This document shows, piece after piece, positions 1 through 64,000 of a stretch of 64,000 nucleotides of DNA. Origin of the DNA: Candidatus Zhuqueibacterota bacterium (lineage in GTDB: Bacteria > Zhuqueibacterota > Zhuqueibacteria > Oceanimicrobiales > Oceanimicrobiaceae). The notes beneath the pieces were generated by a model. That model saw only the letters and a program-made list of their open reading frames with translations. It made no database searches and had not been told where the DNA came from. Where the stretch lies: NCBI GenBank assembly GCA_029261995.1, contig JAJDAF010000010.1, positions 196,767 to 260,766 of the forward strand, read 5' to 3'. The stretch's first letter is position 1. The number at the start of each line of letters is the position of its first letter. The position numbers were made by a program, and so were the translations under genes.

Positions 1-120
1 CATCAGACGACGGAAGACATCATCATTGCGCCGCAGGCCGAAACCAAATACGATACCATCATCAAAGTCATGGATCGGTGCCGCGAAAGCGGTTTCCCAA
101 ACATCTCGATTTCAGGATAA
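1..120 (+). CDS. exbD: Biopolymer transport protein ExbD/TolR, C-terminal fragment (gene starts upstream of window)
   Basis: Frame 1 is open from base 1 to TAA at 118-120. The tail ...IIAPQAETKYDTIIKVMDRCRESGFPNISI resembles an ExbD periplasmic C-terminus, and an ExbD paralog plus a TonB-like gene follow. Confidence 0.5.
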   Translation, partial: HQTTEDIIIAPQAETKYDTIIKVMDRCRESGFPNISISG

Positions 121-126
121 ACGAGC

Positions 127-654
127 ATGTACTTTAACTTCGACGATCAGGCCGAAAGCCAACTGTTTGTCATCAAGCCGCGGAGAAACAAATCGATCAG
201 TTCGTTTACGCTGCGCCTGACCTCCATGATCGATATGTTTACTATTCTGCTGGTATTCCTGCTCAAAAGCTTTTCCGTGGAAGGCGAGATTATGAGTGTC
301 GCCAGCGACCTGCGCCTACCGGAATCAACCGCGCAGACACCACCGAAGGCGGCGCCAATTCTCGTGGTTACCAGCGAATGGATCATTCTCGACGGCAAAC
401 CGATTGAAAAAGTGAGCACTATCGCAAGCCAGAAGCAAAATTTGATCGCGCCACTCAAAACGCAACTTGCTGCCATTCGGGCGTTTTCAGCAAATCTCAG
501 CGCATTGGACCGCAGTATGAACCTCAAGGGTGACATCACGATCCAGGGTGACCGCGAGATCCCTTTTGCCCTGCTGAAGAAGATCATGTTCACCTGCGGC
601 CAGGAGGGCTTCAACAATATGCTGCTTGCCGTCAACCAGGCAGACCAGGGCTAG
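127..654 (+). CDS. exbD: Biopolymer transport protein ExbD/TolR family
   Basis: 175 aa with a single N-terminal TM helix (MIDMFTILLVFLL) followed by a periplasmic domain, typical of ExbD/TolR. It lies in a Ton-system cluster with an upstream ExbD fragment and a downstream TonB-like gene. Confidence 0.65.
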   Translation: MYFNFDDQAESQLFVIKPRRNKSISSFTLRLTSMIDMFTILLVFLLKSFSVEGEIMSVASDLRLPESTAQTPPKAAPILVVTSEWIILDGKPIEKVSTIASQKQNLIAPLKTQLAAIRAFSANLSALDRSMNLKGDITIQGDREIPFALLKKIMFTCGQEGFNNMLLAVNQADQG

Positions 655-1993
655 CCGCATGGCGAGAACCAGGAAGCAACTCCTTCTAAGGATAGAGCAG
701 GGTGGCGCCGTCACCCTGCACAAGCTACTCGCCAATGAGTCTGTTTCCGTGGGCAGGCATCCTGGGAACGATGTCACTGTTTACGGCGAGGCCTACCCGA
801 AAAAACACATTCTGTTCGCCGGCAAGAAGAGCCATTTCCAGGTGAACTTAAAGGGATTCATGCAGGGCGAAGTCGTCTCCCGGGAAGCCCGACTGTCGTT
901 TCGCGATATGATTCTGCACGATCTGCTTGCGCGCAAGGGTGATTCATTTGTCTACGCAATCGGCGTTGGCAAAAAGGGAGTCGTGCACTTCGGCGACACC
1001 AAAATCGTTTTCCAATGTGAAGAAGTTTCAGCGGCTGCGGTCAAGGCCGCGCGCGTGGAAAAGTTCGCCGGCTTTTCCTGGGTCCGTGCAACCTTCCGGG
1101 ATCTTGGCAACGATCTGCCGTTCAAAGTGGTTCTGCTGTTTTTTGTCATTCTCAACACGTTTTTTGTGCGCTATTTGACGGGTCTACCAACCAGCCCGAG
1201 GACCAATGTTGACCTTGCCCGAGTGCCGGAGCGCCTTGCGAGAATCATTGTCCGGAATCCTGAGCCAGCCACCATCGAGCGAGCCCGCGTTAACGCCGGC
1301 GGGCAGGCAGAAGACCAGGCTGCCGGGGAGTCAGAAGAAAGCAGTGAAGCTGTCGAACGCAGCCGTCGTAACCGGCGGCCCGAAGCACAGGGCGTGCTTG
1401 GCCTGCTAACGGGAATTGGCGCTTCGAGTCAATCGAACAATCTGGCTGACTTTCTGCTGGATAAGGGCCTTGCCCGCGAGCTTGACGAAGCGATCTCGAG
1501 TACGGATCTGTCAGTTGGCCGCGGCAACGGCAGTGGAGATGATTTCGATGAGCTTTTCGCACTCGGGGATTCAGACACCGGAGGCGGAATTGACGACCTG
1601 CTGCAGGATGTCGGTGGCGGTGACGGGATTTCTCTCGGCGAAAAGGGGCAAATTCAGGTCGATAGAATCGGCGGGATGCGCGGCAATCAAGCGGCGCTTG
1701 GCCAGCGCTCGGAAGAGTCTGTGCGCGCGGTCATGCTTTCTTACACCGGCCGCCTGACCTACATTTACAACAAATATCTCAAAATTGAAGCCGGTTTGAA
1801 CGGCAAGCTCGTGGTGGAGGTGGAGATCGCCGCGAACGGTTCTGTCGCGCGGGCAAAACTTGTGTCATCCAGCGTCAATCATCCGGAGTTTGAGCAGGAG
1901 GTTCTCAGCTTCGTTCGCCGTTGGAAGTATGACGCAATCGAGCAGGGCACGGTGACGGTCACCTATCCGCTGTTTTTCAGTAAGGTGGGCTAG
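626..1993 (+). CDS. TonB family energy transducer (C-terminal TonB domain, acidic/Gly-rich linker)
   Basis: The C-terminal ~90 aa (RAVMLSYTGRLTYIYNKYL...GKLVVEVEIAANGSVARAKLVSSSVNHPEFEQEVLSFVRRWKY) matches the TonB_C fold. An N-terminal TM segment and a long low-complexity D/E/G linker precede it. It follows two exbD genes, and an alternative ATG at 659 is possible. Confidence 0.55.
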   Translation: MPSTRQTRASRMARTRKQLLLRIEQGGAVTLHKLLANESVSVGRHPGNDVTVYGEAYPKKHILFAGKKSHFQVNLKGFMQGEVVSREARLSFRDMILHDLLARKGDSFVYAIGVGKKGVVHFGDTKIVFQCEEVSAAAVKAARVEKFAGFSWVRATFRDLGNDLPFKVVLLFFVILNTFFVRYLTGLPTSPRTNVDLARVPERLARIIVRNPEPATIERARVNAGGQAEDQAAGESEESSEAVERSRRNRRPEAQGVLGLLTGIGASSQSNNLADFLLDKGLARELDEAISSTDLSVGRGNGSGDDFDELFALGDSDTGGGIDDLLQDVGGGDGISLGEKGQIQVDRIGGMRGNQAALGQRSEESVRAVMLSYTGRLTYIYNKYLKIEAGLNGKLVVEVEIAANGSVARAKLVSSSVNHPEFEQEVLSFVRRWKYDAIEQGTVTVTYPLFFSKVG

Positions 1994-2616
1994 CCCGCTT
2001 GCACCCGGTTGCCAATCTCTTCCAGAATTCCGTCCATCCAATGCAAATCTTCATACATATCAAAGTTGTCGGTATCGACAATCAGGACGTTCCAGCTATT
2101 TGAAATTTTCTTAATCCAACTCTCGTAGCCGATGTTGAGTTGTGCCAGATATTCGCGGTCCACGCCTTTTTCGTAATCCCGGCCACGTTTCCGGATACGA
2201 CTGATCAACGTCCAGGTCGAGGCCTTGAGGTACACGACAATGTCCGGCCTTTTCAGTGACTGCACCATGGCCTCGTAGATGCTGCGGTAGGAGTGGTAGT
2301 CGCGTTCGGGCATGAACTCACGCAGGTAGAGGTTTTGGGCGAAGATTTCCGCATCTTCGTAAATGCTTCGGTCCTGAATGCAGGTGCTGGTCTTTCTTTG
2401 GATGGCAAGGTGGTCTTTGAACCGTTCGGTGAGGAAGAACACCTGAGAATGGTACGCCCACCTCTGCATGTCTTTGTAGAAATCTTCGAGGTACGGATTT
2501 TTGGCCTGGGGTTCGTAATAAGTCTCCCAGCCAAAGCGTTCGTTGAGTAGCCTGGTTAGCGTGGTTTTGCCGACCCCCATATTGCCGGCAATGGCGATAA
2601 ACTTTGAATTGGACAA
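1990..2616 (-). CDS. Deoxynucleoside kinase (dAK/dGK/dCK family)
   Basis: P-loop IAIAGNMGVGKTTL is followed by an ERS-like and a DRY-like motif (DRSIYED). The ~208 aa length is typical of bacterial deoxynucleoside kinases. Confidence 0.8.
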   Translation of the reverse strand: MSNSKFIAIAGNMGVGKTTLTRLLNERFGWETYYEPQAKNPYLEDFYKDMQRWAYHSQVFFLTERFKDHLAIQRKTSTCIQDRSIYEDAEIFAQNLYLREFMPERDYHSYRSIYEAMVQSLKRPDIVVYLKASTWTLISRIRKRGRDYEKGVDREYLAQLNIGYESWIKKISNSWNVLIVDTDNFDMYEDLHWMDGILEEIGNRVQAG

Positions 2617-2870
2617 CCGTGCCTCCTGCTTTGGCGACTATTTTAGTCATTTCGGGCCACAAAAGGCAAGCGCTTTTTGGGCGCAATTGTGTTCAGTCGC
2701 GATTTTTTTCACGACTTACTGTCCGAATCAAGCTTCAATATCCAGTTTGCATCCCGCCCCGACTTGTGCGCCCATCTCATGGTTTCAGCAGTGCCCTTCG
2801 ATTTTTGTTGATTGCCAATGCAAACCATCTTAATTAGTAATGGTCTAACCTGGTGTGAAAAGAAACGGGA

Positions 2871-3446
2871 ATGAATAGCGACGAACGAGCAATTATTCAG
2901 GAAGCCCAGCGAGGGAATATCGTGGCCTTTGAATCGTTGGTGAAAAAATACGACCGCCAGGTCATGCAGATCGCGGCGAGCATGGTGAACAATGCCCACG
3001 ATGCTGAAGACATCTACCAGGAAGTCTTTGTGCGTGTTCACAGAAACTTGCGGCGCTTTCAGTTTCGCAGCGAGTTTTCGACCTGGCTCTACCGAGTGGT
3101 CGTGAACTACTGCATTAACTTCCAGAAGAAGCGTCGGCGCAACCGTGCTTTTTCTTTGGATAGTGATTTTGATCAGGAATCGATGGGTTGGCAGCTGACC
3201 ATCGCAGATGCGGAGAAGACGCCGGAGCAATCGATGCTCAATCAGGAACTCTCCAATGAAATCGATGCCGCACTCGATCAGCTTTCCAGTCAACAGAAAC
3301 TGGTCTTCGTTCTGCGTCACTACCACGGTTTCAAGCTCAAGGACATCGCCGCCATGATGGGCTGCTCGCTGGGGACCATCAAGAACTACTTGTTCCGGGC
3401 GACTCAAAAGATGCAAAGCCAACTGAGAGACCATTCTCACGCGTAA
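2871..3446 (+). CDS. RNA polymerase ECF-type sigma-70 factor
   Basis: Region 2 (DIYQEVFVRVHRNLRRFQ...FSTWLYRVVVNYCINF) and region 4 HTH (QQKLVFVLRHYHGFKLKDIAAMMGCSLGTIKNYLFRA) are both recognisable in a 191-aa protein. Confidence 0.85.
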   Translation: MNSDERAIIQEAQRGNIVAFESLVKKYDRQVMQIAASMVNNAHDAEDIYQEVFVRVHRNLRRFQFRSEFSTWLYRVVVNYCINFQKKRRRNRAFSLDSDFDQESMGWQLTIADAEKTPEQSMLNQELSNEIDAALDQLSSQQKLVFVLRHYHGFKLKDIAAMMGCSLGTIKNYLFRATQKMQSQLRDHSHA

Positions 3447-3457
3447 AGGAAGATGTT

Positions 3458-4399
3458 ATGAATTTGCCAAAGGACCTCGAGCAAGCCATCGTGCTCTATT
3501 TGTACGATGAACTCTCAGGACAAGAGAAGCAGGAATTCGAAACGCATATCGAATTCAACCAGGCCAGCCGCCGAAAGCTCGACGAGTTTCGAAAGCTGCA
3601 TGGCGTGCTAGGTAATCGCGCTCTCTTGACCCCATCGGAGCAAACGCTTGTCGGGGCGCGTGCTAATTTGCGAGACCGTCTGCGTGACGAGCGCAAAGCC
3701 GCCATGAAGGAGAATTGGTTTGACGGACTACGCTCTGCTGTGGCAATCACCGGACGCGGGATGCAGCTTGCAACGGGGTTCGCTTTGCTTCTGGCTGGCC
3801 TTGTCGTCGGACGCTGGACTGCCACTGGCTCCGAACTAGCTTCGTACGAGACCCGAATCGCCGGCCAACGTGGCCTGCCTGCCATCTCGGATGTCGGCAG
3901 CGTGCAGTACGACCCTGCGAGCGGGCTGGTGACGGTGCAGTATCAGACCGTCGATGAGGTTTCGCTGAGCGGCAGCGTTGACGACGCATCAATTCGCCAT
4001 GTCTTGAGCTACGCGATTCGTTCCGAGACACACCCAGGCCGAAGATTGGCGGCGGTGAAAGCCACGGCCGGCGGTTCGTTTGCCGACGACGAACTCGAAC
4101 AAGCGCTGGTAAAGGCGATGGAAGACGATGAAATCGATGGTGTGCGTCTCAAGGCGGCCAAGGTTCTGAAGGCGTTGCCTATCAGCCGGAATATCAAAAG
4201 AGCGTTCATTCGTGTCCTTTTCAAAGACCCAAACCCGGCTATCCGGATTGAGGCCTTGGACGCTCTGAGCCAGGTTCAGGAACAGGACGTGGTGCCGATC
4301 CTGAGAAACGCCGCGAAAGACGACGACAACGAATTCGTGCGCTTGCAGGCTTCGCGCACGCTCGAGCGTACCGAAAATCCCGAAGTCGTGGAGAGATAG
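3458..4399 (+). CDS. Putative anti-sigma factor: single-pass membrane protein with C-terminal HEAT-like repeats
   Basis: It starts 11 nt after the ECF sigma stop. The N-terminal cytoplasmic segment is followed by one TM helix (LATGFALLLAGLVVGRW). The C-terminal region carries HEAT/PBS-like repeats (RLKAAKVLKAL, AIRIEALDALSQV, FVRLQASRTL). Confidence 0.5.
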   Translation: MNLPKDLEQAIVLYLYDELSGQEKQEFETHIEFNQASRRKLDEFRKLHGVLGNRALLTPSEQTLVGARANLRDRLRDERKAAMKENWFDGLRSAVAITGRGMQLATGFALLLAGLVVGRWTATGSELASYETRIAGQRGLPAISDVGSVQYDPASGLVTVQYQTVDEVSLSGSVDDASIRHVLSYAIRSETHPGRRLAAVKATAGGSFADDELEQALVKAMEDDEIDGVRLKAAKVLKALPISRNIKRAFIRVLFKDPNPAIRIEALDALSQVQEQDVVPILRNAAKDDDNEFVRLQASRTLERTENPEVVER

Positions 4400-4514
4400 A
4401 TTTTTTCGGCGCCCAATGTGGGTGCAGAACAAAGCAATCGTGTTGGAAACACCAAACTAGATCCAAAGTGTTGACGGAATCTACCGAAATAAAATCAATC
4501 TTAGGAGATCGAAA

Positions 4515-5795
4515 ATGACAGCGAATAGTTTCACCAGGGCGAGCATGCTGGCAGTTGCGGTTTGCATTCTCCTGTCTGTTCAGCCTGCATCAGCGCAAAA
4601 GCTGACCAAGTCTGGAAGATACTATGTGGCGGATATCGAGAAGACGTTTAAGGTGACGGGAGCCGGAACTTTGACAATCCGGGGTGTTAGTGGCAGTGTG
4701 TTCGTGTCGTCGTGGGAGCGCTCTGAAGTCCAGATCAAAGAAATCAAGAAGATGGATGTTTTCACGGAAAAAGAAGCGGAAACGGTTTTGGAGCGCTCCG
4801 AGTCCAGCTATCGCCAGCAGGGCAATGACATCTTTGTTGATGGAGAGCATTCGCGCCGCGACTGGGTTAAAAGCAAGTTTGAAGTGTGGGCGCCAAAGTC
4901 GTTTAGCGTAGATCTCGACACCCGCGGTGGAGACATCCGGGTAAGCAATCTGACAGGCACGGCAAACATCCAAACCTCGGGTGGGGATATCGCCCTGAAC
5001 GAGATCGGTGGTGAAATCGATGCCCGCACCTCAGGAGGCGACATCGAGGTCTCGGGGGCCGAGAAAGAGGTCAGCCTGCGTACTTCTGGCGGAGATCTCG
5101 AGCTTAGACGGATTCTCGGGCCGCTTACCGGCCGGACTTCCGGCGGCGAGATCAAACTCACGGAATCGCAGGGGGAAGTGAAGCTGCACACCTCCGGAGG
5201 AAGTATCGAGATTGACCAGGTGCGAGGCGAGGTGGAAGCGCACACATCCGGCGGCGACATTGTCGTGACCGATGCCACTGCGAGTGTTGAAGTTCAAACT
5301 TCCGGCGGAGACATCGAATTCAGAAATATCGGCGGCTCCCTTGAAGCGGAGACTTCCGGTGGAGATATCGAGGGCAAGGCGGTAAGTGGAGATGCCAGAG
5401 TATCCACGGCGGGTGGCGATATCGAGATTCACGACCTGCGTGGCGGAGTGGAAGGCAAGACTGCCGGCGGCGACATCGAAGTTGAGATGACCCTGCAGGA
5501 CTTCTCGAAGAATCATGCTGTATTTCTCCGAACTGCCGGCGGGGAAATCCGGTTAACAATTCCGGAGAAACTTCCGGCGAGCATCCGTGCCGAAATCGAG
5601 GTTGAGGACCGTTGGGAATCTTATGACATCTATTCTGACTTTCCTTTGACCAGCTCTGACGGCTCAGAAGGCGTCAAATCACGCAGGAAAAGAGGGAGAA
5701 GAATCAGCAGCGAGGGGGCGATCAACGGCGGCGGCGACCCAATTGAGCTCTTCACACGAGACGGCAATATCTACATTAAGAAACTAGCCAGGTAG
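4515..5795 (+). CDS. Secreted DUF4097-family tandem-repeat protein (putative adhesin)
   Basis: A signal peptide (AVCILLSVQPASA) is followed by about 11 tandem ~20-aa repeats, each containing TSGGDI(E/V). The gene lies directly downstream of the ECF sigma/anti-sigma pair. Confidence 0.7.
   Translation: MTANSFTRASMLAVAVCILLSVQPASAQKLTKSGRYYVADIEKTFKVTGAGTLTIRGVSGSVFVSSWERSEVQIKEIKKMDVFTEKEAETVLERSESSYRQQGNDIFVDGEHSRRDWVKSKFEVWAPKSFSVDLDTRGGDIRVSNLTGTANIQTSGGDIALNEIGGEIDARTSGGDIEVSGAEKEVSLRTSGGDLELRRILGPLTGRTSGGEIKLTESQGEVKLHTSGGSIEIDQVRGEVEAHTSGGDIVVTDATASVEVQTSGGDIEFRNIGGSLEAETSGGDIEGKAVSGDARVSTAGGDIEIHDLRGGVEGKTAGGDIEVEMTLQDFSKNHAVFLRTAGGEIRLTIPEKLPASIRAEIEVEDRWESYDIYSDFPLTSSDGSEGVKSRRKRGRRISSEGAINGGGDPIELFTRDGNIYIKKLAR
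4924..5493 (+). repeat. Intragenic tandem repeat, ~60 bp period x ~11, encoding the TSGGDI modules
   Basis: The periodic protein motif TSGGDIxxxxxxxxxxxxxx is visible in the translation of 4515..5795. Confidence 0.6.
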
Positions 5796-5825
5796 ACCTG
5801 CAGCATTGGGCGCGGTTTGACCACA

Positions 5826-8267
5826 TCAGACCGCGCCCGCGGGGTTCAGAGGATCTCCCACCTTTATCACCACCATCGTGAAATCATCGTGCTGCTTGGT
5901 ATTCTTTGAGAACCTCGCCACGTCGGTGCTGATTCGTTCCAGCAGATGCGCTGCACTCTGTCCGTTTGCGCGGGCAATGCACTGGCACAGGCGGTCTTCG
6001 CCAAACTCATCACCGTTCTTACTGGTGGATTCAGAGATTCCGTCCGTGTAAAACACAAACGTGTCGCCACACTCAATCGGGATTTCAACCTGCTCGATCG
6101 TGCGTGAAAAAATATCGCCGGAGTCGAGGCCAATGGCCAATCCCGGCGGCAGAATCATTTCTGGCTTGCCGGTCGCCTTGCGGTTTACGATCAGGGGGTT
6201 GTGGCCGGCGCGTGCAAACCGAAGGACACTTTTTTCCAGGTCGAACTCTGCGAAAATCATGCTGATGAAGACCTCTTTGGGTACGTTTTCGTAGAAGATC
6301 GCATTCATCTCTGAAAGAATTCTCTTCGGATTGCTGCTACCCCTGCACAGCGTTTTGATGATGCCTTTTGCCATGGTCATATAAAATGCGGCCGACACGC
6401 CTTTGCCGGACACATCACCAACAATGACTCCAAGCGAATTGTTGCCGTTGAGAACAAAATCGTAGTAGTCACCGCCGACCTCCATGGCCGGCCGGCAAAC
6501 GCACGCGATATCAAGCTTCGGCAGGCTCGGTATCGTTTGCGGCAGGAATCTGGACTGCACACTGCGCGCAATTTCAAGCTCTTTGAGAAACCTCTCACGC
6601 TCGGCTATCCGGCCAACGTAGCCCGGGATGTAGTGCTCAAAGTCCAGGACAGAGCGTTCGCTCCTGGAGAGCAGCACGCCGGAACCCACGAGCAAGGCGG
6701 CGAACCCGCAGGCGAAAACACCTGATGGACTCAGCCATGGTTCGGCCTGCTGCCCGAGCAGTATCAGGTCAATGTATGCCACGATGGTGAACATTGAAAT
6801 AATAATGGTCACATAATCATAACAAAAAATGAAGTACGAGGCCAGCAACGCCAGCGGCAAAAACAGGAGAAAGGCAAGATATGTTGGCTGCGTGTTGAAC
6901 AGTTGCAGAATGACGGCGTCAAGAAACACAGCGAAGAGCAAAACCATTAGCGCGCGATTTTTCAGCTTTTCGCACAGATAAGAGGTGAAGAAGACCACCA
7001 GCACTATTCCGGCAAGCCCGGCGGAGACAGCACTGTCGAGCAACGTTCCGAGCAGGCCTCTCATGCCCGTGAAAATCTGCAGCACATCATCATCGAACTC
7101 TAAATAGCCTCCCAGGAAGTCGGTCACCCAATAGATGATGGCGAATCCCAGCAGAATTGAACCCGAAACAAAGACGGCGTTCAGTATTGCGAAGCCCAAC
7201 TCTCTCACTCGTATGAAGCCTCGGAACAGAACGTCAGTCAGAGCCATGCGTTCAGGCCAGACGTCCCGCACCATCGACTCGGATACCGGATGCGCGATGA
7301 GAATCGCGATGCCAGCCAGGATTGCCGAAGCGCCACCACCGAAAATTATTTCCGTCCATGATGGCCAGATGATGTTGGCCATAGCAGCCCAGGTGACGAG
7401 ACAGCCTGCAAACGCCAGCCAGCGCGCTCTTGTGAACTCGAGTTCATCGTGACGTATTTTTGCAAAGAAGCGAATCAGCAGCAAGATAGAGACAGCCAAC
7501 CAGAGCACCACCGATGTTATGTACGAAATATCTCGGGAGGTCTTGTGGCGTTCCGGAACGATCGGTTCGTCGGTGTCAAATGTAAGCCTTGCCAGATAAT
7601 AGGTAATCTGCTTGCCGCTAACGTTTATTTCGTAGCTCTCTCGCAAGTCCCGGTTGATGGGTGAGTCTTTTAGAAAGGCGAAGCTATGAATGCGGACACG
7701 ACCCTGGGTGTTGACGGTTGTGCTGACAAGCTCCATCGCAGTTGTGTCAACTTGCTGCTCGACCAGGAAGGCGCGGGCCAAACCCTCTGCTTCGCTTTCC
7801 TTGAGGTTTGGCGGTTTCAGGAGGCTGGCGCCCTGCTGCTCCAGCTTGATGAGATTACCGGAGAAATCGTAGTCGAGACCGTAAGCGACCTCCTGTTTGC
7901 CTTCCTTCCTAATCTCCACGACGCCTTCCCAGAAAATCGTCCAGGATGCCGCCGGGAAGAACGCGTCCGGGACATGGCTACCCAGGTGGGTTTGCGCATA
8001 GCTGAGCAGGTTATTGTTCAAATCAGGCGAGACCTTCCGGCGGAGATCGAGATCCGAAAGATCAGTAGTGCTGTAAAGTTGCTCCGCCCGCAACAATATC
8101 TCTTCCCGAGGCACGTCCTGGTGAATGATATTGGTCACTGGCAGGCGCTGAGCCAACTGAAAAAACAGGATCAAGCCAACGCAACCGGCTGAGGTCCTTA
8201 AGAGGAGAGAGTGGTATGAGTTGTCGTTCATTCGTCCATGGGTTGAATCGCTGGCAATATAGGACAA
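5826..8267 (-). CDS. Membrane-bound PP2C-family serine phosphatase (SpoIIE/RsbU-like) with N-terminal periplasmic domain and multi-TM region
   Basis: The C-terminal ~250 aa show PP2C/SpoIIE motifs (GGDYYDF, GDVSGKGVSAAFYM, FYTDGISE, DDFTMVVIKV). They are preceded by ~7 TM helices and an extracytoplasmic N-terminal domain, a 7TMR-DISM-like arrangement. The true start may be internal. Confidence 0.75.
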   Translation of the reverse strand: MSYIASDSTHGRMNDNSYHSLLLRTSAGCVGLILFFQLAQRLPVTNIIHQDVPREEILLRAEQLYSTTDLSDLDLRRKVSPDLNNNLLSYAQTHLGSHVPDAFFPAASWTIFWEGVVEIRKEGKQEVAYGLDYDFSGNLIKLEQQGASLLKPPNLKESEAEGLARAFLVEQQVDTTAMELVSTTVNTQGRVRIHSFAFLKDSPINRDLRESYEINVSGKQITYYLARLTFDTDEPIVPERHKTSRDISYITSVVLWLAVSILLLIRFFAKIRHDELEFTRARWLAFAGCLVTWAAMANIIWPSWTEIIFGGGASAILAGIAILIAHPVSESMVRDVWPERMALTDVLFRGFIRVRELGFAILNAVFVSGSILLGFAIIYWVTDFLGGYLEFDDDVLQIFTGMRGLLGTLLDSAVSAGLAGIVLVVFFTSYLCEKLKNRALMVLLFAVFLDAVILQLFNTQPTYLAFLLFLPLALLASYFIFCYDYVTIIISMFTIVAYIDLILLGQQAEPWLSPSGVFACGFAALLVGSGVLLSRSERSVLDFEHYIPGYVGRIAERERFLKELEIARSVQSRFLPQTIPSLPKLDIACVCRPAMEVGGDYYDFVLNGNNSLGVIVGDVSGKGVSAAFYMTMAKGIIKTLCRGSSNPKRILSEMNAIFYENVPKEVFISMIFAEFDLEKSVLRFARAGHNPLIVNRKATGKPEMILPPGLAIGLDSGDIFSRTIEQVEIPIECGDTFVFYTDGISESTSKNGDEFGEDRLCQCIARANGQSAAHLLERISTDVARFSKNTKQHDDFTMVVIKVGDPLNPAGAV

Positions 8268-8426
8268 TCGCAGCTAAAAAGCAACCAGCGCATGAAGCAG
8301 AAGACGACCGTTTCTCCTGGTTTCGGCTTGACATCTATGCAATTATTCACTAACATGATTAACGTCTATGTTGACATAATGTTGGCTTTTTCGTCCGCAA
8401 TCCAAAAAATACGATACGCAATCCGC

Positions 8427-8897
8427 ATGGTCTGCACTCTGGTCGAGAACGTTCGAAGTCTTTACAATGTGGGTACCATCTTCCGGACTGCCGATGGCGC
8501 CGGCATATCCAGGGTTCATCTCGCCGGCATCACCGGAAAGCCGCCGCATCGCGAAATCCGCAAAGTTGCACTGGGCGCTGAGGAGCACGTTCCGTGGCAA
8601 CATCACACCGACGCCCTTGGGTTGGTGAGGGAATTGAAAGGCCGGGGCGTCCAGATTGTGGTGCTGGAAACGACGGCTGCGAGCGTACCCTACGATCAGG
8701 CCAGCTATCAATTTCCGCTCTGCCTGGTGGTGGGAAATGAGTACGAGGGCGTCAGCGAGAAGGTTCTACGCGAAGCCGACCTGATTGTCAGCATTCCAAT
8801 GTCCGGCATCAAAGTTTCGCTCAACGTCGGCGTGGCGTTTGGTGTCGCTGCATATGAAATCGTCAAACACTATCAAAGAACACTTTCGGAGGGGTAA
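8427..8897 (+). CDS. SpoU/TrmH-family RNA 2'-O-methyltransferase (TrmL-like)
   Basis: Motifs NVGTIFRTADGAGI, LVVGNEYEGVS and SLNVGVAFGVAAYE fit the SPOUT knot. The ORF track starts at a TTG/ATG at 8292, but the ATG at 8427 gives the typical ~157 aa. Confidence 0.65.
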   Translation: MVCTLVENVRSLYNVGTIFRTADGAGISRVHLAGITGKPPHREIRKVALGAEEHVPWQHHTDALGLVRELKGRGVQIVVLETTAASVPYDQASYQFPLCLVVGNEYEGVSEKVLREADLIVSIPMSGIKVSLNVGVAFGVAAYEIVKHYQRTLSEG

Positions 8898-9610
8898 TGT
8901 CAACATTCTCGACGGTTCTACTGGTTCTGGTAATCGTGCTCTTGGGAGTTGCGGGATACTACTATCTCGATACGGTGCAGCCTCTTCAGGTTGCTTTCGA
9001 AGAGTCGCAACAGAGAAATCTTGAGCTTACCTACCAGGTTGAGCAGTTGGAGCACAGGCTCGCCGAGAAGGTCAGGAAAACACAAAAAGAAAAAGAGTCT
9101 GAGATTGCCAACGTAAAGTCCACCTACGAAGAGCTTGTTCTGAATCTACGGGAGCAGGTTGATAGAGGAGAGGTGACCATCACAAAAATGGCGGACCAAC
9201 TGAAGGTGAATATTGTTGATCGCATCATCTTTCCGACAGGATCGGCTGACCTGAGTGAGGCGGGTGTGAAGGTGTTGCAGCGCGTGGGTAGTGTCCTCAG
9301 AAATACCGAGAACAAGCGAATCCGAGTCGAGGGGCACACCGACAACGTGCCGATTCATCGTAATCTGCAGGAAAAATTTGAGTCGAATTGGGAACTGTCG
9401 GCGGCCCGGGCAACGAATGTTGTTCGTTTTCTGCAAGATGGTGTCAAGATCAACCCCAGAAGGCTCGAAGCGGCGGGACTGGGACAGTATCAGCCCATCT
9501 CCTCGAACAAAACCAGGGCGGGCAAGCGCCGAAATCGGCGAATCGAAATCCTGTTGCTGCCGACACAGCATCCCAATCGAGCCTCGGGACAATCTGCTGC
9601 TAGGAAGTAG
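8897..9610 (+). CDS. OmpA/MotB-domain protein with N-terminal TM helix and coiled coil
   Basis: An N-terminal TM helix (VLLVLVIVLLGVAGYYY) and a coiled coil precede an OmpA_C-like peptidoglycan-binding domain (IIFPTGSADL...RIRVEGHTDNVPI...NWELSAARATNVVRFL). Confidence 0.7.
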   Translation: MSTFSTVLLVLVIVLLGVAGYYYLDTVQPLQVAFEESQQRNLELTYQVEQLEHRLAEKVRKTQKEKESEIANVKSTYEELVLNLREQVDRGEVTITKMADQLKVNIVDRIIFPTGSADLSEAGVKVLQRVGSVLRNTENKRIRVEGHTDNVPIHRNLQEKFESNWELSAARATNVVRFLQDGVKINPRRLEAAGLGQYQPISSNKTRAGKRRNRRIEILLLPTQHPNRASGQSAARK

Positions 9611-9673
9611 TCCAGTTTACAGACCTGTTCGGCAACTGATTCTATCCATAACCAACTAACAGGGAGAACGCAC

Positions 9674-9988
9674 ATGGGGGCAACTCTGCTGGTCATCTCA
9701 GTGGGCGCCTTGTTGATGATGTGGTTCATCGATTTTTTCACCTCCTGGTACGCACGGTTCCTGAGCCGCTGGATGCCGTATCCTCGCATCCGAGTGTTGC
9801 TCGGGCAATTGGTTTGGGCCCTCTTGGCGGTCATTTTTTGGTATATCCTTTTCACCAGACATCTGCCGGACCTGCACAACCCCACCTATTTTTTCTTCGT
9901 CATTTTTATCTACAGTGTCCGCGGCCTGGTTGAGTCACTGGTCAAGGGCAGAAAGCACAGTTCATCCGCGGATGATTCGGCGGCGTAG
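9674..9988 (+). CDS. Hypothetical small membrane protein (3 predicted TM helices)
   Basis: ORF with hydrophobic segments and no recognisable motif. Confidence 0.3.
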   Translation: MGATLLVISVGALLMMWFIDFFTSWYARFLSRWMPYPRIRVLLGQLVWALLAVIFWYILFTRHLPDLHNPTYFFFVIFIYSVRGLVESLVKGRKHSSSADDSAA

Positions 9989-10061
9989 CTTCCAGCGAAA
10001 TTTGATTGCATTTGGAAGCAGCAGGTATTATCTTGTGCCAGTTGCTTAATGAAAATGCAGG

Positions 10062-11387
10062 TTGATGGAACAACTACTCCAAGTCTTCATAATTTTCCTC
10101 TTCGTCTTCCTAAACGGTTTCTTTGTTGCTGCCGAATTCGCGATTATCAAAGTGCGCGGCTCGCAAATCGAACCTCTCGCCCAAAAGGGCAGCGCCTCCG
10201 CAAAGACCGCCAAGCGCATTCTCGCGAACCTGGATGCCTATCTCTCCGCCTGCCAGGTAGGGATCACCTTTGCTAGTCTGGCGCTTGGCTGGGTCGGCGA
10301 ACCGTATGTGGCCGGGATGTTGGAACCGATTTTTGTCAGCCTCGGCATTTCCGCGGAAGCGGTGGTTCACAGCATTTCCTTTGTCGTTGCGTTTACCATC
10401 ATAACCTACCTTCACATTGTTTTAGGTGAGATGGCGCCAAAATCCCTTTCCATTCGTTTGGCTGAGAAGACGACTATTCTGGTCGCAATTCCGCTCGACA
10501 TCTTCTATAAGGTATTCAAACCGTTCATCATCTTTCTGAATAAGTCAGCCTTGATTATTCTCAAACTGGTCGGCGTCAACCCATCGGAAGAAGGGCAGGA
10601 TGCGCTCTCCGGTGACGAATTGAAGCTCGTCTTTGCCCATTCTGAAAAAAGCGGCCACTTGACCGAGCGGGAAGTTGAGATCATGCAAAATGTGCTGGCG
10701 CTGCATGATAAGACCGCGAAACAGATCATGATTCCCAGAACTGCCGTGACCTATCTGTCAACCACAAACACTTTTACAGAGAATCTCACGATCACGCAGG
10801 AGGACCAGCACACCCGCTATCCGCTCTGTACTGGTGATCTCGACCATGTCATCGGCATGGTGCACATCAAGGACGTGCTGGCCGCAACCGCGCGACGTGA
10901 AAAAGGACTGCGGATGGCAAAACTCAAGCGGGACGTAATATTTTATCCTGAGAGCATTACGCTGGACGCACTTTTTCGGGAATTCCAGCGTACCAAGCTG
11001 CACATGTCCGTCTTGATAGACGAGTATGGCGGAACCACTGGCATCGTTACCCTTGAGGACGTCCTTGAAGAGCTTGTCGGTGAGATCTATGATGAGTTCG
11101 ACCAGCCGGTCGCCTTTGTTCGCCAGGTAGGGCGGCGGGAGTTCAGCCTCGACGGCTTATGCCCGGTGAAAATGTGTGAACAGAAGTTGGGTGTGAAGCT
11201 GCCGGACTATGGCGTTGAGACGGTTGGCGGAGTCGTTTTCAGCCTGGCAGGTCACATTCCCAAATCTGGCCACAAGCTGGAATTCGACGGAGGTGTATTT
11301 GTGGTTGAGTCTATCGACCGGCAGAGAATAGCGCGCGTGCGGCTCATCCTTCAGGACGAAAAAACAGAAGTTGCCAATCCCGAGTAG
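10062..11387 (+). CDS. CNNM/HlyC/CorC-family transporter (DUF21 + CBS pair + CorC_HlyC domain)
   Basis: An N-terminal DUF21 membrane domain (FFVAAEFAIIKVR) is followed by a CBS pair and a C-terminal CorC/HlyC transporter-associated domain (TLEDVLEELVGEIYDEFD). Confidence 0.85.
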   Translation: MMEQLLQVFIIFLFVFLNGFFVAAEFAIIKVRGSQIEPLAQKGSASAKTAKRILANLDAYLSACQVGITFASLALGWVGEPYVAGMLEPIFVSLGISAEAVVHSISFVVAFTIITYLHIVLGEMAPKSLSIRLAEKTTILVAIPLDIFYKVFKPFIIFLNKSALIILKLVGVNPSEEGQDALSGDELKLVFAHSEKSGHLTEREVEIMQNVLALHDKTAKQIMIPRTAVTYLSTTNTFTENLTITQEDQHTRYPLCTGDLDHVIGMVHIKDVLAATARREKGLRMAKLKRDVIFYPESITLDALFREFQRTKLHMSVLIDEYGGTTGIVTLEDVLEELVGEIYDEFDQPVAFVRQVGRREFSLDGLCPVKMCEQKLGVKLPDYGVETVGGVVFSLAGHIPKSGHKLEFDGGVFVVESIDRQRIARVRLILQDEKTEVANPE

Positions 11388-11450
11388 AGAAGCGCGTTTA
11401 ACAAGCCGGCGTGGCTGGTTTACCTGGCCGGGCACTCTCCACTTCTACCC

Positions 11451-11969
11451 CTACTCATAGTACAAGTATTTTCTCCAGTAATGATTGTCGCGTGCTTTCG
11501 CGCGCACCAAATGTAGGTAGAAGTAGCTGCTCAGTGGCCGTGGCTTGTTTATCAGCACCATGTCAGCTTCCTTTGGCGTGCGGTCACCCTTGTTGCAATT
11601 GCACTTTTTGCAGCACGTGACCAGATTCTCCCAGGATGACTTGCCACCGCGCGACTGCGGCAGAATGTGGTCCAGCGTCAGTGACTGCGGCGGCTGCGTT
11701 GTACCGCAGTATTGGCACATATGGCTGTCGCGCTGGAAGATGTGACCCTTCGAGTAGGCTCTCTTTCGGTAAGGAATCTTAATGTAGTGAATGAGGCGAA
11801 TAACAGCTGGGACCGGGAAAGCGACTGAAGGGGAGTGCAACATCAGCGGCGTATTTTGCTCGCTCTGCGCAACACCTTTTACGATCAGCACAATGGCGCG
11901 TCTGGCATCACAAACGTGGATGGGTTCGTAGCTGGCGTTCAGTACCAGTACCTGGGTATACATGCGCAT
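11451..11969 (-). CDS. HNH endonuclease-family protein
   Basis: HNH/zinc motifs CQYCG...LDHILPQSRGG...WENLVTCCKKCNCNKG are present, with an N-terminal domain of unknown function. It is a stand-alone 172-aa ORF. Confidence 0.7.
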   Translation of the reverse strand: MRMYTQVLVLNASYEPIHVCDARRAIVLIVKGVAQSEQNTPLMLHSPSVAFPVPAVIRLIHYIKIPYRKRAYSKGHIFQRDSHMCQYCGTTQPPQSLTLDHILPQSRGGKSSWENLVTCCKKCNCNKGDRTPKEADMVLINKPRPLSSYFYLHLVRAKARDNHYWRKYLYYE

Positions 11970-12365
11970 CGACCTTCGGCTTGTGGTCTGAGTTGATACG
12001 AAATTTAAAGATTTCAGTCGTTTTAGTCAAGCCCTTCTTTTCGCTTGCAATTCTTAGTCGAAAGCAGTAAAATATACGCCTTTTATGAGCCGGGTAGACG
12101 CAATTTCGAGCGTAACTGACCTGGACGGCGCCCATTCACCTGACAGCGCGAGCTATTCTCGCAGCCAATACGGTGGCGACGACACGGTCGCAGTTTTATA
12201 GGGTTTACAGTCTGGTGTGCGATGGTTGCGGTTGGGCCGGCCCGCATCAGGGCTATCACGCACTTTGAAGTTACCCAATAAGATGTTTATGGCGGCCCTT
12301 ACCGTGGCCCTAAGCGTGTTCAGCGCTTGATGACGCCTGCGCACTGAACAACGGAGACTGTTAGT

Positions 12366-13712
12366 TTGCGGATTCTTGTGATCGGCTGTGGCGAAGTTGG
12401 ATTCCATCTCGCCAGGCTTTTTTCGCGCGAGGCCCACGACGTCGTGATGGTCGAGCCCAACAAAGATAAAATCGCCCGCGCCCGCGAAATGCTCGATATT
12501 CTCGTTATCGAGGGTAGCGGTTCGAGCGTCGAGACCTTGATCAAGGCAGGGATAAAGACCACCGATCTGGTCATCGCGGTTTCTGCGATTGATGAAGTCA
12601 ATATCGTGGCCTGCATGATGGCAGGCAAGCTGGGCGTGGGCAAGAAGATCGCACGCGTGCGTAACCAGGATTTTGCCCACCAGGATGCGATTCTGACCGC
12701 CGAACAGTTGGGAATCGATCTGATCATCAACCCTGAGCTTGAGACCGCGCAGGAAATCGTCTGGCTCATCCGCCGTTCGGCTGCGACCGATGTCATCGAG
12801 TTCGCCGACGGGGCCATCCAGCTTGTCGGCTTAAGACTTGACTCCAAAGCAGGTCTCAGCCACAAACAATTGCGCGATGTCAGCGTCAGCATTCCAGAAC
12901 TCACTTTTCGAACGGTTGCCATTGTGCGCAACGGCCGGACCATTATTCCAACTGGTGAAGACTATTTTCAGCCCGGCGACCAGATTTTTGCCGTGTCGAA
13001 AACTGAGTCAGTGCCTGAGTTGCTCGACCTTTGTGGTAAGACCAATGAGAGCATCGATAAACTGATGATTCTCGGCGGCGGAAAAGTCGGGCGGCATGTG
13101 GCCAGAGAGCTTGAGAATGACAAAGGGCTGTCCATCAAACTGATTGAATCGAACCAAAGCAAGTCAGAATTTGTTGCTGAACAACTTCGAAGGACGCTGG
13201 TGATTCAGGGAGATGGTACGGACGTAGACCTGCTGGCATCAGAGGGCATTATTGACCAGGATGCGTTCATCTCCGTCACTGATGATGAGGAGTCCAACAT
13301 CATTACTTCTCTGCTCGCACGACATTTGGGTGTGCGGCGCACTGTGACGCTGGTCCAGCGGGCGACTTACATTCCACTCATGAGCTCAATCGGTCTCGAT
13401 GCAACCGTTGACAAGAGCATCATTACCGCGAACGCCATCGCCCGCTTTATTCACCGGGCCGAAGTGGTTTCGGTAGCACGCCTGCGCGGCGTTGATGCCG
13501 AGGCAATTGAACTTGTCGCTCGCAGCGGCTCTGCCATCACCAGGAAACCCTTGCAAAAATTGAAATTCCCGGAAGGCGCCATCATTGGGGCGGTCAACCG
13601 CGGTGGTGATGTCTTCGTGCCGGTCGGAAACACGGTGATTCAACCGAAAGATAAAGTCGTCGTCTTTGCACTGCCGAGGTCCGTGGCCAGTGTGGAAAAG
13701 ATATTCGGATAG
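12366..13712 (+). CDS. trkA: Trk potassium uptake system NAD-binding subunit TrkA (tandem RCK domains), TTG start
   Basis: Two Rossmann/RCK_N repeats (ILVIGCGEVGFHLA and LMILGGGKVGRHVA), each followed by an RCK_C domain. trkH is adjacent. Confidence 0.9.
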   Translation: MRILVIGCGEVGFHLARLFSREAHDVVMVEPNKDKIARAREMLDILVIEGSGSSVETLIKAGIKTTDLVIAVSAIDEVNIVACMMAGKLGVGKKIARVRNQDFAHQDAILTAEQLGIDLIINPELETAQEIVWLIRRSAATDVIEFADGAIQLVGLRLDSKAGLSHKQLRDVSVSIPELTFRTVAIVRNGRTIIPTGEDYFQPGDQIFAVSKTESVPELLDLCGKTNESIDKLMILGGGKVGRHVARELENDKGLSIKLIESNQSKSEFVAEQLRRTLVIQGDGTDVDLLASEGIIDQDAFISVTDDEESNIITSLLARHLGVRRTVTLVQRATYIPLMSSIGLDATVDKSIITANAIARFIHRAEVVSVARLRGVDAEAIELVARSGSAITRKPLQKLKFPEGAIIGAVNRGGDVFVPVGNTVIQPKDKVVVFALPRSVASVEKIFG

Positions 13713-15155
13713 ATGGATATCAAGGCCGTTTTGCATGTTCTCGGCGCCTTGCTGGTTTCAATTGGCGCTTCATTGCTCATCCCCATTGGCGTCTGCCTCA
13801 TCTATAACGATGGCGGGTTGCACGCCTTCATCATTTCCTTCCTGATCATCGTGACTGTTGGCCTGCTGCTCTGGCTCAAGACCCCGGCCGACCGTGAAGT
13901 TCAGGTGAGGGAAGGGTTCGCGATCGTCACCTTTGGCTGGATTGCGCTGGCAGGTTTCGGCGCACTGCCGTTTGTGCTCGCCTCTTCGGGTATCTCCTAC
14001 ACTGACGCCTTCTTCGAGACCATGTCGGGGTTTACCACCACCGGCGCTACTATTCTGTCAGATGTTGAGGCCCTGCCGCATGGCCTGCTTTTCTGGAGAA
14101 GTTTCACGCACTGGCTTGGTGGCATGGGAATCATTTTACTCTCCCTGGCCATCCTGCCCATGCTTGGCGTTGGCGGCATGCAGCTCTTCAAGGCCGAAGT
14201 ACCCGGCCCGTCCGTCGATAAACTGAAACCGCGCATCCAGACCACGGCCAAGATTCTGTGGGGCGTTTACCTTTTCTTCTCGGTAGCAGAGACAGTTTTG
14301 CTTAGACTCGGCGGGATGAATCTATTCGACGCCCTTTGCCACACTTTTGGCACCATGGCGACCGGTGGCTTTTCCACAAAAAATGCTGGAATAAGCCATT
14401 TTGATAGCGCATATATTGAGTACGTGATCTCGATATTCATGGTCCTGGCCGGAGCCAATTTTGCGTTGCACTATCGCGCACTGCGCGGGCAGCTCAGCAG
14501 TTACCACAGGAACGCGGAGTTCAGGTTTTATGTTGGCATCATTGTCGCTGTCACGCTGTTCCTGACATTCAGTTTGCGTTCCAGTCATTTCGACAGTTAC
14601 AGCCAATCGTTGCAGAAGTCCGTGTTCCATGTCGTGAGCCTGATGACCACGACCGGCTTTCACTCTGCGGATTACGAAATGTGGTCGATTTCTGCTCAAT
14701 TCTTGCTCATCATGTTGATGTTTGTTGGCGGGTGCGCCGGTTCCACAGGTGGAGGCATTAAGGTGGTGCGAATCTTCATCGCAATCAAGTATTCGGCGAC
14801 TCAACTTAAGAAGCTCGTCCACCCTCATGCTGTGATTCCGCTACGGCTTGGGCAGACGTCAGTTGCTCGCGAAGCTGCTTCTGGGGTCATGGATTTTCTG
14901 TTGATTTACTTCTTCATCTTTGCCGCGGGGTCCTTCGCGATGACTCTGTTCGGACTCGACCTGGTGACATCGGTCAGTACAGTGATCTCGACTCTGGGGA
15001 ACATTGGGCCAGGCATCGGCACCATCGGTCCGACGGAGAATTTTGCCCACATTCCGGCGGCAGGCAAGTGGTTGTTGAGTCTGCTGATGCTGGTCGGGCG
15101 CCTTGAGATTTTTACCGTCCTGGTTATTTTCAGTCGACATTTCTGGATAAAATAA
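13713..15155 (+). CDS. trkH: Trk potassium uptake system membrane subunit TrkH
   Basis: 480-aa polytopic protein with TrkH/KtrB-type repeated M1-P-M2 units (MSGFTTTGATIL, TGGFSTKNAG, TTTGFHSADYEM). Its start abuts the trkA stop. Confidence 0.9.
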   Translation: MDIKAVLHVLGALLVSIGASLLIPIGVCLIYNDGGLHAFIISFLIIVTVGLLLWLKTPADREVQVREGFAIVTFGWIALAGFGALPFVLASSGISYTDAFFETMSGFTTTGATILSDVEALPHGLLFWRSFTHWLGGMGIILLSLAILPMLGVGGMQLFKAEVPGPSVDKLKPRIQTTAKILWGVYLFFSVAETVLLRLGGMNLFDALCHTFGTMATGGFSTKNAGISHFDSAYIEYVISIFMVLAGANFALHYRALRGQLSSYHRNAEFRFYVGIIVAVTLFLTFSLRSSHFDSYSQSLQKSVFHVVSLMTTTGFHSADYEMWSISAQFLLIMLMFVGGCAGSTGGGIKVVRIFIAIKYSATQLKKLVHPHAVIPLRLGQTSVAREAASGVMDFLLIYFFIFAAGSFAMTLFGLDLVTSVSTVISTLGNIGPGIGTIGPTENFAHIPAAGKWLLSLLMLVGRLEIFTVLVIFSRHFWIK

Positions 15156-15163
15156 ACCGCGCT

Positions 15164-16417
15164 ATGAGCACACGTTTCGGCGTTGGTCCAGCGTTGGTGG
15201 CCGGCGTCACAATTATGTTCGCTTTGTTTGCCAGAATCGATCCGGCGTTGGCGCAGAAAGTCGGCACAGATTCTCGGCGTCACGTGGTTGTCGGTGGTTT
15301 AGCCGGCAGGATAGACTTCAGGGAGTTGCGCCTGCTGACCAGCCAAGGTTATGTTCGTCTCACGGGCGAAGGAAATGGCAAGCCTTTCTCTCTCGGCATG
15401 AGAAATAAAAATCAGGTCACCGTACGATATCATGATTTTGGTTTGGAGGATTTCAACCCGAATACGGTAACCATCAAACTGTACGCGAGTGAGCGTGCTT
15501 TGATGTCGGCGCTCATCCTCGAAGATGTGGATGTTGCGGTTCTGGAAAGCGAGGCCTCCGCGCTAGAGATTCGCAAGTCGAACAATCACTACTTGACTCT
15601 GCCCATTCCCATGGAGCAGAACAACGTCAAGATGGTCCTCTACAACCATCGCAACCCGCTTTTCTCCTCATCGAAGATTCGAGGGGCCATTTCGCTGGGT
15701 ATCGACCACGGGTACATTATCAACAAGATCATTCAGGGAGGCAAAGCCACGATCGCCAAGGGGCCTTTTGACGAGAATTCATCGCTGTTTAACTCGGGCA
15801 TGAAATCGTACAAATACAATCCCCGCCTTGCGCTGCAAACGCTGGCCAATTTAGGATGGCGCGACAGCAACCGCGATGGCATCATTGAAAAAAACGGCCG
15901 GCCGTTTGTGATGGAGTTGTTTTATCAAAAGGGCGTGCGGCTCGATGAAGCCATCTCTCGGATCATCAAAATAAACCTGATCAGGCTTGGAATCGATGTC
16001 CATCCACGGCCTTTAACAAAGGCTGAACTCAACGACCGGATGGCCTCCGGCGATTTTGATGCGGTGCTGGCGGACCATGTGTTTGAGGCCGGCGTTGAGA
16101 GTCTGCGCGCTGTGTTTTCCACCGGAGGCAAGGAAAACTATGCCGGATATCGCAGCGTTACTTTCCAGCGCTATCTTGGCTTCTACGACAGCGCCTCCGA
16201 CCGAAAACGCAAAATAACTCTGGTTAAAAGTATGCAAAGCGTCCTGAACCAGGACCAGCCGGCGACTTTTCTCTATTTCAAGTGGAACACCCACTACATC
16301 GTCAACGTTCGGCGCTTTGCCAACTACCGGCATCTATCCGGTCAGAAGAGCGGTAAGATCCGTCCATTTGAACAGTGGATCGTCAAGCCCGTTTTTGATG
16401 CAACACGGGAGAAGTAG
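15164..16417 (+). CDS. Periplasmic solute-binding protein, SBP family 5 (peptide/nickel-type) fold, likely sensor-associated
   Basis: It has a signal peptide and SBP_bac_5-like segments, and is shorter than transport SBPs. A sensor kinase gene follows 14 nt downstream. Confidence 0.55.
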   Translation: MSTRFGVGPALVAGVTIMFALFARIDPALAQKVGTDSRRHVVVGGLAGRIDFRELRLLTSQGYVRLTGEGNGKPFSLGMRNKNQVTVRYHDFGLEDFNPNTVTIKLYASERALMSALILEDVDVAVLESEASALEIRKSNNHYLTLPIPMEQNNVKMVLYNHRNPLFSSSKIRGAISLGIDHGYIINKIIQGGKATIAKGPFDENSSLFNSGMKSYKYNPRLALQTLANLGWRDSNRDGIIEKNGRPFVMELFYQKGVRLDEAISRIIKINLIRLGIDVHPRPLTKAELNDRMASGDFDAVLADHVFEAGVESLRAVFSTGGKENYAGYRSVTFQRYLGFYDSASDRKRKITLVKSMQSVLNQDQPATFLYFKWNTHYIVNVRRFANYRHLSGQKSGKIRPFEQWIVKPVFDATREK

Positions 16418-16430
16418 CCTTCTCATTCCC

Positions 16431-18227
16431 ATGGCACGATATCGTCCAAATATAAGAATTCGACACCGACTGCTGACCAGGTTGCTGGTCTCGCATATCC
16501 TCATTGTCTCGCTTCCGTTGTTCATTACGGGGAAAGTACTCGTTGACACGGCGCAGGATTCTATCAAGAATACGATTCTTACCAGAAATTTTGAGTTCGC
16601 CAACCGCTCAACTCGGTTTATTGATCTGAAGCTAAACACCGCTCGGGATCTGGTCAAGAGCCAGGCGAAATTTCAATCCATGTTTGAGATGACACGCAGC
16701 AAGCAGGAACTGGCGATCAATACGCTGGTCAATGAGTTTGATCTTTTTGACCAGATTTCTGTCATCGACACTCTGGGCCACCTGATTGCCTCGACTTCTT
16801 TCGACGACATTGCTTCCAAGAAACTGGGCAGCAACGGCATGGTGGCCTCGATTCTGGCATCCTTCAAAGCTGGCGTCGGCTACCGCACGAGTGTATACAT
16901 CTCCGAGGCCGAACGACTGCCCATGCTGGATATCGCCGAACCCATAACGCTATTCAACGATGTCGTCGGCATTCTATACGCCATCGTCGATCTGAAAGCG
17001 ATGTGGGACATCGTGGACCAGAACAAGATAGGCAAGCGCGGTGAGTCGTTCATCTTTGACCGCAACGGTGTTTTCATCGCACATTCTGACCGCAAGAATG
17101 TCTACTCGAAGCGGCGATTTGTCAATCCGGAAATCGTGAGCAAGATCAGAGAAGGCGAGAGTGGCCAGCAAATCTACACACCGGCCGGCGGCGAGGAGAT
17201 GGTAGCCGCTTATGCGCCGATTGGCAATTTCGGCTGGGGCGCCATGTTGCAGCAACCGACTTCCGAGGCGTTTGAGCCAGCACGCCGCATGCGATTCCGT
17301 GTCATCCAGTTCATGCTCATTAGTGTCCTTTTCGCATCCATGCTTGCGTATTTCTACTCCAAACTCATCGTCACGCCTGTCAACCACCTGGTTTCCGGTA
17401 TCCAGCGTTTTTCGCGCGGCGAGCTGACCTACCGAATCTCTGAAGTCGCAGATGATGAGATTGGCGAGTTAGCAAAGAATTTCAACAATATGGCCGAACG
17501 CCTAATCGAATTTCAGGAGAAACTCAAACGCACGGAAGTACTGGAAGCACTGAGCAAGCTGGCATCGGTTCTGTCTCACGAGATTCGGAATCCCCTCAAC
17601 TCGATGGTTATTAATATGCAAATTCTCAAGCGCGAGTTGTCGCGTGAGCAAGTCAACAAGGAGAGGGTGGAGAAGTTATATGGAATCCTTGAGTCTGAGA
17701 TCCGGAGGGTTGATCAGCTTGTAACTGATTTTCTGCTCATCGCACGGCCACCGAAAATGGAAAAGAGCGAGATCGCAATCAATGAACTCATTGATGAGGT
17801 CGTTATGACCCAGGTGGCGGACTCGCTCAACAAGGGTATCAGAATCGAGCGGGAGTATAAAAAGACCCCGCTGCACGCATTTGTCGATGGCGCCAAGATC
17901 CGGCAGGTTTTTCTCAATCTAACCATAAACGCAATTCAGGCGATGCCGGGCGGAGGCCGCCTGAAGGTTGAGCTGCGTGAAGCCGCCAAGTCGTCAAGCC
18001 CGCTGCGACGCAAATCAGTGGTCATCCTGTTTTCCGATACCGGTCAAGGAATTGACAAGGCAGATTTGGATAAGATTTTCGATTTCTATTATTCGACGAA
18101 GACCAGCGGCACCGGAATCGGGCTGGCGATTGTGCAACGAATCATTGACGAGCATCAGGGTCGGATTACCGTGAAGAGCAGCCATGGCAAAGGCACGACC
18201 TTTAAGCTTTATCTGCCGGTAGATTAG
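16431..18227 (+). CDS. Sensor histidine kinase (dCache-like periplasmic domain, HAMP, HisKA, HATPase_c)
   Basis: The TM helix, Cache-like extracytoplasmic region, second TM and HAMP are followed by an H-box (LSHEIRNPLNSM) and N/G1/G2 boxes (LNLTINAIQAMPGGG, DTGQGI, GTGIGLAIV). The ATG at 16431 lies after the upstream stop; the ORF track start at 16317 overlaps the previous gene. Confidence 0.8.
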   Translation: MARYRPNIRIRHRLLTRLLVSHILIVSLPLFITGKVLVDTAQDSIKNTILTRNFEFANRSTRFIDLKLNTARDLVKSQAKFQSMFEMTRSKQELAINTLVNEFDLFDQISVIDTLGHLIASTSFDDIASKKLGSNGMVASILASFKAGVGYRTSVYISEAERLPMLDIAEPITLFNDVVGILYAIVDLKAMWDIVDQNKIGKRGESFIFDRNGVFIAHSDRKNVYSKRRFVNPEIVSKIREGESGQQIYTPAGGEEMVAAYAPIGNFGWGAMLQQPTSEAFEPARRMRFRVIQFMLISVLFASMLAYFYSKLIVTPVNHLVSGIQRFSRGELTYRISEVADDEIGELAKNFNNMAERLIEFQEKLKRTEVLEALSKLASVLSHEIRNPLNSMVINMQILKRELSREQVNKERVEKLYGILESEIRRVDQLVTDFLLIARPPKMEKSEIAINELIDEVVMTQVADSLNKGIRIEREYKKTPLHAFVDGAKIRQVFLNLTINAIQAMPGGGRLKVELREAAKSSSPLRRKSVVILFSDTGQGIDKADLDKIFDFYYSTKTSGTGIGLAIVQRIIDEHQGRITVKSSHGKGTTFKLYLPVD

Positions 18228-18541
18228 CCCTTTTTTTCATTCCCTATTTTTATCGATAGACTGCCGCAATCCGACAATCCGGTCATGATGGCGACGCTCC
18301 GGAGTCTCAATCCCCGAACGCTTACTCAGATCGCAACTCGTCAGCCAGCTTGAGATTGATTTCAGATGTCTTGGTATAAAATGTTCGCTATCGTCACATT
18401 TCGCCTTGATCGGAAAAGCGGCGATGCTTAGTTTAGTGAGCTATTGTGTTACGTGTTGGACGGGTCCGTTACGATTTCGGCTGACCCATAAACCCAAATC
18501 CATCAACTTGATTATTGGAGAACTGAGGAGCGGAGACGATC

Positions 18542-21487
18542 ATGACGAAGCGTGAATTATGCCTGGCAGCAACCGTTCTGCTATTTGGCGCCAGCCTGCA
18601 CCTTGTGCGGGCATCGGACGATGCGGTGGACGAGACGCGTTTTCTCAGCAACGTGCGTCAACTCATTTACGAAGGGAACCGCTCCGGGGAAGGTTACTTT
18701 TCCCCGGACGGCAATGCACTTGTCTTTCAGAGTGAACGCGAGGCAGACAACCCATTTTTTCAAATCTACATACTCGATCTGGAAACCGGAGACAGCCACC
18801 GGGTTTCGACTGGCAGAGGCAAAACTACCTGCGCATTTTTTCGAAGTGGTGGCCAGCAGGTGCTGTTCGGCTCTACACATCTCGACCCACAGGTCGTGAC
18901 ACACGAGAAGGATGAGTTGGATTTTCGTGCGTCAGGAAAGAAGAAAAGATATTCGTGGGACTACGATGTGCACATGGATATCTTTGGCGCCCAGCGCGAC
19001 GGCAGTGCTCTTTCCCGACTGACTGATGCCAAAGGCTACGACGCGGAGGGCTCCTACTCTCCGGACGGCAGCAAGATTGTCTTCTGCTCATTGCGTGATG
19101 CCTACACGGAAGAACTATCATCCGAGGATCAGAAGCGGTTGGAGGTGGACCCATCATACTTTGGCGAAATCTACATCATGAACGCCGACGGGTCAAACCA
19201 GACCAGACTCACCAACTCGCCGGGCTACGATGGCGGCCCGTTTTTTACCCCGGACGGTGACCGGATTGTCTGGCGCCGTTTCGACGAAAGCGGTATGATC
19301 GCCGATGTTTACACCATGAAGCTTGACGGTTTGGACGTGCGCAAGATCACCGAGTTCGGGTCCATGTCATGGGCGCCGTATTTTCATCCATCCGGCAAGT
19401 ACATTTTGTTTGCTTCGAACAAGCACGGCTTCAGCAATTTCGAAATTTTTATGGTCGATGCTCTGGGTGAGCATGAGCCTGTTCGGGTGACTTTTTCGGA
19501 CGGGTTTGACGGCCTGCCGGTTTTTTCTCCCGACGGTATGAAACTGACCTGGACCAGCGGCCGTACCGGCGACAAGAAATCGCAGATTTTTATCGCTGGC
19601 TGGAACCACCCGGAGGCGCTTGCCGCGCTCAAGGGGTCACCAGCACGTGTCAATGGTATGACAAAGGCCAGCTCTTCGGCTCCGACGCAATCAGGCGCCA
19701 CCGCAAACGGCCTTTCATCTCAAATCGCCTCCAGTGATTTTGAAAAAACAGTAGGCTACCTCGCCTCTGATAAACTCGAGGGCCGGATGTCTGGCTCAAA
19801 CGGCACCAAGCTGGCGGCAGACTACATCGTGGAACGGTTCAAAGATGCCGGGTTGCAGCCGCTCGCCGGTTCTGAATCTTACCGTCAGGAATTCGAATTC
19901 ACCGCAGGCATGAAGCTCAGGAAAGGGCAAAACCACCTTGAGTTGACCTCCGACAACGATGCCCAAAGCTTCCAGGTAGACACGGACTTTCGTCCTCTCG
20001 CCTTCTCCAGCGAGGGCGAAGTGGAAGGAGATGTCGTTTTTGCCGGCTACGGCCTTTCCGTACCCGGCGATGGCGCTCAGGCTGCGGATTCCTATTCGGG
20101 CCTTGACGTCAAAGACAAAGTCGTTCTGGTTTTGCGCTACGTTCCAGAAGATGTCGAGATGGACCGCCGCCAGGAGCTGAATCGTTATGCGGGATTGCGC
20201 TACAAGGCCATGATCGCCCGTGAGCACGGCGCCAAAGCTCTTTTGGCAGTCACTGGCCCGAACTCGCCAAAACCCGGCAAACTCGTGCCGCTTTCCTACG
20301 ATAACAGCTCCGCCAATTCCGGAATTGTTGTTGCTTCCGTCAGTGGCGCGGTGGCTGACGCATTGTTTGCAAAATCCGGGAAAACCCTTGCTGAGGTCCA
20401 GACGGAGCTTGACCGTGAGAATCCGCACTACGAGGGTCATTTCGCTTTGCCTGAAGTCGGCGTGAAGATGCAAACCGGGGTTGAGCGCATCAAGAAGAAG
20501 GATTACAACGTGGTAGGTGTTTTGCCGGCTACGAACGGTGGAACCGGCGAGTCTATTGTGATCGGGGCCCACTACGACCACATCGGCTTCGGAGAAATCG
20601 GCTCGCTTGCCAGAAAGGGCGAGGAAGGTAAAATCCACAATGGTGCTGACGACAATGCTTCCGGCACCTCCACAGTGCTTGAGCTGGCGGCCTCGCTCGC
20701 GGAGATGCAGAAAACCAAACCTGATGCTTTCCGCCGGGACTTGGTGTTTGCGCTCTGGTCAGGCGAAGAGTTGGGCATTATTGGCTCGTCGGAGTTTGTG
20801 AAGCAGGCTGCTCTGCCCGTCGAACAGATTGCCGCCTATCTCAATTTCGACATGGTTGGACGACTGAAAGAGAACAGACTCATGTTGCAGGGCATGGGTT
20901 CGTCTTCCGCATGGCGTAAATTGGTAGAGAAGAAGAACGTCGTCGCCGGTTTCAATCTCGTGATTCAAGACGACCCTTACCAGCCTACTGACGTGACCGC
21001 CTTTTATCCCAAAGGCGTACCGGTGATGAGTTTTTTCACCGGCAGTCACGAAGATTATAACCGTCCTACGGATGACCCCGAGACGCTCAATTATGCCGGC
21101 CTCGAGCGCATCGGCAAGTTTGCGAAATTGCTGCTCACGGATCTACTCAAGGCGGAAGAAAGGCCGGACTACGTCAAGGTTGAGCGGGTCAAGAGCCGCG
21201 GCGGCAGCCGGGAGTCGATGCGGGCCTATCTGGGCACCATTCCCGACTATGTTGGTGAGGGCTCCAGCGGTGTCAAGCTGTCCGGTGTCAGCACCGGCGG
21301 GCCAGCCGATAAGGCAGGGCTTCTTGGTGGCGATGTCATCGTGGAGTTCGCGGGCAAAGAAATCACAAATATCTACGACTATACTTATGCAATCGATGCC
21401 ATTAAAATTGGCGTGGCCGTCGAAATGGTAGTACTCCGCGGCGACGAAAAAGTAAAGTTGACCATAGTGCCCGAAGCTCGGGAATAG
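18542..21487 (+). CDS. Secreted multidomain peptidase: TolB-like beta-propeller + PA + M28 Zn-aminopeptidase + C-terminal PDZ
   Basis: A signal peptide is followed by repeated PD40/TolB-like blades (YFSPDG, SYSPDGSKIVF, FFTPDGDRIVW, YFHPSGKYILF, VFSPDGMKLTW). Then come M28 motifs (HYDHIGFG, NGADDNASGTSTVLELA, SGEELGIIGS) and a PDZ domain (GSSGVKLSGVSTGGPADKAGLLGGDVIVEFAGKEI). Confidence 0.75.
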   Translation: MTKRELCLAATVLLFGASLHLVRASDDAVDETRFLSNVRQLIYEGNRSGEGYFSPDGNALVFQSEREADNPFFQIYILDLETGDSHRVSTGRGKTTCAFFRSGGQQVLFGSTHLDPQVVTHEKDELDFRASGKKKRYSWDYDVHMDIFGAQRDGSALSRLTDAKGYDAEGSYSPDGSKIVFCSLRDAYTEELSSEDQKRLEVDPSYFGEIYIMNADGSNQTRLTNSPGYDGGPFFTPDGDRIVWRRFDESGMIADVYTMKLDGLDVRKITEFGSMSWAPYFHPSGKYILFASNKHGFSNFEIFMVDALGEHEPVRVTFSDGFDGLPVFSPDGMKLTWTSGRTGDKKSQIFIAGWNHPEALAALKGSPARVNGMTKASSSAPTQSGATANGLSSQIASSDFEKTVGYLASDKLEGRMSGSNGTKLAADYIVERFKDAGLQPLAGSESYRQEFEFTAGMKLRKGQNHLELTSDNDAQSFQVDTDFRPLAFSSEGEVEGDVVFAGYGLSVPGDGAQAADSYSGLDVKDKVVLVLRYVPEDVEMDRRQELNRYAGLRYKAMIAREHGAKALLAVTGPNSPKPGKLVPLSYDNSSANSGIVVASVSGAVADALFAKSGKTLAEVQTELDRENPHYEGHFALPEVGVKMQTGVERIKKKDYNVVGVLPATNGGTGESIVIGAHYDHIGFGEIGSLARKGEEGKIHNGADDNASGTSTVLELAASLAEMQKTKPDAFRRDLVFALWSGEELGIIGSSEFVKQAALPVEQIAAYLNFDMVGRLKENRLMLQGMGSSSAWRKLVEKKNVVAGFNLVIQDDPYQPTDVTAFYPKGVPVMSFFTGSHEDYNRPTDDPETLNYAGLERIGKFAKLLLTDLLKAEERPDYVKVERVKSRGGSRESMRAYLGTIPDYVGEGSSGVKLSGVSTGGPADKAGLLGGDVIVEFAGKEITNIYDYTYAIDAIKIGVAVEMVVLRGDEKVKLTIVPEARE

Positions 21488-21546
21488 AGCGGACGGTACG
21501 GGTTCGCCGAAACTCAGTATTCTAAATTAACAACACGGAGGGAGTA

Positions 21547-21744
21547 ATGGCAGGACAAGGTTCTGGAGGCAACGTAATTGCAGCGCTGGCGAGCTTTTTC
21601 ATTCCCGGCTTGGGGCAATTGCTGCAGGGCAGGCTGATGATGGCCATCATCCATTTTGTTGTCGCGGGTGTGCTTTGGATTTTCCTGCTCGGCTGGATTA
21701 TTCACTTGTGGTCAATTCTTGACGCAGCGAGATTCAAAGGGTAG
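21547..21744 (+). CDS. Small membrane protein with GxGQ motif (TM2-like)
   Basis: 65 aa, two hydrophobic helices and the motif FFIPGLGQLLQGR. A good RBS (ggag) lies upstream. Confidence 0.3.
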   Translation: MAGQGSGGNVIAALASFFIPGLGQLLQGRLMMAIIHFVVAGVLWIFLLGWIIHLWSILDAARFKG

Positions 21745-21753
21745 GCCTGAACC

Positions 21754-22908
21754 ATGATCGAAAACCTTTCAACTTCGCAGTTCCTGACTCTACTCGAGAA
21801 AGTATTTGCACCTTCGGCGAGCGACCGCGTGTTTCGTATTCTGGTCGATTTGCCGAGTGGTTCCGTACCAGACACAGCGGCGTGGCGCGACCGGCGGCAA
21901 ATCGCGGGCGAGTGGCTCAAGCTGGTGCAGGAGGGGCTGGACAAGTTGCCCTTCTCGCAAGCACAAATGCTATACATGGAAAACAGTGGCAGCAACAACG
22001 CCCAATTTCGGACAGATGGATATTTTTGGGAAGGCGATGCGGAAGATGCTAGCTTCGACAGGCTCAAAACAGATGGGCGGAAAGTCGACCTCGCCGCGAC
22101 ACTGTCTGCTACAAACATTATTTTGGCGCCAACACAATTTTCTCCCACCGCGCCGCTCAAGCTGCTTGCGCGCGTGGCAGGATTCCGCGCTGCGTCGATG
22201 CCGGGATTTAGCCGCGACATGATTCCTGCTCTCGGGCTCGATTACGAAGTGGTGCACCAACGCGTCATGGCCGTGAAAACACGCCTTGATGAAGCGCAGG
22301 CCTGTCATATTCTCTTTGATGCAGATGGCAGCCGTTTTGAGTTGTTTGCGGATTTGCGCCACCGCCAGGGACACGCCAGCAGTGGTCTCCTGCGTGATGC
22401 GGCCACTGCAACCAATCTGCCGAGTGGAGAATCTTACATTGTGCCGTACGAAGGTGAGTTGCGGGATGCGAGCCTGACAAAAGGCATGCTGCCGGTTCAA
22501 TTCGGAGATGAGATCGTCATTTACCGGGTAGAGGCGAACCGGGCTGTCGATGTCACCAGCAGCGGAGAGGCTTCAGTGCGCGAGCGCAGCAGGTTGAAGG
22601 AAGAACCGGCCTATGGCAACATCGCCGAACTTGGTTTTGGCGTCCTGCGACCATTTGGCATCAAGCCGGTGGGTGTGGTTTTGCTGGACGAAAAATTGGG
22701 CCTGCACATCGCGTTTGGCCGTAGCGACCATTTCGGTGGCGCCACTTCGCCAGAGAGTTTCAAGGATGCAAAGAATGTCGTGCATATCGACCGAATATAC
22801 ATTCCTGACATGCAGGACAAGGTCGTGGCCCGTGAAGTTCGTTTTGCGTATCCGGACGGACGAGAAGAAGTGGTGATTCGGGATGGTGAACTGCTGCAGT
22901 TTGAATAG
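21754..22908 (+). CDS. Hypothetical protein, weak resemblance to M29 (AmpS/PepS) aminopeptidase family
   Basis: 384 aa. Motifs NLPSGESYIVPYEG and HIAFGRSDH recall conserved M29 aminopeptidase segments. This is not verified. Confidence 0.35.
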   Translation: MIENLSTSQFLTLLEKVFAPSASDRVFRILVDLPSGSVPDTAAWRDRRQIAGEWLKLVQEGLDKLPFSQAQMLYMENSGSNNAQFRTDGYFWEGDAEDASFDRLKTDGRKVDLAATLSATNIILAPTQFSPTAPLKLLARVAGFRAASMPGFSRDMIPALGLDYEVVHQRVMAVKTRLDEAQACHILFDADGSRFELFADLRHRQGHASSGLLRDAATATNLPSGESYIVPYEGELRDASLTKGMLPVQFGDEIVIYRVEANRAVDVTSSGEASVRERSRLKEEPAYGNIAELGFGVLRPFGIKPVGVVLLDEKLGLHIAFGRSDHFGGATSPESFKDAKNVVHIDRIYIPDMQDKVVAREVRFAYPDGREEVVIRDGELLQFE

Positions 22909-22967
22909 GTGAAGGTTCCGCCGGGCAGCACGAACCGTCCGGCGGAAAAAGTGGGCTCGCCGGCCAG

Positions 22968-24122
22968 TTAGGCCAGTGTTTCGCTAAGCTTCTGGATTAC
23001 GATGTCCAGCTCTTCAAAGGAAACGTTGAGCGGCGGAAACACGCGGACGACGGTTGAGCCTGCCGGGAAAACCAGCACGCCCCTATCCAGAAGCTCAAGA
23101 ATGACCGGTTGCGCTTTTACCTTCAACTCGATGCCGAACATTAATCCCAGATTTCGAATTTCGCGAACCTTGCTCAGGTTTCTGGCGGTCAGTTTCTCGG
23201 CAAGATAGTCACCCTTTTCCCTCGCCTGTTGCGCCAGGTTTTCTTCCTGCATTACCTCGATGGTTGCGAGCGCCGCCGCGCAGGCAAGCGGGTTGCCCCC
23301 GAAAGTCGTTCCATGGCGGCCGACGGGCACCTCGATTTTGTCTGAGCAAACCACGGCGCCCATTGGCATTCCGCCCGCGATCCCTTTCGCCACGCACAGC
23401 ATGTCCGGCTCCAAATCAAAGTACTCGCAGGCGAACATCTTGCCGGTCCTGCAAAAGCCCGTCTGAATTTCATCAACGATAAACAGGCAGCCTGCTTGAT
23501 CGCAGAGCGCTCTGACTTCGTGCAGGAATTCGGCATCCGCGATGTTGACGCCGCCTTCGCCCTGCACGAGTTCGAGAATCACGGCCGCCGTCTTGTCCGT
23601 GACTTTTTCTCTGAATTTTTCGATGTTGTTGAAGGGCGCAAAACTGAACCCGGAAATCAAGGGTTCATATGGCTGCTTGTATTCTGTTTTGAAAGTAGCG
23701 CTCATTGCGCCGAATGTTCGACCGTGAAATCCGCGCATGGCACAGACGAAGTCGGTCTTGCCTGTAGAGAATCTGCTGAATTTTAGCGCCGCTTCGACTG
23801 CTTCCGTACCCGAGTTGCACAGGAATGCGCGGGAAAGATTTTTCGGTGTAATGCCGATCAGTTTTTCGAGCAACTCCGCCCTTTTATCGTTGTAGAATAC
23901 GTTTGGACAAGTCACGAGCGTCTCAGCCTGTTGGGCAATTGCACGGCTAACCTTCGGGTGTGCGTGTCCGACGTTCGAAACACCGTGTCCGCAAACGCAG
24001 TCGAGATAAGTGTTGCCTGCTTCATCCCAGACCGTGGCTCCTTTGCCTCGAACGATGGCCACGTTGCGCTTGTGATAAACGTCGAACTCGTAGGCCTGCT
24101 GTTTTTCGATTGCGTTTTGCAT
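22968..24122 (-). CDS. argD: Class-III PLP-dependent aminotransferase, acetylornithine/ornithine aminotransferase-like
   Basis: Motifs DEAGNTYLDCVCGHGVSNVGHAHP, the PLP-lysine region IFIVDEIQTGFCRTGKMFA and TTFGGNPLACAAA fit ArgD/LysJ/RocD. Specificity is unresolved. Confidence 0.75.
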   Translation of the reverse strand: MQNAIEKQQAYEFDVYHKRNVAIVRGKGATVWDEAGNTYLDCVCGHGVSNVGHAHPKVSRAIAQQAETLVTCPNVFYNDKRAELLEKLIGITPKNLSRAFLCNSGTEAVEAALKFSRFSTGKTDFVCAMRGFHGRTFGAMSATFKTEYKQPYEPLISGFSFAPFNNIEKFREKVTDKTAAVILELVQGEGGVNIADAEFLHEVRALCDQAGCLFIVDEIQTGFCRTGKMFACEYFDLEPDMLCVAKGIAGGMPMGAVVCSDKIEVPVGRHGTTFGGNPLACAAALATIEVMQEENLAQQAREKGDYLAEKLTARNLSKVREIRNLGLMFGIELKVKAQPVILELLDRGVLVFPAGSTVVRVFPPLNVSFEELDIVIQKLSETLA

Positions 24123-24136
24123 AATATTCCTTTTGG

Positions 24137-24769
24137 CTAGAAAACCTTAATTGAACCGTTTGGAATGGATTGCCAGCCGCTCTCGCCTGGGTAAGGCTCG
24201 GAGCAGATAATGGTGGCGCCGTTCTGCTTACGACGCAAGGTGAAGTACTCGGGGTCTTCACCAAAAAATGAGGCGACGTAGACTTTGTGGCGATCCGTGA
24301 TGATGATGTTCATCGCGCGGACGTAATCAGTACGCTTTCGGATGACTTGCAGACCTTTCGTCAACGCCGCTTGCATGTCGCCACGGTCGAAACGCTTGAT
24401 CGTGTTGAAGACCTTCTCTGCCCCAATCCTGCCCTCAGCCTTGATCTTGACGCCGCGCAATTCTCCGTTAAACGCAAAAACGTACTTTTTGTCATGAAAC
24501 GGCATGTTGTTTTCGAGGGTGACATCGGTATCCTGAAACGCGCTACGGGCGTGTGCAAGGAATTGCGTGGTGTCGGGGAATTGCGAGAAATCGTCTTGCC
24601 AGATCGGCTGAATGTTCTTGTAGACTTGCCATTCGCCATTCTCCAGGTAAGCGCAACCCCAGCCATCGCCCTGATACTCCTTGCTGTTCTCGCAGATCTG
24701 GGAGAATCTTGAAAGATGGTCCGGCATGGCGATTTCGGTTTCTGACCGGATGAAGAGAAGCCTGCACAC
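24137..24769 (-). CDS. Class-II (Ntn) glutamine amidotransferase domain protein, YafJ-type
   Basis: The N-terminal Met-Cys (MCRLL) catalytic nucleophile and the DGWGCAY motif are present in a ~210-aa protein. Confidence 0.7.
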   Translation of the reverse strand: MCRLLFIRSETEIAMPDHLSRFSQICENSKEYQGDGWGCAYLENGEWQVYKNIQPIWQDDFSQFPDTTQFLAHARSAFQDTDVTLENNMPFHDKKYVFAFNGELRGVKIKAEGRIGAEKVFNTIKRFDRGDMQAALTKGLQVIRKRTDYVRAMNIIITDRHKVYVASFFGEDPEYFTLRRKQNGATIICSEPYPGESGWQSIPNGSIKVF

Positions 24770-24907
24770 TGGTATTAAGCCGTTTTGGTCATCAGTTTTT
24801 TTGTTTTCAAAACAGACCGGTAAGTATATGAAACAAACACGTTTTTCTCAAGAAGATTTTGCGAAAACTGTTTTGTGGGTAGGCTGAATGTGAGATCGCG
24901 AGTAGCG

Positions 24908-24960
24908 AAATAAAAAGCCGCTGAGAGGAAGGGTCCCTAAGGGCCCCTCCTCTCAGCGGC
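24908..24960 (-). terminator. Rho-independent terminator downstream of the 24991..26721 gene
   Basis: A perfect 13-bp stem (gccgctgagagga...tcctctcagcggc) is followed on the minus strand by a T tract (aaataaaaa on the plus strand). Confidence 0.7.
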
Positions 24961-24990
24961 TAGTTTCCTTGATGATTGAGTGCTTGCTGG

Positions 24991-26721
24991 TCAGTTCCCG
25001 CGATAAATCAGTTTGAATCCGAGGACCCAGACGCTCTCGGGACCAATGATCTTGCCGTTGATGAATTGCGGGTACCGTTTTGCTATCAGGCCGTAATGGT
25101 AGATGTTCACGTAATGCGTGCCCGGGCTCAGTACAAAGATCCCGCTTGCTCGCTTCGATGTGTGCGGGTCGCCTGGTTCGTCCGGTACGACTTTGTATTC
25201 TCCGGCATTAGGGTCGAGCGGCAGATTGAATTCATCGCGGATCGTGCTGATATCGAGAAAGAAACTCTCATTACGCTGCACGTCACCACTGTTATACCAT
25301 GCCTCTGAGACGACTTCATAACGACCAGCTTTTTCGACCTCAAAGGTCGCTGCCTTCATGAATTTCATCTTGTCCTTTTCCGCATTTGCACGCACGTGAA
25401 CGTTAGCTTCCACTAGAATATCATCCACGACATCGATGACAGGCACGACGACCTCAATCGTGTCACTTGCTGAGGCGTATCCCGATTGGTTGAACGCGGT
25501 CGCCGTCACAATTCGGATGCCAGGAGAGTGGAATGTCGTTTGGGCGCTGCCAGACAATCCCGGATTATCGACATAATCCACTACGATGTAGTCTGCGTTC
25601 TGAGAGTGCCAGCTTATCGATGCGGCAGTATCCACAGTGACCCGGCGCGTGGTTGAAAGCATGACCACCGGGTGCGGTGGTAACGCCGCCTCTTTGACGA
25701 AGACGGAGTCTTTCTTAACGGTCAGGAGATTGTTCTCACCGTAAGCCGTCGCTGCGATGACCTTTTTGCCGGGAGTCTGGAACAGGATTTCTTCCGATCC
25801 AGAGGGGCCTCGGCCACCGATGCCATGGTCGAGAACAACCTGGTGGCCATCGGTTTGCCACTCCAAAATGGCTGGTGTGCCAAAATCAACGCTGTCCGCC
25901 AGAATAGAGAAGTTTAGACTAGGCGGAAACGCCACCACTTCCGAGATGTAGACCGAGTCTTTGATTTCAGTGGTCAGATTGTCCAGACTGTATGCGGTCG
26001 CGGTAAAAATCTTCATCCCAGCCGATGAACACCTGACCCGCTCCTTGCCGTTTGGGCCGCGAACCCCAATTCCCTGGTCGATGATGACTTGAAAACCGTC
26101 CGATTCCCAGGTTATCTCAAAATCTTCGCCTACATTCACGCTATCCAGAGCTATGCCAAATGCCAAAGTAGGTGTTTGCCCGGGTTGAGCCAGAGTCAGG
26201 TTGACGACTGTGGTTTTGCCCGTCTCAATCTCGATGTTCGGCTGTTCGGCAACGACCCCGGCTTTCTCGGCGCCAACACGGTACCGGCCGATGTGCAGTT
26301 GATGCACGGAAGTCTGCTCTTCTGTCTCGAATATGACATTGTCGTTTGAGTCCATGACTCTGACCAGCGCAGAATCTTGATCGACTGTGACAATCAATTG
26401 GCCCTCTCCCGGTGGCAGCGGATCGAGTATCGCCTCGACCACGTAAACTCTGCCGAGCTCCACGAGCAACTGTTCCGCATGAGCCAGGTAACCATCTCGT
26501 GAAACTCTCAAGGCATGCAACCCGGGTTGAATATCTTGAGCGCTGAACGGAGTAAAACCTTCCCTGGAACCATCGACGAAGACGTTTGCCGAATCAATCC
26601 GGATGCCGGCTTGGGTAATCGCTGTCACTTGCAGCGTCGTGCGGGTGTTGGGTTCAATTGGCAAGTCAGCCTTGCTGCAACCCAGCGCAACCGCGAATAG
26701 GGTCAACAGTAATGTTCTCAT
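24991..26721 (-). CDS. Lipoprotein with PEGA-like domain and three internal ~100-aa Ig-like repeats
   Basis: A lipobox signal (LFAVALGCS) is followed by a PEGA-like segment (NVFVDGSREGFTPF...PGLHALRVSRDGY). Three repeats follow (ITWESDGFQVIIDQGIGVRGPNGKE, LEWQTDGHQVVLDHGIGGRGPSGSE, ISWHSQNADYIVVDYVDNPGLSGS). The ATG at 26721 gives a proper signal peptide; the ORF track start is 26760. Confidence 0.5.
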   Translation of the reverse strand: MRTLLLTLFAVALGCSKADLPIEPNTRTTLQVTAITQAGIRIDSANVFVDGSREGFTPFSAQDIQPGLHALRVSRDGYLAHAEQLLVELGRVYVVEAILDPLPPGEGQLIVTVDQDSALVRVMDSNDNVIFETEEQTSVHQLHIGRYRVGAEKAGVVAEQPNIEIETGKTTVVNLTLAQPGQTPTLAFGIALDSVNVGEDFEITWESDGFQVIIDQGIGVRGPNGKERVRCSSAGMKIFTATAYSLDNLTTEIKDSVYISEVVAFPPSLNFSILADSVDFGTPAILEWQTDGHQVVLDHGIGGRGPSGSEEILFQTPGKKVIAATAYGENNLLTVKKDSVFVKEAALPPHPVVMLSTTRRVTVDTAASISWHSQNADYIVVDYVDNPGLSGSAQTTFHSPGIRIVTATAFNQSGYASASDTIEVVVPVIDVVDDILVEANVHVRANAEKDKMKFMKAATFEVEKAGRYEVVSEAWYNSGDVQRNESFFLDISTIRDEFNLPLDPNAGEYKVVPDEPGDPHTSKRASGIFVLSPGTHYVNIYHYGLIAKRYPQFINGKIIGPESVWVLGFKLIYRGN

Positions 26722-26770
26722 GACGAATCCCCCACCTGGTAATACTATGATACTTCTCATCGGTGGTCGC

Positions 26771-27769
26771 TTAGAACGCCTCGTTGATGTTAATGGTCAA
26801 GCCCAATGTTGTACCGAACTTCCATTTAGAACTTTCAAAAATGGAGTTGGAATTGGAATAGCTGAGCATCGGGTTGAACTCAAAGACACCTTCCTTGATG
26901 ACGATGCCGCTGGACAGTCCGGTCGTCTTAAAGGACCAATCGTCGGTATCCGTAAAGAATTCCCAGCCGCGAAACACGCCTGCGGAGATGCCAAAGGTAC
27001 TGGTCTTCATGTGCTTAATGCCGATGTGAACGAATGACTCAGACTGGTTTCCACTGGTGGTCGAAATTGTCCAAGGTGTCACGCCGCCCTGCAAGATGAA
27101 AGATGTCTTGTTAATGATGATGCCGAGCGCGATTGACGGTGATAGCAGACCACCACCGGACGCTGATTTCCAGGTCCAAACCCCCCCCTGCAGAAACCAG
27201 TCGAAATGGCTGGTGCGTTCTTTCTGGAAGTAGCCGTTGGCGACTCCCGTACCCTGCGTTTCGATTATCGGGTGAATCGTCTTAAACTTATCTTCGAGTT
27301 TGGCCAGCTTATTGTTCAAGTCATTGTTTCGGTCTTTGATCTCGGTGAGATCTTTCTTGTATTGTTCGCGCGAGATTTTTCTTGACCACACGACTTTGAC
27401 ACCAGCAATATTCTCATGCGTCACGCCGACGTTCCCACGTTCATATCTTGCTCTCAGAGCTCTGGCACGTCCAAGTCTTTTGGCGTCGTTCCAGGCTTCA
27501 GAGATTTGCGTGTGAACGCTGCGTCCATTCATGACCCAACCGACACTGTCAGCCGCACCAAGAAATGTGACTTCGATGTTTTGGTTATTCATCAGTTGGT
27601 CCAGGGCTGCGAGTGCATCGTGATCTATCTGGGCAGTTGTCAGAGAAGTACTTCCTGGCTCAAACGTCTTGATCCAGAGCACGCCGGATGTTTGCGAAGA
27701 GGCTGTCCCAAACAAGACAAGGGCTAGAAGTACCGTTGCAGTTTGTATGAGCCGTTTCATTTCTATCAC
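26771..27769 (-). CDS. Secreted protein: N-terminal OmpA_C-like segment + C-terminal beta-barrel-like domain ending in Phe
   Basis: It has a signal peptide and an N-terminal segment with OmpA-like residues (EVTFLGAADSVGW...NDAKRLGRARALRARY). The C-terminal half is rich in alternating aromatic/Gly beta-strands and ends ...NINEAF. It is the first gene of a two-gene operon. Confidence 0.35.
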   Translation of the reverse strand: MIEMKRLIQTATVLLALVLFGTASSQTSGVLWIKTFEPGSTSLTTAQIDHDALAALDQLMNNQNIEVTFLGAADSVGWVMNGRSVHTQISEAWNDAKRLGRARALRARYERGNVGVTHENIAGVKVVWSRKISREQYKKDLTEIKDRNNDLNNKLAKLEDKFKTIHPIIETQGTGVANGYFQKERTSHFDWFLQGGVWTWKSASGGGLLSPSIALGIIINKTSFILQGGVTPWTISTTSGNQSESFVHIGIKHMKTSTFGISAGVFRGWEFFTDTDDWSFKTTGLSSGIVIKEGVFEFNPMLSYSNSNSIFESSKWKFGTTLGLTININEAF

Positions 27770-28606
27770 CTACCTTAGTTTGTGATTGCAGTCTTTGATG
27801 AACACGTTGTTTGACGCATTCACCCGCTGCTCAAGCAAGATCAGTGCCAGAAAGATCCGATTTATATGTAAATTTTTGTTATAAAAAGACTTATGGTGTT
27901 ATTCTATGTTCCATAATGAGCCGATTCGAAGTGTGGCACTGGTCGCCGGTGTTCATATCTGAGACATCCATAATGAATTATTCCACTGTTTATTTTAGGG
28001 GTTAGATGTTTCTCGCAAACCGGGTAGATTTTGTACACTTGCGAACGGCATTGCTTTACAGACATCAGTCGTTGTAGAAAAAAATGCGTTATATTGCAAA
28101 TGTTACCCATATTTAATAGAATCTTGCGATTTTTCAACAAAACCTACCTGAATGTTGCTTCTTTTGCACTATCTTTGGGGTAGTAGATTGGAGTTACCCG
28201 GTCTCGATTGTTCGGTTTTCATTCGGTTGAACCGCGTTTTGAGCAGGGTTGACATTTGTGGTTCACTGTATCTCAGTCTGGATCAGATCGGTACGAATGA
28301 TACAATTCCTGGCGTTCCCCCGGCTTTAATGACCAAGAATTGTGGAATTTTGCGGCCGACGTCCCGGCGCTCTGCTTAATTTCATCTATGCCAAAGTACT
28401 CGAAGTCTCCGGACAGATGGAACGGTCATTTCCCATGGCGTGAGGGAGTTGCCATTTGCCGGGACAGCACCAGATAGAACCGTACTTCAGTGACCGATTA
28501 AGATTTATTAACAAGTTTGCCATTTGAGGCAACTTTTGCTATATTGTGCCGGGGAAGACTTCAATCTTGTCAACTCATACTCAATAATTCCAACCGGGAT
28601 TTCACT

Positions 28607-29860
28607 ATGAGCGCACTCCTTATTGCCGATGACGAACAGACCTTCCTTGATTTTATGGTTCGCCTGCTGCAGAAAGACCACCAATTACTGATAGCCAAGA
28701 ACTGGAACGAGGTGCTTGAGAAATATGAAGCCAACCTTTGGCGGCTGAACGCTACCATTCTCGACGTAAACATGCCGGGGCTCAGTGGCGATCCGTTTAT
28801 GATGATAGACAAGCTTCTGAAGTCCAATCAGACCGTCCCCATGATTATTATCTCGGGACAGGATATCGTTTTGCGACATGAGTTCTTGAAAATGGGTGTG
28901 TTCCAGTACCATGGTAAGCCGATTGATATGGTGGATTTGAAACTGACCATCCAGAGTGCGCTCGACTACAATCGCGCCTTGCGCAAGCTGGAGAATTATG
29001 AAAAGGTAGATCGCGATTTGACGCGATACTATCAGCGCCTGCTCAAAATCGAGATCAGCGATTTGAGAGATCGGGTTCAGACGCAGGACACCAATACTCG
29101 CAAGTCGCCCGTACTTATTCGTTGCGAGCCTGGTTCGCGGCCGGACATGCTGGCCCGCATCGTCTGCGAAGATATTGACGGCAAACTGTTTTACAGCAAG
29201 GTGTGCAGTGAGTCACTAAAGAATATCGTACCTTACAATCTGCAAGACGGTGACACCCTTTATTTGGAAGGTATTGAAAACCTGGGACAGGAGGAGTGTT
29301 CCTTTCTGCTCAGCTTGTTCGAAAGTACCGAGCTTGATGGCGAGATGAATGGCGCGCAACTTCCGAAATTTCGCCTCATCGCCTCCGTTGGGCACGATGC
29401 CGCCCAAGCGGTTGCCGATGGCTCAGAGTTGGCGGCTCTGCTTGAGCATCTCTCTCGCATTGAGTTGCGCATCGAGCCGCTGCGGCTCCGCCAGCACGAA
29501 ATAAGGGAGATTGTCACGCTGATTTTCGAGCACAAAAAGAAGCGGCGTCTTGCCTATTCCGACACAATCTCTGAGGAGCTTTTTGAGTTGTTCACCGAAT
29601 ACAATTGGCCACTCAATTTCGAAGAACTTGACGTCATTCTCGAATGCCTGTTGCTGACCTGCCAGGACCGGCTCATTCTTCAAAAACATCTACACCAGCT
29701 CGACTTCTCGGATATTGCCAACTCGAAATACCCAACACTCGATGACATGGTGGACCAGCACATTCGTAAGGCCCTGCGTCTCACGCTCGGCAATAAATCC
29801 CGTGCGGCGAAAATGCTCGGCATCACGCCGAAAACCCTGTATTCAAGAATCCGCAATTAG
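28607..29860 (+). CDS. NtrC-like response regulator with degenerate (ATPase-dead) sigma-54 activator domain and Fis-type HTH
   Basis: The REC domain is intact (DDE...LDVNMPGLSG...SGQ...HGKP). In the central domain the Walker A position reads CEPGSRPD instead of GESGTGKE, there is no GAFTGA, and the Walker B region reads LYLEGIENL instead of LFLDEIGEL. The C-terminal HTH_8 is LGNKSRAAKMLGITPKTLYSRIRN. Confidence 0.7.
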   Translation: MSALLIADDEQTFLDFMVRLLQKDHQLLIAKNWNEVLEKYEANLWRLNATILDVNMPGLSGDPFMMIDKLLKSNQTVPMIIISGQDIVLRHEFLKMGVFQYHGKPIDMVDLKLTIQSALDYNRALRKLENYEKVDRDLTRYYQRLLKIEISDLRDRVQTQDTNTRKSPVLIRCEPGSRPDMLARIVCEDIDGKLFYSKVCSESLKNIVPYNLQDGDTLYLEGIENLGQEECSFLLSLFESTELDGEMNGAQLPKFRLIASVGHDAAQAVADGSELAALLEHLSRIELRIEPLRLRQHEIREIVTLIFEHKKKRRLAYSDTISEELFELFTEYNWPLNFEELDVILECLLLTCQDRLILQKHLHQLDFSDIANSKYPTLDDMVDQHIRKALRLTLGNKSRAAKMLGITPKTLYSRIRN

Positions 29861-29928
29861 CACCAGGTCTCCTGGCTGCCGGCTCGCAAGGCCTTGCTTT
29901 TGGGGGACACACATCTTATCTTGGCTTC

Positions 29929-30339
29929 ATGCCTACTCCAGATAACTCTGAAAAGAGTATCCGTCTTGACAAGTGGCTCAAACTCAGCCGCCTGTGCAAG
30001 ACACGCAGCATCGCCACCCGCGCTTGCGACGATGGCAAGGTCAAGGTCAATGACGAAAAGGCGAAACCCGCGCGAGTCGTCAAGATTGGTGACGTGGTGA
30101 CTATCAAGCGTCGTAGCCAATATCGAAAGTTTGACATTGTGGATATCGTTTACAAGAATATCTCGAACAAGGATGCTCCCGGCCTCTACCACGAGCATGT
30201 GCCAGAGGCCAAGATTGCGGATGAATCGAAGGAATTGTACCAACTGCTGCAGGATTGGGATACCGACGGCAGGCGCAAATACAAAGGCCGGCCTACAAAA
30301 AAGGAACGCCGGCAAATTGATAAGAATCGCGATCGGTAG
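29929..30339 (+). CDS. S4-domain RNA-binding protein, heat-shock protein Hsp15 (HslR)-like
   Basis: S4 motif IRLDKWLKLSRLCKTRSIATRACDDGKVKVN followed by a basic C-terminal tail; ~136 aa. Confidence 0.65.
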   Translation: MPTPDNSEKSIRLDKWLKLSRLCKTRSIATRACDDGKVKVNDEKAKPARVVKIGDVVTIKRRSQYRKFDIVDIVYKNISNKDAPGLYHEHVPEAKIADESKELYQLLQDWDTDGRRKYKGRPTKKERRQIDKNRDR

Positions 30340-30402
30340 GCAAGCGTAATTTATGGCGCCACGTGCTCAACCTCTGCCACACGACGCCATCATTCCGCCC
30401 GC

Positions 30403-31458
30403 TCAAATCAAGCCACTGATGTAATCGCCGACCTGGCTCGTGCCCAGGCTGCCTCCCAAATCTCTTGGCGTGTTGTCCGTTTTGATGGCTTGCTCGACCG
30501 CCTTTTCGACTTCAGCCCCTTCTTTTGAGAATCCCAAATAATCCAACATCAGCGCCAGAGTCAGAATTGCCGCCAGGGGATTCGCGACATTCTGCCCCGC
30601 ATATTTCGGAGCTGAGCCGTGCACCGGCTCGAACATCGAGGTGCCGGCCGGGTTGATGTTGCCGGACGCTGCCAGGCCCATGCCGCCCTGCAACTGGGCG
30701 CCGAGATCGGTCACGATGTCGCCAAACATGTTGCAGGTGACGATAACGCCGAATTGCTCCGGGCGTTTGATCATCTGCATGGTCAGGGCATCCACATACA
30801 AATGGTCCTTCTCGATGTCCGGGTATTCGGCCCCGATTTCTTCGAAGGCGCGCAGCCACAGATCATGGCCAAAGCGCAGGGCGTTGCTCTTGTCGGACAT
30901 GGTCACTTTGCCGCGCCCTTTTTGGGTCGCAAATTCAAAGGCGTATCGAATAATGCGTTCGACGCCTTTGCGCGTGTTGATGTCTTCCTGAGTCGCGATT
31001 TCGTCCGGTGTCCCCTTTTTGAAAATCCCGCCCATGCCCACGTACAATCCTTCCGTGTTTTCCCGAAACACCACAAAATCGACGTCTTTCTCAGTCTTAT
31101 TTTTGAGAGGGCAGAGCTTGGCGTCGGTCAGCTTGACGGGGCGGTAGTTGACGAACAGATCCAGCTTGAAGCGCAGCCCTAAAAGAATGTCGCGTGCGTG
31201 CGCCATATCGGGTACCCGTGGGTCTCCGAGCGCCCCAATGAAAATCGCGTCGTAGTTATTTCTGAAATCCTCAACCTGCGTTTCAGGCATCGTGGTGCCA
31301 TCACGTAAGTAACGCTCGGCGCCATAGTCGAATTCGGTCACATCCAGCGGCAAGCCGAACTTTGTCTGCACTGCTTTCAGAACTTTCTTGGCCTCAACCG
31401 TGACATCGACGCCAATTCCATCTCCCGCGATAACCGCGATCTGTTTCCTGTCTGACAT
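30403..31458 (-). CDS. leuB: 3-isopropylmalate dehydrogenase-family enzyme (LeuB/tartrate dehydrogenase-like beta-decarboxylating dehydrogenase)
   Basis: Family motifs are clear (IAVIAGDGIGVDV, FRENTEGLYVG, NMFGDIVTDLGAQLQGGMGLAASGN, HGSAPKYAGQNVANP). No other leu genes are adjacent, so substrate assignment is uncertain. Confidence 0.8.
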   Translation of the reverse strand: MSDRKQIAVIAGDGIGVDVTVEAKKVLKAVQTKFGLPLDVTEFDYGAERYLRDGTTMPETQVEDFRNNYDAIFIGALGDPRVPDMAHARDILLGLRFKLDLFVNYRPVKLTDAKLCPLKNKTEKDVDFVVFRENTEGLYVGMGGIFKKGTPDEIATQEDINTRKGVERIIRYAFEFATQKGRGKVTMSDKSNALRFGHDLWLRAFEEIGAEYPDIEKDHLYVDALTMQMIKRPEQFGVIVTCNMFGDIVTDLGAQLQGGMGLAASGNINPAGTSMFEPVHGSAPKYAGQNVANPLAAILTLALMLDYLGFSKEGAEVEKAVEQAIKTDNTPRDLGGSLGTSQVGDYISGLI

Positions 31459-31610
31459 AGTCTCTCCGTTAACGTGTCTTTCTGTCTTGACTTGAATCTA
31501 AGCAAGTATGCCGGGATTTGCAAGATACAGCTTTGTAAGATAGCCGCAAGCAATAATTTGCTGCATTATCAACTTGACTGCTCAAGTGTTTTTCCCTACT
31601 TTAGACGATT

Positions 31611-32300
31611 ATGTTTCGTGACCGCATCAAGACCATCTTTTTTGACCTGGACAACACTCTGTTCGACCATGCGCGTGCAGAAAGAACTGCCTTGGTTGAA
31701 ATCCTGAATTCGCATCTGCAGGACGGCGCCGTCGAATTGTTCGTGGCGGCGTACCACCGGGTGAACGCCATGCTCTGGCGGCAAATGGCGGAAGGCGAAA
31801 TCGCCGCGGAAGCTCTGAAAGTACAACGGTTTAAGATGGTGTTTGATGAACTAGGCCTACCGAGTCCCGACTGCGTGGCCCTCTCGCAGGATTACCTGGA
31901 AGTCTATTCCGGAATGGCATTCACCGTTCCCGGGGCTCGCGAAGTGCTGGCGGACCTGAGCAAGAATTACGTGCTTGGCGTTTTGTCAAACGGGTTTCCA
32001 CCCGTGCAACGCAATAAACTGGCTGCTACCGGGCTTGAGAGCTTTTTTGTTCATCAGGTTTTCTCCGGTGACGTGGGCGCCATGAAGCCCTCCCGCAAGA
32101 TTTTCGATTTCGCTGCCGACTTGAGTGCCGCGGCTCCTGGCCACCTGGCCTATGTTGGCGATTCGTTTGAGAGCGACGTAGTTGGCGCCAAAAATGCCGG
32201 CTGGCTTGCCATTTTTTTTGATCCCGAAAACACTGTTCCGTTGTCGAACCAGGCAGACGCAAGGATTAGCAGCCTATCTGAGCTGACGATACTTTTTTGA
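31611..32300 (+). CDS. HAD-superfamily hydrolase, subfamily IA
   Basis: Motif I FFDLDNTLFDH; motif II around VLSNG; motif III/IV K...YVGDSFESD. Confidence 0.7.
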   Translation: MFRDRIKTIFFDLDNTLFDHARAERTALVEILNSHLQDGAVELFVAAYHRVNAMLWRQMAEGEIAAEALKVQRFKMVFDELGLPSPDCVALSQDYLEVYSGMAFTVPGAREVLADLSKNYVLGVLSNGFPPVQRNKLAATGLESFFVHQVFSGDVGAMKPSRKIFDFAADLSAAAPGHLAYVGDSFESDVVGAKNAGWLAIFFDPENTVPLSNQADARISSLSELTILF

Positions 32301-32342
32301 GTGTCTGCGCGAGTTTTTTACGTTTAACCGGAGAAGTTCTGT

Positions 32343-33929
32343 ATGAAAAGGTTGGTCTTCTTGCTATGTGTTACAGCCACTGCTTCCGCAATCGGTCAGG
32401 TCACGCACCATGTCTCTTTGGTGGGCAATCTAAACACCGGACGCTATACAAATGATGTTTGGGGCTACGCCGACGATGCCGGCAATGAATACGCAATCGT
32501 CGGCCATCGAACCGGTACTGCGATTGTTCTCGTCACGCCAGACAGCCTGATTGAGGTCGATTTCGTTCCCGGCGTATCTTCGACCTGGCGCGACATCAAA
32601 ACGCACGGGAATTATGCTTACGTGACAGCCGACCGCGGTAACGAGGGCCTGCTTATTCTGGATTTGTCGCCTCTGCCGGACTCCGTGCGAGTTGTCGATA
32701 GATTCGCCAACGCCTTTACCCGGGCACACAACCTTTACATCGAAAACGGGCATGCCTACATTTCTGGCTCAAATAGCGCGCGCGGAGCCGACATCCTGGA
32801 TTTGGCGAATCCGGAAGTCCCGGTCGAGGTAGGCTCGATCACCTTCAATTATTTCCATGACATCTTCACCCGCAACGACACATTGTTTGGCAGCACCGAA
32901 CGCCGGGGCTCCCTCGCAATCTTCGATGTCACTGGTAAGGCGAGGCCGGCGCTTGTGGCGGAGATTCCGTTTCCCGGCGGCGGCATCTCGCACAACAGTT
33001 GGGCGACGCCTGATGGCCAGTTTGTCATGACCACAGAGGAGACCAGCGGTCAGTCGGTGAAGATGTGGGACATCAGCAACCTCGGCAATCCAACGCTGGT
33101 TGACGAATATCTGTCGGGTAGCAGGCTGGCACACAACACGCACATTCAGGGAGATTATGCTTATATCTCGCATTACGCGGATGGCGTGCGCATTCTTGAT
33201 ATTTCCGACCCCAGTCATATGGTAGAGGTTGGTGGCTTTGATACCAACGCCGGCACTTCCGGATTTGCGGGCTGCTGGGGCGCCTATCCATTTACGAACT
33301 CTGGCTACGTTTACGCCTCAGATCAGGACAATGGACTATTTGTGTTGGACTTCGACGGCACCCGCGCCACTCGAATAAACGGGCATGTTTTCGATTCTGA
33401 GACTGGCAAAATACTTAGTGGAGCCCAGGTTGAGGTGCTGGAGAATGGCATCTCTGCCATCAGTAACGTTGATGGCAAATACAAGCTTGGCCTGACCGCT
33501 GGCGGCATCTTCACCTTGAGGGTCAGCAACAATGGTTATGAAACCGCCAACGTATCGGTTATGGTGGGTGATGGCGAGACAGCCAACAAACTCATTTTTC
33601 TGAAGCCTTCCGTAACCACTGGAATCGCCGACGATTCAGGGTTGATTCCAGATGAGTTCAGCGTGGCGCAGAACTATCCGAATCCCTTCAACGGCGGCAC
33701 GACGCTGAGCTACAATCTACCGCTGACAGTCAGAGTCAAAGTGAGCATATTCAACACAGTGGGAAGCGAATTGCGAGTGTTGCAGGACGGCTTGCAACCG
33801 GCAGGACACCACCAGATTCAATGGGATGGCAGGAACGCACAGGGGCATGAGTTGCCGAGCGGGATTTACTATTATCAGATTGATGCCGCCGGTGAGGTGC
33901 TGGCCGGCAAAATGATCATGGTGAAGTAA
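32343..33929 (+). CDS. LVIVD-repeat (choice-of-anchor B) beta-propeller protein with carboxypeptidase-regulatory-like domain and T9SS C-terminal sorting domain
   Basis: A signal peptide is followed by LVIVD-like repeats (AIVLVTP, LLILDL, ADILDL, LAIFDV, VRILDI, LFVLDF). A CarbopepD_reg-like domain (GHVFDSETGKILSGAQVEV) precedes the C-terminal ~80 aa, which carry NYPNPFNGG...YYYQIDAAGE...K, matching the T9SS CTD (TIGR04183). Confidence 0.7.
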   Translation: MKRLVFLLCVTATASAIGQVTHHVSLVGNLNTGRYTNDVWGYADDAGNEYAIVGHRTGTAIVLVTPDSLIEVDFVPGVSSTWRDIKTHGNYAYVTADRGNEGLLILDLSPLPDSVRVVDRFANAFTRAHNLYIENGHAYISGSNSARGADILDLANPEVPVEVGSITFNYFHDIFTRNDTLFGSTERRGSLAIFDVTGKARPALVAEIPFPGGGISHNSWATPDGQFVMTTEETSGQSVKMWDISNLGNPTLVDEYLSGSRLAHNTHIQGDYAYISHYADGVRILDISDPSHMVEVGGFDTNAGTSGFAGCWGAYPFTNSGYVYASDQDNGLFVLDFDGTRATRINGHVFDSETGKILSGAQVEVLENGISAISNVDGKYKLGLTAGGIFTLRVSNNGYETANVSVMVGDGETANKLIFLKPSVTTGIADDSGLIPDEFSVAQNYPNPFNGGTTLSYNLPLTVRVKVSIFNTVGSELRVLQDGLQPAGHHQIQWDGRNAQGHELPSGIYYYQIDAAGEVLAGKMIMVK

Positions 33930-34704
33930 GCAGCCCACCCTCTATTTCCGCCGGCAGTGCGGCGATGGAATCCAGAAGATGGTCAGGCCGGATGTCAGAG
34001 GCCTCCAGGTTGTCGTGTTGATATTTGCCGGTTTTGACGAGTATCGTTCTAAGACCAGCAGCGTTGCCACCGGCAATGTCGGTAAAGATGTCGTCTCCAA
34101 CCATGGCGACCCGGTCTGGCGAGAGCGCCATGTCCTGCAAGGCCATCTGAAAGTAGGCTGGGTTGGGCTTCCCAACCACGGTGGCTTCAACTTCGGCCGC
34201 ATATTCCAGCGCTGCCACAAAAGCGCCCACGTCCATTGACAGGCCCTCGAGTGTCTGCCAGAACCGGTTCTTTTGCAGAGCGATGAGGCGTGTGCCCTCC
34301 TTTAAAAGGCGAAAGCCTTTGTTCAGAGTTTCGAAGGTGAATTGCGCTCCCAGGTCACCGACAACCACCGCTTGCGGGTTGCGGTCCGTGACCTCGAGTT
34401 CAGCAAAATCTTCTTGCGGCTCCTCAGGCAACATCAAATGCACCCGTTTGATGCCCTGCTTTTTCAACCACTGAGCGGCGACCGTGCAGGTGCTGAAAAT
34501 GTCCTGCGGCTTTGCCGGAAACCCCATGTTGGTGAGTTTTTCGGCAAGCGCGCGTTGGGAACGCATGGTCGTGTTGGTCAGGAAACGAAACGGTAGATCG
34601 CGCGAGCGCAGCCAGTTCACCGCCTCAATCGCACCCTCGATGGGTTGACTTTCAACGTACAGGACGCCATCCAAATCGATCAAGAAACCGCGCAGCCGTT
34701 TCAC
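33916..34704 (-). CDS. HAD-superfamily hydrolase, subfamily IIA (NagD/UMP phosphatase-like)
   Basis: Motif I FLIDLDGVLY, motif II LTNTT and the C-terminal GDDIFTDIAGG are present. It overlaps the convergent upstream gene end by 14 nt. Confidence 0.75.
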   Translation of the reverse strand: MKRLRGFLIDLDGVLYVESQPIEGAIEAVNWLRSRDLPFRFLTNTTMRSQRALAEKLTNMGFPAKPQDIFSTCTVAAQWLKKQGIKRVHLMLPEEPQEDFAELEVTDRNPQAVVVGDLGAQFTFETLNKGFRLLKEGTRLIALQKNRFWQTLEGLSMDVGAFVAALEYAAEVEATVVGKPNPAYFQMALQDMALSPDRVAMVGDDIFTDIAGGNAAGLRTILVKTGKYQHDNLEASDIRPDHLLDSIAALPAEIEGGLLTSP

Positions 34705-35213
34705 AGGCTCACCGGATGCTTTGCTTCAAGCAGCGCTTCCAGGTTTTCCAGAGCTTTTTCAAGTGTCTTGCTGACCAGTCTTTTCATAAATCTGTTCATG
34801 AGTCTGCCGGAAATACCCACCGGCACCCAGGTTCCAATCAGGCGTAGCGTGACTTTGCTATCGATGTTGGTCATGGTAAGCGTGGTTTTGATTTCTTTGG
34901 CGTAGTCGAGTTCTCTGTTGTCGACGACGTCTTTGAGATGCTGCCAGGTAATCCGGTGTGGCGGTTCCCAGGCGATCACTTCCAGAAGCGATTCTCCCTT
35001 ACCGAGCTTGAGATGGGTTTTCAAAACCTGCTGCCTGCCCAAGCCTGAGTTCTTCCTGGTCCGGCCTTTGACACGTGCTTCAACGACCGGCGGCATCCAT
35101 TCCGGCAGGCGATCGACATCGGTGGCCAGTTGCCAGAGCTTGTCAGGGGCGACTCGGATGACTCGACTTGCTTTAACGTTGAGCATTTTCCAAAAAGAGT
35201 TTGATGGTTTCAT
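34701..35213 (-). CDS. SRPBCC (START/Bet v1-like, polyketide_cyc2-type) domain protein
   Basis: 170-aa beta-grip-like profile (VIRVAPDKLWQLATDVDRLPEWMPPV...WEPPHRITWQ). A 4-nt ATGA-type overlap with the downstream HAD gene suggests translational coupling. The start is uncertain (35213 or 35186; ORF track 35285). Confidence 0.45.
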   Translation of the reverse strand: MKPSNSFWKMLNVKASRVIRVAPDKLWQLATDVDRLPEWMPPVVEARVKGRTRKNSGLGRQQVLKTHLKLGKGESLLEVIAWEPPHRITWQHLKDVVDNRELDYAKEIKTTLTMTNIDSKVTLRLIGTWVPVGISGRLMNRFMKRLVSKTLEKALENLEALLEAKHPVSL

Positions 35214-35381
35214 CAGAGCGGACTCTACGTAAATCAAAACCGCGGAGAATGTCAAGGTATTTTGCGGGATTTGTGGGGGCAGCAAATCAATTATTGCATG
35301 AGCTAGCAGAATTATCTAAATTGGCGCGGACAGCAGGTCCGTCGTTGAATTGACTCCGCACAACATGAGAAACCATCGAGA

Positions 35382-36140
35382 ATGTCAGAAATTATCTTTG
35401 GGCGAAATCCGGTTTTGGAAGCTTTGCGCGCGGGCAGCACTATCGAGAAGATTTTGGTCGATGACAATCTTTCACATCCTCGGCTCGGCGAAATTTTGAC
35501 ACTCGCCAGAGCCAGGAAGACCACCATTCAAAAAGTGCCACGCCAGAAGCTTATTGCCGTTGCCGGCCAGGAGAAAACGCAAGGAGTGGTTGCTTACATC
35601 GCAGACTCACAGTACGCGACCGTTGCCGATATTTTTCACGAAAGTTCGGTCCGCAATGAACCGCCGCTGATTGCCTGCCTTGACGGCATTGAGGATCCGC
35701 ACAATCTCGGGGCGATTCTCCGCAGCGCGGATGGCGCCGGGTTCCACGGCGTGGTTCTGCCAAAACGTCGCTCGGCTGGCACTTCGGGAATCGTGGCAAA
35801 AACCTCGGCCGGCGCTTCCGTTCACGTGCTGACAGCACAAGTGTCAAATCTAAACTACACACTGGATGCGCTGAAGAAACAGAACGTCTGGTGCGTCGGG
35901 GCAGATCAGGAAGGCACTCAAACCTACTATGAAGCTGATCTTACCGGCCCGCTGGCGGTCGTAGTTGGCGCTGAAGGCAAGGGACTCCACCGCCTGGTAC
36001 GTGAAAAGTGTGACTTTCTGGTCAGGATCCCGATGTTCGGCAGGGTGAATTCGCTAAATGCCTCCGTGGCGGCGGCGCTGCTATTTTTTGAAATAAGACG
36101 CCAGAGAGGGCTTGCCGGAGAAAGGTCAAACAGCGTTTGA
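35382..36140 (+). CDS. rlmB: 23S rRNA (guanosine-2'-O)-methyltransferase RlmB (TrmH family group 3)
   Basis: An N-terminal L30e-like substrate-binding domain (IFGRNPVLEAL) is followed by the SPOUT domain (LDGIEDPHNLGAILRSADGAGFHGVVLP, VVVGAEGKGL, NSLNASVAAALLFFE). Confidence 0.8.
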   Translation: MSEIIFGRNPVLEALRAGSTIEKILVDDNLSHPRLGEILTLARARKTTIQKVPRQKLIAVAGQEKTQGVVAYIADSQYATVADIFHESSVRNEPPLIACLDGIEDPHNLGAILRSADGAGFHGVVLPKRRSAGTSGIVAKTSAGASVHVLTAQVSNLNYTLDALKKQNVWCVGADQEGTQTYYEADLTGPLAVVVGAEGKGLHRLVREKCDFLVRIPMFGRVNSLNASVAAALLFFEIRRQRGLAGERSNSV

Positions 36141-36223
36141 CGAAAGTAAGGTTTTGCCAATTGAGAGGCAGGACCGGAGTCCGTTTGTGCCGCACCACTC
36201 AAGCCTGATCTGAAAACAAAAAT

Positions 36224-36252
36224 GGCCTGTATTTCTACAGGCCATTTATTTT
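36224..36252 (+). terminator. Bidirectional rho-independent terminator between rlmB and tRNA-Leu
   Basis: Stem ggcctgta/tacaggcc with a tttc loop, flanked by A-rich sequence upstream (aaaaat) and T-rich sequence downstream (atttatttt). Confidence 0.65.
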
Positions 36253-36260
36253 ACTTTGGG

Positions 36261-36344
36261 TGCCGAAGGTGGGATTCGAACCCACACGGGATTGCTCCCA
36301 CACGGCCCTGAACCGTGCGCGTCTGCCAGTTTCACCACTTCGGC
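36261..36344 (-). tRNA. tRNA-Leu (anticodon CAG), long variable arm, CCA not encoded
   Basis: The reverse complement folds as acceptor GCCGAAG/CTTCGGC, D arm, anticodon stem CACGG/CCGTG with loop TTCAGGG (CAG), a 15-nt variable arm (TGGGAGCAATCCCGT), T arm GTGGG-TTCGAATC-CCCAC and discriminator A. Coordinates may be off by a nucleotide or two. Confidence 0.8.
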
Positions 36345-36444
36345 TTGTTTAACGAACGACTAATTTAACGATCAGAAAATTCAAAGTCAAGATTTTTCAA
36401 ACCCGACTTGACTTTGATGGGCGAATGCAGTAATTTTCGCGGCT

Positions 36445-36903
36445 ATGAGTGAGAAGATTATCACAAAGAACCGGAAGGCCTGGCATGACTACCATATTGT
36501 CGATACGGTCGAGGCCGGCATTGTGCTGCTGGGTACGGAAGTGAAGGCCCTGCGCGACGGCAAAGCAAACCTGCGGGACAGTTATGCCAACGTGAAAAAC
36601 CAGGAGGTCTTTCTCTACAACGTGCATATCAGCCACTACTCGCACGGCAATCTCAACAACCACGAGCCGCTGAGGGAGCGCAAGTTGCTGCTGCACCGCA
36701 AGGAGATCAAAAAGCTCATCGGCAAGACTCAGGAAAAGGGTCTGACTCTGGTGCCGCTCAAGCTCTATTTCAAACGCGGCAAAGTTAAGGTTGAGTTGGC
36801 CATGGCCCGCGGCAAGAAGTTACACGACAAACGACATACCATCGCCAAGCGTGACGCCGACCGAGATCTGCAGCGGACTTTGAAGAGCAAAGACCAATAT
36901 TAA
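36445..36903 (+). CDS. smpB: SsrA-binding protein SmpB
   Basis: Motifs [24 protein letters not shown] and the C-terminal basic tail [16 protein letters not shown]. Length 152 aa. Confidence 0.9.
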
Positions 36904-36954
36904 TCGATCGTTAGTTCCCTCCTCTCAACAACTCATTGAGACAAGAACTCTACT

Positions 36955-38208
36955 TTGGAAGGCTGGAAGACATTGAGCAAGACTAACGTTTACGACACGC
37001 TGAAAGAGCGCGGTTTCATAAAACAGGTGACTGACGAAGATGCGGTTCAAGCCGCGCTGGGCAATAGCCAGGTAACGGCCTACGTTGGATTTGACCCCAC
37101 GGCGGATAGCCTGCACGTCGGTAATCTGCTTGGCTTGATGGCGCTGGCCCACCTTCAGCGCGCAGGGCATCGCCCAATCGCGCTTATCGGGGACGGCACC
37201 GGAATGATCGGAGACCCGAGCGGCAAGACAGAGATGCGTCAACTGCTCACGCGCGAAAAAATCGCATCGAATGCGGAGAGGATCAATGCGCAAATCAATC
37301 GCTACTTTACGATGGACGGACATGCCGGCTTTGCGGTGCGCAACGCCGACTGGCTGCTGGACCTGAATCTGGTGGAATTCCTGCGCGACATCGGCCGCCA
37401 CTTTAGCGTTAACAGAATGCTGGCCGCGGAGTCTTACAAGGTGCGAATGGAGACTGGTCTGTCGTTCATCGAGTTCAACTATCAAATTCTGCAGGCGTAC
37501 GATTTTCTGAAGTTGTTCAGAAGTCATGGTTGTACCCTGCAAATGGGCGGAGACGACCAGTGGGGCAACATTATCGCGGGCACGGATTTGATTCGTCGTG
37601 TGGAAAGCCAACCTGCTGAAGGGCTGACCTGGCCGCTCCTGACCACCGCCGGCGGCCAGAAAATGGGCAAGACCGCCAAAGGCGCGGTATGGCTCGACGG
37701 CAGCAAAACCTCGCCCTACGAGTACTACCAGTACTGGATAAACGTCGATGACCGAGATGTCGTCGCGCTCCTGAAATACTACACGTTTCTGCCAATGACT
37801 GAGATCGAGAAGCTGGCGCGGCTCGAAGGTGCTGAGATTCGTAAGGCAAAAGAGGTGCTCGCCTACGAAACCACCGAAATCACGCACGGCAAAGGTGAGG
37901 CCGATAAGGCGCGCGAAGCCTCCCGCAGCGCTTTCGGTGGCGGAGGACAGGACATCAGCGCCGTACCCACCACCGAAATGGCGTCCAGCCGTTTTGACGC
38001 CGGGGTTCTGGTGGTCGATGTGTTCGCCGAAGTGGGGCTGACTAAGTCGAAGGGCGAAGCGCGGCGGCTCATCCAGCAGGGTGGGGCTTACGTTAACGAG
38101 AAGAAGGTCGAGACAATTGACGATAGCCTGACCATTGCGAACGCCGTGGAAGGAGCACTCATGCTGCGAGCAGGCAAGAAGCGCTACCACCGTCTTATGA
38201 TCAAGTGA
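36955..38208 (+). CDS. tyrS: Tyrosine--tRNA ligase (class I, HIGH/KMSKS with C-terminal S4 domain), TTG start
   Basis: HIGH region (DPTADSLHVGNLLGLM), KMGKT (KMSKS variant), the tyrosine-binding motif GFDPTA...IGDPSGK and a C-terminal S4 domain. An alternative TTG at 36973 would give a more typical N-terminus. Confidence 0.9.
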   Translation: MEGWKTLSKTNVYDTLKERGFIKQVTDEDAVQAALGNSQVTAYVGFDPTADSLHVGNLLGLMALAHLQRAGHRPIALIGDGTGMIGDPSGKTEMRQLLTREKIASNAERINAQINRYFTMDGHAGFAVRNADWLLDLNLVEFLRDIGRHFSVNRMLAAESYKVRMETGLSFIEFNYQILQAYDFLKLFRSHGCTLQMGGDDQWGNIIAGTDLIRRVESQPAEGLTWPLLTTAGGQKMGKTAKGAVWLDGSKTSPYEYYQYWINVDDRDVVALLKYYTFLPMTEIEKLARLEGAEIRKAKEVLAYETTEITHGKGEADKAREASRSAFGGGGQDISAVPTTEMASSRFDAGVLVVDVFAEVGLTKSKGEARRLIQQGGAYVNEKKVETIDDSLTIANAVEGALMLRAGKKRYHRLMIK

Positions 38209-38560
38209 GTCAGTCACGCTGCAGAACCACCTGCAATCCAGTTGCGGCAGCGATCTGCGCCAGGAGCTATTTTTTCCTTGAATTCGTTGCAAAATATTCA
38301 TTTCTTCCCCAATCGTAATTGTAACTACTAGGATTGCACGTGGTTCATCTGAAGTTCCTGCGAAGATCTTCGATTGGCTTTGTGAGTTCACTCCGGGTGG
38401 CAGATGGGCTCTGGAGGGTTCGGAACAGGCCACTTGACATTGAACAAAGAGTTGTTGATTTGATGCAAATTGTTTGTATGGCCCGCTTGCCGTCTCACCG
38501 TCAGGTCTTCACGTCGCCATGTGTAAACAATCGATTTCTGCAAAAGCGAAGGAGAGAAAC

Positions 38561-39808
38561 ATGCGATTTGCGCAACGCAACATAATCACCCTGAACACGG
38601 TTTTCCTGACCACGCTCATACTCGCTGCTTGGGCCGGACGTGGCGTCGCCCAGGAGATTCCGGAGTCGGTGCTGGACATCTTCGATGAAAGCTGTGCGTT
38701 CTCTGGCTGTCATGCCGGTCCGAATTCCCCGAATGGCCTGGATTTGACGGAAGATTTTGCCTTGGCGTCGCTCGTAAACCGGCCGAGCCGCGACTTCGGA
38801 AACGAAATCTTAAGAGTGCAGCCGCGGAACCCGGCGCGTAGCTATCTCATAATGAAAATAAAAGACGACCCGGCTATCAAAGGCGGAAGTATGCCGCAAA
38901 ATGGCAAGCCCTTGCCATCGTCTCAAGTCAAAATTCTGGAAGATTGGATCAATTCACTACCGGCTGATTTGAAAGCAAAGTCGCCGGCGCGAGAATACGC
39001 CGAAGCGTTTGCCGGCGTGTCGCTCTCGACCCTGCCGACGACACAGACGCTCGAGAAAGGCTTTTTTGCCTACCGGATTTCACACAGATGGCGCGGCAAT
39101 GTCAAGAGCGGCTTCGCCAATTTCTACGGCCTCGATGGCGGCGCGAGCATCTTTACGGAATTGCTATTTGCTTTGAACAACGATTTGAGCGCGTCGGTTG
39201 GGCGTGCGAATCAGGATGCAACATTTGAGTTTGCCGGCAAGTGGCGATTCCTGAAGGAAAAGTCGAGTGGCGGCACGCCGATTTCGGCCGCACTCGTGGC
39301 TGGGCTCGACTGGAACACACGCAAGAATCCCATCGGCGTCACCGGACCGCTGGACCGTACGGACAGCGAACGATTTCATTGGTTTGCGCAAGTGCCTCTG
39401 TCAAAACAGGTGCACGATAAGTTTTCCATTCTGTTTGTTCCGGGCGTGCTCCTCAACGGCAATGTGCAACTGGATGATGAAGATGCTATCGTCACTCTCG
39501 GCTTCGGCGCCAGGCTTCACTTTGGGTCGGATTTCTCCCTGTTTGTGGAAGGCGTTCCCATCGTTGCCGGCTCAGACGGAGCCGCTGTAGTCGGAGGCCC
39601 TCGACCTGAAAGGGGGGACCGGGTGTTTAACGACGGCTTCACCGTGGGCCTCGAGAAGCGCGTCGGCGGTCATGTTTTTCATGTTTACCTGACTAACTCG
39701 CTAGGGTTGGCCACCAGCCACTCCATGAGCGGCGCTGACTTTGATTTCACCGAGCGCGATCTGCGATTGGGTTTTAACATTTACAGGACCCTGCGTTTGC
39801 CGTTCTAG
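38561..39808 (+). CDS. Fused PSCyt1-like domain (atypical C-x4-CH putative heme motif) + outer-membrane beta-barrel; Cyc2-like porin-cytochrome architecture
   Basis: The ATG at 38561 is preceded by an RBS (aaggagag). After the signal peptide (TLILAAWAGRGVAQE) comes a ~110-aa domain (IFDESCAFSGCHAGPNSPNGLDL...SMPQNGKPLPSSQVKILEDWI) that fits the planctomycete cytochrome C (PSCyt1) pattern but with CX4CH. The C-terminal ~250 aa are amphipathic beta-strands ending in the OMP-signature terminal Phe (...YRTLRLPF). The ORF track start at 38474 (TTG) is upstream. Confidence 0.5.
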   Translation: MRFAQRNIITLNTVFLTTLILAAWAGRGVAQEIPESVLDIFDESCAFSGCHAGPNSPNGLDLTEDFALASLVNRPSRDFGNEILRVQPRNPARSYLIMKIKDDPAIKGGSMPQNGKPLPSSQVKILEDWINSLPADLKAKSPAREYAEAFAGVSLSTLPTTQTLEKGFFAYRISHRWRGNVKSGFANFYGLDGGASIFTELLFALNNDLSASVGRANQDATFEFAGKWRFLKEKSSGGTPISAALVAGLDWNTRKNPIGVTGPLDRTDSERFHWFAQVPLSKQVHDKFSILFVPGVLLNGNVQLDDEDAIVTLGFGARLHFGSDFSLFVEGVPIVAGSDGAAVVGGPRPERGDRVFNDGFTVGLEKRVGGHVFHVYLTNSLGLATSHSMSGADFDFTERDLRLGFNIYRTLRLPF

Positions 39809-39888
39809 TCGGGAACATTCCACGCAACTAAAGTGTTGAGCAGGTCGCGGTCAACATGTGAGTACAGATTTTATGGAGATTCAGGGAC

Positions 39889-40305
39889 ATGAGGCACACT
39901 GCTTTCTTGAGCACGATTATTCTCGCCGTCAGTTTGATCGCGGCATGTGAGCACAGCAAGACGCTGGCCCCCGAGGCCGCTGAACCAACACTTTCCAACA
40001 TTCAGAATACCATTTTCAGTCAAAAATGTGCCACTTCGGGGTGCCATGTACCCGGCGGCAACGGCCCGATGCCGATGCGTACGAGCCAGGAATCGTTTTC
40101 CAATCTAGTGGGCGTGCCCGCAAGCCAAAGTACCGGCCTGAACCGGGTGACCTCGGGAGATCCCGACAACAGTTATCTGCTACAGAAGCTGGAAGGCGCG
40201 CCGGGCATTCAGGGCGAACGGATGCCTCTTGGCGGCGCGGCCCTCGCCGGTGAACAGATCGAGTTGATTCGCGACTGGATTTCGACCGGAGCTGCGAACA
40301 ATTAG
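39889..40305 (+). CDS. Lipoprotein with stand-alone PSCyt1-like domain (C-x4-CH motif)
   Basis: A lipobox (SLIAACEHS) precedes FSQKCATSGCHVPGGNGPMPM...ERMPLGGAALAGEQIELIRDWISTGA. This is paralogous to the N-domain of the upstream gene with the same CxxSGCH spacing. Confidence 0.5.
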   Translation: MRHTAFLSTIILAVSLIAACEHSKTLAPEAAEPTLSNIQNTIFSQKCATSGCHVPGGNGPMPMRTSQESFSNLVGVPASQSTGLNRVTSGDPDNSYLLQKLEGAPGIQGERMPLGGAALAGEQIELIRDWISTGAANN

Positions 40306-40353
40306 CCAGAATTACCAAGGTTCGAATAACAAAGAAAACTTGCGGAGGTTAAT

Positions 40354-40986
40354 ATGAAGAAGATGATTTTACTGATCGCGGCAGGCGCTGCATCACTCAT
40401 GTTTCTGGCCATTCAGGAGTCAAAACTGCCGGCAAAAACCAGCAATCTGCGTTTGACTCAAATCGCCGGCCTTGAGCTGTTTGAACTCAAGGGCTGCACC
40501 GCATGCCACACGCTTGCGGGCAAAGCAGAAGTAACGCGTACACCGGTTGCAAACAATCGAGATGATGTCTGGTTCAGCGACCACGTTGGGTCCGAGTCCG
40601 AACTTGTGCTCGGCCAGGCCAAAAAGAAACGCAAGAAAAAGAAGCTACTCAAGAAGGAAGTTGCAGCGCTCAATGATTTCCTGTTCGAGTCAGACAGTGC
40701 CGCCAAGAAGCAGATTTTCGGACTCGCAGCAAACCTCAGAAATGGCGCCTACCTGGCCTACCAAAATAACTGCATCGGCTGCCACAGGATCGCCGGTGGA
40801 GGGAAGGAAACCGCGCCCGATTTGACTTTTGCGGCTGACAAGAAAAGCGACCGGAGCTGGCATATCAAAAATCTCAAAAACCCGCAGCAGTTTTCCGCCG
40901 AATCCGTGATGCCGGCGTTTGATGAAAAACTGTCGGATGAGCAGCTTGGGCAGATTGCGGACTACCTGCTGACGCTCAGGAAGTAG
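40354..40986 (+). CDS. Diheme c-type cytochrome (two CXXCH), periplasmic, with poly-lysine linker
   Basis: A signal/anchor precedes the heme motifs CTACH and CIGCH, with a Met ligand candidate (SVMPAF). A K-rich linker (KKKRKKKKLLKK) separates the two heme domains. Confidence 0.7.
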   Translation: MKKMILLIAAGAASLMFLAIQESKLPAKTSNLRLTQIAGLELFELKGCTACHTLAGKAEVTRTPVANNRDDVWFSDHVGSESELVLGQAKKKRKKKKLLKKEVAALNDFLFESDSAAKKQIFGLAANLRNGAYLAYQNNCIGCHRIAGGGKETAPDLTFAADKKSDRSWHIKNLKNPQQFSAESVMPAFDEKLSDEQLGQIADYLLTLRK

Positions 40987-41213
40987 GAAATCTAAACTGG
41001 CATTTGCAACTGGACCAATGAGCGCACTGATGACCAGCTCTTCGATTCCATTTCCGGCGGCTCAGGCAAATGTCAAAGTTTAGAAAAAAACTTCCGCCGG
41101 ACGAAATAAACGCGGCGGTCAGGTTTGTTCGCAGATTTAGAGAAAGATGGACGAAGTTCCGACACTCGGAAGTGACACAACTTTTTTTCTTGACTCATCG
41201 ACCAGGAATTTGA

Positions 41214-41714
41214 TTGCAGATATTCGACAAACAGTCTGACACGGCTGTTCCGCGCAGGCGCTTCTTGAAGGTGGGAATTGCCGCGTTGAACGGTTTTATT
41301 GCTTTTGCACTTGCGATTCCTGGACTCGGCTACTTGCTGACACCAGTTTTGCGGCGTTCGGATGGCGCCTGGATTCCTCTGGGGAATGCCTCGAGTTTGC
41401 AGAGTGCTGAGCCCCGCAAAGCCAGCTTCAAATACACCACCACGGAAGGCTACTCGCGCAACGAGAAAAACGGATTCGCATGGGTCGTCACGGACACCGA
41501 AGAAGCCTCGGGTATTTCGGCTTTTTCGGCAGTTTGTTCCCACACGGGCTGCAATGTCACGTGGCAGTCAAGAGAAAACCATTTCGTTTGTCCCTGTCAT
41601 GACGGACGGTACGACAGACGCGGCGCCGTGGTCTCAGGGCCGCCGCCGCGACCGTTGAGCAAGCTGGCCTTGAAGATGGAGAATGGCCAGGTGTTTGTGC
41701 GTTTGCCGTCGTGA
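41214..41714 (+). CDS. petC: Rieske [2Fe-2S] iron-sulfur subunit of cytochrome bc-type complex (Tat signal)
   Basis: A twin-arginine motif (RRRFLKVGIAAL) and TM anchor are followed by Rieske box I CSHTGC and box II CPCHDGRY. Confidence 0.85.
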   Translation: MQIFDKQSDTAVPRRRFLKVGIAALNGFIAFALAIPGLGYLLTPVLRRSDGAWIPLGNASSLQSAEPRKASFKYTTTEGYSRNEKNGFAWVVTDTEEASGISAFSAVCSHTGCNVTWQSRENHFVCPCHDGRYDRRGAVVSGPPPRPLSKLALKMENGQVFVRLPS

Positions 41715-41768
41715 TGGTGCTAAAGATAGAAGACGTCCTGCGAACTCATAACTGACAAATGACCTGAG

Positions 41769-43430
41769 ATGGAGCCCAATAAAAAAGGATTGTTGCAAGC
41801 GTTCAATCGTTTCCTGAAGGAGCCGATGCCAAAGGGTGTGAATTGGCCGAACGCGCTTGGATCCTGCTTGCTGGCGCTGGTGGTGGTTCAGGTAATCACG
41901 GGAATCCTTCTCTCTCTTTACTACTCCCCAAATGCGGATGTCGCCCATGACAGCGTGCGCTTTATCGAGCAGCAGGTTGTGTTTGGCAGTCTGATTCGCG
42001 GCATCCACTATTTTTCCGCCAGCGCGATGATGGTGGTCATCTTTCTACACCTCGCCCGCACATTTTTTTCCGGGGCATACAAACCGCCGCGCCAGTGGAC
42101 TTGGATTTTCGGCGTGGCTCTGTTGCTGGTGGTGGTCGGTTTTGCCTTTACCGGTTACCTGTTGCCCTGGGACATGAAAGCCTATTTCGCAACCAAAGTC
42201 GGGCTCAACATCGCCGGGATGACGCCGATAGTTGGCGACAGTCTGAAGCGAATCTTGCAGGGCGGCAGCGAGTTGGGCATGCTGACGCTGTCACGCTTTT
42301 TCGCCTTGCACGTGGTCGTTTTGCCGCTGTCTCTCGTTCTATTGATTGCCTTGCACATCACTTACATCAGGATGCACGGTCCAACGCCGCTGGGTCGTGG
42401 GGGCGAGCCAGGCCAAGTTTCCGGTACCTTTTTTCCACAGCAACTTTTCCGAGATTCGGTGGTGGCGGCTGGCGTGATTGGCCTAATATTCGTGCTGGCT
42501 CTCAAGTTTGGCGCGCCATTAGAGGCGCCGGCGGATCCCAACGACACCAGCTACATTCCTCGTCCGGATTGGTATTTCTATGGCGCGTTTCAGCTTTTGA
42601 AATTGTTTGAAGGGCGATTCGAAGTGGTTGGCGCCATCGTTTTGCCCGGGCTGTTTCTGGCTGTCATGGTGTTGCTTCCATTCCTTGATCGCAGCCCCGG
42701 CAGATCCCTCAAAGACCGCCCGGCTGTGGCCTCGATTGGAGCCATTGCCTTGTTGTCAATCGTCATTCTGACCGCGGTTGGGGCCTACACCGGCGAGAAA
42801 CAAAAGGAGAGCCTGACCTCCGACCGGTCAGTCGTCGATGTTGAAGGCGAGATCGAAGAGACTTTTGTGGTCGATCCGGCCATTGGCAAGCAGCTTTACG
42901 ATGGGCTGAAGTGTGCTGAATGTCATGCCCTGGCCTCGGAAGGCGTTAACAATCCGCCGGGCCTGGAGTTTTCGGGAAACAAGTACCGGCAGTCCTGGCT
43001 GGTGGCCTATTTGCAGCAACCGCACCGCGTACGCTGGCAGGGCAAGAACCGGCGTCCGGTTGCGCGCATGCCCAATTTCGATCTCACGGATCGGGAAGCC
43101 CTCAATCTCTCAGTCTACCTGCTCGAACTGCGGCGGGATAACAAATTCCCCGAACCTGAATTTGACTGGGCGGAAGCGGACAGCGAAATGGTAGATTCCG
43201 GAAAAGAGCTGACCGTAGATTACGGCTGCATGGGCTGCCACCGCATCGGGGACGAAGGCCAGAACGTCGCCCCGGAGTTGAGTCATGCGGGTAGCAAGTT
43301 GCGGGAAGCCTACCTGTTCAGCATCGTTCAAGAGCCAGACAAAGTCGTGCCCGGAACCTCGATGAAAAACTTTCAGCTCGAAGTTGAGGATATTGAGGAT
43401 ATCGTGGCATACTTGCGGCTCTTGGAGTAA
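41769..43430 (+). CDS. petB: Cytochrome b (b6/subunit IV-like, PDWY Qo motif) fused to C-terminal diheme cytochrome c
   Basis: The N-terminal half has cytochrome b helices with conserved His pairs (FLHLARTFF, ALHVVVLP, ALHITYIRMH) and the PDWY motif (IPRPDWYFYG). The C-terminal ~170 aa carry CAECH and CMGCH and end in a typical cytochrome c helix (IVAYLRLLE). Confidence 0.85.
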   Translation: MEPNKKGLLQAFNRFLKEPMPKGVNWPNALGSCLLALVVVQVITGILLSLYYSPNADVAHDSVRFIEQQVVFGSLIRGIHYFSASAMMVVIFLHLARTFFSGAYKPPRQWTWIFGVALLLVVVGFAFTGYLLPWDMKAYFATKVGLNIAGMTPIVGDSLKRILQGGSELGMLTLSRFFALHVVVLPLSLVLLIALHITYIRMHGPTPLGRGGEPGQVSGTFFPQQLFRDSVVAAGVIGLIFVLALKFGAPLEAPADPNDTSYIPRPDWYFYGAFQLLKLFEGRFEVVGAIVLPGLFLAVMVLLPFLDRSPGRSLKDRPAVASIGAIALLSIVILTAVGAYTGEKQKESLTSDRSVVDVEGEIEETFVVDPAIGKQLYDGLKCAECHALASEGVNNPPGLEFSGNKYRQSWLVAYLQQPHRVRWQGKNRRPVARMPNFDLTDREALNLSVYLLELRRDNKFPEPEFDWAEADSEMVDSGKELTVDYGCMGCHRIGDEGQNVAPELSHAGSKLREAYLFSIVQEPDKVVPGTSMKNFQLEVEDIEDIVAYLRLLE

Positions 43431-43953
43431 GTCGGGCAGGCAGACTTCAGTTTGCGACTTAGAAAGGTCGCGTTAGGGCAGCCATTCAATATTCTCCATT
43501 CTCCTCTACACTAGACATGCGTGTAAAATGTAGCCTTTTCCCAAAGTCGTTGCTGAAATTCGTGCCGTGCCACGTTTTTCCTTTCCTTTTTCCGCACTTA
43601 TCCACATCTGCCGTATCTTAGACTAATGACTGAGTAAATTCTACTCAGAGCGCTCAGATGTTCAAGCCATGATCCCGCTTTTGTTGCTATGAGTGTGGGA
43701 AAATGGTAAGGGTTTTGTATCGGCATGTCGGGCCGGCAAAGCTGGCTGTGCAATGTGAAGGGACTCTCCATCTGCATTATTCCAGGGGCTGCAGCCTGCC
43801 ACGGTTGATAGCCTGACCCGCGCTCTGAGCACTCACGAACAAAATTTAGGGGAGTACCCACACATTTCACGAGCACTGCTGGTTTCAACTTGACATTTGA
43901 CCGGGGGAACTAAGCTACGTCTTGCTGTCATGCAGTGAGTTGAGGAGGTTCAT

Positions 43954-46900
43954 ATGCAGTATAAGCTACTAAGTTCTCTAGTTGTCCTGGTTATGTGCAT
44001 CGCGGCTTTTGGTCCCGCGGTTGCTCAACCTGCCAAGACGCCGCCCGTTGTTACCGGTCCGCAAACACTCTCAGGTTTCGGGGGCAACGCCGGCCTTTAC
44101 GAATTTTTGACCCAGGGAGAGACGGCGCGAGGCGACATCGGTGGCATCTCCACCGCTGAAGATTATTGGGTTTACATCGTCGGAATCGATGCCAGTGGCG
44201 TCACAGGACCCGACGGGCGTCAGATTCAATTCAATTTGCAGAATACGATTCAGGGCGAGACCGAACACCTTGGCATCAGTTTCTCGCTGGACAATCCTGA
44301 CATTGGCGGGTTTGACCTGCTGGAGTGCTACCAATCCAACGGCGGCGGATTGCTGACCCATGGCCTGGTGAGTGCTTCCCTCGATGTCACGGTTTTTGAC
44401 TTGCGTTTCAACTTCTCCAAAGACAACGCGGAAGACGGTTGGACCGTCACACCCTACTATCGCCTGTCGGGCGGTAGTTGGACCCCCTTCTCTGGTGGCT
44501 CGTTCACCGGCAACCCTGCCTTTGATTTCGACGAAGCCAAACTGACTGTCTTCTTTACGAATTCCATCGCAAATTCCGACGCCGCGGACGGCCAGGTCGT
44601 GTTCGACAACTTCTTTGTGCTCGGGCCAATTCCAGAGCCGATCACGGTCGTTTATGTTGATGATGCCTGGCAGGGTCTCGCACCGGGTGACGCAGTGCAA
44701 TTTCCCGGGGAGGACGACGTTCGGGTTATGGGGGTGAATGCATTCGCTACGATTCAGGAAGGCATCGATTCCTTTATCCAGATGCCGCCGGCAGCTCTCA
44801 GGGAAGACAGACTTTTGCCGCAGGCGGAAGCTGTTGAAGAAATCACGGTACTCGACTTAAATGTTGCGCCTGGAACCTACCAGGAAAATGTGGTCATTCC
44901 CTTTCCAGCACGGCTTCTCGGCTCTGGTAGCGGCAGCGACCCGCTGCAAGACACGATCATTGAGGCCGACCCTCAGAATACCGGATTTCCTGTCATCGAT
45001 ATTGCTGGTTTTGCGCCCGGCGGTGTTTCAGTTAATTCCCGCCTGGAGATTAGAGATCTCAGAGTCACTGGTGCGGTTGGCTCTGGAGATGCACCCAGCG
45101 GCATCTCCATCACCGCCGATGGATTTTTCGATGTCGCGGCCCAAGGCGCGTTGCAGGCCAGTGCCGCCGCCGGCGTATCGGTAATTCAATTCATGACGTT
45201 CAACAACGTCACCGCGGTCGATAATTCGGGCCACGGGATTGCTGTGAATTCTGACGGAATCGTGAGTGACCTACGCGTGGTCAATTGCGAGGTCTCGAAT
45301 AACAGCAACCACGGCATTTTCATCTCCTCCAGCATTGCATCATTCGACAGCCTGATTGTCGATAGCTGCACCATCGAGGACAACGGCATCACCGGAATTA
45401 CCTCAGGGCCGCAGGGTTCTCAGAATGTGGACAACATCCATATCAGTAATTCGACGCTTTCCAGAAATGGCGATGCACTCAGTCCTTCCGGTAGCGGTTC
45501 CGGCGATATCAGCCTGTTCGACTTTAACAGTGACGCTTCAATCACCAACGTTGATGTAACGGGGAACGGCGCGCACATCGGCATCCAGATTCGCGGTGTC
45601 GATAACGCAGGCACTTCTCCGGCGGGCAATGTCCAACTTGACGATGTCACCATTTCCGGGCAGTACCAGCATCCCAATACCTGGGTCGGCTCCGGACTTT
45701 TTATCGCCAACTTCAGTTCACTAAGCAGTGTCGGCCTGAACAATGTTCAGATCGATGTTTCGCCCGTGTCGCCCTCGAAGGATGTCATCAACCTTTATAA
45801 TGATAATATCGATGGCAGCCTGGACATTGGCAATATGCAACTGGGCGGCAATGCTGACCTGGATATTTTGAACAGCGCACCCGCTTCCGTGGATGCCAAC
45901 GATGCGGTGTTCACCAACGCGGCAGACAATTTCGAAATCGAGGACCGCATCTTCCATGGTCTCGATGACAATAGCGTCGGCTTGGTGCGCTGGACGGGCA
46001 ATCAGATTTATCTCACCGCGACAACTTTTTCAGCGCCGGATACCGCGGTAGTTCTCGACAATATCCTTTCTGTTGTGGATAACGGTGACACGCTGAACTT
46101 CGGCGCCGGCAATTACTACACAACTGCCGGGGCGGTGATCAGCAAGAGCCTGACCTTCTTCGGCGGCGCAGGCGTGATTTGCCGGCCACTTGGGGCCACG
46201 TCTGGCGCCTGGGTTACGGTGGATACACTTGTGACTCTGAATCTTGATAGCATCATCTTTGATGGTGCCGGGTACGACATCGGCATCGGCTGCCTGGTGA
46301 GAGGTCGCGGTTATTGCCGTAACCTGACCTTCAGGAACATAGTGGACGACAACGGCGGCGGCATTGCCCTGTGGCTACGCGGCGACCAGCCTGTTGAAGT
46401 TTCCGGCACCACCTTCAGCAATATTGGCGGCCTGTCCCCAGGTGGGTCGATCGCCTACGGCGCCTGCTTCACGGGAACTGGAGTTGTGGGGTCCACCTAT
46501 CGTGGTAACACCTACGTTGGCCGCGGTGCGGGAGCATGGGTTGAATATGGCCTGTTTCTCGATGCAGGTGCGCAGGTGAACATTGTCAGCAACACCTTTT
46601 ACAACCTGCTCGGTTTCACGAGTGTCGAGGGTGTCGTCGGGTCAGCCGGGATTTGCGTGGTTACCAATGGCGGTGGCGGCACATCTGCTTCCATCGACAG
46701 TAGCACAATCTACGACTGCTACAACGGAATCAAAGTTGGCGAATTCGATGGGGACCAGAGCTTCGCGATTATCAGGGATACGGAAATCTACCAGAGCACC
46801 GTTGGCCTTTGTATTGGCGGCGCGTTGTTTGTGAAGGCTGAGGACAACGACATCCACGGCAATGGCACCGGCGTTGTGGTGCGAAATGCCACGGTCTTTG

Positions 46901-48204
46901 ATCTCGACCGCGATCGCATCCAGGATAACGACGACGGCATCATTGTTGAAAATTCGTTTGGCGAAATTGACGAGTGCATCATTTCCAATAATTCAAGTGT
47001 TGGCTTGAGCATCTCGGATGAGTCCAGCACCGGCGTGACCGTGCACCGCAATGAATTCTGCACCAGCGGCGAAATGGGCATGGAGAATCTGGGCCAAACC
47101 ACGGTTGACGCCACCACCAACTGGTGGGGGGACTTCAATGGTCCTGGTGACCAGGGACCCGGCAACGGTGACGGCGTTGGCGTTGGCGTTGACTACAGTA
47201 ACTTCGAAACCAGTAGCCTGTTTGTGGATTCTCCGTGTTCGGAGTTGGCGTTGTGTGAGAACGATGGGGATGTGAATAACTCAGGCAGTCTAACCGCTCT
47301 CGACGCATTAGCAGCTTTCTCTATAGGATTGAACGGAGGCACATTGCCAGCTGAATTTGACGAGCCGGGATTCGAATGTGAAGTCTTGGCTGCAGACGTC
47401 AACTGCAACGGCAGTGTTACTGCGTTAGATGCGCTTGATATCTTCGAACGAGCCTTAGCCCAGTTACCGCCCTCTGCTTGTTTTGCGGGACAGTTGAAGT
47501 TGGACAAAGTAGTGGGCTCGCCACGAATCTCCTTGCTGGCGGTGGAGAGCGGCGCAGAAGAGACTGACAAAATCCGGGTAGCACTGGCTGCCTCCAACTC
47601 GAGTGGGCTTCGTGCCTTCAGTACAACGCTGAAGTTTCCGGCAGAGAGAGTTGATTTTCTTCGCGTGGAGCGCTCTGAAATGACCTCGGATTGGGCTCAG
47701 CTCGATGGTAAGGTACAGAAGGCAGGTGAATTGACGGTCGCTGGATTCAATGTCGAATTTGAAGAATCCAGCGAGTCAACGATTCTCTTTACCTTGGTTT
47801 TCAAGAAGAAGGATGAAGTTGGCCCCATTGAGATTGAATTGACCGGTGCGTATGATGAGCTAGCTGGAGCCATTTGGGAAAGGACCGTGGTCGATGGGAA
47901 TGTAGCTACTCCTGAGGTGTTTGCACTGCGCCAGAATTACCCCAACCCCTTCAATCCTGAAACTCTGATTGAGTACGATATCCCCAGTATCAGCCACGAG
48001 AAGGTGCCAGTGCGACTGACCATCTACAATGTAAAAGGACAGATCGTTCGAACGTTAGTAGATGCACAGAGATCGGTTGGTGCTCACAAGGTTAAGTGGG
48101 ACGGCAGAAACGACCATGGTTTGCAGGTTCCGTCCGGAGCCTACTTCTACACCATCAAAGCCGGAGATTTTAAAGACACAAAACGAATGATGCTGGTGAA
48201 ATAA
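43954..48204 (+). CDS. Giant secreted right-handed beta-helix (pectate-lyase/NosD-like repeats) protein with dockerin-like, cohesin-like and T9SS C-terminal sorting domains
   Basis: A signal peptide is followed by long arrays of parallel beta-helix repeats (NNSNHGIFISSS, IEDNGITGI, IHGNGTGVVVRNA, IQDNDDGIIVEN, ISNNSSVGLSI). A dockerin-like duplicated Ca-binding segment (DVNNSGSLTALDALAAF / DVNCNGSVTALDALDIF) and a cohesin-like module (aa ~1190-1310) follow. The C-terminus reads QNYPNPFNPET...YFYTIKAGDFKDTKRMMLVK, a T9SS CTD. Confidence 0.7.
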   Translation: MQYKLLSSLVVLVMCIAAFGPAVAQPAKTPPVVTGPQTLSGFGGNAGLYEFLTQGETARGDIGGISTAEDYWVYIVGIDASGVTGPDGRQIQFNLQNTIQGETEHLGISFSLDNPDIGGFDLLECYQSNGGGLLTHGLVSASLDVTVFDLRFNFSKDNAEDGWTVTPYYRLSGGSWTPFSGGSFTGNPAFDFDEAKLTVFFTNSIANSDAADGQVVFDNFFVLGPIPEPITVVYVDDAWQGLAPGDAVQFPGEDDVRVMGVNAFATIQEGIDSFIQMPPAALREDRLLPQAEAVEEITVLDLNVAPGTYQENVVIPFPARLLGSGSGSDPLQDTIIEADPQNTGFPVIDIAGFAPGGVSVNSRLEIRDLRVTGAVGSGDAPSGISITADGFFDVAAQGALQASAAAGVSVIQFMTFNNVTAVDNSGHGIAVNSDGIVSDLRVVNCEVSNNSNHGIFISSSIASFDSLIVDSCTIEDNGITGITSGPQGSQNVDNIHISNSTLSRNGDALSPSGSGSGDISLFDFNSDASITNVDVTGNGAHIGIQIRGVDNAGTSPAGNVQLDDVTISGQYQHPNTWVGSGLFIANFSSLSSVGLNNVQIDVSPVSPSKDVINLYNDNIDGSLDIGNMQLGGNADLDILNSAPASVDANDAVFTNAADNFEIEDRIFHGLDDNSVGLVRWTGNQIYLTATTFSAPDTAVVLDNILSVVDNGDTLNFGAGNYYTTAGAVISKSLTFFGGAGVICRPLGATSGAWVTVDTLVTLNLDSIIFDGAGYDIGIGCLVRGRGYCRNLTFRNIVDDNGGGIALWLRGDQPVEVSGTTFSNIGGLSPGGSIAYGACFTGTGVVGSTYRGNTYVGRGAGAWVEYGLFLDAGAQVNIVSNTFYNLLGFTSVEGVVGSAGICVVTNGGGGTSASIDSSTIYDCYNGIKVGEFDGDQSFAIIRDTEIYQSTVGLCIGGALFVKAEDNDIHGNGTGVVVRNATVFDLDRDRIQDNDDGIIVENSFGEIDECIISNNSSVGLSISDESSTGVTVHRNEFCTSGEMGMENLGQTTVDATTNWWGDFNGPGDQGPGNGDGVGVGVDYSNFETSSLFVDSPCSELALCENDGDVNNSGSLTALDALAAFSIGLNGGTLPAEFDEPGFECEVLAADVNCNGSVTALDALDIFERALAQLPPSACFAGQLKLDKVVGSPRISLLAVESGAEETDKIRVALAASNSSGLRAFSTTLKFPAERVDFLRVERSEMTSDWAQLDGKVQKAGELTVAGFNVEFEESSESTILFTLVFKKKDEVGPIEIELTGAYDELAGAIWERTVVDGNVATPEVFALRQNYPNPFNPETLIEYDIPSISHEKVPVRLTIYNVKGQIVRTLVDAQRSVGAHKVKWDGRNDHGLQVPSGAYFYTIKAGDFKDTKRMMLVK

Positions 48205-48244
48205 GGGCCAGCTTCATTCCTTGTTCAAAAAAGGAGATTTAGGT

Positions 48245-49285
48245 ATGATGAGCATTTTTCGACCGGCGAGTTGGCTGCTTTCCGCGACCACCTTTGTATC
48301 GCTAGCGTTTGGCCAGCCCCAGCTTGATCTTAGCCCGCCACTAAGCGTGGATGTGGAGCCACCGCCAGGACAGACGGTGATAATCCCGTTGACGTTGACT
48401 AATACGGGCGCAGAGCAAGTCAAAGCTGTCACTTTCGATTTCACCTTTCCGACTGCTAATCTGACGTATGTCGGGCTTGACACTGTTGGCACGCTGACTG
48501 GTGGCTGGACTCAAATGTCGGGACAGGAAAACACGCCGGGCGTGGTCTCAATACTGGGTTTCGGTAGTGTTGCTGCAGCTCAGACAGGTGTCTTGGTGAA
48601 TGTAACGTTTCAGTCGAAAGACCAATCTGGTGTTGGTCTTCTGCAACTTAGCAACTTCCAGGATCACGTCGCCGGCGCCACCACCACCGACGGCACCCTC
48701 AACAGCACCGTCCCAGTCGAGCTTGCCTCGTTCTCCGCCCAAATCGCCGACCAGGCAGTTGAGCTGAGTTGGCTCACCATCAGCGAAAGCAACAACTTCG
48801 GCTTCGATGTTGAAGAAAGCGCGGACGGCGAAGCTTTTACAAAGATCGGTTTTGTGAAAGGCCACGGCACCACGCTGGCCGAGCAACGCTACCAGTTTAT
48901 CGATAGCGACGTGCGGCCCGGCGCCCACTACTACCGGTTGAGGCAAATCGATTTCGACGGCGCCTTTGAATATTCCAGCACCCTGCAAGTGAACATGGCC
49001 GCGCCGCAGACGTTTGCCCTGGCGCAGAACTACCCGAATCCATTCAATCCGGAGACGGCGATTCAGTTTGCCGTGCCTGAAGCCGCGAGCGTGCAAGTGA
49101 CGATTTACAATGCGCTCGGCCGGGCAGTTCGAACTCTGGTAAACGGCGAGTTTGCTCCCGGCACCCACAGCGTCACCTGGGACGGCCGAGACGACAATGG
49201 CCAGCAGGCCGCGAGTGGACTCTATCTTTACACTGTCAAAGCCGGCAAGTTTGTACAGACGCGTAAGATGATTATGCTTCAGTAA
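48245..49285 (+). CDS. Cohesin-like domain protein with T9SS C-terminal sorting domain
   Basis: The ATG at 48245 has an RBS (aaggag). A signal peptide and a cohesin-like beta-sandwich (VIIPLTLTNTGAEQVKAVTFDFTFPTANLTYVGLD...VNVTFQSKDQSGVGLLQLSNF) precede a C-terminal CTD (AQNYPNPFNPETAIQF...LYLYTVKAGKFVQTRKMIMLQ). The ORF track start at 48221 is TTG. Confidence 0.6.
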   Translation: MMSIFRPASWLLSATTFVSLAFGQPQLDLSPPLSVDVEPPPGQTVIIPLTLTNTGAEQVKAVTFDFTFPTANLTYVGLDTVGTLTGGWTQMSGQENTPGVVSILGFGSVAAAQTGVLVNVTFQSKDQSGVGLLQLSNFQDHVAGATTTDGTLNSTVPVELASFSAQIADQAVELSWLTISESNNFGFDVEESADGEAFTKIGFVKGHGTTLAEQRYQFIDSDVRPGAHYYRLRQIDFDGAFEYSSTLQVNMAAPQTFALAQNYPNPFNPETAIQFAVPEAASVQVTIYNALGRAVRTLVNGEFAPGTHSVTWDGRDDNGQQAASGLYLYTVKAGKFVQTRKMIMLQ

Positions 49286-49552
49286 GAAACGGAAATGTCA
49301 TTGCGAAGGTCACGTTTTTTGTGGCCTGAAGCAATCTCTTCGAACCTGAAAGGAGATTGCCGCGACTCGCAATGACGCCTTTAGATCTAATTTTGAGAGG
49401 ATAAGCGACCAGCGAATTGATACCACACCTTTGATAGACACCACGTCGGGGCCAGGATCCCTGCCCCGGCGCGCTGGTCTGTTTTGTGTTGACAAGCCCA
49501 TCAAATCCTATATTAGTAGTAGCACATGTTATTTGGTGTTACGGACGGCTTT

Positions 49553-52500
49553 CTACCTCACCACTGCTAGTTTTCCTTTTCCGTTCTTCCCGTCGCCCTC
49601 AACATAGAAAATATAAATCCCTGACGCCATCGGAAGACCGTTCTCGTCATTGAGATCCCATTCGACACCACCGTTGCCGTCTGTCTCTTCGATGGTGCGG
49701 ATGAGCCGACCTGAAATATCGAGAATGCGAACCGTCGCTTGCGAGGTGAGACCCGCGATTGTGACGCCGGTATGACCAGCAGACGGACGGCAAGGATTTG
49801 GGTAAGCGTGCACATTATCGAGGTCGGTACTGCTGAAAATCAGCGCTGCCGTGTCGCCTTCGCCAAACCGGATGGCAATGCTATCCGCGCTACGGACATT
49901 GCGCACACGTAGAAAATACTCAATGCCAAACGGCCCAATCGGTGATTCTGGATCGATCTCCAGCAGCACCCGGTCGGGTGATTCAACAACCACAACGGCC
50001 GAGACAACGCGAACGTTGGGAGTGATTTCGTAATTGTCGATAGTGGAAGCCGATTCCGGGTCGAGAGCCAAACTGAATTGAATCTCGAGCCGGGTAGGCA
50101 AGACCAGGTTGACCGCCTCAAGGTAGGGCGACAGGGGCGCTTCCGTCACTTCGAATTCGACACCGCTTCTCGACGTATCAATGGGCGTGCCGTCCAGGTC
50201 GGCGACTCCCGCAACGCTGATCCGGTTTAAGCCCGGGAGCAGCCCCTGGGCGACGGTCAGGACAACCTCGCCATCCAACTTGTGTGAAACGGCTGACTCC
50301 ACAATTCCAGATTGGTTGACCGTGTAGCGGGTTTGATTGCGCACGGATTGGTTCATGCGCTCACTGAACTCTATCTGAATCTGATCGGGCGGCAAATAAG
50401 TCGCGCGCCGCAAAAAAGGCTTCGGTCCCGGCCGTACCCGGAGAGCGGTCGTTTGCCGGCTCTCCGTCTGCGCCGCTCCGCCGGCAACCGCTGAAACGGC
50501 ATACCAGTAGTCGATTCCAGTACTCACTGATGAATCGATGGCAGAGAATGCATCGGTTTGTGCGAAAAGGGCCAACCCATCCCGGCTCAATCCCCGGTAA
50601 ATGTTGAAGCCATCCGCGCCGCCGGCATGTTGCCAGCTCAGTTCAACCAGGGTAGAATCGAGAGGCCGCGCCCGGAAGGCGGTCGGCGTTTGCGGCCCTG
50701 CGAAGTCCGTGACAAACTCGAAGCCCGTTGCTTCCACGCCTGTGTTGAAGTAAAATTCATTGCCGCCGTTGCCGTTCCAATCTGCTACGATGGCAGTGTT
50801 GCTGCGGCTGGGTTTGGCGTGCCAGATGACCTGGTAGGATTCTGTCGCCTCGTTATAGTCCACGATATAAAAATCCGGGAAAATGCTGATGAGAATCTCG
50901 GGACGGCCGTCGTTGTCCACATCTCCCGAAGCAACGCCGCTGTCGAAATCACGCGGCGACTGGAAGCCGAAGAATGCTTGCTCCCAGACATGCGCGAAGT
51001 TATTGTCTGACTTGTTTTTGTAAATGCGAAAGCGCCAGTGGCGACTGTCAAACGCGCTCTCCAGGTTCAGACTCGGGTCGGAGTGGCAGCCGGCAACGAA
51101 TTCCTCCACGCCGTCGCCATCGTAATCACCGTGGGTGAGATAGTCCGTGGCATCCACCAGCGGCAGACGGTCTGACCAGGTGAATTCACTGCGGTTGTCG
51201 CCGCGATTCTCGTGAATAGTAATGTCGCCGTCGCCATCTCCCAGCAGAATTTCCAACTGGCCGTCGCCATCGAAATCGGCAATTTCAGAATGCGGAACTC
51301 CGGTTGTGTTGCTGCCTTGCGTAGGATTGGAGAAGGAATCGACAAGCGCGTATTTGCTCTCCGAGATGACTTCCCACAAGCCGAAGACATCATTTTGCCG
51401 CAGCACAAGCTCGCCTTGGCCGTCCTGGTCAAAATCCGCAAACCGGCTTGCCCACGGGCCGTCTGCATGCCATTTCGGCTGCGTCGGGTATTCGCCAGGC
51501 GCGGCGGCTTCGAAAATCCAGCTTTGTGAGCCGCGGCCCGTCAGGATTTCCAGCAGACCGTCACCGTCAGAATCGCCCCAGTCACGTGGGATAAAAACCT
51601 CGTCACCCGCAAATCGTTCCGTGAACGCGCCGTCTTCTAGCTCGAGGATTGTTAGCGGGCCGAAATTGAAATTGTCGTCGTATTCACTGAGCACAATTTC
51701 CGGCCGGCCGTCTCCATCGAAATCCGCGGGCCTGGCAAGCAGAAATCCGGAAGGAAATGTCAGCTCCGATTCGTCGGTCGCAATGCCGCCCAGCGGCGGC
51801 AAGTCAAGGTTGGCTGTCACCGGCGGGTCGGTGACAGCATTGAGCCCGGCGCCGTTTGCCGCCTCAATCAAGAATTCCATCTGACCCACGAAAATATCTT
51901 GCGTAAAGTGGAAGCGGTGCGTTGTTGTTCGGAATCCGAGTTTCTGTTCCGTGAAGGGGTGCGTAGACTCTTGCTTTCTGAAGAGAATGGCGGCATCGCA
52001 AACGTCGTCGGTTTCGAATTCGATCAGAAGGCTGTGGCGGTCGCCGTCCAGCATGGGCGTGTTGGTCACGCCGGTGATTTTCGGAGGTGAGCGGTCGATG
52101 AAGAACCGAATTTTATCTTCAACGTCGTTGGCACCCTGGTTTGTCGCCACCAGACGTAGGGTGTAAACGCTGTCCTGCAAAGCCGAGGTATCGAGATCGA
52201 ACAGATGCTGATTTCGCACCTGTCTGCCGGTCACTGTTTCGAGCATCTGCCAGCTTTCTGGCGTTTCACCGACCCCGATCTGCAATGAATAACCGGTAAC
52301 AAACGTGCCGCTCGCGGTTCCACGGATGGCGATCGGGCCCCTGGAGAATCCTTCATCGACCTGCGGCGAGATGAGTTCGGCCACTGAGAAGTAGGGTGAT
52401 TCCAGGCTGGCGGCAGCATCGATTCGGCCTGCGGCGAAGAAATTGTCCCAGCCCGGTGTCCCAAGGTCGGTCGAGGAAGTCGTCAGCAGTCCCTTGATAG

Positions 52501-53758
52501 ACTCGGGCGACAGTTGCGGTGTTTTCGAAAGAAGCAGGCCGGACAGTGCGGCAACGAACGGCGCTGAGGCAGATGTGCCACTGAAGCCGCCGTATTGGCC
52601 GTCACGTTTTGTCGTCAGGATGTTGACGCCTGGCGCTACCAGATCCACGGATGAACCGTAATTCGAGAAGCCTGCCAATCTGTCTTCCGAATTGGTTGCG
52701 CCCACGGAAATGGTTTCCGCGAAACCGGAGGGAAAATGAATCAAATCGGTTGCCGAATTGCCGGCCGACGCCACCAGAACGACTCCCCGGCTGTAGGCGT
52801 ATTTCATGACATCGCGCAGCAGGGGCGAGGCCACCGTGTCGCCGAAGCTCATGTTGATGATGCGGGCGCCGTTTTCCACGGCATAGACAATCGCCGATGC
52901 GACGTCGTCCTCTTCGAGAAATCCTAGCGCCGTGCCTGCGCGCAAGGCCATCACGCGGCAACCGTAGGCAAGCCCGGCAATCCCGCTACCGTTGTCGCCC
53001 GTCGCACCGATGATGCCGGCGACCGAAGTGCCGTGGCCATTCTCATCAAAGGGGTCGTTGTCCGGCGTTTCGAAATCACCGCCATCCGGGAAGCTTGGGG
53101 CGTCTGTGAAATCCCAGCCGCGAATGTCATCGATGAAGCCATTGCGGTCGTCATCGATGCCATTGATATCCGTGGAGTCCGCGCGGCCGTTGCCATCCAG
53201 GTCTTCGCCAGGATTGATCCAAACTGCATCTCGCAGATCGACATGGTCGTAGTCGATTCCCGTGTCAATCACACCAATAACGACATCGGGCGACCCCAGT
53301 TGCACCTCCCAGGCCTGCTCAGCACGCACGACCTGTAGGTTGATCTGCTCCGTGAACAGGGAATCATTTGGGACCCGCCGCAGCTTGAAGACGTGATTTA
53401 GCTGCGCATATTCCACTTCCGGCCGGTTGCGATAGGCCTGGAGGATTTCATCAAGATTCTGTTCAGGTGGGAAGTTGAGTTTGAATAGGTTGCTGAGGGA
53501 TGTTGCGCCGGGCGTTTGTGCAATGTTGGCGAGTTCGCACAGCGGAACAGCTTTCTGGAGGTTGAGTCTCTGATTGATGGTTGCGAGTGAATTCAGTCGG
53601 CCCGGGATTGCCGAGCCGTTCCAAGCTGCCGCCGACAGTGACTCGCCTTTGAGCTTGATTAGAATGGCGCCAGGCGTGTGTGTCGGCGTTTTGGAAAAGG
53701 TCACCCGCGCGAGTGTGAGCAGTGCGAGTAGAGCTAGCCGGGTTTTTGCTGTTGACAA
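49553..53758 (-). CDS. Giant S8 subtilisin-family serine peptidase with FG-GAP/VCBS repeat region, Ig/FN3-like domains and T9SS C-terminal sorting domain
   Basis: After the signal peptide the catalytic triad motifs are present: Asp (VIGVIDTGIDYDH), His (HGTSVAGIIGA) and Ser (GTSASAPFVAALSGL). At least 7 FG-GAP-like repeats follow (DFDGDGRPEIV, DSDGDGLLEIL, DFDQDGQGELV, DFDGDGQLEILLGDGDGD, DYDGDGVEEFV, DVDNDGRPEIL, DWNGNGGNEFY). The C-terminus is a CTD (AYPNPCRP...IYIFYVEGDGKNGKGKLAVVR). Confidence 0.8.
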   Translation of the reverse strand: MSTAKTRLALLALLTLARVTFSKTPTHTPGAILIKLKGESLSAAAWNGSAIPGRLNSLATINQRLNLQKAVPLCELANIAQTPGATSLSNLFKLNFPPEQNLDEILQAYRNRPEVEYAQLNHVFKLRRVPNDSLFTEQINLQVVRAEQAWEVQLGSPDVVIGVIDTGIDYDHVDLRDAVWINPGEDLDGNGRADSTDINGIDDDRNGFIDDIRGWDFTDAPSFPDGGDFETPDNDPFDENGHGTSVAGIIGATGDNGSGIAGLAYGCRVMALRAGTALGFLEEDDVASAIVYAVENGARIINMSFGDTVASPLLRDVMKYAYSRGVVLVASAGNSATDLIHFPSGFAETISVGATNSEDRLAGFSNYGSSVDLVAPGVNILTTKRDGQYGGFSGTSASAPFVAALSGLLLSKTPQLSPESIKGLLTTSSTDLGTPGWDNFFAAGRIDAAASLESPYFSVAELISPQVDEGFSRGPIAIRGTASGTFVTGYSLQIGVGETPESWQMLETVTGRQVRNQHLFDLDTSALQDSVYTLRLVATNQGANDVEDKIRFFIDRSPPKITGVTNTPMLDGDRHSLLIEFETDDVCDAAILFRKQESTHPFTEQKLGFRTTTHRFHFTQDIFVGQMEFLIEAANGAGLNAVTDPPVTANLDLPPLGGIATDESELTFPSGFLLARPADFDGDGRPEIVLSEYDDNFNFGPLTILELEDGAFTERFAGDEVFIPRDWGDSDGDGLLEILTGRGSQSWIFEAAAPGEYPTQPKWHADGPWASRFADFDQDGQGELVLRQNDVFGLWEVISESKYALVDSFSNPTQGSNTTGVPHSEIADFDGDGQLEILLGDGDGDITIHENRGDNRSEFTWSDRLPLVDATDYLTHGDYDGDGVEEFVAGCHSDPSLNLESAFDSRHWRFRIYKNKSDNNFAHVWEQAFFGFQSPRDFDSGVASGDVDNDGRPEILISIFPDFYIVDYNEATESYQVIWHAKPSRSNTAIVADWNGNGGNEFYFNTGVEATGFEFVTDFAGPQTPTAFRARPLDSTLVELSWQHAGGADGFNIYRGLSRDGLALFAQTDAFSAIDSSVSTGIDYWYAVSAVAGGAAQTESRQTTALRVRPGPKPFLRRATYLPPDQIQIEFSERMNQSVRNQTRYTVNQSGIVESAVSHKLDGEVVLTVAQGLLPGLNRISVAGVADLDGTPIDTSRSGVEFEVTEAPLSPYLEAVNLVLPTRLEIQFSLALDPESASTIDNYEITPNVRVVSAVVVVESPDRVLLEIDPESPIGPFGIEYFLRVRNVRSADSIAIRFGEGDTAALIFSSTDLDNVHAYPNPCRPSAGHTGVTIAGLTSQATVRILDISGRLIRTIEETDGNGGVEWDLNDENGLPMASGIYIFYVEGDGKNGKGKLAVVR

Positions 53759-53780
53759 TTGTGAGTTACTCCGTGGTCGG

Positions 53781-54710
53781 CTAAGGCAGAACCTCTTGCT
53801 TGCGCAAGTGCTGGTCGATCATCAGGGCCGCGACGTTTCCTGTGCCCATAGCAACGGCCACTTGCTGAGACATGGGCCGCAAATCACCTGCAATCCAGAC
53901 ACCGGGCACATTGGTGTCGCCGCGCTGTGATTTGGGTTGCGCATGGTTGCCTGTGGCTGCCATCTCGACACCCAGTTTTTGTGCCAAATCCGTTCTGCCA
54001 ATGGCCTGGCTGGATACAAAGAAGGCCTCCGCCTGCAAATGGGTACCGTTTTCGAGCTGCACAGCCGAAAGCACTCCCTTTTTGCCGACGAGTTCCATGA
54101 TCTTGCCTGCATGAACCGCAATGCCTTTTTCCTGCAACTGACCGGCGCGAGTTTCGGACAAATCAGTATCACCAGTCAATAGAACCCGGAGTTTGCTGGC
54201 ATAACGGCTTAGTCCGATAGCCATTCCGGCAGCCCAATTGGCTGGTCCGGCTCCGATGACAAGGGTGTCTTTGCCGGTAATTTCGGGTGCCTCGCAATCC
54301 GGGCAATAATACATATTGCCCTTGCCGGCATAGGCAAAACAGGGCTTGTGGTCACCATCGACGGTGGGGTGGTAGCGAGCAACGCCGGTAGCCAGCAAGA
54401 TGGTTTTGCTTTGGTACTCTTGGTCGTCTGTGCTGGTGACGACAAAGTCGCCTTCGTTACCAGAGGCGGCGGTCACATTGTCTTTGACGATTTCCGCGCC
54501 CATTTCTTCGGCCTGATTGCGCAGACGTTTCTGCAGTTCTGTGCCACGTACGCCCGGCATGCCGGGCACGTTGTACAATTTTTCCAGGGTGAAGAACAGC
54601 GGGCCTGTCCTGCGGTCGATGACCAATACCTTGCGATCATGCCAGGCCAGATGGATGGCGGCTGAGAGTCCGGCTGGGCCTCCCCCAATGATGATCGTGT
54701 CATACAGCAT
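53781..54710 (-). CDS. Thioredoxin-reductase-like FAD/NAD(P)-dependent pyridine nucleotide-disulfide oxidoreductase (CPDC redox motif)
   Basis: An FAD GxGxxG (IIIGGGPAGLSAA), a second Rossmann (LVIGAGPANWAAG), a redox-active disulfide position YYCPDCE, and the C-terminal GDTNVPGVWIAGD. The ATG at 54710 gives a canonical N-terminus. Confidence 0.7.
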   Translation of the reverse strand: MLYDTIIIGGGPAGLSAAIHLAWHDRKVLVIDRRTGPLFFTLEKLYNVPGMPGVRGTELQKRLRNQAEEMGAEIVKDNVTAASGNEGDFVVTSTDDQEYQSKTILLATGVARYHPTVDGDHKPCFAYAGKGNMYYCPDCEAPEITGKDTLVIGAGPANWAAGMAIGLSRYASKLRVLLTGDTDLSETRAGQLQEKGIAVHAGKIMELVGKKGVLSAVQLENGTHLQAEAFFVSSQAIGRTDLAQKLGVEMAATGNHAQPKSQRGDTNVPGVWIAGDLRPMSQQVAVAMGTGNVAALMIDQHLRKQEVLP

Positions 54711-54893
54711 GAGTATCTCTCCTCGTTTGGTTGAGAAAGTAAGCCGGGATTGCGACTTTGTCAACCAAAAGAAAATCGTTTTTTCGGACAATTTGCCCGC
54801 ACTTCGTCTCTTATGTCAGTAAAAGACCAATATCACATTCCTGGGCTTTGTTAGAAGGTCATCTTCGAGTATTACAACTTAGAGCAGACATCA

Positions 54894-55295
54894 GTGAAGA
54901 AGTCCGTCATCGCTACAAATGGCATTGCAATGGCCGGCGAGATTTCCGTCATACGGGTAAAGGGGTATCTTGACGTCGTTACGTCTGAGGAACTCGACGC
55001 CGCCATTGAAGAACTTGTCGCAGCCAGGCGCTACAACATAATCGTCGATTTGAATGACGTCGATTACATCAGCAGCATGGGTTGGGGGCTTTTTCTCAGC
55101 CGGATTAACGATCTGCGCGTTCGCGGTGGAGACCTCAAGCTGGCGCGCCTACAGATGAACGTTTACGAGGTGTTCAAAGTACTCGAATTTGAGTGGTTTC
55201 TTAACACTTATGCAACGCTTGAGGCAGCCGCTCTGGCATTCAGACACAATGGAAACGGTGTCAACCATTCGCATCAGTCCTCGCAACCGGCTTAA
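54894..55295 (+). CDS. STAS-domain protein (anti-sigma-factor antagonist, SpoIIAA/RsbV-like)
   Basis: 133-aa STAS fold pattern (VIRVKGYLDVVTSEELDAAIEELV...IIVDLNDVDYISSMGWGLF), with Ser/Thr in the phosphorylatable DYISS position. Confidence 0.65.
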   Translation: MKKSVIATNGIAMAGEISVIRVKGYLDVVTSEELDAAIEELVAARRYNIIVDLNDVDYISSMGWGLFLSRINDLRVRGGDLKLARLQMNVYEVFKVLEFEWFLNTYATLEAAALAFRHNGNGVNHSHQSSQPA

Positions 55296-55629
55296 ACTGA
55301 CTTGAGCTGTTTCAAATTGGGTCAGTTGTTCGAAAACTAGTGTCCTACATTCGAACAAACGCTCGTCACTCCTGTCCTTGTTCGATTTGTCTAATGTTAT
55401 AATAAACAATTACGTAGCTTACTAAATAGACAGTCGTTTTATTTTGGCCCGGTGATTGCAAAACGGAAATTCGATTTTGAAAATTTCGTTTTTGCAGAGT
55501 CAGTCGCACAGCATAGCACCCACATCTCACCAAGTCTCGATACCCTGACTCCGTACAATTGGACGACTTCTTGCTTGAGAGATTCGTTGTGGCGTTGGTC
55601 TCTTACGTAGCAGAATTTGATGGTAACAT

Positions 55630-56304
55630 TTGAACAGTGAGGAGACAATGAAGTCAGTACTCATTCCTTTTGTGGTCGGGCTTTTTTCGCTGAATTTTCT
55701 AGTACTGAGAAATGATGTAATGGTGCAACGGATTGCAGAGGTTGAAAGCACGATAAGCCACTTGCATGAAGTGCAGGGGATTGACCAGCAGCGCCAGAGG
55801 CTGCACCTGAAAATCGACAGAATTATTTCTAGGTTCAACCCCGAGATGCCACAGAACATGAGAACTCAGGTCGCGGATGTCATCTATGAGATGAGCGTCA
55901 AGTACCCAAATCTTGACATGGATCTCATCTGCGCCACTATTACGCATGAAAGCGGCCGTTCCTGGAATCCCAAGGTGCTGTCGAGCGCCGGCGCCATGGG
56001 CTTGATGCAAATCATGCCAAGCACTGGGAAATGGTTGGCGCGCTTTGACGATATCGAATGGACTTCCGCTGAGGAGATCCTGCACAACCCGGTATACAAC
56101 ATCCGAATGGGCACACGTTATCTTTCAACTTTGATTGAGTTGTACGGTTTGGAGGGCGGTCTGGCAGCATATAATGGTGGTGGCACAATAGCGAAACGCT
56201 GGCTGGCGAGCGGAAAAGCAGAGGGTGTGTTGTGGGATGAGACGCGGAGTTACATTCCGTTTGTGCTCAAACTGTACAAAGAGTTTCGTGAAATGATGAT
56301 ATAA
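55630..56304 (+). CDS. Lytic transglycosylase (SLT domain), membrane-anchored
   Basis: An N-terminal anchor is followed by SLT motifs: catalytic Glu (ATITHESGRSWNP), AMGLMQIMPSTG and the YNGG-like AAYNGG. Confidence 0.7.
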   Translation: MNSEETMKSVLIPFVVGLFSLNFLVLRNDVMVQRIAEVESTISHLHEVQGIDQQRQRLHLKIDRIISRFNPEMPQNMRTQVADVIYEMSVKYPNLDMDLICATITHESGRSWNPKVLSSAGAMGLMQIMPSTGKWLARFDDIEWTSAEEILHNPVYNIRMGTRYLSTLIELYGLEGGLAAYNGGGTIAKRWLASGKAEGVLWDETRSYIPFVLKLYKEFREMMI

Positions 56305-56392
56305 TCTCTTGGCCCTCCTTCACTTCAGGATTGGGCGCCGTTCGGTCGGGGCTGGTGTTTTGCCCTCCGCATGGCGTCCGTTCTGTAGCTTG

Positions 56393-57304
56393 TCATCCCC
56401 CAATTTTTTTTCGTTTCAACAGATACTCGATCAGAGCGCGGTCGAAGGTGGATTCGGTGGTGAGTGAGATCAGATCGATCTGGTGCTCTCGGCAAAATTT
56501 CTTGTAGGCCTCATTAAACTTCGTTACCTGGCCACGATAGTCGCTGCGGATGTGCCAGGGTTGCGTGTTTATTTCTTCGCCAGATTCCAGGTCGCGGAAG
56601 ATTGCGTCCTGGGTGAAGTCAAACGAAATCTCATAGGGATCAAGAATTTGGAAGACGATGACCTCGTTGTTCTGATAGCGAAAATGCTTCAGTCCTGACA
56701 TGACTTTTTCGGGCTCGTCGAGCAAGTCAGAGAAAAGCACCACAAGTCCACGACGCTGAATTCGGTCGGCCATCTGGTGCAGCGCGGAGGCGATGTCGGT
56801 TCTGGCGCTATGGGTAGTGCGGTCAAGTTCGAGCAGGATTTCATTGAGATAGGTGGTTACCGATTTCGGTGGAAGAAAGCGCCGAATTTGCTCGTCGAAT
56901 GTCACCAGGCCCACGGCGTCCCGCTGCCGCATCATTAAATAGGCGAGGGCTGCGGACAGGTAGGATGCGTATTGCAGCTTGCTCAGGCCATGCGATGAGT
57001 ATCCCATGGAGGCCGAAGCATCGAGCAGAATATAGGATTTGAGGTTGGTTTCTTCTTCAAACTGCTTGACGTAGAAGCGGTTAGTCTTGCCGTAAACCTT
57101 CCAGTCAACGTGCTTGATGTCGTCTCCGGGCATGTACTGGCGATGTTCCGCGAATTCAACGCTGAAGCCGTGATAGGGACTCTTGTGCAGGCCGGTCATG
57201 AAGCCTTCAACCACGAGGCGTGCACGCAGATCCATGGATGCCAGTTTGGAAACGACGTCAGGGTTCAGATACTTATGATAGTCAACACCACGCTGTTGAG
57301 CCAT
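56393..57304 (-). CDS. DUF58 domain protein (MoxR-associated, vWA-like fold)
   Basis: DUF58 signature region FAEHRQYMPGDDIKHVDWKVYGKTNRFYVKQFEEE. It lies immediately downstream of a MoxR ATPase gene with a 4-nt gap. Confidence 0.75.
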   Translation of the reverse strand: MAQQRGVDYHKYLNPDVVSKLASMDLRARLVVEGFMTGLHKSPYHGFSVEFAEHRQYMPGDDIKHVDWKVYGKTNRFYVKQFEEETNLKSYILLDASASMGYSSHGLSKLQYASYLSAALAYLMMRQRDAVGLVTFDEQIRRFLPPKSVTTYLNEILLELDRTTHSARTDIASALHQMADRIQRRGLVVLFSDLLDEPEKVMSGLKHFRYQNNEVIVFQILDPYEISFDFTQDAIFRDLESGEEINTQPWHIRSDYRGQVTKFNEAYKKFCREHQIDLISLTTESTFDRALIEYLLKRKKIGG

Positions 57305-57308
57305 GCTA

Positions 57309-58307
57309 CTATCCCAGGTCCATCAGTCGATTCACGATATCATCCGTGCCAATGCCTTCTGCGTCAGCGTTGAAGTTTGTCACCAGCCGATGCCGCAGCA
57401 CAGGCTTTGCTATGGCTTTTACATCGTCGATTTCCGGTGTGGGGCGTCCCTGCAGAATCGCACGCGTTTTAGCCGCTAGAATCAGATATTGCGACGCTCG
57501 AGGCCCGGCGCCCCAGCGCACCCACTCCCGGATGAATGCTGGACTGTCTTCGTATTTTGGACGGGTCTTGCGAACAAGGTCCACTGCGTAATCAATGACC
57601 TGGTCGGCCACCGGCACACGGCGGACGAGATTCTGAAGCTTCAAAATCTCGTCGGCGTCAAGCACTGGTTTCACTTCCGCCTGATAGGCGCTGGTCGTTG
57701 CTTTTACAATCTGCGCTTCTTCTTCGCGAGAGGGGTAGTCTACCCACAGGTTGAACATGAACCTGTCGAGCTGTGCTTCCGGCAGCGGATAGGTGCCCTC
57801 TTGTTCGATTGGGTTTTGAGTGGCGAGCACAAAGAAAGGTTCTTCGAGATGGTAGGTTGTGCCGGCCGCCGTGACCTCGTGTTCCTGCATCGCCTGCAGC
57901 AGGGCTGCCTGGGTTTTGGGCGGCGTCCGGTTGATTTCATCGGCCAGGACAATGTTGGCGAAAACTGGACCTTTTATGAACTTGAAGGCTTTGTGTCCGG
58001 TGGTGGCGTCGTCCTCGATGATCTCGGTTCCTGTAATATCAGAAGGCATGAGATCGGGAGTGAACTGGATGCGGTTGAACTCTAGGTTGAGTACCTGGGC
58101 CAGCGTGTTTATCAACAGGGTCTTGGCCAATCCCGGCACGCCGACCAGCAAACAGTGGCCCTTGGCCAGCATCGAGATCAGCAGTTCTTCAATAATCTTA
58201 TCCTGCCCGATAATAATTTTGCCTATCTCGGACGTGATTTCTTTGTTGGCTTGTTCGAGTTGTTCAACTATTTCAATGTCACTGCTTTTCGCCTCAGCGG
58301 CTGCCAT
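57309..58307 (-). CDS. MoxR-family AAA+ ATPase
   Basis: Walker A (GVPGLAKT), Walker B (VLADEINRTPPKTQAALLQAMQE) and the typical MoxR C-terminal helical domain. The ATG at 58307 gives ~332 aa; the ORF track TTG start at 58442 is probably too far upstream. Confidence 0.85.
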   Translation of the reverse strand: MAAAEAKSSDIEIVEQLEQANKEITSEIGKIIIGQDKIIEELLISMLAKGHCLLVGVPGLAKTLLINTLAQVLNLEFNRIQFTPDLMPSDITGTEIIEDDATTGHKAFKFIKGPVFANIVLADEINRTPPKTQAALLQAMQEHEVTAAGTTYHLEEPFFVLATQNPIEQEGTYPLPEAQLDRFMFNLWVDYPSREEEAQIVKATTSAYQAEVKPVLDADEILKLQNLVRRVPVADQVIDYAVDLVRKTRPKYEDSPAFIREWVRWGAGPRASQYLILAAKTRAILQGRPTPEIDDVKAIAKPVLRHRLVTNFNADAEGIGTDDIVNRLMDLG

Positions 58308-58537
58308 ATAACCTCCAATGTTAGTTGCCAGGTACAGGATTTGGTTCACGCCTGCCGCCTGACTGGTCCGGTGATGACGGAATTGGGTCCGAAAATTCGA
58401 ATTCAGAATGTCAAAATTAGCAAATCCGAACTCCAATGTCAATCTATTTGACGCCGACTCGCATGCAGGCCTGGTAGGAAATGGCGTGATAGCGCTTGTG
58501 CCTGTTCCCGGTTTTTCTTATCTTCGACTTCTTACAG

Positions 58538-59590
58538 ATGGAGAAAAAAATCTCAATGAATTTGAAAGGCCTCGATCTCCCGGAACTGCAGGGCTTTGTT
58601 GAGGCACAGGGCCAGCCGCGATTTCGTGGCCAGCAGCTTTTTCGCTGGCTCTACGGTGGGAATGCCCGCTCATTCGCCGATATGACCAACCTGCCAAAGG
58701 GTTTGCGAGAGAATCTGGCGTCCGCCGCTGACCTGAGCGCGGTCGAGGTTGTGGACAAGCGCCAGTCCCGGGATGGCCAATCCGTGAAATTTTTGTTCAG
58801 GCTCCAGGACCGCCAGGTCGTCGAATCGGTTTGGATGACTGATGCAGGCCGGACAACCCTCTGCCTCTCGACCCAGGTTGGATGCGCCATCGACTGCAAA
58901 TTCTGCGCGACCGGTTCGCTTGGGCTTAACCGAAACCTGACTGCGGGCGAAATTGTGGACCAGCTTCTGGTAACGCAACTTGAGACCGGGCAGCAGATTT
59001 CGAACATCGTTTTCATGGGCATGGGCGAGCCGTTGCAAAACTACGACAATGTTTTGAAGGCATGTTCTTTAATTTGTCATCAGGATGGCCCTGCCATGTC
59101 GCGGCGTCATATCGTGATTTCGACCAGCGGCATCATCCCAAAGATTCGCCAATTCGCAGATGAAGGTCACAAGTATAGGTTGGCCATCTCCTTGAACGCA
59201 ACTACTGATGAAGTCAGATCGCGCCTGATGCCGCTCAACCAACGTTGGCCTCTTGGCGAACTGTTCAAAGCGGCGAAATACTACGCTGAGAAATCTTCAG
59301 AACTGGTCACGTTCGAATATGTTTTGCTGCGGGGAATCAACGATTCGGTAGAAGACGCTTTCAGGCTCAAGAAGTACTTGGCTGGGTTGAAGTGTAAACT
59401 GAATCTTATTCCCTACAACGAGGCGGTCGGAGAGTTTCAACGCCCGGCAAAGAGATATATCGAGCGATTCTATGAGATGCTTTCGGGCATGCGGGCGCCG
59501 GTGATGATCCGTTGGAGCAAGGGAGACGATATTGAAGCTGGCTGTGGCCAGCTTGCAGCCAAAGCCACGCCGGCTCACTCTGCTGTATGA
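58538..59590 (+). CDS. rlmN: 23S rRNA/tRNA (adenine-C2)-methyltransferase RlmN (radical SAM)
   Basis: The radical-SAM CxxxCxxC motif (CAIDCKFCATG), the methyl-transfer Cys (GMGEPLQN...) and a C-terminal second Cys region are present. Overall RlmN/Cfr architecture. The start is at 58538 or 58556. Confidence 0.85.
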   Translation: MEKKISMNLKGLDLPELQGFVEAQGQPRFRGQQLFRWLYGGNARSFADMTNLPKGLRENLASAADLSAVEVVDKRQSRDGQSVKFLFRLQDRQVVESVWMTDAGRTTLCLSTQVGCAIDCKFCATGSLGLNRNLTAGEIVDQLLVTQLETGQQISNIVFMGMGEPLQNYDNVLKACSLICHQDGPAMSRRHIVISTSGIIPKIRQFADEGHKYRLAISLNATTDEVRSRLMPLNQRWPLGELFKAAKYYAEKSSELVTFEYVLLRGINDSVEDAFRLKKYLAGLKCKLNLIPYNEAVGEFQRPAKRYIERFYEMLSGMRAPVMIRWSKGDDIEAGCGQLAAKATPAHSAV

Positions 59591-60624
59591 TTGCTAGCGT
59601 GCGAGTCGGAACAGGTTTCCGCAAGTTGTTCAAGGACGACAGCACACCGCTTTTTTTGTTCTCCGCTCAATGTGATTCTGCTGACAAATCGACACTGCTC
59701 CTGTGCCTTTTGACGCTTTTCAAGTTTCATGTAGATTTGAGAAAGATTTTTGCGACAGGTTAGTTCGTTGACTGGCGACAGAACTCCGCCTGAATGCAGC
59801 GAGGCAAGAATTCGTTCATAGTAAAACGCGGCTTCATTCCACCGTTTCAATTTTTTGTTGAGTTTTGCTGCGCACCACAGGAAAATTCTGCTGTCAGGGA
59901 ACTCCGCAAGAACGTCATTGATTGTATTCAGTCCTTCCTGGTAGCGCTGCTCATCAATAAATATCCAGCAAATGCCGTTCATCGCACTGTACCGTGAGAA
60001 GCGGCTTCTGGTCATCGCAAGTTTGATGAGGCGTATTCCTTCCTCTCGTGAGTCTTCCACAAAAGGCAGCCACGTGAAGTGGCGGTTCAGTCGGCTCAGA
60101 TAGTATTTGTATGTGCCTAGTCCGAGGTAGGCATCATAAAGCGTGGAGTCTTTGGCAACCGCAGCTTCAAGGGCAGCAACACTTCGCTTTGCGGTTTGAA
60201 ATGCCTCCCAATACTTGTTTTGTTTGGCGCGATAGAAAGAGAGATAGCCGTAGCTTGCTCCCAGAAAAAAGTGGGTCCATGCATCGTCGCTGTCCTGCCT
60301 GAGTTTGCGTTTGGCCAAGCCGATGGTTTTGCGCAGCAATTCCAGGAATTCCTTTTCCTGCGTGTAAGACTCGTAGTCCATCATTCTTGTCTGCAGGATG
60401 GCAGCACGTAGAAAGTAGCCAACCGGATTGTCCACCTGCTCCTGTTCAAGTCGATTTGCAAGCAGCAACGCCTCATCATAAGATTGTTCGATGCTGAGGC
60501 GAATGCCCGCGGCGAGCAGGCTATCCGTGTTCTGCGACAGCAAAGACTGGCTCATGGCAGGCTCAGCAGTCAACGCCATAGATGTAAGGGCGAGAAGGTT
60601 CAACCATTTTGGCAAGGATTTCAA
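59575..60624 (-). CDS. Secreted tetratricopeptide-repeat (TPR) protein
   Basis: Signal peptide (LALTSMALTAEPAMS) and multiple TPR-like helical hairpins. It overlaps the convergent rlmN end by 16 nt. Confidence 0.55.
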   Translation of the reverse strand: MKSLPKWLNLLALTSMALTAEPAMSQSLLSQNTDSLLAAGIRLSIEQSYDEALLLANRLEQEQVDNPVGYFLRAAILQTRMMDYESYTQEKEFLELLRKTIGLAKRKLRQDSDDAWTHFFLGASYGYLSFYRAKQNKYWEAFQTAKRSVAALEAAVAKDSTLYDAYLGLGTYKYYLSRLNRHFTWLPFVEDSREEGIRLIKLAMTRSRFSRYSAMNGICWIFIDEQRYQEGLNTINDVLAEFPDSRIFLWCAAKLNKKLKRWNEAAFYYERILASLHSGGVLSPVNELTCRKNLSQIYMKLEKRQKAQEQCRFVSRITLSGEQKKRCAVVLEQLAETCSDSHASNHTAE

Positions 60625-60938
60625 GCCTGGATCCTCATAGAAATGATGGGGCCGATGTAATTAGGTCGTGCTGATCCTGCTTAAACCAGCGGGGAGTGTT
60701 TCGGTTTCAAATGTTGCAATAGTGACAATCGTGGACTCGCGCAAGGAAATATTTGCAATTTAGAAAAAACAAAGTATATTAGGCATAATCGTGCCAGCAG
60801 TGGCTGCAACGTCATACGGTTGCTTCAGATTTGGTCTGTGGCCACGCGTCCAAGTATGGTACTTTTCATCCAAGGTAGGTAAATTTCACTGATTTTCGTA
60901 AGAATTTTCCATCAACGATGGATATTGCTATTTTTTTC

Positions 60939-60967
60939 TTGACAAAAGAGTTCGAATTTATTACATT
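60939..60967 (+). promoter_or_regulatory. Candidate sigma-70-type promoter for the M23 peptidase gene (TTGACA-17-TACATT)
   Basis: ttgaca at 60939-60944, 17-nt spacer, tacatt at 60962-60967. This lies in an AT-rich 540-bp intergenic region ~195 nt upstream of the 61162 start. Confidence 0.35.
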
Positions 60968-61161
60968 CGAGTCATACTGATTGCTTCAGATAGTCCTGCC
61001 TTGCTTTGAGGAAACGATTTAATCAAATTTCGTTGTTTTCAACTGTGATTTTTGCTGATCTCGATGATTTGTGGTGCGCCTAGGATGGTGCTGTTCATTG
61101 CTACTGGTAAACTGCGAAGTTGAGTTGTCGCTCGTCTGTCTATTGAGGAAGGGCTAACGCC

Positions 61162-62082
61162 ATGAGTACCAAGAAAGTCAAACTAATATACTTTTCATTG
61201 AAGGATTCCAAGTCAAAACAATTGGAACTGACTTGGGGAAGCTTCTTTTCCATTCTGGCCGCCTTCTTCGTGCTGCTTCTTTTTCTTGTATCGAGTTCTC
61301 TCGCATTTTTTACAGACTTCTATCACAACCTCGAGATTTCTTCTCTGACTAAGACAAACCTTCATTTGATGAGTCAGTTGGGTGATATGGATGGCAAGCT
61401 TGCAGGGATTGAAGGCAGGGTGACGAATTTGGAGAGGGAAGATGACAATCTCCGAATCATAGCGGATTTACCAAAGATTGACGAAGACACCCGCGACGTC
61501 GGCGTCGGTGGTGTCATACCGGTAAACTATGAATTTCCAATGGCCGAGAAGGATCTTTCGGACCAAGTAGGCAACTATCAGGATATTCTCGCCAAGATGG
61601 AACGGCGCCTGGAGTTGACAAAGCATAGCCGCGAAGAGATAAGGACCAAGCTGGAACACAACAAGAACGTCATGAAACACACACCGTCAATCCGGCCGTT
61701 GCTGGGTGGGCGTCTCAAGGACAAATTCGGATTTCGCTTGCACCCGCTCTTGGAAAAAGTCAGACACCACAAAGGTATAGACATTGCCGCCGAACGAGGC
61801 ACTGAGGTTTTTGCAACAGCGGCAGGTAAGGTCGATAAGGTCGTGACTAAGTACAAGAAGAATCAAGGGTGGGGGAAATATGTCATGATCGACCACGGGT
61901 TCGGCATCAAAACCCTGTATGGCCATTTGTCGAAAGTCTTGGTTAGGCAAGGTCAGGAAATAGATCGTTGGAAACCGATTGGTTTGGTGGGTGAAACCGG
62001 GTTGGCGACGGGGCCCCATCTTCACTACGAAGTCAGGAAGGATGGCACGCACATCGATCCCCTGACTTACATTCTCAACTAG
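61162..62082 (+). CDS. M23-family (LytM-domain) metallopeptidase with N-terminal TM helix and coiled coil (EnvC/NlpD-like)
   Basis: An anchor (FFSILAAFFVLLLFLV) and coiled coil precede M23 motifs: HKGIDIAAERGTEV, the HxH (GPHLHYEV) and YGHLSK. Confidence 0.75.
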   Translation: MSTKKVKLIYFSLKDSKSKQLELTWGSFFSILAAFFVLLLFLVSSSLAFFTDFYHNLEISSLTKTNLHLMSQLGDMDGKLAGIEGRVTNLEREDDNLRIIADLPKIDEDTRDVGVGGVIPVNYEFPMAEKDLSDQVGNYQDILAKMERRLELTKHSREEIRTKLEHNKNVMKHTPSIRPLLGGRLKDKFGFRLHPLLEKVRHHKGIDIAAERGTEVFATAAGKVDKVVTKYKKNQGWGKYVMIDHGFGIKTLYGHLSKVLVRQGQEIDRWKPIGLVGETGLATGPHLHYEVRKDGTHIDPLTYILN

Positions 62083-62195
62083 TCAAGCCTCTTTTGATTT
62101 GACGCCCTGGCCTGTCCCGGGCGTTTTTTGTTTTGGCACGAATCTTCTTCCAGTGGAAGATTCGCGATTTGGCAAACTGCTGGAGGGATGTTGGG

Positions 62196-63569
62196 ATGAA
62201 ATGGTATTCGATTTTTCTGGTTGCGGTCTCAGCTGTTGCTGTGACGGGTGACACGTTTTCCCAGGTCGTTCTGTCGGAAATCATGTTCAACCCAACGGGT
62301 AGTGAGTCAAGTGACGAATTCATCGAAATCGTGAATTTGTCTGACGTCGATGCGGTTGATTTGAGCGAGTGGGAGATTGGTGACGGCAACGGACGTGACA
62401 ATATCATCGTCCACTTGGGCGGATCCACCTTGCAGCCGGGGCAGTTCGCTCTAATCCTCGACCCATCCTATTTCGGTAATTCCACTTCCTACGACAATTT
62501 CATTGCTAGCGACGCGCTGATTATTACCATCGACAATTCGACCTTCGGTTCAAGCGGGTTATCAAACAGCAGCTCCGAAACCGTTATGTTGTTTGAGCCC
62601 TCAGGCACTGTCGTTTCCGAACGGAGCTATGGCCTCTCCGGAGCGGCCGGGTTTCCTGAAGAGAAAATCGATTTGTTTGGCGACGATTCAGCCACCAACT
62701 GGCGTCCCGGAAGGGTGTTCCTCGGGACACCTGGCGGGCCCAATAGCTCGACACTGGCGGCGCCGCTTAGTGTTGATATCAAAGTGAACGAAATTATGTA
62801 TTCGCCCCTGGCCGGCGAGCCAGAATGGCTCGAGGTCACCAACGTCGGTCGCCTGCCTTTGGACCTGACGCGTTGGGGAATATCTGACTCCGACACTTCG
62901 AGCAGGAGTTTTCTCGAGCGCCCGCTGACGTTAGCGCCCGGCGATTTCCTGGTGCTTGCGAGCGACTCATCCGTAGCTGATATCTTCGGTGTCCCTGATT
63001 CCTCGGTTCGAGAGTTGTCGGGTTTTCCCAGCCTGAACAATGATCTTGACAGCATCGTTCTATTTGACCTCCTGTCCCGACCGGTTGAAAGAGTAGACTA
63101 CAGGCGTGTTTGGGGCGGCGCCGACGGTGTCTCGCTTGAGAAAATTCGGCCGGAATTTCCCTCCAACGACAGCTCTAACTGGGCGAGTTCTGTCGCGTTC
63201 GCAACACCCGGAATGCGTAACAGCATTTTTGTTGAGACGTTGCCACCGACCTCAACACTTTCCGTTTCCCCAGATCCTTTTTCACCCGATGCCGATGGGC
63301 GCGATGATTTCACCGTGATCAGCTACGACCTGCCCGTCGCGACAGCAACCGTCAACCTCAAAGTTTACGACCTTCGGGGCAGACTGATCCGGTTTCTGGT
63401 AAACAACCGACCTGCGGCGGCTCACAGTAGCGTCACGTGGAACGGCGAGGACGATCGAGGCCAGGTTGCCCGCGTTGGAATTTACGTTGTGTTTCTGCAG
63501 GCACTGAATGCCCAAGCCGGTGTCTTGACAGCCCAAAAGCAGGCAGTGGTGCTGGCCAAGCAACTCTGA
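62196..63569 (+). CDS. Secreted protein with two lamin-tail domains (LTD) and C-terminal FlgD-Ig-like/sorting-type domain
   Basis: After the signal peptide come LTD 1 (VVLSEIMFNPTGSESSDEFIEIVNLSDVDAVDLSEWEIGD) and LTD 2 (IKVNEIMYSPLAGEPEWLEVTNVGRLPLDLTRWGISD). The C-terminal ~90 aa form an Ig-like beta domain (FTVISYDLPVATATVNLKVYDLRGRLIRFLVNN...). The ATG at 62196 is chosen over the ORF track start at 62133. Confidence 0.6.
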   Translation: MKWYSIFLVAVSAVAVTGDTFSQVVLSEIMFNPTGSESSDEFIEIVNLSDVDAVDLSEWEIGDGNGRDNIIVHLGGSTLQPGQFALILDPSYFGNSTSYDNFIASDALIITIDNSTFGSSGLSNSSSETVMLFEPSGTVVSERSYGLSGAAGFPEEKIDLFGDDSATNWRPGRVFLGTPGGPNSSTLAAPLSVDIKVNEIMYSPLAGEPEWLEVTNVGRLPLDLTRWGISDSDTSSRSFLERPLTLAPGDFLVLASDSSVADIFGVPDSSVRELSGFPSLNNDLDSIVLFDLLSRPVERVDYRRVWGGADGVSLEKIRPEFPSNDSSNWASSVAFATPGMRNSIFVETLPPTSTLSVSPDPFSPDADGRDDFTVISYDLPVATATVNLKVYDLRGRLIRFLVNNRPAAAHSSVTWNGEDDRGQVARVGIYVVFLQALNAQAGVLTAQKQAVVLAKQL

Positions 63570-63689
63570 AGTTATTTTCCTTCCACAAATTCATACACCT
63601 TCATCTCCCTTTTCAACTCACTTGACTTACCATTTTTTTTGTTGGATTTTTGTAGGCGATCATGTATATTTATTACTTTTCGTAATTAT

Positions 63690-64000
63690 ATGCTGATCGC
63701 TGAGAACATAGAACGAGTCCGCGCCAGAATTGACCAAACATGCCGCAAAGCGGGGCGGAGCCTCGATGAAGTGACCCTCATTGCGGTCACGAAAACGGTT
63801 GGGATTTCACAAATAGAAAAAGCCCTGGCCGCAGGAATTACCAGCGTCGGTGAAAATCGTGTTCAGGAGGCCTGGACCAAATACAACCAGGTAGAAGTGC
63901 CGGCCGACTGGCACTTGATTGGACATTTGCAGACGAACAAAGTAAAAAGAGCCCTGCAGTTTGCGAACATGATTCATTCCGTTGACAGCATCCGGTTGGC
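63690..64000 (+). CDS. yggS: YggS-family PLP homeostasis protein (alanine-racemase-N-like fold), 5' fragment continuing past window end
   Basis: The N-terminus MLIAENIERVRARIDQTCRKAGRSLDEVTLIAVTKT (PLP-Lys region) and HLIGHLQTNKVK are both YggS/PLPBP signatures. The ORF is open to the window edge. Confidence 0.75.
   Translation, partial: MLIAENIERVRARIDQTCRKAGRSLDEVTLIAVTKTVGISQIEKALAAGITSVGENRVQEAWTKYNQVEVPADWHLIGHLQTNKVKRALQFANMIHSVDSIRL

Follow-up and report, generated by a model that had tools for sequence, protein, structure and literature searches.

A predicted CX4CH cytochrome domain fused to a DUF5777 outer-membrane beta-barrel as a candidate Cyc2-like electron-entry module

A gene on the + strand (38561–39808) of the window, the whole stretch of 64,000 nucleotides of DNA that was analyzed, encodes a protein of 415 aa in which a signal peptide, a single c-type cytochrome domain and an outer-membrane beta-barrel of the DUF5777 family appear to be combined in one polypeptide. 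The fused protein is likely to connect the outer membrane with the electron-transport chain of the cell. In our preferred reading, for which we estimate a probability of roughly one half, it would be an electron-entry module that resembles Cyc2 but is built from non-homologous parts, with a haem domain that is tethered to a DUF5777 channel and feeds electrons inward. We infer haem binding, topology, substrate, partners and the direction of electron flow from gene, domain, motif, fold and neighborhood evidence.

The ATG at 38561 was preferred as start codon over the TTG at 38474, which would give a longer ORF, because the ATG is preceded by a Shine-Dalgarno sequence (AAGGAG, 38549–38554, + strand, read from the sequence) with a spacer of 6 nt and because the homologues start at the same place. 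Residues 1–31 (38561–38653) resemble a signal peptide with R2 and R6 ahead of a hydrophobic core. This call was made by eye and from the alignment, in which the position of the segment is kept across homologues but its sequence is not; in the AlphaFold2 model, residues 2–25 form a single helix. The following segment (residues 32–132, 38654–38956) is predicted to be a FoxE-like or PSCyt1-like monohaem c-type cytochrome domain. It is connected by a linker rich in Pro, Ala, Lys and Glu (residues 133–149, 38957–39007), which lies outside the Pfam DUF5777 match and varies in sequence and length in the alignment of homologues, to the predicted barrel (residues 150–415 plus stop codon, 39008–39808).

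The putative haem site and its relationship to FoxE

C45 and C50 are the sole cysteines in the whole sequence of the fused protein and belong to the motif CAFSGCH (C45-x4-C50-H51, 38693–38713, + strand), while CXXCH is absent from all 415 aa. Invariance and the alignment to FoxE mark the motif as the putative site of covalent haem attachment, with H51 as proximal His. In 67 full-length homologues (mean column identity 49%), the columns of C45, C50, H51, G53, M111 and P112 are invariant, and 63 of the 67 contain C-A-x-x-G-C-H, so that a conserved CX4CH in place of CXXCH, as originally predicted, is confirmed and a chance occurrence of the motif can be dismissed. Since CXXCH occupies the same alignment column in 4 of the 67 homologues (P0022, P0038, P0039 and P0070), CX4CH is, as judged from the alignment, a haem site with a two-residue insertion. 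The exchange of both spacings at this one column occurs in orthologues and paralogues alike. M111-P112 (38891–38896, + strand) contains the putative distal (axial) Met ligand; it is also invariant in the family of the adjacent lipoprotein described below and aligns with the Met-Pro of cytochromes c6 and c-552. The model of the N-terminal domain has a pLDDT of 91.9 and class-I-like helices, and in the numbering of the domain model the elements follow the class I order (helix 6–17, C16/C21/H22, M82 loop, helix 91–103). The layout is thus that of a class I c-type cytochrome, with a spacing of x4 instead of x2, and conservation and fold together point to haem binding at C45-x4-C50-H51. In the field, CX3CH and CX4CH are routinely scored as haem motifs.

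The gene directly downstream (39889–40305, + strand) encodes a paralogous stand-alone FoxE-like cytochrome lipoprotein of 138 aa with a lipobox (Cys20), the motif C-A-T-S-G-C-H and RMP, which matches no Pfam family and is 34% identical to the N-terminal domain of the fused protein over 98 aa (E 5e-18). A profile of this lipoprotein family matches both repeats of FoxE (E 7.6e-11) and, in hydrazine synthase alpha, the C-terminal haem domain (PDB 5C2V, E 7.7e-5). FoxE was out of reach for a profile of the fused proteins alone (E 28 and 67), and a whole-protein profile gave only insignificant matches to cytochromes c-552 and c-555 among the PDB sequences. In the alignment, CX4CH lies on CIICH and CTTCH of FoxE with the first Cys offset by 2 residues, and M111-P112 lies on RMPLG and RMPPG; the motif therefore sits at the CXXCH position of homologues and of FoxE, which is the haem context that the original prediction had presupposed. 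Among solved structures, these comparisons place FoxE, and not a PSCyt1 protein, nearest to the haem domain. FoxE of Rhodobacter ferrooxidans SW2 (PDB 5MAB) is a dihaem protein and putative Fe(II) oxidase. It is soluble, resides in the periplasm, contains two tandem repeats with CXXCH motifs and is encoded together with foxY and foxZ. The present proteins share a homologous haem-binding repeat with FoxE, but the two copies are not joined in tandem in a soluble protein: one is fused to the barrel and the other is encoded by the lipoprotein gene, both with CX4CH. Neither foxY (PQQ protein) nor foxZ (transporter) is among the neighbors, and the genes upstream are smpB and tyrS. The sequence relationship is thus homology at the level of the domain, not orthology. 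A literature search for FoxE in combination with KSB1 returned marker-gene hits only.

The wider domain family comprises 40,149 clusters at E<=1e-3, and in view of this size, and because a profile of the fused proteins alone misses FoxE, resemblance to FoxE argues only weakly for iron oxidation. The best 150 proteins of the wider family contain 195 CX4CH and 192 CXXCH motifs, and the original view of CX4CH as an oddity of the fused protein therefore has to be abandoned. One member of a neighboring family has C-x5-CH, a spacing without established haem binding. The original prediction had further described the domain as PSCyt1-like, of which a distant relationship can be retained. The PSCyt1 HMM (PF07635), which has 59 positions and is built around CXXCH, did not match the fused protein at E<=1 in the Pfam scan, weak matches below threshold were obtained for 5 of 37 homologues (best E 1.7e-4), and the lipoprotein at locus L050 reached 15.6 bits, under the gathering threshold of 22 bits. 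Membership of the fused protein in PSCyt1 was rejected on these grounds. PSCyt1 domains are mostly found together with PSD1/PSCyt2.

It would be very surprising if the two cysteines formed a disulfide or metal site in a domain without haem. For this explanation speak the lack of any match of the fused protein to a cytochrome family in Pfam or NCBIfam, the C-x5-CH spacing, and the first Cys, which in the combined alignment of fused proteins and lipoproteins is nearly invariant (>=90%) only. It conflicts with the replacement of CX4CH by the canonical CXXCH, at that very position, among orthologues and paralogues, with the invariance of the His and the downstream Met-Pro, with the homology to both haem repeats of FoxE and the class I cytochrome fold, and with the acceptance of CX4CH as a haem motif.

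Neighboring genes and distribution of the fusion

The lipoprotein gene is followed on the + strand by three further genes for electron-transfer proteins, all as described in the original prediction, and no terminator-like site was found on this strand between 38561 and 43430. The first encodes a dihaem cytochrome c of 210 aa (40354–40986; CTACH and CIGCH; Pfam Cytochrom_C, Cytochrome_CBB3 and FixO); its N-terminus forms a hydrophobic anchor or signal, and it has a poly-Lys linker. Next come a Rieske [2Fe-2S] subunit (41214–41714; PF00355, E 2.8e-11), which has the twin-arginine motif RRRF and resembles b6f-type Rieske models of NCBIfam, and a fusion protein of 553 aa (41769–43430; PF00033, PF13631, PF00032 and, twice, PF00034), in which a cytochrome b6-like part, a subunit IV-like part and a C-terminal dihaem cytochrome c (haem motifs CAECH, CMGCH) are joined.

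Homologues were detected in KSB1, Calditrichia and Rhodothermales, every one found being MAG-derived, and fused forms occur in 50 or more loci. From KSB1 to Rhodothermales, the lipoprotein is the most conserved neighbor of the fused homologues, and the downstream dihaem cytochrome c is kept in the neighborhood classes A1 and A2. The combination of lipoprotein, dihaem cytochrome c, Rieske protein and cytochrome b is present at this locus and about 10 further loci, an amicyanin/plastocyanin-like cupredoxin accompanies the lipoprotein and the dihaem cytochrome c in 13 loci, and a 10-haem LVIVD protein is found with a trihaem, an Fe-S and a decahaem protein in 7 loci; in a fourth type of neighborhood, the lipoprotein paralogue is the only one of these partners. 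Adjacency to bc-complex genes is restricted to the nearest subclade (51–64% identity), and in other clades a cupredoxin or the decahaem cluster takes this place, which rules out a linkage to the bc complex as a trait of the whole family.

The barrel and the cytochrome also occur in other combinations. Two loci contain split forms with the lipoprotein cytochrome beside a barrel-only DUF5777 protein (L050 and L069), one DUF5777 barrel is fused to a cupredoxin with weak similarity to CopI (P0074), another is fused to a choice-of-anchor V domain with CXXCH (L056), and a further one adjoins a Rieske lipoprotein (L046). Together with the fused forms, these arrangements speak for a functional coupling between cytochrome and barrel. 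Genes for SCO1/SenC and Fur are located near barrel-only members. A redox neighbor for every DUF5777 barrel was ruled out by a barrel-only member of the Bacteroidota type (P0073), which lies among housekeeping genes. Searches of the literature on DUF5777, on Coneutiohabitans, on multihaem proteins and the outer membrane of KSB1, and on PSCyt1/PF07635 turned up no account of the fusion architecture and no paper on DUF5777 itself. This supports the originally proposed idea of an undescribed electron-transfer module linked to the outer membrane.

The DUF5777 barrel and the place of the cytochrome

The barrel that had been postulated for the C-terminal region is predicted by PF19089 (DUF5777, 'membrane bound beta barrel'), which matches residues 150–410 with an E-value of 2.8e-47 (161.5 bits, cutoff 23.1) over model positions 1–246 of 247; the proposed three-part architecture of signal peptide, cytochrome-like domain and outer-membrane beta-barrel is thereby upheld. 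DUF5777 was matched in 37 of 37 scanned homologues, and the fused protein has no other Pfam family, Autotransporter included. Further support comes from the AlphaFold2 model (pLDDT 89.7). The barrel has about 12 strands and a conserved N-terminal segment (150–167), which may plug or thread the pore, and ends with ...LRLPF. Relatives are named 'DUF5777 family beta-barrel protein' by NCBI. In this Pfam family without assigned function, typical members from Bacteroidota consist of the barrel only and have about 300 aa, whereas the present subfamily carries the cytochrome as an additional N-terminal domain. Identity to the 12-stranded barrels of FapF, KdgM/NanC, COG4313 channels and the beta-domains of type Va autotransporters is 7–13%, with no matches of the family HMMs; in contrast to these barrels, the present one carries a redox domain as cargo and lacks a predicted helical plug or linker. 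The best structural match of the barrel is FapF.

In the preferred reading, one c-type haem domain would be joined by a variable linker of ~17 residues to the 12-stranded DUF5777 barrel, with the haem on C45-x4-C50-H51 and M111 as its probable distal ligand. The predicted strands, with short turns on one side and long loops on the other, fit the standard outer-membrane topology, in which the N-terminus of the barrel, and with it the cytochrome, would face the periplasm where a small channel opens. By analogy to the mechanism proposed for Cyc2, a small soluble reductant may enter the narrow barrel and be oxidized by the tethered haem. Fe(II) is the most plausible candidate, and other metals or diffusible shuttles might also serve. 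Because one haem on the periplasmic face is not enough to move electrons across the membrane, this model depends on a substrate that diffuses. The conserved basic residues of the barrel (R172, R176, R215, R229, R402 and R409) do not obviously favor a cation such as Fe2+. Electrons would then pass from the fused protein to the lipoprotein cytochrome, the dihaem cytochrome c and the inner-membrane Rieske/cytochrome b proteins or an oxidase encoded elsewhere in the genome, although they could also flow outward instead. Since the repeats of FoxE exchange Met ligands (PMC10654088), the domain on the barrel may pair with that of the lipoprotein in a dihaem heterodimer that resembles FoxE.

Alternatively, the barrel may merely retain and position a periplasmic carrier, so that the fused cytochrome, the lipoprotein and the dihaem cytochrome c would serve as ordinary tethered carriers that connect the bc complex with periplasmic or inner-membrane terminal reductases or oxidases, and nothing would cross the barrel. 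We consider this unlikely, though it accommodates a good part of the data: unrelated N-terminal domains are found on the same barrel, including 'choice-of-anchor V', which is named for alternative anchors, the linker varies and is flexible, a complete bc complex is encoded in the operon, and barrel-only members without redox context exist. In addition, tethered carriers often replace soluble ones in this superphylum. However, many polar residues (H175, R215, H371, N379, D395, N406 and R409) as well as the loop FGLDGGA are invariant even in barrel-only members, which would not be expected if the barrel were a passive anchor. The adjacent paralogue has a lipid anchor, which would be a far cheaper tether, and the neighborhoods with decahaem and multihaem proteins look like clusters for extracellular electron transfer rather than core respiration.

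The invariant H175 and H371, together with the nearly invariant H374, may also be taken as signs of a small outer-membrane metal channel, for example for Fe or Cu, with the redox domain acting as ferric reductase or cuprous oxidase in uptake or detoxification and not in energy metabolism. The cupredoxin fusion with its weak similarity to CopI and the SCO1/SenC and Fur genes near barrel-only members fit this function. We nevertheless regard it as improbable, given that the conserved partners are electron-transfer proteins and not metal transporters, chaperones or regulators, and that the match to PcoB is far weaker than those to generic 12-stranded barrels.

Like type Va autotransporters, the protein ends in a 12-stranded beta-domain, which raises the question whether the barrel exports its own N-terminal cytochrome. 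The linker would then remain in the pore and a monohaem domain at the surface, possibly together with a surface lipoprotein, would contact minerals or extracellular multihaem cytochromes. In favor of this scenario, segment 146–159, which is conserved and confidently modeled by AlphaFold2, forms isolated beta-bridges ahead of strand 1. An extracellular role would also agree with the neighborhood of 10-haem LVIVD and decahaem proteins, with the mostly surface-located choice-of-anchor domains, and with the acidic residues directly after the lipid-Cys of the lipoproteins (C-E-H or C-D-E), which recall surface-export signals of Bacteroidota. We still see little chance for this scenario. The Pfam Autotransporter family does not match, an alpha-helical pore linker is not predicted (DSSP assigns no helix in residues 133–167), and FapF has a periplasmic N-terminal domain. 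The c-type haem is attached and the protein folded in the periplasm, which makes passage of a holo-cytochrome of ~100 aa through 12 strands unlikely, and the electrons would still lack a route across the membrane.

Comparison with Cyc2 and significance

To our knowledge, Cyc2 is the only well-characterized fused cytochrome-porin. Like the iron oxidase Cyc2 of Acidithiobacillus ferrooxidans and Mariprofundus PV-1 (Keffer et al. 2021, PMC8406198), the protein combines a signal peptide, a single predicted N-terminal c-type haem and a C-terminal outer-membrane barrel in one polypeptide. Predictions place the haem where a narrow pore opens to the periplasm, and relatives adjoin genes for a dihaem cytochrome c and often a blue-copper protein, which corresponds to the cyc2-cyc1-rus parts list. 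No sequence homology to Cyc2 was found, and of the diagnostic features of Cyc2 in sequence and barrel type, only the N-terminal signal peptide is present. The sole haem motif is CAFSGCH instead of a single CXXCH. The motif [A]XPXFAR[Q/K][T/Y] 5 aa upstream of the haem motif, which is the inclusion criterion of Keffer et al. (PMC8406198), is absent, the upstream sequence being EIPESVLDIFDES and the homologue consensus IPDxVLDIFDxx. Likewise, there is no PXL motif 4 aa downstream, where the sequence AGPNSPNGLDL contains no P-x-L at that spacing. The haem would be held by a complete class-I-type domain of ~100 aa and not by a short segment, and the barrel is a 12-stranded DUF5777 barrel, closest to FapF/KdgM, and not a 16-stranded OprO/OprP-like one. 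Membership in Cyc2 was rejected because of the missing motifs and the missing 16-stranded barrel. A likeness to the porin-cytochrome complexes MtrAB/MtrCAB, PioAB and MtoAB is seen in one paralogue clade (7 loci), in which the barrel gene lies directly beside the decahaem gene, and this adjacency suggests a role in outer-membrane electron exchange. In those complexes a 26-strand barrel sheathes the decahaem protein, which a 12-strand barrel cannot do, and here the barrel bears its own single haem domain.

More speculatively, the fused protein might be the founding example of a second, independently evolved class of cytochrome/outer-membrane-barrel oxidoreductases that is widespread in KSB1, Calditrichota and Rhodothermales/Bacteroidota. 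The FoxE-type CX4CH domain, tethered to a 12-stranded DUF5777 channel, and the lipoprotein paralogue would together rebuild a FoxE-like, Met-exchanged dihaem unit. This unit would oxidize a soluble extracellular reductant, Fe(II) or another, at the mouth of the barrel and feed a chain of tethered cytochromes that leads to the bc complex. We put this extended version forward as a tentative and rather doubtful proposal; if it were true, cytochrome, cupredoxin and choice-of-anchor V haem domains would share DUF5777 as their general outer-membrane module.

The gene cyc2 is the main genetic marker for inferring iron oxidation in metagenomes, and the FeGenie marker set with its Cyc2 and FoxE models may miss the lineages considered here. 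The system is compact, with two to five genes, and amenable to heterologous expression. If the preferred reading is true, the design of a cytochrome fused to a barrel would have arisen more than once, and a function for DUF5777 and a role for an unannotated cytochrome-domain family of ~40,000 clusters would be found. It would also imply an unrecognized outer-membrane redox capacity in abundant uncultured phyla of sediments and hot springs (KSB1, Calditrichota, Rhodothermales).

The cytochrome-barrel gene and its surroundings

The ORF at 38561-39808 (+) encodes 415 amino acids, and its ATG follows the Shine-Dalgarno sequence AAGGAG at a distance of 6 nt. A longer ORF from a TTG at 38474 was discarded because of this Shine-Dalgarno sequence and because the homologues begin at the same position as the ATG. 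The N-terminus resembles a signal peptide, and PF19089 (DUF5777, 'membrane bound beta barrel domain') is the sole Pfam family in the protein (residues 150-410, E 2.8e-47), with no Pfam or NCBIfam match for residues 30-140. The mature protein has two cysteines only, C45 and C50, both within C-A-F-S-G-C-H, and CXXCH is absent from the whole sequence, bearing out the original prediction of a signal peptide, a CX4CH in place of CXXCH and a barrel in one ORF. The downstream genes had been recognized correctly as well, as domain searches and motifs indicated: a 138-aa lipoprotein (39889-40305, +) with C-A-T-S-G-C-H, a paralogue of the fused N-terminal domain (34% identity, E 5e-18), a dihaem cytochrome c (40354-40986, +), a Rieske protein with a twin-arginine motif (41214-41714, +) and a 553-aa cytochrome b6/subunit IV/dihaem-c fusion (41769-43430, +). 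No terminator-like site was seen on the + strand of 38561-43430, which hints at co-transcription.

The dihaem cytochrome carries a basic run, AKKKRKKKKLLKK, between its two haem domains (about residues 89-101), and such a poly-lysine linker is unusual for a periplasmic cytochrome. Among NCBIfam models, the cytochrome b fusion comes closest to ExtP, a b-type cytochrome from an operon for selenite/tellurite reduction, but at 214 bits (E 1.6e-63) it stays under the 290-bit cutoff. Directly upstream of the operon lies the smpB-tyrS pair (36445-38208); its synteny with the operon recurs in related MAGs of KSB1 and 'Calditrichaceae' (loci L002, L014 and L053) and supports a KSB1-like origin of the window. 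A 502-aa ORF (36925-38433, -) antisense to tyrS (36955-38208) is almost certainly a shadow ORF rather than a gene. Beyond the operon, 43954-48204 (+) encodes a beta-helix protein of 1416 aa that has a dockerin-like segment and, at its C-terminus, a T9SS-type domain. The protein encoded after it (48221-49285, +; 354 aa) combines a cohesin domain with a T9SS sorting domain, and the two are possibly a cohesin-dockerin pair on type IX secretion cargo.

The N-terminal domain and its relationship to FoxE

A word-indexed search retrieved 74 homologues. Where the source gave a name, it is 'DUF5777 family beta-barrel protein', 'hypothetical protein' or, for P0039, 'mono/diheme cytochrome c family protein', and the source is a KSB1 or Calditrichaeota MAG. 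When 67 full-length homologues are aligned (mean column identity 49%), C45, C50, H51, G53, M111 and P112 are invariant, so the Cys and His residues of the motif are retained throughout; C-A-x-x-G-C-H occurs in 63 members and canonical CXXCH at the identical position in four. CX4CH and CXXCH interchange likewise in the stand-alone lipoprotein family. This is the pattern expected of a haem-attachment site with a two-residue insertion, for which the Met-Pro about 60 residues downstream would be the putative distal ligand. Genome studies of iron oxidisers already count CX3CH and CX4CH among haem motifs. A rival reading, judged unlikely, is that the domain binds no haem.

The domain family is very large: HMMER, run over all 1.84 billion representatives, returned 40,149 clusters at E<=1e-3, of which 14,401 reached E<=1e-10, and members frequently hold 2-8 tandem copies. 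The best 150 proteins contain 195 CX4CH motifs, mostly C-A-x-x-G-C-H, together with 192 CXXCH and 11 CX3CH motifs. The earlier view of CX4CH as an atypical spacing found in a few multihaem cytochromes therefore does not hold here: it is a common variant in the domain family, not confined to the window gene. It is apparently undescribed; we found no literature on DUF5777, on a cytochrome-DUF5777 fusion or on CX4CH in FoxE/PSCyt1-like domains, and public annotation of the homologues goes no further than 'DUF5777 family beta-barrel protein'.

The AlphaFold2 model of residues 30-145 (pLDDT 91.9) has a class I layout, in which the N-terminal helix ends at the Cys motif and the Met lies in the loop preceding the C-terminal helix. 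A few homologues gave sub-threshold matches to PSCyt1, Cytochrom_C or Cytochrome_CBB3. Searched against the sequences of PDB structures, a profile that combines the window domain with the lipoprotein family matched both repeats of FoxE (E 7.6e-11) and the C-terminal haem domain of hydrazine synthase alpha (E 7.7e-5). The alignment to FoxE pairs RMP.G, PGDP..S and WI..GA, and the first Cys of FoxE falls two residues later than in the window domain. A profile of fused N-terminal domains alone did not reach FoxE (E 28 and 67) and the window domain as single-sequence query gave no matches, so the sequence link is transitive, via the lipoprotein paralogue. The likeness to FoxE is one of homologous domains and no evidence of orthology. 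In FoxE, the Met of each repeat ligates the haem of the other repeat (PMC10654088), and the 53 residues from His to Met in both numberings (H95 to M148 in 5mab, H41 to M94 in the Rhodoferax protein) fit this exchange. A FoxE-like heterodimer of the barrel-tethered and lipoprotein domains is an attractive idea and, if true, would account for the conserved pairing of the two genes.

The DUF5777 barrel and its redox partners

The C-terminal barrel of the original prediction was recovered by the PF19089 match and by the AlphaFold2 model of the full-length protein (pLDDT 89.7, pTM 0.79, about 12 long strands). Structural comparison matched KdgM (17.0), a COG4313 channel (16.4), autotransporter beta-domains (14.5-15.9), a designed 12-strand barrel (14.3), NanC and LpxR, and Foldseek concurs, so a 12-stranded outer-membrane barrel is predicted. 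One rival reading is an autotransporter-like display of the cytochrome on the surface. In the model, the short turns (205-208, 284-287, 321-324, 369-370) lie on one side and the loops opposite are long and variable, which fits the standard topology with both barrel termini periplasmic; most simply, the cytochrome domain would reside in the periplasm on a variable tether of about 17 residues. If the barrel were an anchor only, as one rival reading has it, the invariance of many polar barrel residues, among them H175, R215, H371, N379, D395, N406, R409 and the FGLDGGA loop, would be hard to understand, because it extends to barrel-only members; it argues for a role beyond anchoring.

Cytochrome and barrel are also coupled outside the fusion. 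In L050 (Calditrichia) the two are separate genes, one for a lipoprotein cytochrome with CX4CH and one for a barrel-only DUF5777, and a gene for a YceI-like protein stands between them in the row. On the contig L069 (Bacteroidota-type), a homologous 131-aa lipoprotein (4550-4945, +) with SPMPKG, WIREG and C-G-S-Q-G-G-C-H, a C-x5-CH spacing without established haem-binding status, directly precedes a barrel-only DUF5777 (4989-5882). The barrel is fused to a cupredoxin in P0074, adjoins a Tat/lipobox Rieske protein in L046 and, in a 450-aa protein of Acidobacteriota (L056, 7356-8708, +; 91.5 bits, cutoff 42), follows a choice-of-anchor V domain with CXXCH (CNSCH), with similar loci in L057-L062. 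P0073 is an example of a member with no redox neighbour at its locus. Choice-of-anchor V is the third unrelated haem/redox domain joined to this barrel. The YceI-like (polyisoprenoid-binding) protein of L050 lies at 8333-8917 (+), and in L037 (Calditrichia) another one precedes the fused gene by about 860 bp; YceI is frequently paired with cytochrome b561 in other bacteria. A SCO1/SenC gene is located about 2 kb upstream of the L069 lipoprotein.

Genomic contexts and proposed function

Scanning one genome per species (185,579 species) yielded 59 loci, all from MAGs of KSB1, Calditrichia and Rhodothermales/Balneolaceae, and of Acidobacteriota for more distant barrel relatives. By tblastn with genes of the window and of other loci, the full-length homologues fell into four recurring classes: A1 (fused - lipoprotein - dihaem c - Rieske - cytochrome b; window and about 10 loci, 51-64% identity to the window protein), A2 (amicyanin/plastocyanin-like cupredoxin - fused - lipoprotein - dihaem c; 13 loci, 43-52%), B (10-haem LVIVD protein - trihaem - cNMP/4Fe-4S protein - decahaem - fused; 7 loci, 41-48%) and C (fused - lipoprotein only; Rhodothermales, Balneolaceae and Calditrichia, 32-39%). 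Several KSB1 genomes harbour one class A and one class B copy. Consistent association with bc-complex genes is thus a feature of class A1, not of A2, B or C. Of all partners, the lipoprotein paralogue is best conserved. These contexts support a redox role at the outer membrane. The class B LVIVD protein (about 1250 aa; L063:84-3857, L066:44-3676) joins an LVIVD domain to a cytochrome with about 10 haems and resembles ExtM. An LVIVD-repeat protein is also encoded in the window (32343-33929, +), where it has a T9SS sorting domain.

Cyc2 is defined by a signal peptide, one CXXCH with PXFAR[Q/K][T/Y] five residues upstream and PXL downstream, and a 16-stranded OprO/P-like barrel (Keffer et al., PMC8406198). 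The fused protein shares the signal peptide alone; it has CX4CH instead of CXXCH, lacks both flanking motifs and has a predicted 12-stranded barrel, which excludes it from Cyc2. The proposed Cyc2-type topology therefore stands as design (signal peptide, haem-type domain, barrel) and falls as homology, as the origins of both domains differ.

The rus operon of Acidithiobacillus encodes an outer-membrane cytochrome-barrel, a dihaem cytochrome and a blue-copper protein, a parts list that class A2 shares, and class A1 is reminiscent of the petI operon (dihaem c and bc1); both comparisons are no more than analogies. From an architecture and a conservation that are solid, we infer a function for which a Cyc2-like device is the best-supported model: a small soluble reductant would cross the narrow barrel and reduce the tethered haem, and electrons would pass along tethered carriers, the lipoprotein cytochrome and then the anchored dihaem c, to the Rieske/cytochrome b complex or an oxidase; reverse electron flow could also occur. 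Fe(II) would be the leading candidate substrate, for which the evidence is circumstantial: the relationship to FoxE, the rus-like context and the decahaem context. Basic residues occupy several conserved positions on the lumen side and are not obviously suited to a cation such as Fe(II). Metal handling by barrel and redox domain is a rival reading. The concept of a fused cytochrome-barrel is already known from Cyc2, and the window fusion is a variant of it rather than a new category.

Follow-up and report, generated by a model that had tools for sequence, protein, structure and literature searches.

The gene at 39889..40305 of the window, the 64,000-nucleotide stretch of a Candidatus Zhuqueibacterota contig analyzed here, probably encodes a lipid-anchored, His/Met-ligated monoheme c-type cytochrome that relays electrons between an outer-membrane cytochrome-barrel fusion protein and a diheme cytochrome c/bc complex. 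This overall judgment blends two parts of different strength: heme binding by the small protein, predicted from its sequence, is very likely, and for the relay role we lean only slightly toward acceptance. The proposal is carried by the paralogy of the small protein to the N-terminal domain of the fusion, the conservation and interchange of its heme motif, its homology to heme domains of solved structure, and the linkage of the genes.

The small lipoprotein, its operon and its paralog

The features on which the analysis is based are as follows.

38561..39808, + strand: upstream fusion gene, with signal peptide, cytochrome domain (aa ~30-135) and DUF5777 outer-membrane beta-barrel
38693..38713, + strand: CX4CH motif of the fusion N-domain, C45-A-F-S-G-C50-H51, read from the sequence; C45, C50 and H51 invariant in 38 fusion homologs
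38891-38893, + strand: Met111 of the fusion, invariant together with P112 in 38 fusion homologs
39008-39808, + strand: DUF5777 barrel of the fusion (aa 150-415; Pfam DUF5777, 2.8e-47)
39889..40305, + strand: small cytochrome lipoprotein gene, 138 aa, with one predicted FoxE/PSCyt1-superfamily cytochrome c domain (residues ~30-138)
39889..39948, + strand: signal peptide and lipobox I17-A18-A19-C20, C20 being the predicted lipid-modified Cys
40027..40047, + strand: CX4CH motif C47-A-T-S-G-C52-H53, putative heme-attachment site with His53 as putative proximal ligand
40222..40227, + strand: Met112-Pro113, invariant in a 24-sequence alignment, Met112 being the putative distal heme ligand
40354..40986, + strand: diheme cytochrome c (CTACH, CIGCH; Pfam Cytochrom_C, Cytochrome_CBB3)
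41214..41714, + strand: Rieske iron-sulfur subunit of a bc/b6f-type complex (Pfam Rieske, 2.8e-11; NCBIfam b6f iron-sulfur subunit, 4e-18)
41769..43430, + strand: cytochrome b with two C-terminal cytochrome c domains (Pfam Cytochrome_B, 9e-46; Cytochrom_B_C; Cytochrom_C twice)

The open reading frame at 39889-40305 starts with ATG, has GGAG ~12 nt upstream of the start, and was also called, with identical neighbors, on an independent public contig. As originally predicted, its 138-aa product has the marks of a lipoprotein: the N-terminus, MRHTAFLSTIILAVSLIAAC, reads as a signal peptide leading into a lipobox, L16-I17-A18-A19-C20 conforms to the pattern [LVI][ASTVI][GAS]C, and a Cys closes the hydrophobic segment in 20 of 23 homologs. 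With this export signal and C47-X4-C52-H53, the protein combines the two elements by which a c-type cytochrome is recognized, namely export and a Cys-Xn-Cys-His motif. The spacing is that of class I cytochromes, with M112 located 59 residues past H53, within the 55-65 usual for the Met ligand of that class, and followed by helix 121-132 in the AlphaFold2 (AF2) model. At NCBI the small protein is unnamed, and its partner is called only 'DUF5777 family beta-barrel protein'.

All five genes lie on the + strand in the order fusion, small lipoprotein, diheme cytochrome c, Rieske subunit and cytochrome b, separated by 80, 48, 227 and 54 nt, respectively, and the neighbors downstream of the small lipoprotein carry ordinary CXXCH sites. 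The cytochrome b comprises a b6-like N-part and a subunit-IV-like part, and its best NCBIfam model is ExtP, below the cut-off of that model. The operon is flanked by tyrS and smpB upstream and by T9SS-tailed surface proteins downstream. According to Pfam, the 20 flanking genes encode only housekeeping and T9SS-tailed surface proteins and include no cytochrome maturation, oxidase or foxYZ-like genes; likewise, Pfam detected neither genes for cytochrome c maturation nor a terminal oxidase within ~21.7-63.6 kb of the window. A scan of 38200-44000 returned three promoter-like sites, compared with 2.5 expected, and no terminators on the + strand.

The small protein had been described as a motif-for-motif repeat of the fusion N-domain with exactly four residues between the Cys pair in both copies, and the alignment bears this out. 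BLASTP aligned the two proteins with 32% identity over 137 columns (E 8e-18) and placed both Cys, the His, the Met, 'MP' and 'DWI' in the same columns, so that the Cys residues of C47-ATSG-C52-H53 in the small protein and C45-AFSG-C50-H51 in the fusion are positionally equivalent. The match is far beyond chance, and the small protein is a true paralog of the fusion N-domain. Among 73 fusion homologs found, we aligned 38, with identity falling to 36%; C45, C50, H51, M111 and P112 are invariant in all 38. Other small proteins match the small protein at e-27 to e-51, whereas fusion N-domains do so only at e-11 to e-24, and on these sequence comparisons the two lineages are separate orthologous groups. 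Because small-small matches are far stronger than small-fusion matches, the duplication must be old, with CX4CH kept in both lines.

The AF2 model of the fusion (pLDDT 87) contains the barrel, with the heme loop at low pLDDT. The best Foldseek matches of the barrel in the PDB are OmpG, FapF, NanC, KdgM and a COG4313 channel, all of them 12-14-strand barrels. As modeled, a barrel of this size would be too narrow to hold the 110-residue cytochrome domain, which, given the even number of strands, should hang on the periplasmic side. We found no mention of DUF5777 in the literature searched.

Identity of the cytochrome domain

As a single sequence, the 138-aa protein has no solved relative in the PDB (phmmer, best E 0.4-0.6) and matches no cytochrome family in Pfam, where the only match is a spurious one to Qn_am_d_aIV (E 0.05). 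Its NCBIfam matches are all sub-threshold: the SO2930 diheme cytochrome (0.0014), the LIC11213 lipoprotein and c6. Homology to solved heme domains is drawn from a profile, not from the window sequence by itself. For this purpose the 23 nearest homologs were gathered and combined with the query in a 24-sequence alignment.

The profile matched both heme domains of FoxE from Rhodobacter ferrooxidans SW2 (PDB 5mab/5mvo), with E 7.5e-11 for 5mab. In this alignment the second Cys and the His of the family fall on the CH of FoxE CIICH and CTTCH, RMP falls on RMP and W-I..GA on W-I..GA, and the first Cys of FoxE lies two columns closer than that of the family. Each FoxE heme domain is thus homologous to the small-protein domain, and the two have in common the pre-motif helix, C..CH, the GDP..S loop, RMP and the C-terminal W-I..GA helix. 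They differ in that FoxE carries two domains with CXXCH in one soluble chain, whereas the window protein is lipid-anchored and consists of a single domain with CX4CH. The contexts differ as well: FoxE belongs to foxEYZ, with a PQQ protein and a transporter, and the window protein to an outer-membrane barrel fusion and a bc complex. The same profile matched the C-terminal heme domain of hydrazine synthase alpha (E 1e-4) and aligned the family segment erMPlggsaLseeqidlireWIaegA to GAMPAFGGRLSDADIANVAAYIADQA of cytochrome c6 (the MPAF segment), the Met of which we take to be the axial ligand.

The AF2 model of the small protein has a mean pLDDT of 83, exceeding 90 from residue 61, and consists of four helices in class I order. 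All 15 Foldseek matches of this model in the PDB are c-type cytochromes, including hydrazine synthase, FoxE, PsbV2, c6, OmcF and mitochondrial c, although the matches are weak (E 0.17-9, TM 0.22-0.40) and the monomer model superposes poorly on FoxE (rmsd 14 Å). Class I monoheme cytochromes (c6, c551, mitochondrial c) have the same order of N-helix, heme motif, Met ~60 residues on and C-helix; compared with them, the small-protein domain scores weakly in structure (TM 0.25-0.40, E > 0.1), is long, at ~110 residues, and has an added conserved 'PGDPDNSYL' loop and CX4CH.

The designation 'PSCyt1-like' given in the original prediction holds at the level of the superfamily and not for the window proteins themselves. 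The Pfam model PSCyt1 (PF07635, 'Planctomycete cytochrome C'; gathering cut-off 22 bits) weakly matches 13 of the 24 aligned family members, and its cut-off is passed by eight of ten sampled multi-domain relatives (23-66 bits), whereas neither window protein receives any score at E <= 1. The model covers 59 positions, and in the relatives it matches toward the N-terminus of the domain. PSCyt1 is typically found in large PSCyt2/PSD1 proteins rather than in small lipoproteins. Recurring Pfam matches among the relatives are PSCyt1, Cytochrome_CBB3 and Cytochrom_C, and one CHRD relative has a weak CopC-like match. On the profile evidence, we assign the domain, in divergent form, to the PSCyt1/FoxE branch of class-I-like cytochromes c; the window copies fall below the Pfam threshold.

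Conservation and interchange of the CX4CH spacing

The spacing of four residues had been judged unlikely to be degenerate, and its distribution agrees with that view. The 23 nearest homologs of the small protein comprise 14 with CX4CH, eight with CXXCH and one with CX3CH, and all 38 aligned fusion homologs keep their Cys residues, so that homologs are not overwhelmingly CXXCH or devoid of Cys. Invariant positions across the 24-sequence alignment are the second Cys (C52), H53, M112-P113 and W130. When species-representative genomes were scanned, 423 loci were found, and the 139 domains in loci L001-L085 divide into 96 with CX4CH, 40 with CX2CH, two with CX3CH and one without the motif. Both paralog lineages keep CX4CH across phyla, and we rejected the interpretation of a degenerate pseudo-motif.

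The profile search, run over 1.84 billion cluster representatives (clusters at 50% identity), recovered 40,728 proteins at E <= 1e-3, of which 14,541 also pass E <= 1e-10. Tandem copies of the domain, two to eight per protein, are common among these relatives, with two copies in 96 of the best 150. In the best 150 of the 40,728 the domains have CX4CH (179), CX2CH (172) or CX3CH (9), and 'MP' is present in 377 of 381. The CX4CH consensus of the family is C-A-[TVLFI]-[SAG]-G-C-H.

Spacing behaves as a heritable trait: when 509 domains were pooled, the motif masked and nearest neighbors compared, the nearest neighbor of a CX4CH domain was also CX4CH in 239 of 275 cases. Among orthologs from Woeseiaceae that are 76-83% identical outside the motif, the same site reads TC--SGCH, TC--AGCH, TC-APGCH, TCSVSGCH or SCASSGCH; the occurrence of CX2CH, CX3CH and CX4CH in such near-identical proteins indicates that an indel of one or two residues between the two Cys is tolerated. 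With either class of spacing, a Phe lies four residues ahead of the first Cys, and the His that follows the second Cys is also in register. The fixed position of the Phe locates the insertion between the two Cys, where the extra residues of CX4CH presumably bulge out. Judged from these alignments and counts, CX4CH is best regarded as a common, interchangeable variant in a very large, barely annotated family, not as a peculiarity of this operon.

CX4CH is an accepted spacing for heme c attachment, found in cytochrome c3 and in the Geobacter CxxxxCH proteins. Tetraheme cytochrome c3 and the Geobacter CxxxxCH/CxxCH cytochromes (TIGR01904) likewise place four residues between the heme Cys, but they are bis-His multiheme proteins of unrelated fold, whereas the small protein is predicted to be class-I-like, with one heme and His/Met ligation. 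Studies in the field routinely include CX2-4CH among heme-binding motifs (PMC10734462; PMC13386937), and the motif itself would not surprise a specialist. What appears to be undescribed is that CX4CH is co-dominant and freely interchangeable in a His/Met class-I-like domain, as well as the size of the FoxE-related family and its recurrent coupling to the DUF5777 barrel.

Gene linkage and the proposed path of electrons

The pair of fusion and small lipoprotein recurs in 12 further loci (L002, L006, L007, L009-L013, L015, L016, L021 and L086) from Calditrichota, KSB1, Rhodothermales and Ca. Zhuqueibacter. In 11 other loci, from Acidobacteriota (including Thermoanaerobaculia and Vicinamibacterales) and one member of Ignavibacteriales, a stand-alone family cytochrome is directly followed by a stand-alone DUF5777 barrel of 197-289 aa; in six of these split loci only one family domain lies beside the barrel. 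The cytochrome domain and the DUF5777 barrel, fused in some lineages and encoded by adjacent genes in others, are thus linked by fusion or fission. A diheme cytochrome c comes directly after the small cytochrome in six further loci (L004, L006, L007, L008, L021 and L086), and the full operon including Rieske and cytochrome b is also found in L006 (Calditrichaceae) and L007 (KSB1). The link to a bc complex is seen in only three of ~15 fusion loci. Two fusions, in L087 and L088, have no small paralog and adjoin Cytochrome_C554-type and c3/c7-type multiheme cytochromes, and the fusion in L002 has no adjoining redox genes; a few genes upstream, this locus encodes a multicopper oxidase and a ZIP transporter. 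Three loci, L007 and two from Woeseiaceae, originate from iron- and manganese-oxidizing biofilms of an Oslofjord tunnel (PMC10732223).

From this evidence we infer covalent heme, His/Met ligation, the order of carriers, the direction of flow and the substrate. In the proposed mechanism, the small protein would be exported by Sec, lipidated at Cys20 and left facing the periplasm. Heme would be attached covalently to Cys47 and Cys52 of CX4CH, a site that could be read as CXXCH with two extra residues looped out past the first Cys, and His53 and Met112 would serve as the axial ligands of the iron. On the outer-membrane side the protein would then trade electrons with its tethered paralog, the cytochrome domain of the fusion, and on the inner-membrane side with the diheme cytochrome c and the Rieske/cytochrome b complex. 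A shuttle role of this kind fits the conserved order from fusion through small cytochrome, diheme c and Rieske to cytochrome b.

The locus also follows the logic of Cyc2 systems. Cyc2 is a fused monoheme cytochrome-porin, the Fe(II) oxidase of Acidithiobacillus and neutrophilic iron oxidizers (PMC8446621). Likened by layout and description, the Cyc2 systems, with their Cyc1/CycA1 diheme cytochromes and PetI bc1, and the window both combine a cytochrome-barrel fusion, small periplasmic cytochromes, a diheme c and a bc complex. The window fusion differs from Cyc2 in that its barrel is DUF5777 and 12-14-strand-like, and its cytochrome is a full 110-residue FoxE-type domain, not a short heme peptide. 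FoxE itself is described as a periplasmic diheme His/Met Fe(II) oxidase (PMC10654088). The homology to FoxE, the predicted His/Met ligation and the origin of some relatives in iron- and manganese-oxidizing biofilms suggest, by analogy and tentatively, that the process could be Fe(II) oxidation, in which electrons would enter at the outer membrane from Fe(II) or a comparable donor; we prefer this reading of direction and substrate but give it less than even odds.

The same carriers could also work in the reverse direction, from quinol through the bc complex, diheme c and small lipoprotein to the outer-membrane fusion and on to Fe(III), Mn(IV) or a soluble oxidant, either extracellular or periplasmic. 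Although bc complexes run forward by default, the cytochrome b is nearest to ExtP, a model from Geobacter-type reduction operons (albeit below cut-off), and the L087 and L088 fusions adjoin multiheme cytochromes typical of outward electron transfer, we consider this direction unlikely: the sole characterized relative, FoxE, is an Fe(II) oxidase, His/Met monoheme potentials are usually high and thus ill-suited to reducing Fe(III) minerals, and a 12-14-strand barrel would be too narrow for a heme domain reaching an external solid. Far less probable is a heme-free metal chaperone or sensor at the outer membrane, whose Cys pair, His and Met would bind copper or another metal or make up a redox-active disulfide. 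The free exchange of the motif with canonical CXXCH in near-identical orthologs speaks against it, as do the profile homology to heme domains with solved structures, the relatives that pass Pfam cytochrome models, and an operon holding c-type cytochromes and a bc complex. Such a protein would nevertheless be in keeping with the use of Cys, His and Met as copper ligands, the multicopper oxidase and ZIP transporter near the L002 fusion, the CopC-like match of the CHRD relative, and the low pLDDT of the heme loop in the fusion model.

Several observations bear on whether the two paralogs might instead form one unit, a FoxE-like two-heme module with exchanged Met ligands that sits at the periplasmic mouth of the DUF5777 channel and oxidizes a solute entering through the barrel. 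(i) FoxE consists of two copies of this domain. (ii) The Met of each FoxE domain reportedly ligates the heme of the other, according to PMC10654088, which compares a predicted model of a Rhodoferax ferrireducens homolog with 5MAB; M148 and M262 of the FoxE SEQRES, numbered from the profile alignment, are the Met residues of the two RMP motifs. (iii) Two old paralog lineages stand side by side in the 12 further loci, and many relatives have tandem domains, as in the 96 of the best 150 with two copies. (iv) The poor fit of the monomer model to FoxE would be expected if FoxE is domain-swapped. Cross-domain ligation in FoxE implies that a single-domain protein may not ligate its own heme with Met112, and by analogy the small lipoprotein might pair with the fusion N-domain or with itself rather than close on its own heme. 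However, the L087 and L088 fusions have no small paralog, the six split loci have a single family domain beside the barrel, and AF2 gives a confident, compact monomer; we therefore regard the one-unit arrangement as doubtful and retain the electron relay between fusion and bc complex as the preferred reading.

Annotation pipelines and heme counts based on CXXCH or Pfam miss the small protein, and cytochrome counts in uncultured phyla would improve if CX4CH were accepted as a routine variant of the heme motif in a His/Met class-I-like domain. The near-identical natural orthologs with CX2CH, CX3CH and CX4CH provide a series for studying the spacing tolerance of heme lyases and heme pockets. The link of a FoxE-type cytochrome to an outer-membrane barrel beside a bc complex is a candidate for metal oxidation or extracellular electron exchange. 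KSB1, Calditrichota, Rhodothermales and Acidobacteriota are abundant in sediments and in iron and manganese biofilms, and to our knowledge no pathway for such exchange is known in them. A broader and rather improbable extension is that an unrecognized, widespread outer-membrane redox module, present in Calditrichota, KSB1, Rhodothermales, Acidobacteriota and Ignavibacteriales, is built of FoxE-type domains from the fusion and its small CX4CH paralog, optionally joined by a CHRD-cytochrome protein. This module, which might take the form of a two-heme unit with swapped Met ligands where a small channel opens into the periplasm, would oxidize a metal such as Fe(II) and pass the electrons to a dedicated bc complex. 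If true, it would add a third type to the bacterial iron oxidases, beside Cyc2 and MtoAB/PioAB.

Cytochrome b and secreted proteins of the window

The cytochrome b of the window combines b6-like and subunit-IV-like parts with two fused C-terminal cytochrome c domains, and its top NCBIfam model is ExtP (214 bits, under the cut-off of 290), the b-type cytochrome encoded in a selenite/tellurite reduction operon of Geobacter. The window also encodes many large secreted proteins whose C-termini are of the FlgD_ig/Por_Secre_tail (T9SS) kind; among them are LVIVD, beta-helix, cohesin, subtilase/FG-GAP and lamin-tail proteins. Such a gene content is consistent with an organism resembling the FCB group or KSB1/Calditrichota.

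41769-43430, cytochrome b
32343-33929, T9SS-tailed large secreted protein
43954-48204, T9SS-tailed large secreted protein
48221-49285, T9SS-tailed large secreted protein
49553-53758, T9SS-tailed large secreted protein
62133-63569, T9SS-tailed large secreted protein

Partners of the cytochrome domain in other family loci

In three loci of other species-representative genomes (L-numbers), the gene directly upstream of the cytochrome-DUF5777 fusion encodes a protein of ~330 aa that ends in a T9SS sorting tail and matches CBM96 faintly; the window lacks this protein and has tyrS upstream of the fusion. Two fusion genes lack the small paralog (L087:1866-6971 and L088:10419-13081) and lie beside a cNMP-binding/4Fe-4S protein and two kinds of multiheme cytochrome, Cytochrome_C554-type and c3/c7-like. 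The cytochrome domain also forms the C-terminus of large proteins that combine CHRD with PKD or Ig repeats. In Acidobacteriota, a small cytochrome with CX4CH and a separately encoded DUF5777 barrel come directly after such a protein.

L002:5744-6721, L006:1433-2446, L010:990-1979, ~330-aa T9SS-tailed protein upstream of the fusion
L029:4105-6315, L053:401-2833, L020:4378-6342, L014:3172-6339, large CHRD-domain protein
L002:8653-11580, CHRD protein with a T9SS tail, downstream of the small lipoprotein

In L005, the gene after that of a CXXCH family member (P0011) encodes a 361-aa protein (1842-2927) that has CSSCH near its N-terminus, immediately past the signal peptide, and a barrel-like C-terminus ending in ...LHLYF. 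This protein has no Pfam matches and looks like a Cyc2-style cytochrome-porin fusion from a different family.

Domain copy number and heme-motif spacing

Among the best 150 of 40,728 profile matches (E <= 1e-3) in a library of cluster representatives (P0097-P0246), 96 carry two copies of the cytochrome domain, and tandem arrays contain as many as eight; the proteins can be 3,575 aa long. In the Woeseiaceae (L044, L068, L072, L017, L037, L049 and L056), where the domain considered is domain 2 of two-domain proteins of ~400 aa, the heme motif of orthologs is CX2CH, CX3CH or CX4CH through an indel of one or two residues, while orthologs that differ in spacing are 76-83% identical outside the motif. 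The Woeseiaceae orthologs are a natural spacing series for the heme motif.

What the first reader, a model, noticed from the sequence alone, without database searches (positions are those of the whole stretch)
40354..43430. Unusual cytochrome bc-type complex: Tat-Rieske plus cytochrome b fused to a C-terminal diheme cytochrome c, preceded by a diheme cytochrome with a poly-lysine linker
The operon encodes a diheme cytochrome c (40354..40986; CTACH and CIGCH separated by KKKRKKKKLLKK), a Rieske protein with a twin-arginine signal (41214..41714; CSHTGC/CPCHDG), and a 553-aa cytochrome b with a PDWY Qo-site motif whose C-terminus carries two further CXXCH hemes (CAECH, CMGCH). No separate cytochrome c1/f gene is present. 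This is a non-canonical bc architecture of the kind reported in Planctomycetes, Acidobacteria and candidate phyla. It sits as the inner-membrane end of the putative porin-cytochrome module upstream. The 12-residue lysine-rich linker inside a periplasmic cytochrome is itself odd, and may be an electrostatic docking element or a proteolytic hinge.
Basis: partly seen in the sequence, partly recalled or inferred. Interest (0 to 1): 0.65.

Follow-up and report, generated by a model that had tools for sequence, protein, structure and literature searches.

The report
Fused cytochrome b–dihaem c respiratory complex
These genes encode a quinol-oxidising Rieske/cytochrome b complex whose cytochrome b is fused to two c-type haem domains; this fusion type was already catalogued from genomes, and here it sits in a conserved operon with an extra dihaem cytochrome and an outer-membrane barrel that also carries a haem domain.

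Summary
There is a 210-aa dihaem cytochrome c, a Tat-signal Rieske protein and a 553-aa cytochrome b fused to two class I cytochrome c domains. All four b-haem histidines, the PDWY motif, both CXXCH motifs and both Met ligands are invariant across 15 homologues.

The fusion is real and common: 2402 scored homologues, about 70 of the 120 listed full-length at 535-585 aa. It matches the 'PDWY-cyt c / PEWY-cyt c' clades defined by Kao & Hunte (2014), so the core architecture is a known kind.

The 'poly-lysine linker' is not a linker. It is the first half of a confidently predicted helix. It is conserved as a K/R-rich patch in 20 aligned homologues. It aligns with the basic stretch next to the Met ligand in the fused c-domain.

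What I could not find described is the operon. In relatives at 51-64% identity the complex is preceded by a DUF5777 outer-membrane barrel with an N-terminal CX4CH haem domain. A lipoprotein paralogue of that domain often follows. Elsewhere the same barrel sits next to cupredoxins or multihaem cytochromes.

The best reading is a menaquinol:cytochrome c oxidoreductase. A link to an outer-membrane redox module is likely but unproven. Interest is moderate.

The parts
38561..39808 (+). Outer-membrane protein (415 aa from the called start; the mechanical ORF starts at 38474). It has a signal peptide, an N-terminal c-type-like haem domain with CAFSGCH (CX4CH, residues 45-51, DNA 38693-38713) and M111-P112, then a DUF5777 beta-barrel (about residues 168-415).
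   Evidence: Pfam DUF5777 at 3e-47. In 55 homologues C45, C50, H51, M111, P112 and W129 are invariant. The AlphaFold model has pLDDT 89 and shows a helical N-domain plus a barrel. Best PDB fold matches are FapF, OmpG, NanC and KdgM. Gene start taken from the gene call in L001.
39889..40305 (+). 138-aa putative lipoprotein monohaem cytochrome. It has a lipobox (LIAAC, Cys20) and CATSGCH (residues 47-53, DNA 40027-40047). It is a paralogue of the N-domain of the barrel protein.
   Evidence: BLASTP against the barrel N-domain gives 32% identity, E 5e-19. The domain family has 7954 cluster representatives. CX4CH and CXXCH alternate between repeats of the same proteins. The L092 homologue has a canonical CIRCH motif and weak Pfam cytochrome c hits.
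40354..40986 (+). 210-aa membrane-anchored dihaem cytochrome c. It has a hydrophobic N-terminal helix (residues 2-20). Domain 1 has CTACH (DNA 40495-40509), an invariant His77 and no Met. Domain 2 has CIGCH (DNA 40771-40785) and Met186, and is NorC/CcoO-like.
   Evidence: Pfam hits on domain 2 only. Invariant C48, C51, H52, W73, H77, C140, C143, H144 and M186 in 40 homologues. Model pLDDT 91. PDB profile hits to NorC and CcoO. Paralogous to the fused dihaem module, 25% identity, E 6e-10.
40621..40656 (+). Basic run KKKRKKKKLLKK (residues 90-101 of the 210-aa cytochrome).
   Evidence: It lies in predicted helix 92-112, where block-mean pLDDT is 97-98. It is K/R-rich in all 20 aligned homologues, net +1 to +9. 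It aligns with 'KNRRPVARMPNF' of the fused c-domain 1. Codons are mixed AAA/AAG with no long A run.
41214..41714 (+). Rieske [2Fe-2S] protein, 166 aa, TTG start. It has a Tat motif RRRFLK (DNA 41253-41270), a hydrophobic anchor (residues 17-42), box I CSHTGC (DNA 41535-41552) and box II CPCHDG (DNA 41589-41606).
   Evidence: Pfam Rieske 3e-11. The best NCBIfam hits are b6f-type iron-sulfur subunits, but at 65 bits, below their cut-offs of 154-250. Present upstream of the cytochrome b gene in most related loci.
41769..43430 (+). Cytochrome b (seven hydrophobic helices, residues 1-340; equivalent to b6 plus subunit IV, unsplit) fused through a roughly 30-residue acidic tether to two class I cytochrome c domains. 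Domain 1 is residues 372-455 (CAECH at DNA 42912-42926, Met434). Domain 2 is residues 475-549 (CMGCH at DNA 43227-43241, Met532). The Qo motif PDWY is at DNA 42564-42575. Haem b ligands are H80, H94, H181 and H196.
   Evidence: Pfam, invariant residues and seven TM-like segments. The first PDB hit is a bacterial cytochrome b at 1e-44; b6 is second at 2e-42. The C-terminal c part aligns to nothing in any solved cytochrome b chain.

Best explanation
Genes 40354-43430 encode a quinol (most likely menaquinol):cytochrome c oxidoreductase of the Rieske/cytochrome b superfamily. It belongs to the already catalogued type in which an unsplit seven-helix cytochrome b ends on the periplasmic side in fused class I cytochrome c domains.

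Inferred mechanism, following established bc/b6f chemistry. Quinol is oxidised at the Qo site (PDWY). One electron goes to the Tat-exported, membrane-anchored Rieske cluster. It then passes to the two His/Met c-haems fused to cytochrome b, which stand in for cytochrome c1/f. The other electron crosses the membrane through haems bL and bH (a Q cycle). No haem ci is expected, because the Cys of the CxGG motif is Ala.

The separate 210-aa cytochrome is a membrane-anchored paralogue of the fused dihaem module. It has one probable His/His haem and one His/Met haem. It most likely relays electrons onward. Its conserved basic helix (the 'poly-lysine' run) is a candidate docking surface for the conserved acidic segments of the fused module.

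In this lineage (KSB1/Calditrichota-like) the three genes form one conserved operon with two upstream genes. These are a DUF5777 outer-membrane barrel that carries a CX4CH haem domain, and a lipoprotein copy of that domain. The physiological partner of the complex is therefore probably a redox module at the outer membrane rather than only a terminal oxidase.

Shown: gene and domain content, ligand conservation, synteny. Inferred: quinone type, Q cycle, order of haems, docking, and the direction and substrate of the outer-membrane link.
For: - Domains and cofactor ligands: four invariant b-haem His, with H-x13-H on helix B and a b6-like H-x14-H on helix D (read from the sequence).
- PDWY, which Kao & Hunte associate with menaquinol and low-potential Rieske proteins.
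- Seven TM-like helices put the C-terminus, and so the c-domains, in the periplasm.
- 'ALGS' replaces CxGG. The family consensus TLGS is the same motif Dibrova et al. report for short cytochromes b lacking haem cn.
[quoted passage not shown] Homologues of the window protein come from Acidobacteria, Nitrospira, Planctomycetes and Verrucomicrobia.
- The 210-aa cytochrome has 42 homologues with invariant haem ligands. It is paralogous to the fused module. Its model is confident, with the basic run helical.
- The acidic interdomain segment (net -4 to -7) is found in the clade at >=55% identity; a 210-aa cytochrome gene was seen beside only some of these members.
- Operon: no + strand terminator-like site between 38100 and 44100.
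- The barrel, (138-aa lipoprotein), 210-aa cytochrome, Rieske and fused cytochrome b order recurs in L082, L090, L093 and L153. It is partial in L091 and L092. L153 has different flanking genes.
- In L092 a different CXXCH-plus-barrel-like protein occupies the barrel's place. In L159 the same protein precedes the 210-aa cytochrome gene, but the fused cytochrome b gene was not seen there.
- Elsewhere the haem-bearing DUF5777 barrel sits beside cupredoxins (L157, L158) or multihaem cytochromes (L154, L155).
Against: - There are no functional data.
- The quinone type is inferred from the motif only.
- No terminal oxidase or reductase lies in the 64-kb window, so the real acceptor is unknown.
- Relatives at <=48% identity (for example the Marinimicrobia locus L085) carry only Rieske plus the fused cytochrome b.
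- Some close relatives lack the upstream genes (L086), or even an adjacent Rieske gene (L083, L088). The outer-membrane module is therefore not an obligate partner.
- Fold matches for the barrel are to 12-14-strand barrels. These are smaller than known electron-conduit porins, so the haem domain may only be tethered at the periplasmic face.
- Domain 1 of the 210-aa cytochrome has no significant Pfam hit, and its His/His ligation is inferred.
- Part of the synteny reflects relatedness of the genomes: L082 shares SmpB and TyrRS upstream.
Confidence: 0.8

Rival explanations
1. This is an ordinary housekeeping complex III. It simply passes electrons from the quinol pool, through the 210-aa cytochrome, to a terminal oxidase or periplasmic reductase encoded elsewhere. 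The upstream barrel and lipoprotein genes are neighbours with an unrelated role, for example haem or metal handling or an outer-membrane anchor.
For: The core pair of Rieske plus fused cytochrome b occurs alone in more distant relatives. Domain 2 of the 210-aa cytochrome is most like NorC and CcoO, the haem subunits that feed haem-copper reductases. Rieske/cytochrome b modules in a related phylum are paired with other periplasmic systems, such as the Nap cluster of Caldithrix abyssi. The barrel is small.
Against: The barrel gene stays next to the 210-aa cytochrome, Rieske and cytochrome b genes at only 51-60% protein identity and with changed flanks (L153, L090, L093). In L092 another haem-motif-plus-barrel-like protein replaces it. 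In other contexts the haem-bearing barrel is always beside redox proteins.
Confidence: 0.3
2. The cluster is an iron (or other metal) oxidation pathway of the Acidithiobacillus type. The outer-membrane haem-barrel acts like Cyc2 and takes electrons from Fe(II). The small cytochromes carry them across the periplasm. The Rieske/cytochrome b complex runs in reverse (uphill, driven by proton-motive force) to reduce the quinone pool.
For: The architecture parallels Cyc2: a single haem motif fused to a barrel. Cupredoxin genes sit next to the barrel gene in L157 and L158, and one family member is fused to cupredoxin/COX2 domains (P0238). KSB1 genomes from iron-oxidising biofilms were reported to carry iron-oxidase genes (PMC10732223). 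That A. ferrooxidans pairs Cyc2, rusticyanin, dihaem c4 and a reverse bc1 comes from my own knowledge, not from a call.
Against: Homology to Cyc2 was not tested. The barrel seems smaller than the 16 strands I recall being proposed for Cyc2. The PDWY and low-potential-type features are those of forward menaquinol oxidation. No carbon-fixation or oxidase genes lie nearby.
Confidence: 0.15
3. The lysine run is a flexible interdomain linker or protease-sensitive hinge that separates two independent cytochrome domains.
For: It lies between the two CXXCH motifs, and its composition is extreme: 10 basic residues in 12.
Against: It is predicted helical in a region of block-mean pLDDT 97-98. It is continuous with the conserved C-terminal helix of domain 1. 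It is conserved in charge and register across 20 aligned homologues without length variation. It is homologous in position to a structured basic stretch in the fused c-domain.
Confidence: 0.05

Closest known systems
'PDWY-cyt c' and 'PEWY-cyt c' clades of cytochrome b (Kao & Hunte 2014, PMC4122944)
   Same: An unsplit cytochrome b with PDWY (some relatives have PEWY) and a class I cytochrome c fused to the C-terminus, found next to a Rieske gene. [quoted passage not shown] Homologues here come from Acidobacteria, Nitrospira, Planctomycetes and Verrucomicrobia.
   Different: The host lineage is KSB1/Calditrichota-like. This subclade has two fused c-domains (about 555 aa), whereas the Nitrospira relatives align as if they have one. 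It also has an extra dedicated dihaem cytochrome and an outer-membrane haem-barrel in the operon. I could not find either described.
Bacillus-type b6c complex (QcrABC). Subunit composition is from my own knowledge; the general b6-type features are in PMC5600118.
   Same: b6-like His spacing on helix D. A subunit-IV-type three-helix C-terminal half that ends in the periplasm and carries a fused c-type cytochrome. PDWY and menaquinol. Bacillus loci are retrieved as relatives at about 36% identity.
   Different: In Bacillus the b6 and subunit IV-cytochrome c parts are separate genes, there is one c-haem, and the CxGG Cys binds haem ci. Here everything is one polypeptide, there are two c-haems, and the Cys is Ala.
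Actinobacterial bcc complex (QcrCAB; solved, e.g. 6adq, 7e1v, 7rh5)
   Same: A dihaem class I cytochrome c replaces cytochrome c1. The NCBIfam QcrC model aligns over the whole 210-aa protein and over the fused module.
   Different: Scores are far below the family cut-off (27 and 24 bits against 200). The actinobacterial dihaem subunit is a separate protein, and its cytochrome b is a distant relative (E about 1e-19 to 1e-21).
Geobacter extHIJKLMNOPQS cluster (PMC5877670)
   Same: One gene cluster combines an outer-membrane porin-like protein, c-type cytochromes including a lipoprotein cytochrome, and a Rieske/cytochrome b core. ExtP is the best-scoring NCBIfam model for the b part (214 bits).
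   Different: The score is below the ExtP cut-off of 290. ExtP, ExtQ and ExtS are separate proteins. The Geobacter cytochromes are multihaem. ExtI is a phosphate-porin-like protein, not DUF5777.
Cyc2 fused cytochrome-porin of iron oxidisers (PMC8406198), as a comparison for the upstream barrel gene
   Same: A signal peptide, one haem-binding motif near the N-terminus, and a C-terminal outer-membrane barrel.
   Different: The haem domain is about 100 residues, has CX4CH, and belongs to a large PSCyt1-like domain family. The barrel is DUF5777 and is probably 12-14 strands. Sequence homology to Cyc2 was not tested.

Membership tests
Rieske/cytochrome b (bc) superfamily | Four-helix cytochrome b core with two His pairs ligating haems bL and bH | tested here: met
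   Pfam Cytochrome_B 9e-46. H80, H94, H181 and H196 are invariant in 15 homologues.
Rieske/cytochrome b (bc) superfamily | Qo-site P-[D/E]-W-Y motif in the C-terminal (subunit IV-like) half | tested here: met
   PDWY at residues 266-269. P266, W268 and Y269 are invariant; D/E varies. Pfam Cytochrom_B_C 1e-10.
Rieske/cytochrome b (bc) superfamily | Adjacent Rieske protein with CxHxGC / CxCH boxes and a Tat signal-anchor | tested here: met
   CSHTGC, CPCHDG and RRRFLK. Pfam Rieske 3e-11. A Rieske gene lies upstream in most related loci.
Rieske/cytochrome b (bc) superfamily | Quinol:cytochrome c oxidoreductase activity with a Q cycle | not testable with these tools
   Requires biochemistry.
PDWY-cyt c clade (Kao & Hunte 2014) | Full-length (unsplit) cytochrome b with a class I cytochrome c domain fused at the C-terminus and PDWY as the Qo motif | tested here: met
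   One continuous 553-aa ORF. Two Cytochrom_C stretches after the b domains. Definition read.
PDWY-cyt c clade (Kao & Hunte 2014) | Phylogenetic placement inside that clade | tested here: inconclusive
   No tree was built. Full-length homologues come from phyla that compose the clade: Acidobacteria, Nitrospira, Planctomycetes and Verrucomicrobia.
Cytochrome b6f-type complex | Split b6 and subunit IV genes, CxGG Cys for haem ci/cn, cytochrome f | tested here: not met
   The b and subunit IV parts are one ORF. ALGS stands at the CxGG position in the alignment to b6. No cytochrome f family hit. b6 and PetC NCBIfam scores are below their cut-offs. Only the H-x14-H spacing on helix D is b6-like.
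Cytochrome bc1-type complex | Eight-helix cytochrome b and a separate cytochrome c1 subunit | tested here: not met
   Seven TM-like segments. No Cytochrom_C1 hit in the cluster.
Actinobacterial bcc complex (QcrC/QcrB/QcrA NCBIfam models) | Scores above the curated cut-offs of NF050122, NF050120 and NF050121 | tested here: not met
   27 against 200, 103 against 500, and 47 against 275 bits.
Geobacter Ext Rieske/b module (ExtP, ExtS) | Score above the curated cut-off of NF040969 / NF040971 | tested here: not met
   ExtP 214 against 290 bits. ExtS 37 against 100 bits.
Cyc2-type fused cytochrome-porin (for gene 38561-39808) | Single N-terminal haem-binding motif fused to an outer-membrane barrel | tested here: met
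   Invariant C-x4-C-H plus M-P. Barrel in the model and in the fold matches.
Cyc2-type fused cytochrome-porin (for gene 38561-39808) | Sequence homology to Cyc2 and a 16-strand pore that houses the haem | not tested
   No Cyc2 sequence or model was available in the tools. Fold matches are to 12-14-strand barrels.

The most novel reading that the evidence does not exclude
The five genes at 38561-43430 make up a previously undescribed trans-envelope electron pathway. A DUF5777 outer-membrane barrel carries its own CX4CH haem domain; it would be a cytochrome-porin fusion of independent origin from Cyc2. It is wired through a lipoprotein monohaem cytochrome and a membrane-anchored dihaem cytochrome to a proton-motive Rieske/cytochrome b-cc complex. 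This would let KSB1/Calditrichota-like bacteria exchange electrons with extracellular or outer-membrane-impermeant substrates (iron, manganese, humics) while still conserving energy through a Q cycle. The basic helix of the dihaem cytochrome would be the docking element that joins the two halves.
Probability: 0.3. Interest if true: 0.75.

Novelty: new variant of a known kind. Interest (0 to 1): 0.45.

Why it matters
Cytochrome b-cytochrome c fusions have been catalogued from genomes for more than a decade. In the PDB sequence search, no solved cytochrome b chain aligned beyond the b part of this protein, and I know of no biochemically characterised example. How electrons leave the Rieske centre in these enzymes is therefore untested.

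This locus offers a compact, well-conserved example. It has two fused c-haems plus a dedicated dihaem partner with complementary charge patches, which would suit expression and cryo-EM.

If the conserved link to the haem-bearing DUF5777 barrel is functional, it would add a new kind of outer-membrane redox module. It would also give an energy-conserving route for extracellular electron exchange in abundant, uncultured sediment phyla. It would assign a first role to DUF5777 and to a very large unannotated CX4CH/CXXCH domain family (7954 cluster representatives).

Tried and rejected
1. Frameshift or fusion artefact: rejected. About 70 of the 120 listed homologues are full-length at the same size.
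2. Read-through from the 47-codon in-frame ORF (41070-41213) into the Rieske gene: rejected. The ORF is not conserved.
3. Haem ci (b6-type third haem): rejected, because Ala stands at the Cys position.
4. RNA element in the 228-bp gap: Rfam found only the tRNA-Leu upstream.
The KSB1/Calditrichota-like label rests on the names of homologues at 48-59% identity.
7. Literature on DUF5777: none found.
8. Terminal oxidases or quinone-biosynthesis genes in the window: none found.
9. NCBIfam and Pfam on the alternative 362-aa haem-barrel-like protein of L092: no hits.
10. Slippery poly-A in the lysine run: not present.

Full report
**Observation**

- Pfam assigns Cytochrome_B (9e-46), Cytochrom_B_N_2, Cytochrom_B_C (1e-10) and two Cytochrom_C stretches (3e-21) to the 553-aa protein.
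- It assigns Rieske (3e-11) to the 166-aa protein.
- It assigns Cytochrom_C, Cytochrome_CBB3 and FixO to residues 128-208 of the 210-aa protein.
- No c1 or f family appears.
- NCBIfam gives only sub-threshold hits: ExtP 214/290, b6 204/325, PetC 65/250, and actinobacterial QcrB/QcrC far below cut-off. The proteins therefore belong to none of the curated named families.

**Is the fusion real?**

The exact protein is in public data on a 330-kb contig. Of 2402 scored homologues, about 70 of the 120 listed are 535-585 aa with >=96% coverage.

In an alignment of 15 sequences at 37-66% identity, these residues are invariant:

- the four b-haem histidines;
- P266, W268 and Y269 of the Qo motif;
- both C-x-x-C-H motifs;
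- one Met after each motif.

Hydropathy gives seven helices, so the C-terminus is periplasmic, as c-type haem attachment requires. Helix B has H-x13-H and helix D has H-x14-H, which is b6-like. The Cys of the b6 CxGG motif is Ala (ALGS; family consensus TLGS), so a third haem ci is not expected.

**Comparison with the literature**

[quoted passage not shown] They link PDWY with menaquinol and low-potential Rieske proteins.

The genome scan retrieved relatives in Acidobacteria, Nitrospira, Planctomycetes and Verrucomicrobia, and also in Gemmatimonadota, Marinimicrobia and others.

The core architecture is therefore a known kind. In the PDB sequence search, no solved cytochrome b chain aligned beyond the b part.

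**The 210-aa cytochrome and the 'poly-lysine linker'**

The protein has 42 homologues, all about 210 aa.

- C48, C51, H52, W73, H77, C140, C143, H144 and M186 are invariant.
- Domain 1 has no conserved Met but does have an invariant His77. I infer His/His ligation.
- Domain 2 is NorC/CcoO-like.

The model is confident (pLDDT 91). It places residues 92-112 in one helix, where block-mean pLDDT is 97-98. The lysine run is therefore the start of the last helix of domain 1, not a flexible linker.

The run is an extreme case (+9) of a conserved basic patch, +1 to +9 in 20 homologues.

The protein is a paralogue of the fused dihaem module (25% identity, E 6e-10). In that alignment the lysine run lies opposite 'KNRRPVARMPNF', the basic stretch carrying the Met ligand.

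The fused module has conserved acidic segments: the tether at residues 340-372 and the interdomain segment at residues 455-480, net -4 to -7. These are found in the clade at >=55% identity; a 210-aa cytochrome gene was seen beside only some of these members. Charge-complementary docking is a reasonable hypothesis, but it is untested.

**The gap between 40986 and 41214**

A 47-codon ORF lies in frame with the Rieske gene and is stopped by a TGA directly before its TTG start.

- It has no homologue in the 151 related loci held at the time.
- It has no similarity to the small ORF at the same place in L153.
- Gaps between these two genes in relatives range from about 30 to 550 bp.
- Rfam finds nothing there.

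**Gene neighbourhood**

Directly upstream are two genes.

The first is a 415-aa DUF5777 protein (3e-47). In 55 homologues its N-terminal roughly 130 residues carry an invariant C-x4-C-H, M-P and W. Its model (pLDDT 89) is a helical domain plus a barrel, most like FapF, OmpG, NanC and KdgM.

The second is a 138-aa lipoprotein that is a paralogue of that N-domain (E 5e-19).

This domain belongs to a very large family: 7954 representatives at E<=1e-3, often in tandem repeats. CX4CH and CXXCH interchange between repeats of the same protein. The L092 homologue has a canonical CIRCH motif and weak cytochrome c/PSCyt1 hits. I therefore read the domain as a c-type haem domain.

The order barrel, (138-aa lipoprotein), 210-aa cytochrome, Rieske, fused cytochrome b recurs as follows:

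| Locus | Content |
|---|---|
| L082 | full five-gene order |
| L090 | full five-gene order |
| L093 | no 138-aa lipoprotein |
| L153 (KSB1 genome, different flanks) | no 138-aa lipoprotein |
| L091 | partial |
| L092 | partial |

Identical longest-contig lengths across the three homologue lists suggest roughly 20 further contigs that carry at least two of these genes. This evidence is indirect.

Other contexts of the barrel and its substitutes:

- In L092 the DUF5777 gene is replaced by a dihaem cytochrome, a CXXCH lipoprotein of the same domain family, and a 362-aa protein. That protein has CSQCH near its mature N-terminus and a barrel-like remainder. The barrel nature is inferred from sequence only.
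- In L159 the same three genes precede the 210-aa cytochrome gene. No fused cytochrome b gene was seen in that locus, and its Rieske is a different type (28% identity).
- Haem-bearing DUF5777 genes at 40-49% identity sit beside cupredoxins plus a homologue of the 138-aa lipoprotein (L157, L158).
- Others sit beside multihaem cytochromes and Fe-S proteins (L154, L155).
- A barrel-only DUF5777 gene is in an unrelated context (L156).

There is no + strand terminator-like site between 38100 and 44100.

Counter-evidence:

- Relatives at <=48% identity have only Rieske plus the fused cytochrome b.
- Some closer relatives lack the upstream genes.
- L082 also shares SmpB and TyrRS upstream, so part of the synteny reflects genome relatedness.

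**Interpretation**

With high confidence, genes 40354-43430 encode a Rieske/cytochrome b quinol oxidoreductase of the fused b-c type, with a dedicated membrane-anchored dihaem cytochrome.

Menaquinol as substrate, the Q cycle, and the haem order (Rieske, fused c-haems, 210-aa cytochrome) are inferences from family knowledge.

With moderate confidence, the complex is functionally coupled in this lineage to an outer-membrane haem-barrel/lipoprotein cytochrome module. The closest precedents are:

- the Geobacter ext cluster, which combines a porin, cytochromes and a Rieske/b core;
- the Cyc2, rusticyanin, c4 and bc1 arrangement of Acidithiobacillus (from my own knowledge).

Direction (outward to an extracellular acceptor, or inward and uphill from a metal donor) cannot be decided. 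The window holds no oxidase, reductase or carbon-fixation genes.

**Novelty and score**

The fusion itself is known. The extra dihaem subunit with its basic helix, and the conserved operon with a haem-bearing DUF5777 barrel, were not found in the searchable literature.

I rate this a new variant of a known kind, with interest 0.45. The most novel reading still allowed is a new energy-conserving trans-envelope electron pathway, at probability about 0.3.

Noticed in passing
window 38561-40305: A DUF5777 outer-membrane barrel with an N-terminal CX4CH haem-type domain, followed by a 138-aa lipoprotein paralogue of that domain. In other genomes the pair recurs next to cupredoxins or multihaem cytochromes. 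No paper in the library mentions DUF5777.
   Followed up: yes
window 39889-40305 and proteins P0239-P0388: The 138-aa domain has no significant Pfam hit, yet it has 7954 cluster representatives and is often present in 2-7 tandem copies. CX4CH (C-A-x-S-G-C-H) and CXXCH alternate at the same position in different repeats of one protein.
   Followed up: partly
window 41070-41213: A 47-codon ATG ORF lies in the same frame as the Rieske gene and ends at a TGA directly before its TTG start. It is not conserved in the related loci checked.
   Followed up: yes
L092 4621-5694 and L159 5790-6869: A roughly 360-aa protein has CSQCH about 12 residues after its signal peptide, a beta-rich remainder and a C-terminal ...HMFF. 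The architecture is Cyc2-like. In L092 it takes the place of the DUF5777 gene upstream of the 210-aa cytochrome. It has no Pfam or NCBIfam hit.
   Followed up: partly
window 43954-48204 and 48221-49285; L159 8113-13547: A 1416-aa type IX-secreted protein with a dockerin domain (beta-helix per the precomputed Pfam annotation of L001) and a 354-aa type IX-secreted cohesin protein follow the cytochrome b gene. Their orthologues (39% and 55% identity) follow the 210-aa cytochrome gene in another genome. This could be a surface cohesin-dockerin pair. Neither protein has a CXXCH motif.
   Followed up: partly
window 32343-33929; L082 1-174; L154 1-2857; L155 44-3676: LVIVD-repeat proteins lie near the cluster here and in L082; the window copy has a type IX sorting tail. 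Much larger LVIVD proteins flank the DUF5777/multihaem clusters of L154 and L155.
   Followed up: no
protein P0238: A DUF5777 family member is fused to cupredoxin/COX2 domains. This is another case of a redox domain attached to this barrel.
   Followed up: no
L083 and L088: Close relatives of the fused cytochrome b (57-60% identity) have no Rieske gene next to them. In L083 the upstream gene is a small OMP_b-brl protein.
   Followed up: no
window 36259-36344 (-), 36445-36903, 36955-38208: tRNA-Leu(CAG), SmpB and tyrosyl-tRNA synthetase lie directly upstream. SmpB, TyrRS and a SpoU methylase are in the same order in L082. This shows genome-level synteny, which weakens neighbourhood arguments based on that locus alone.
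   Followed up: partly
window 49553-53758 (-): A 1401-aa subtilase with FG-GAP repeats and a FlgD_ig domain, as in the window's other type IX-secreted proteins. It is one of several very large secreted proteins in the window.
   Followed up: no
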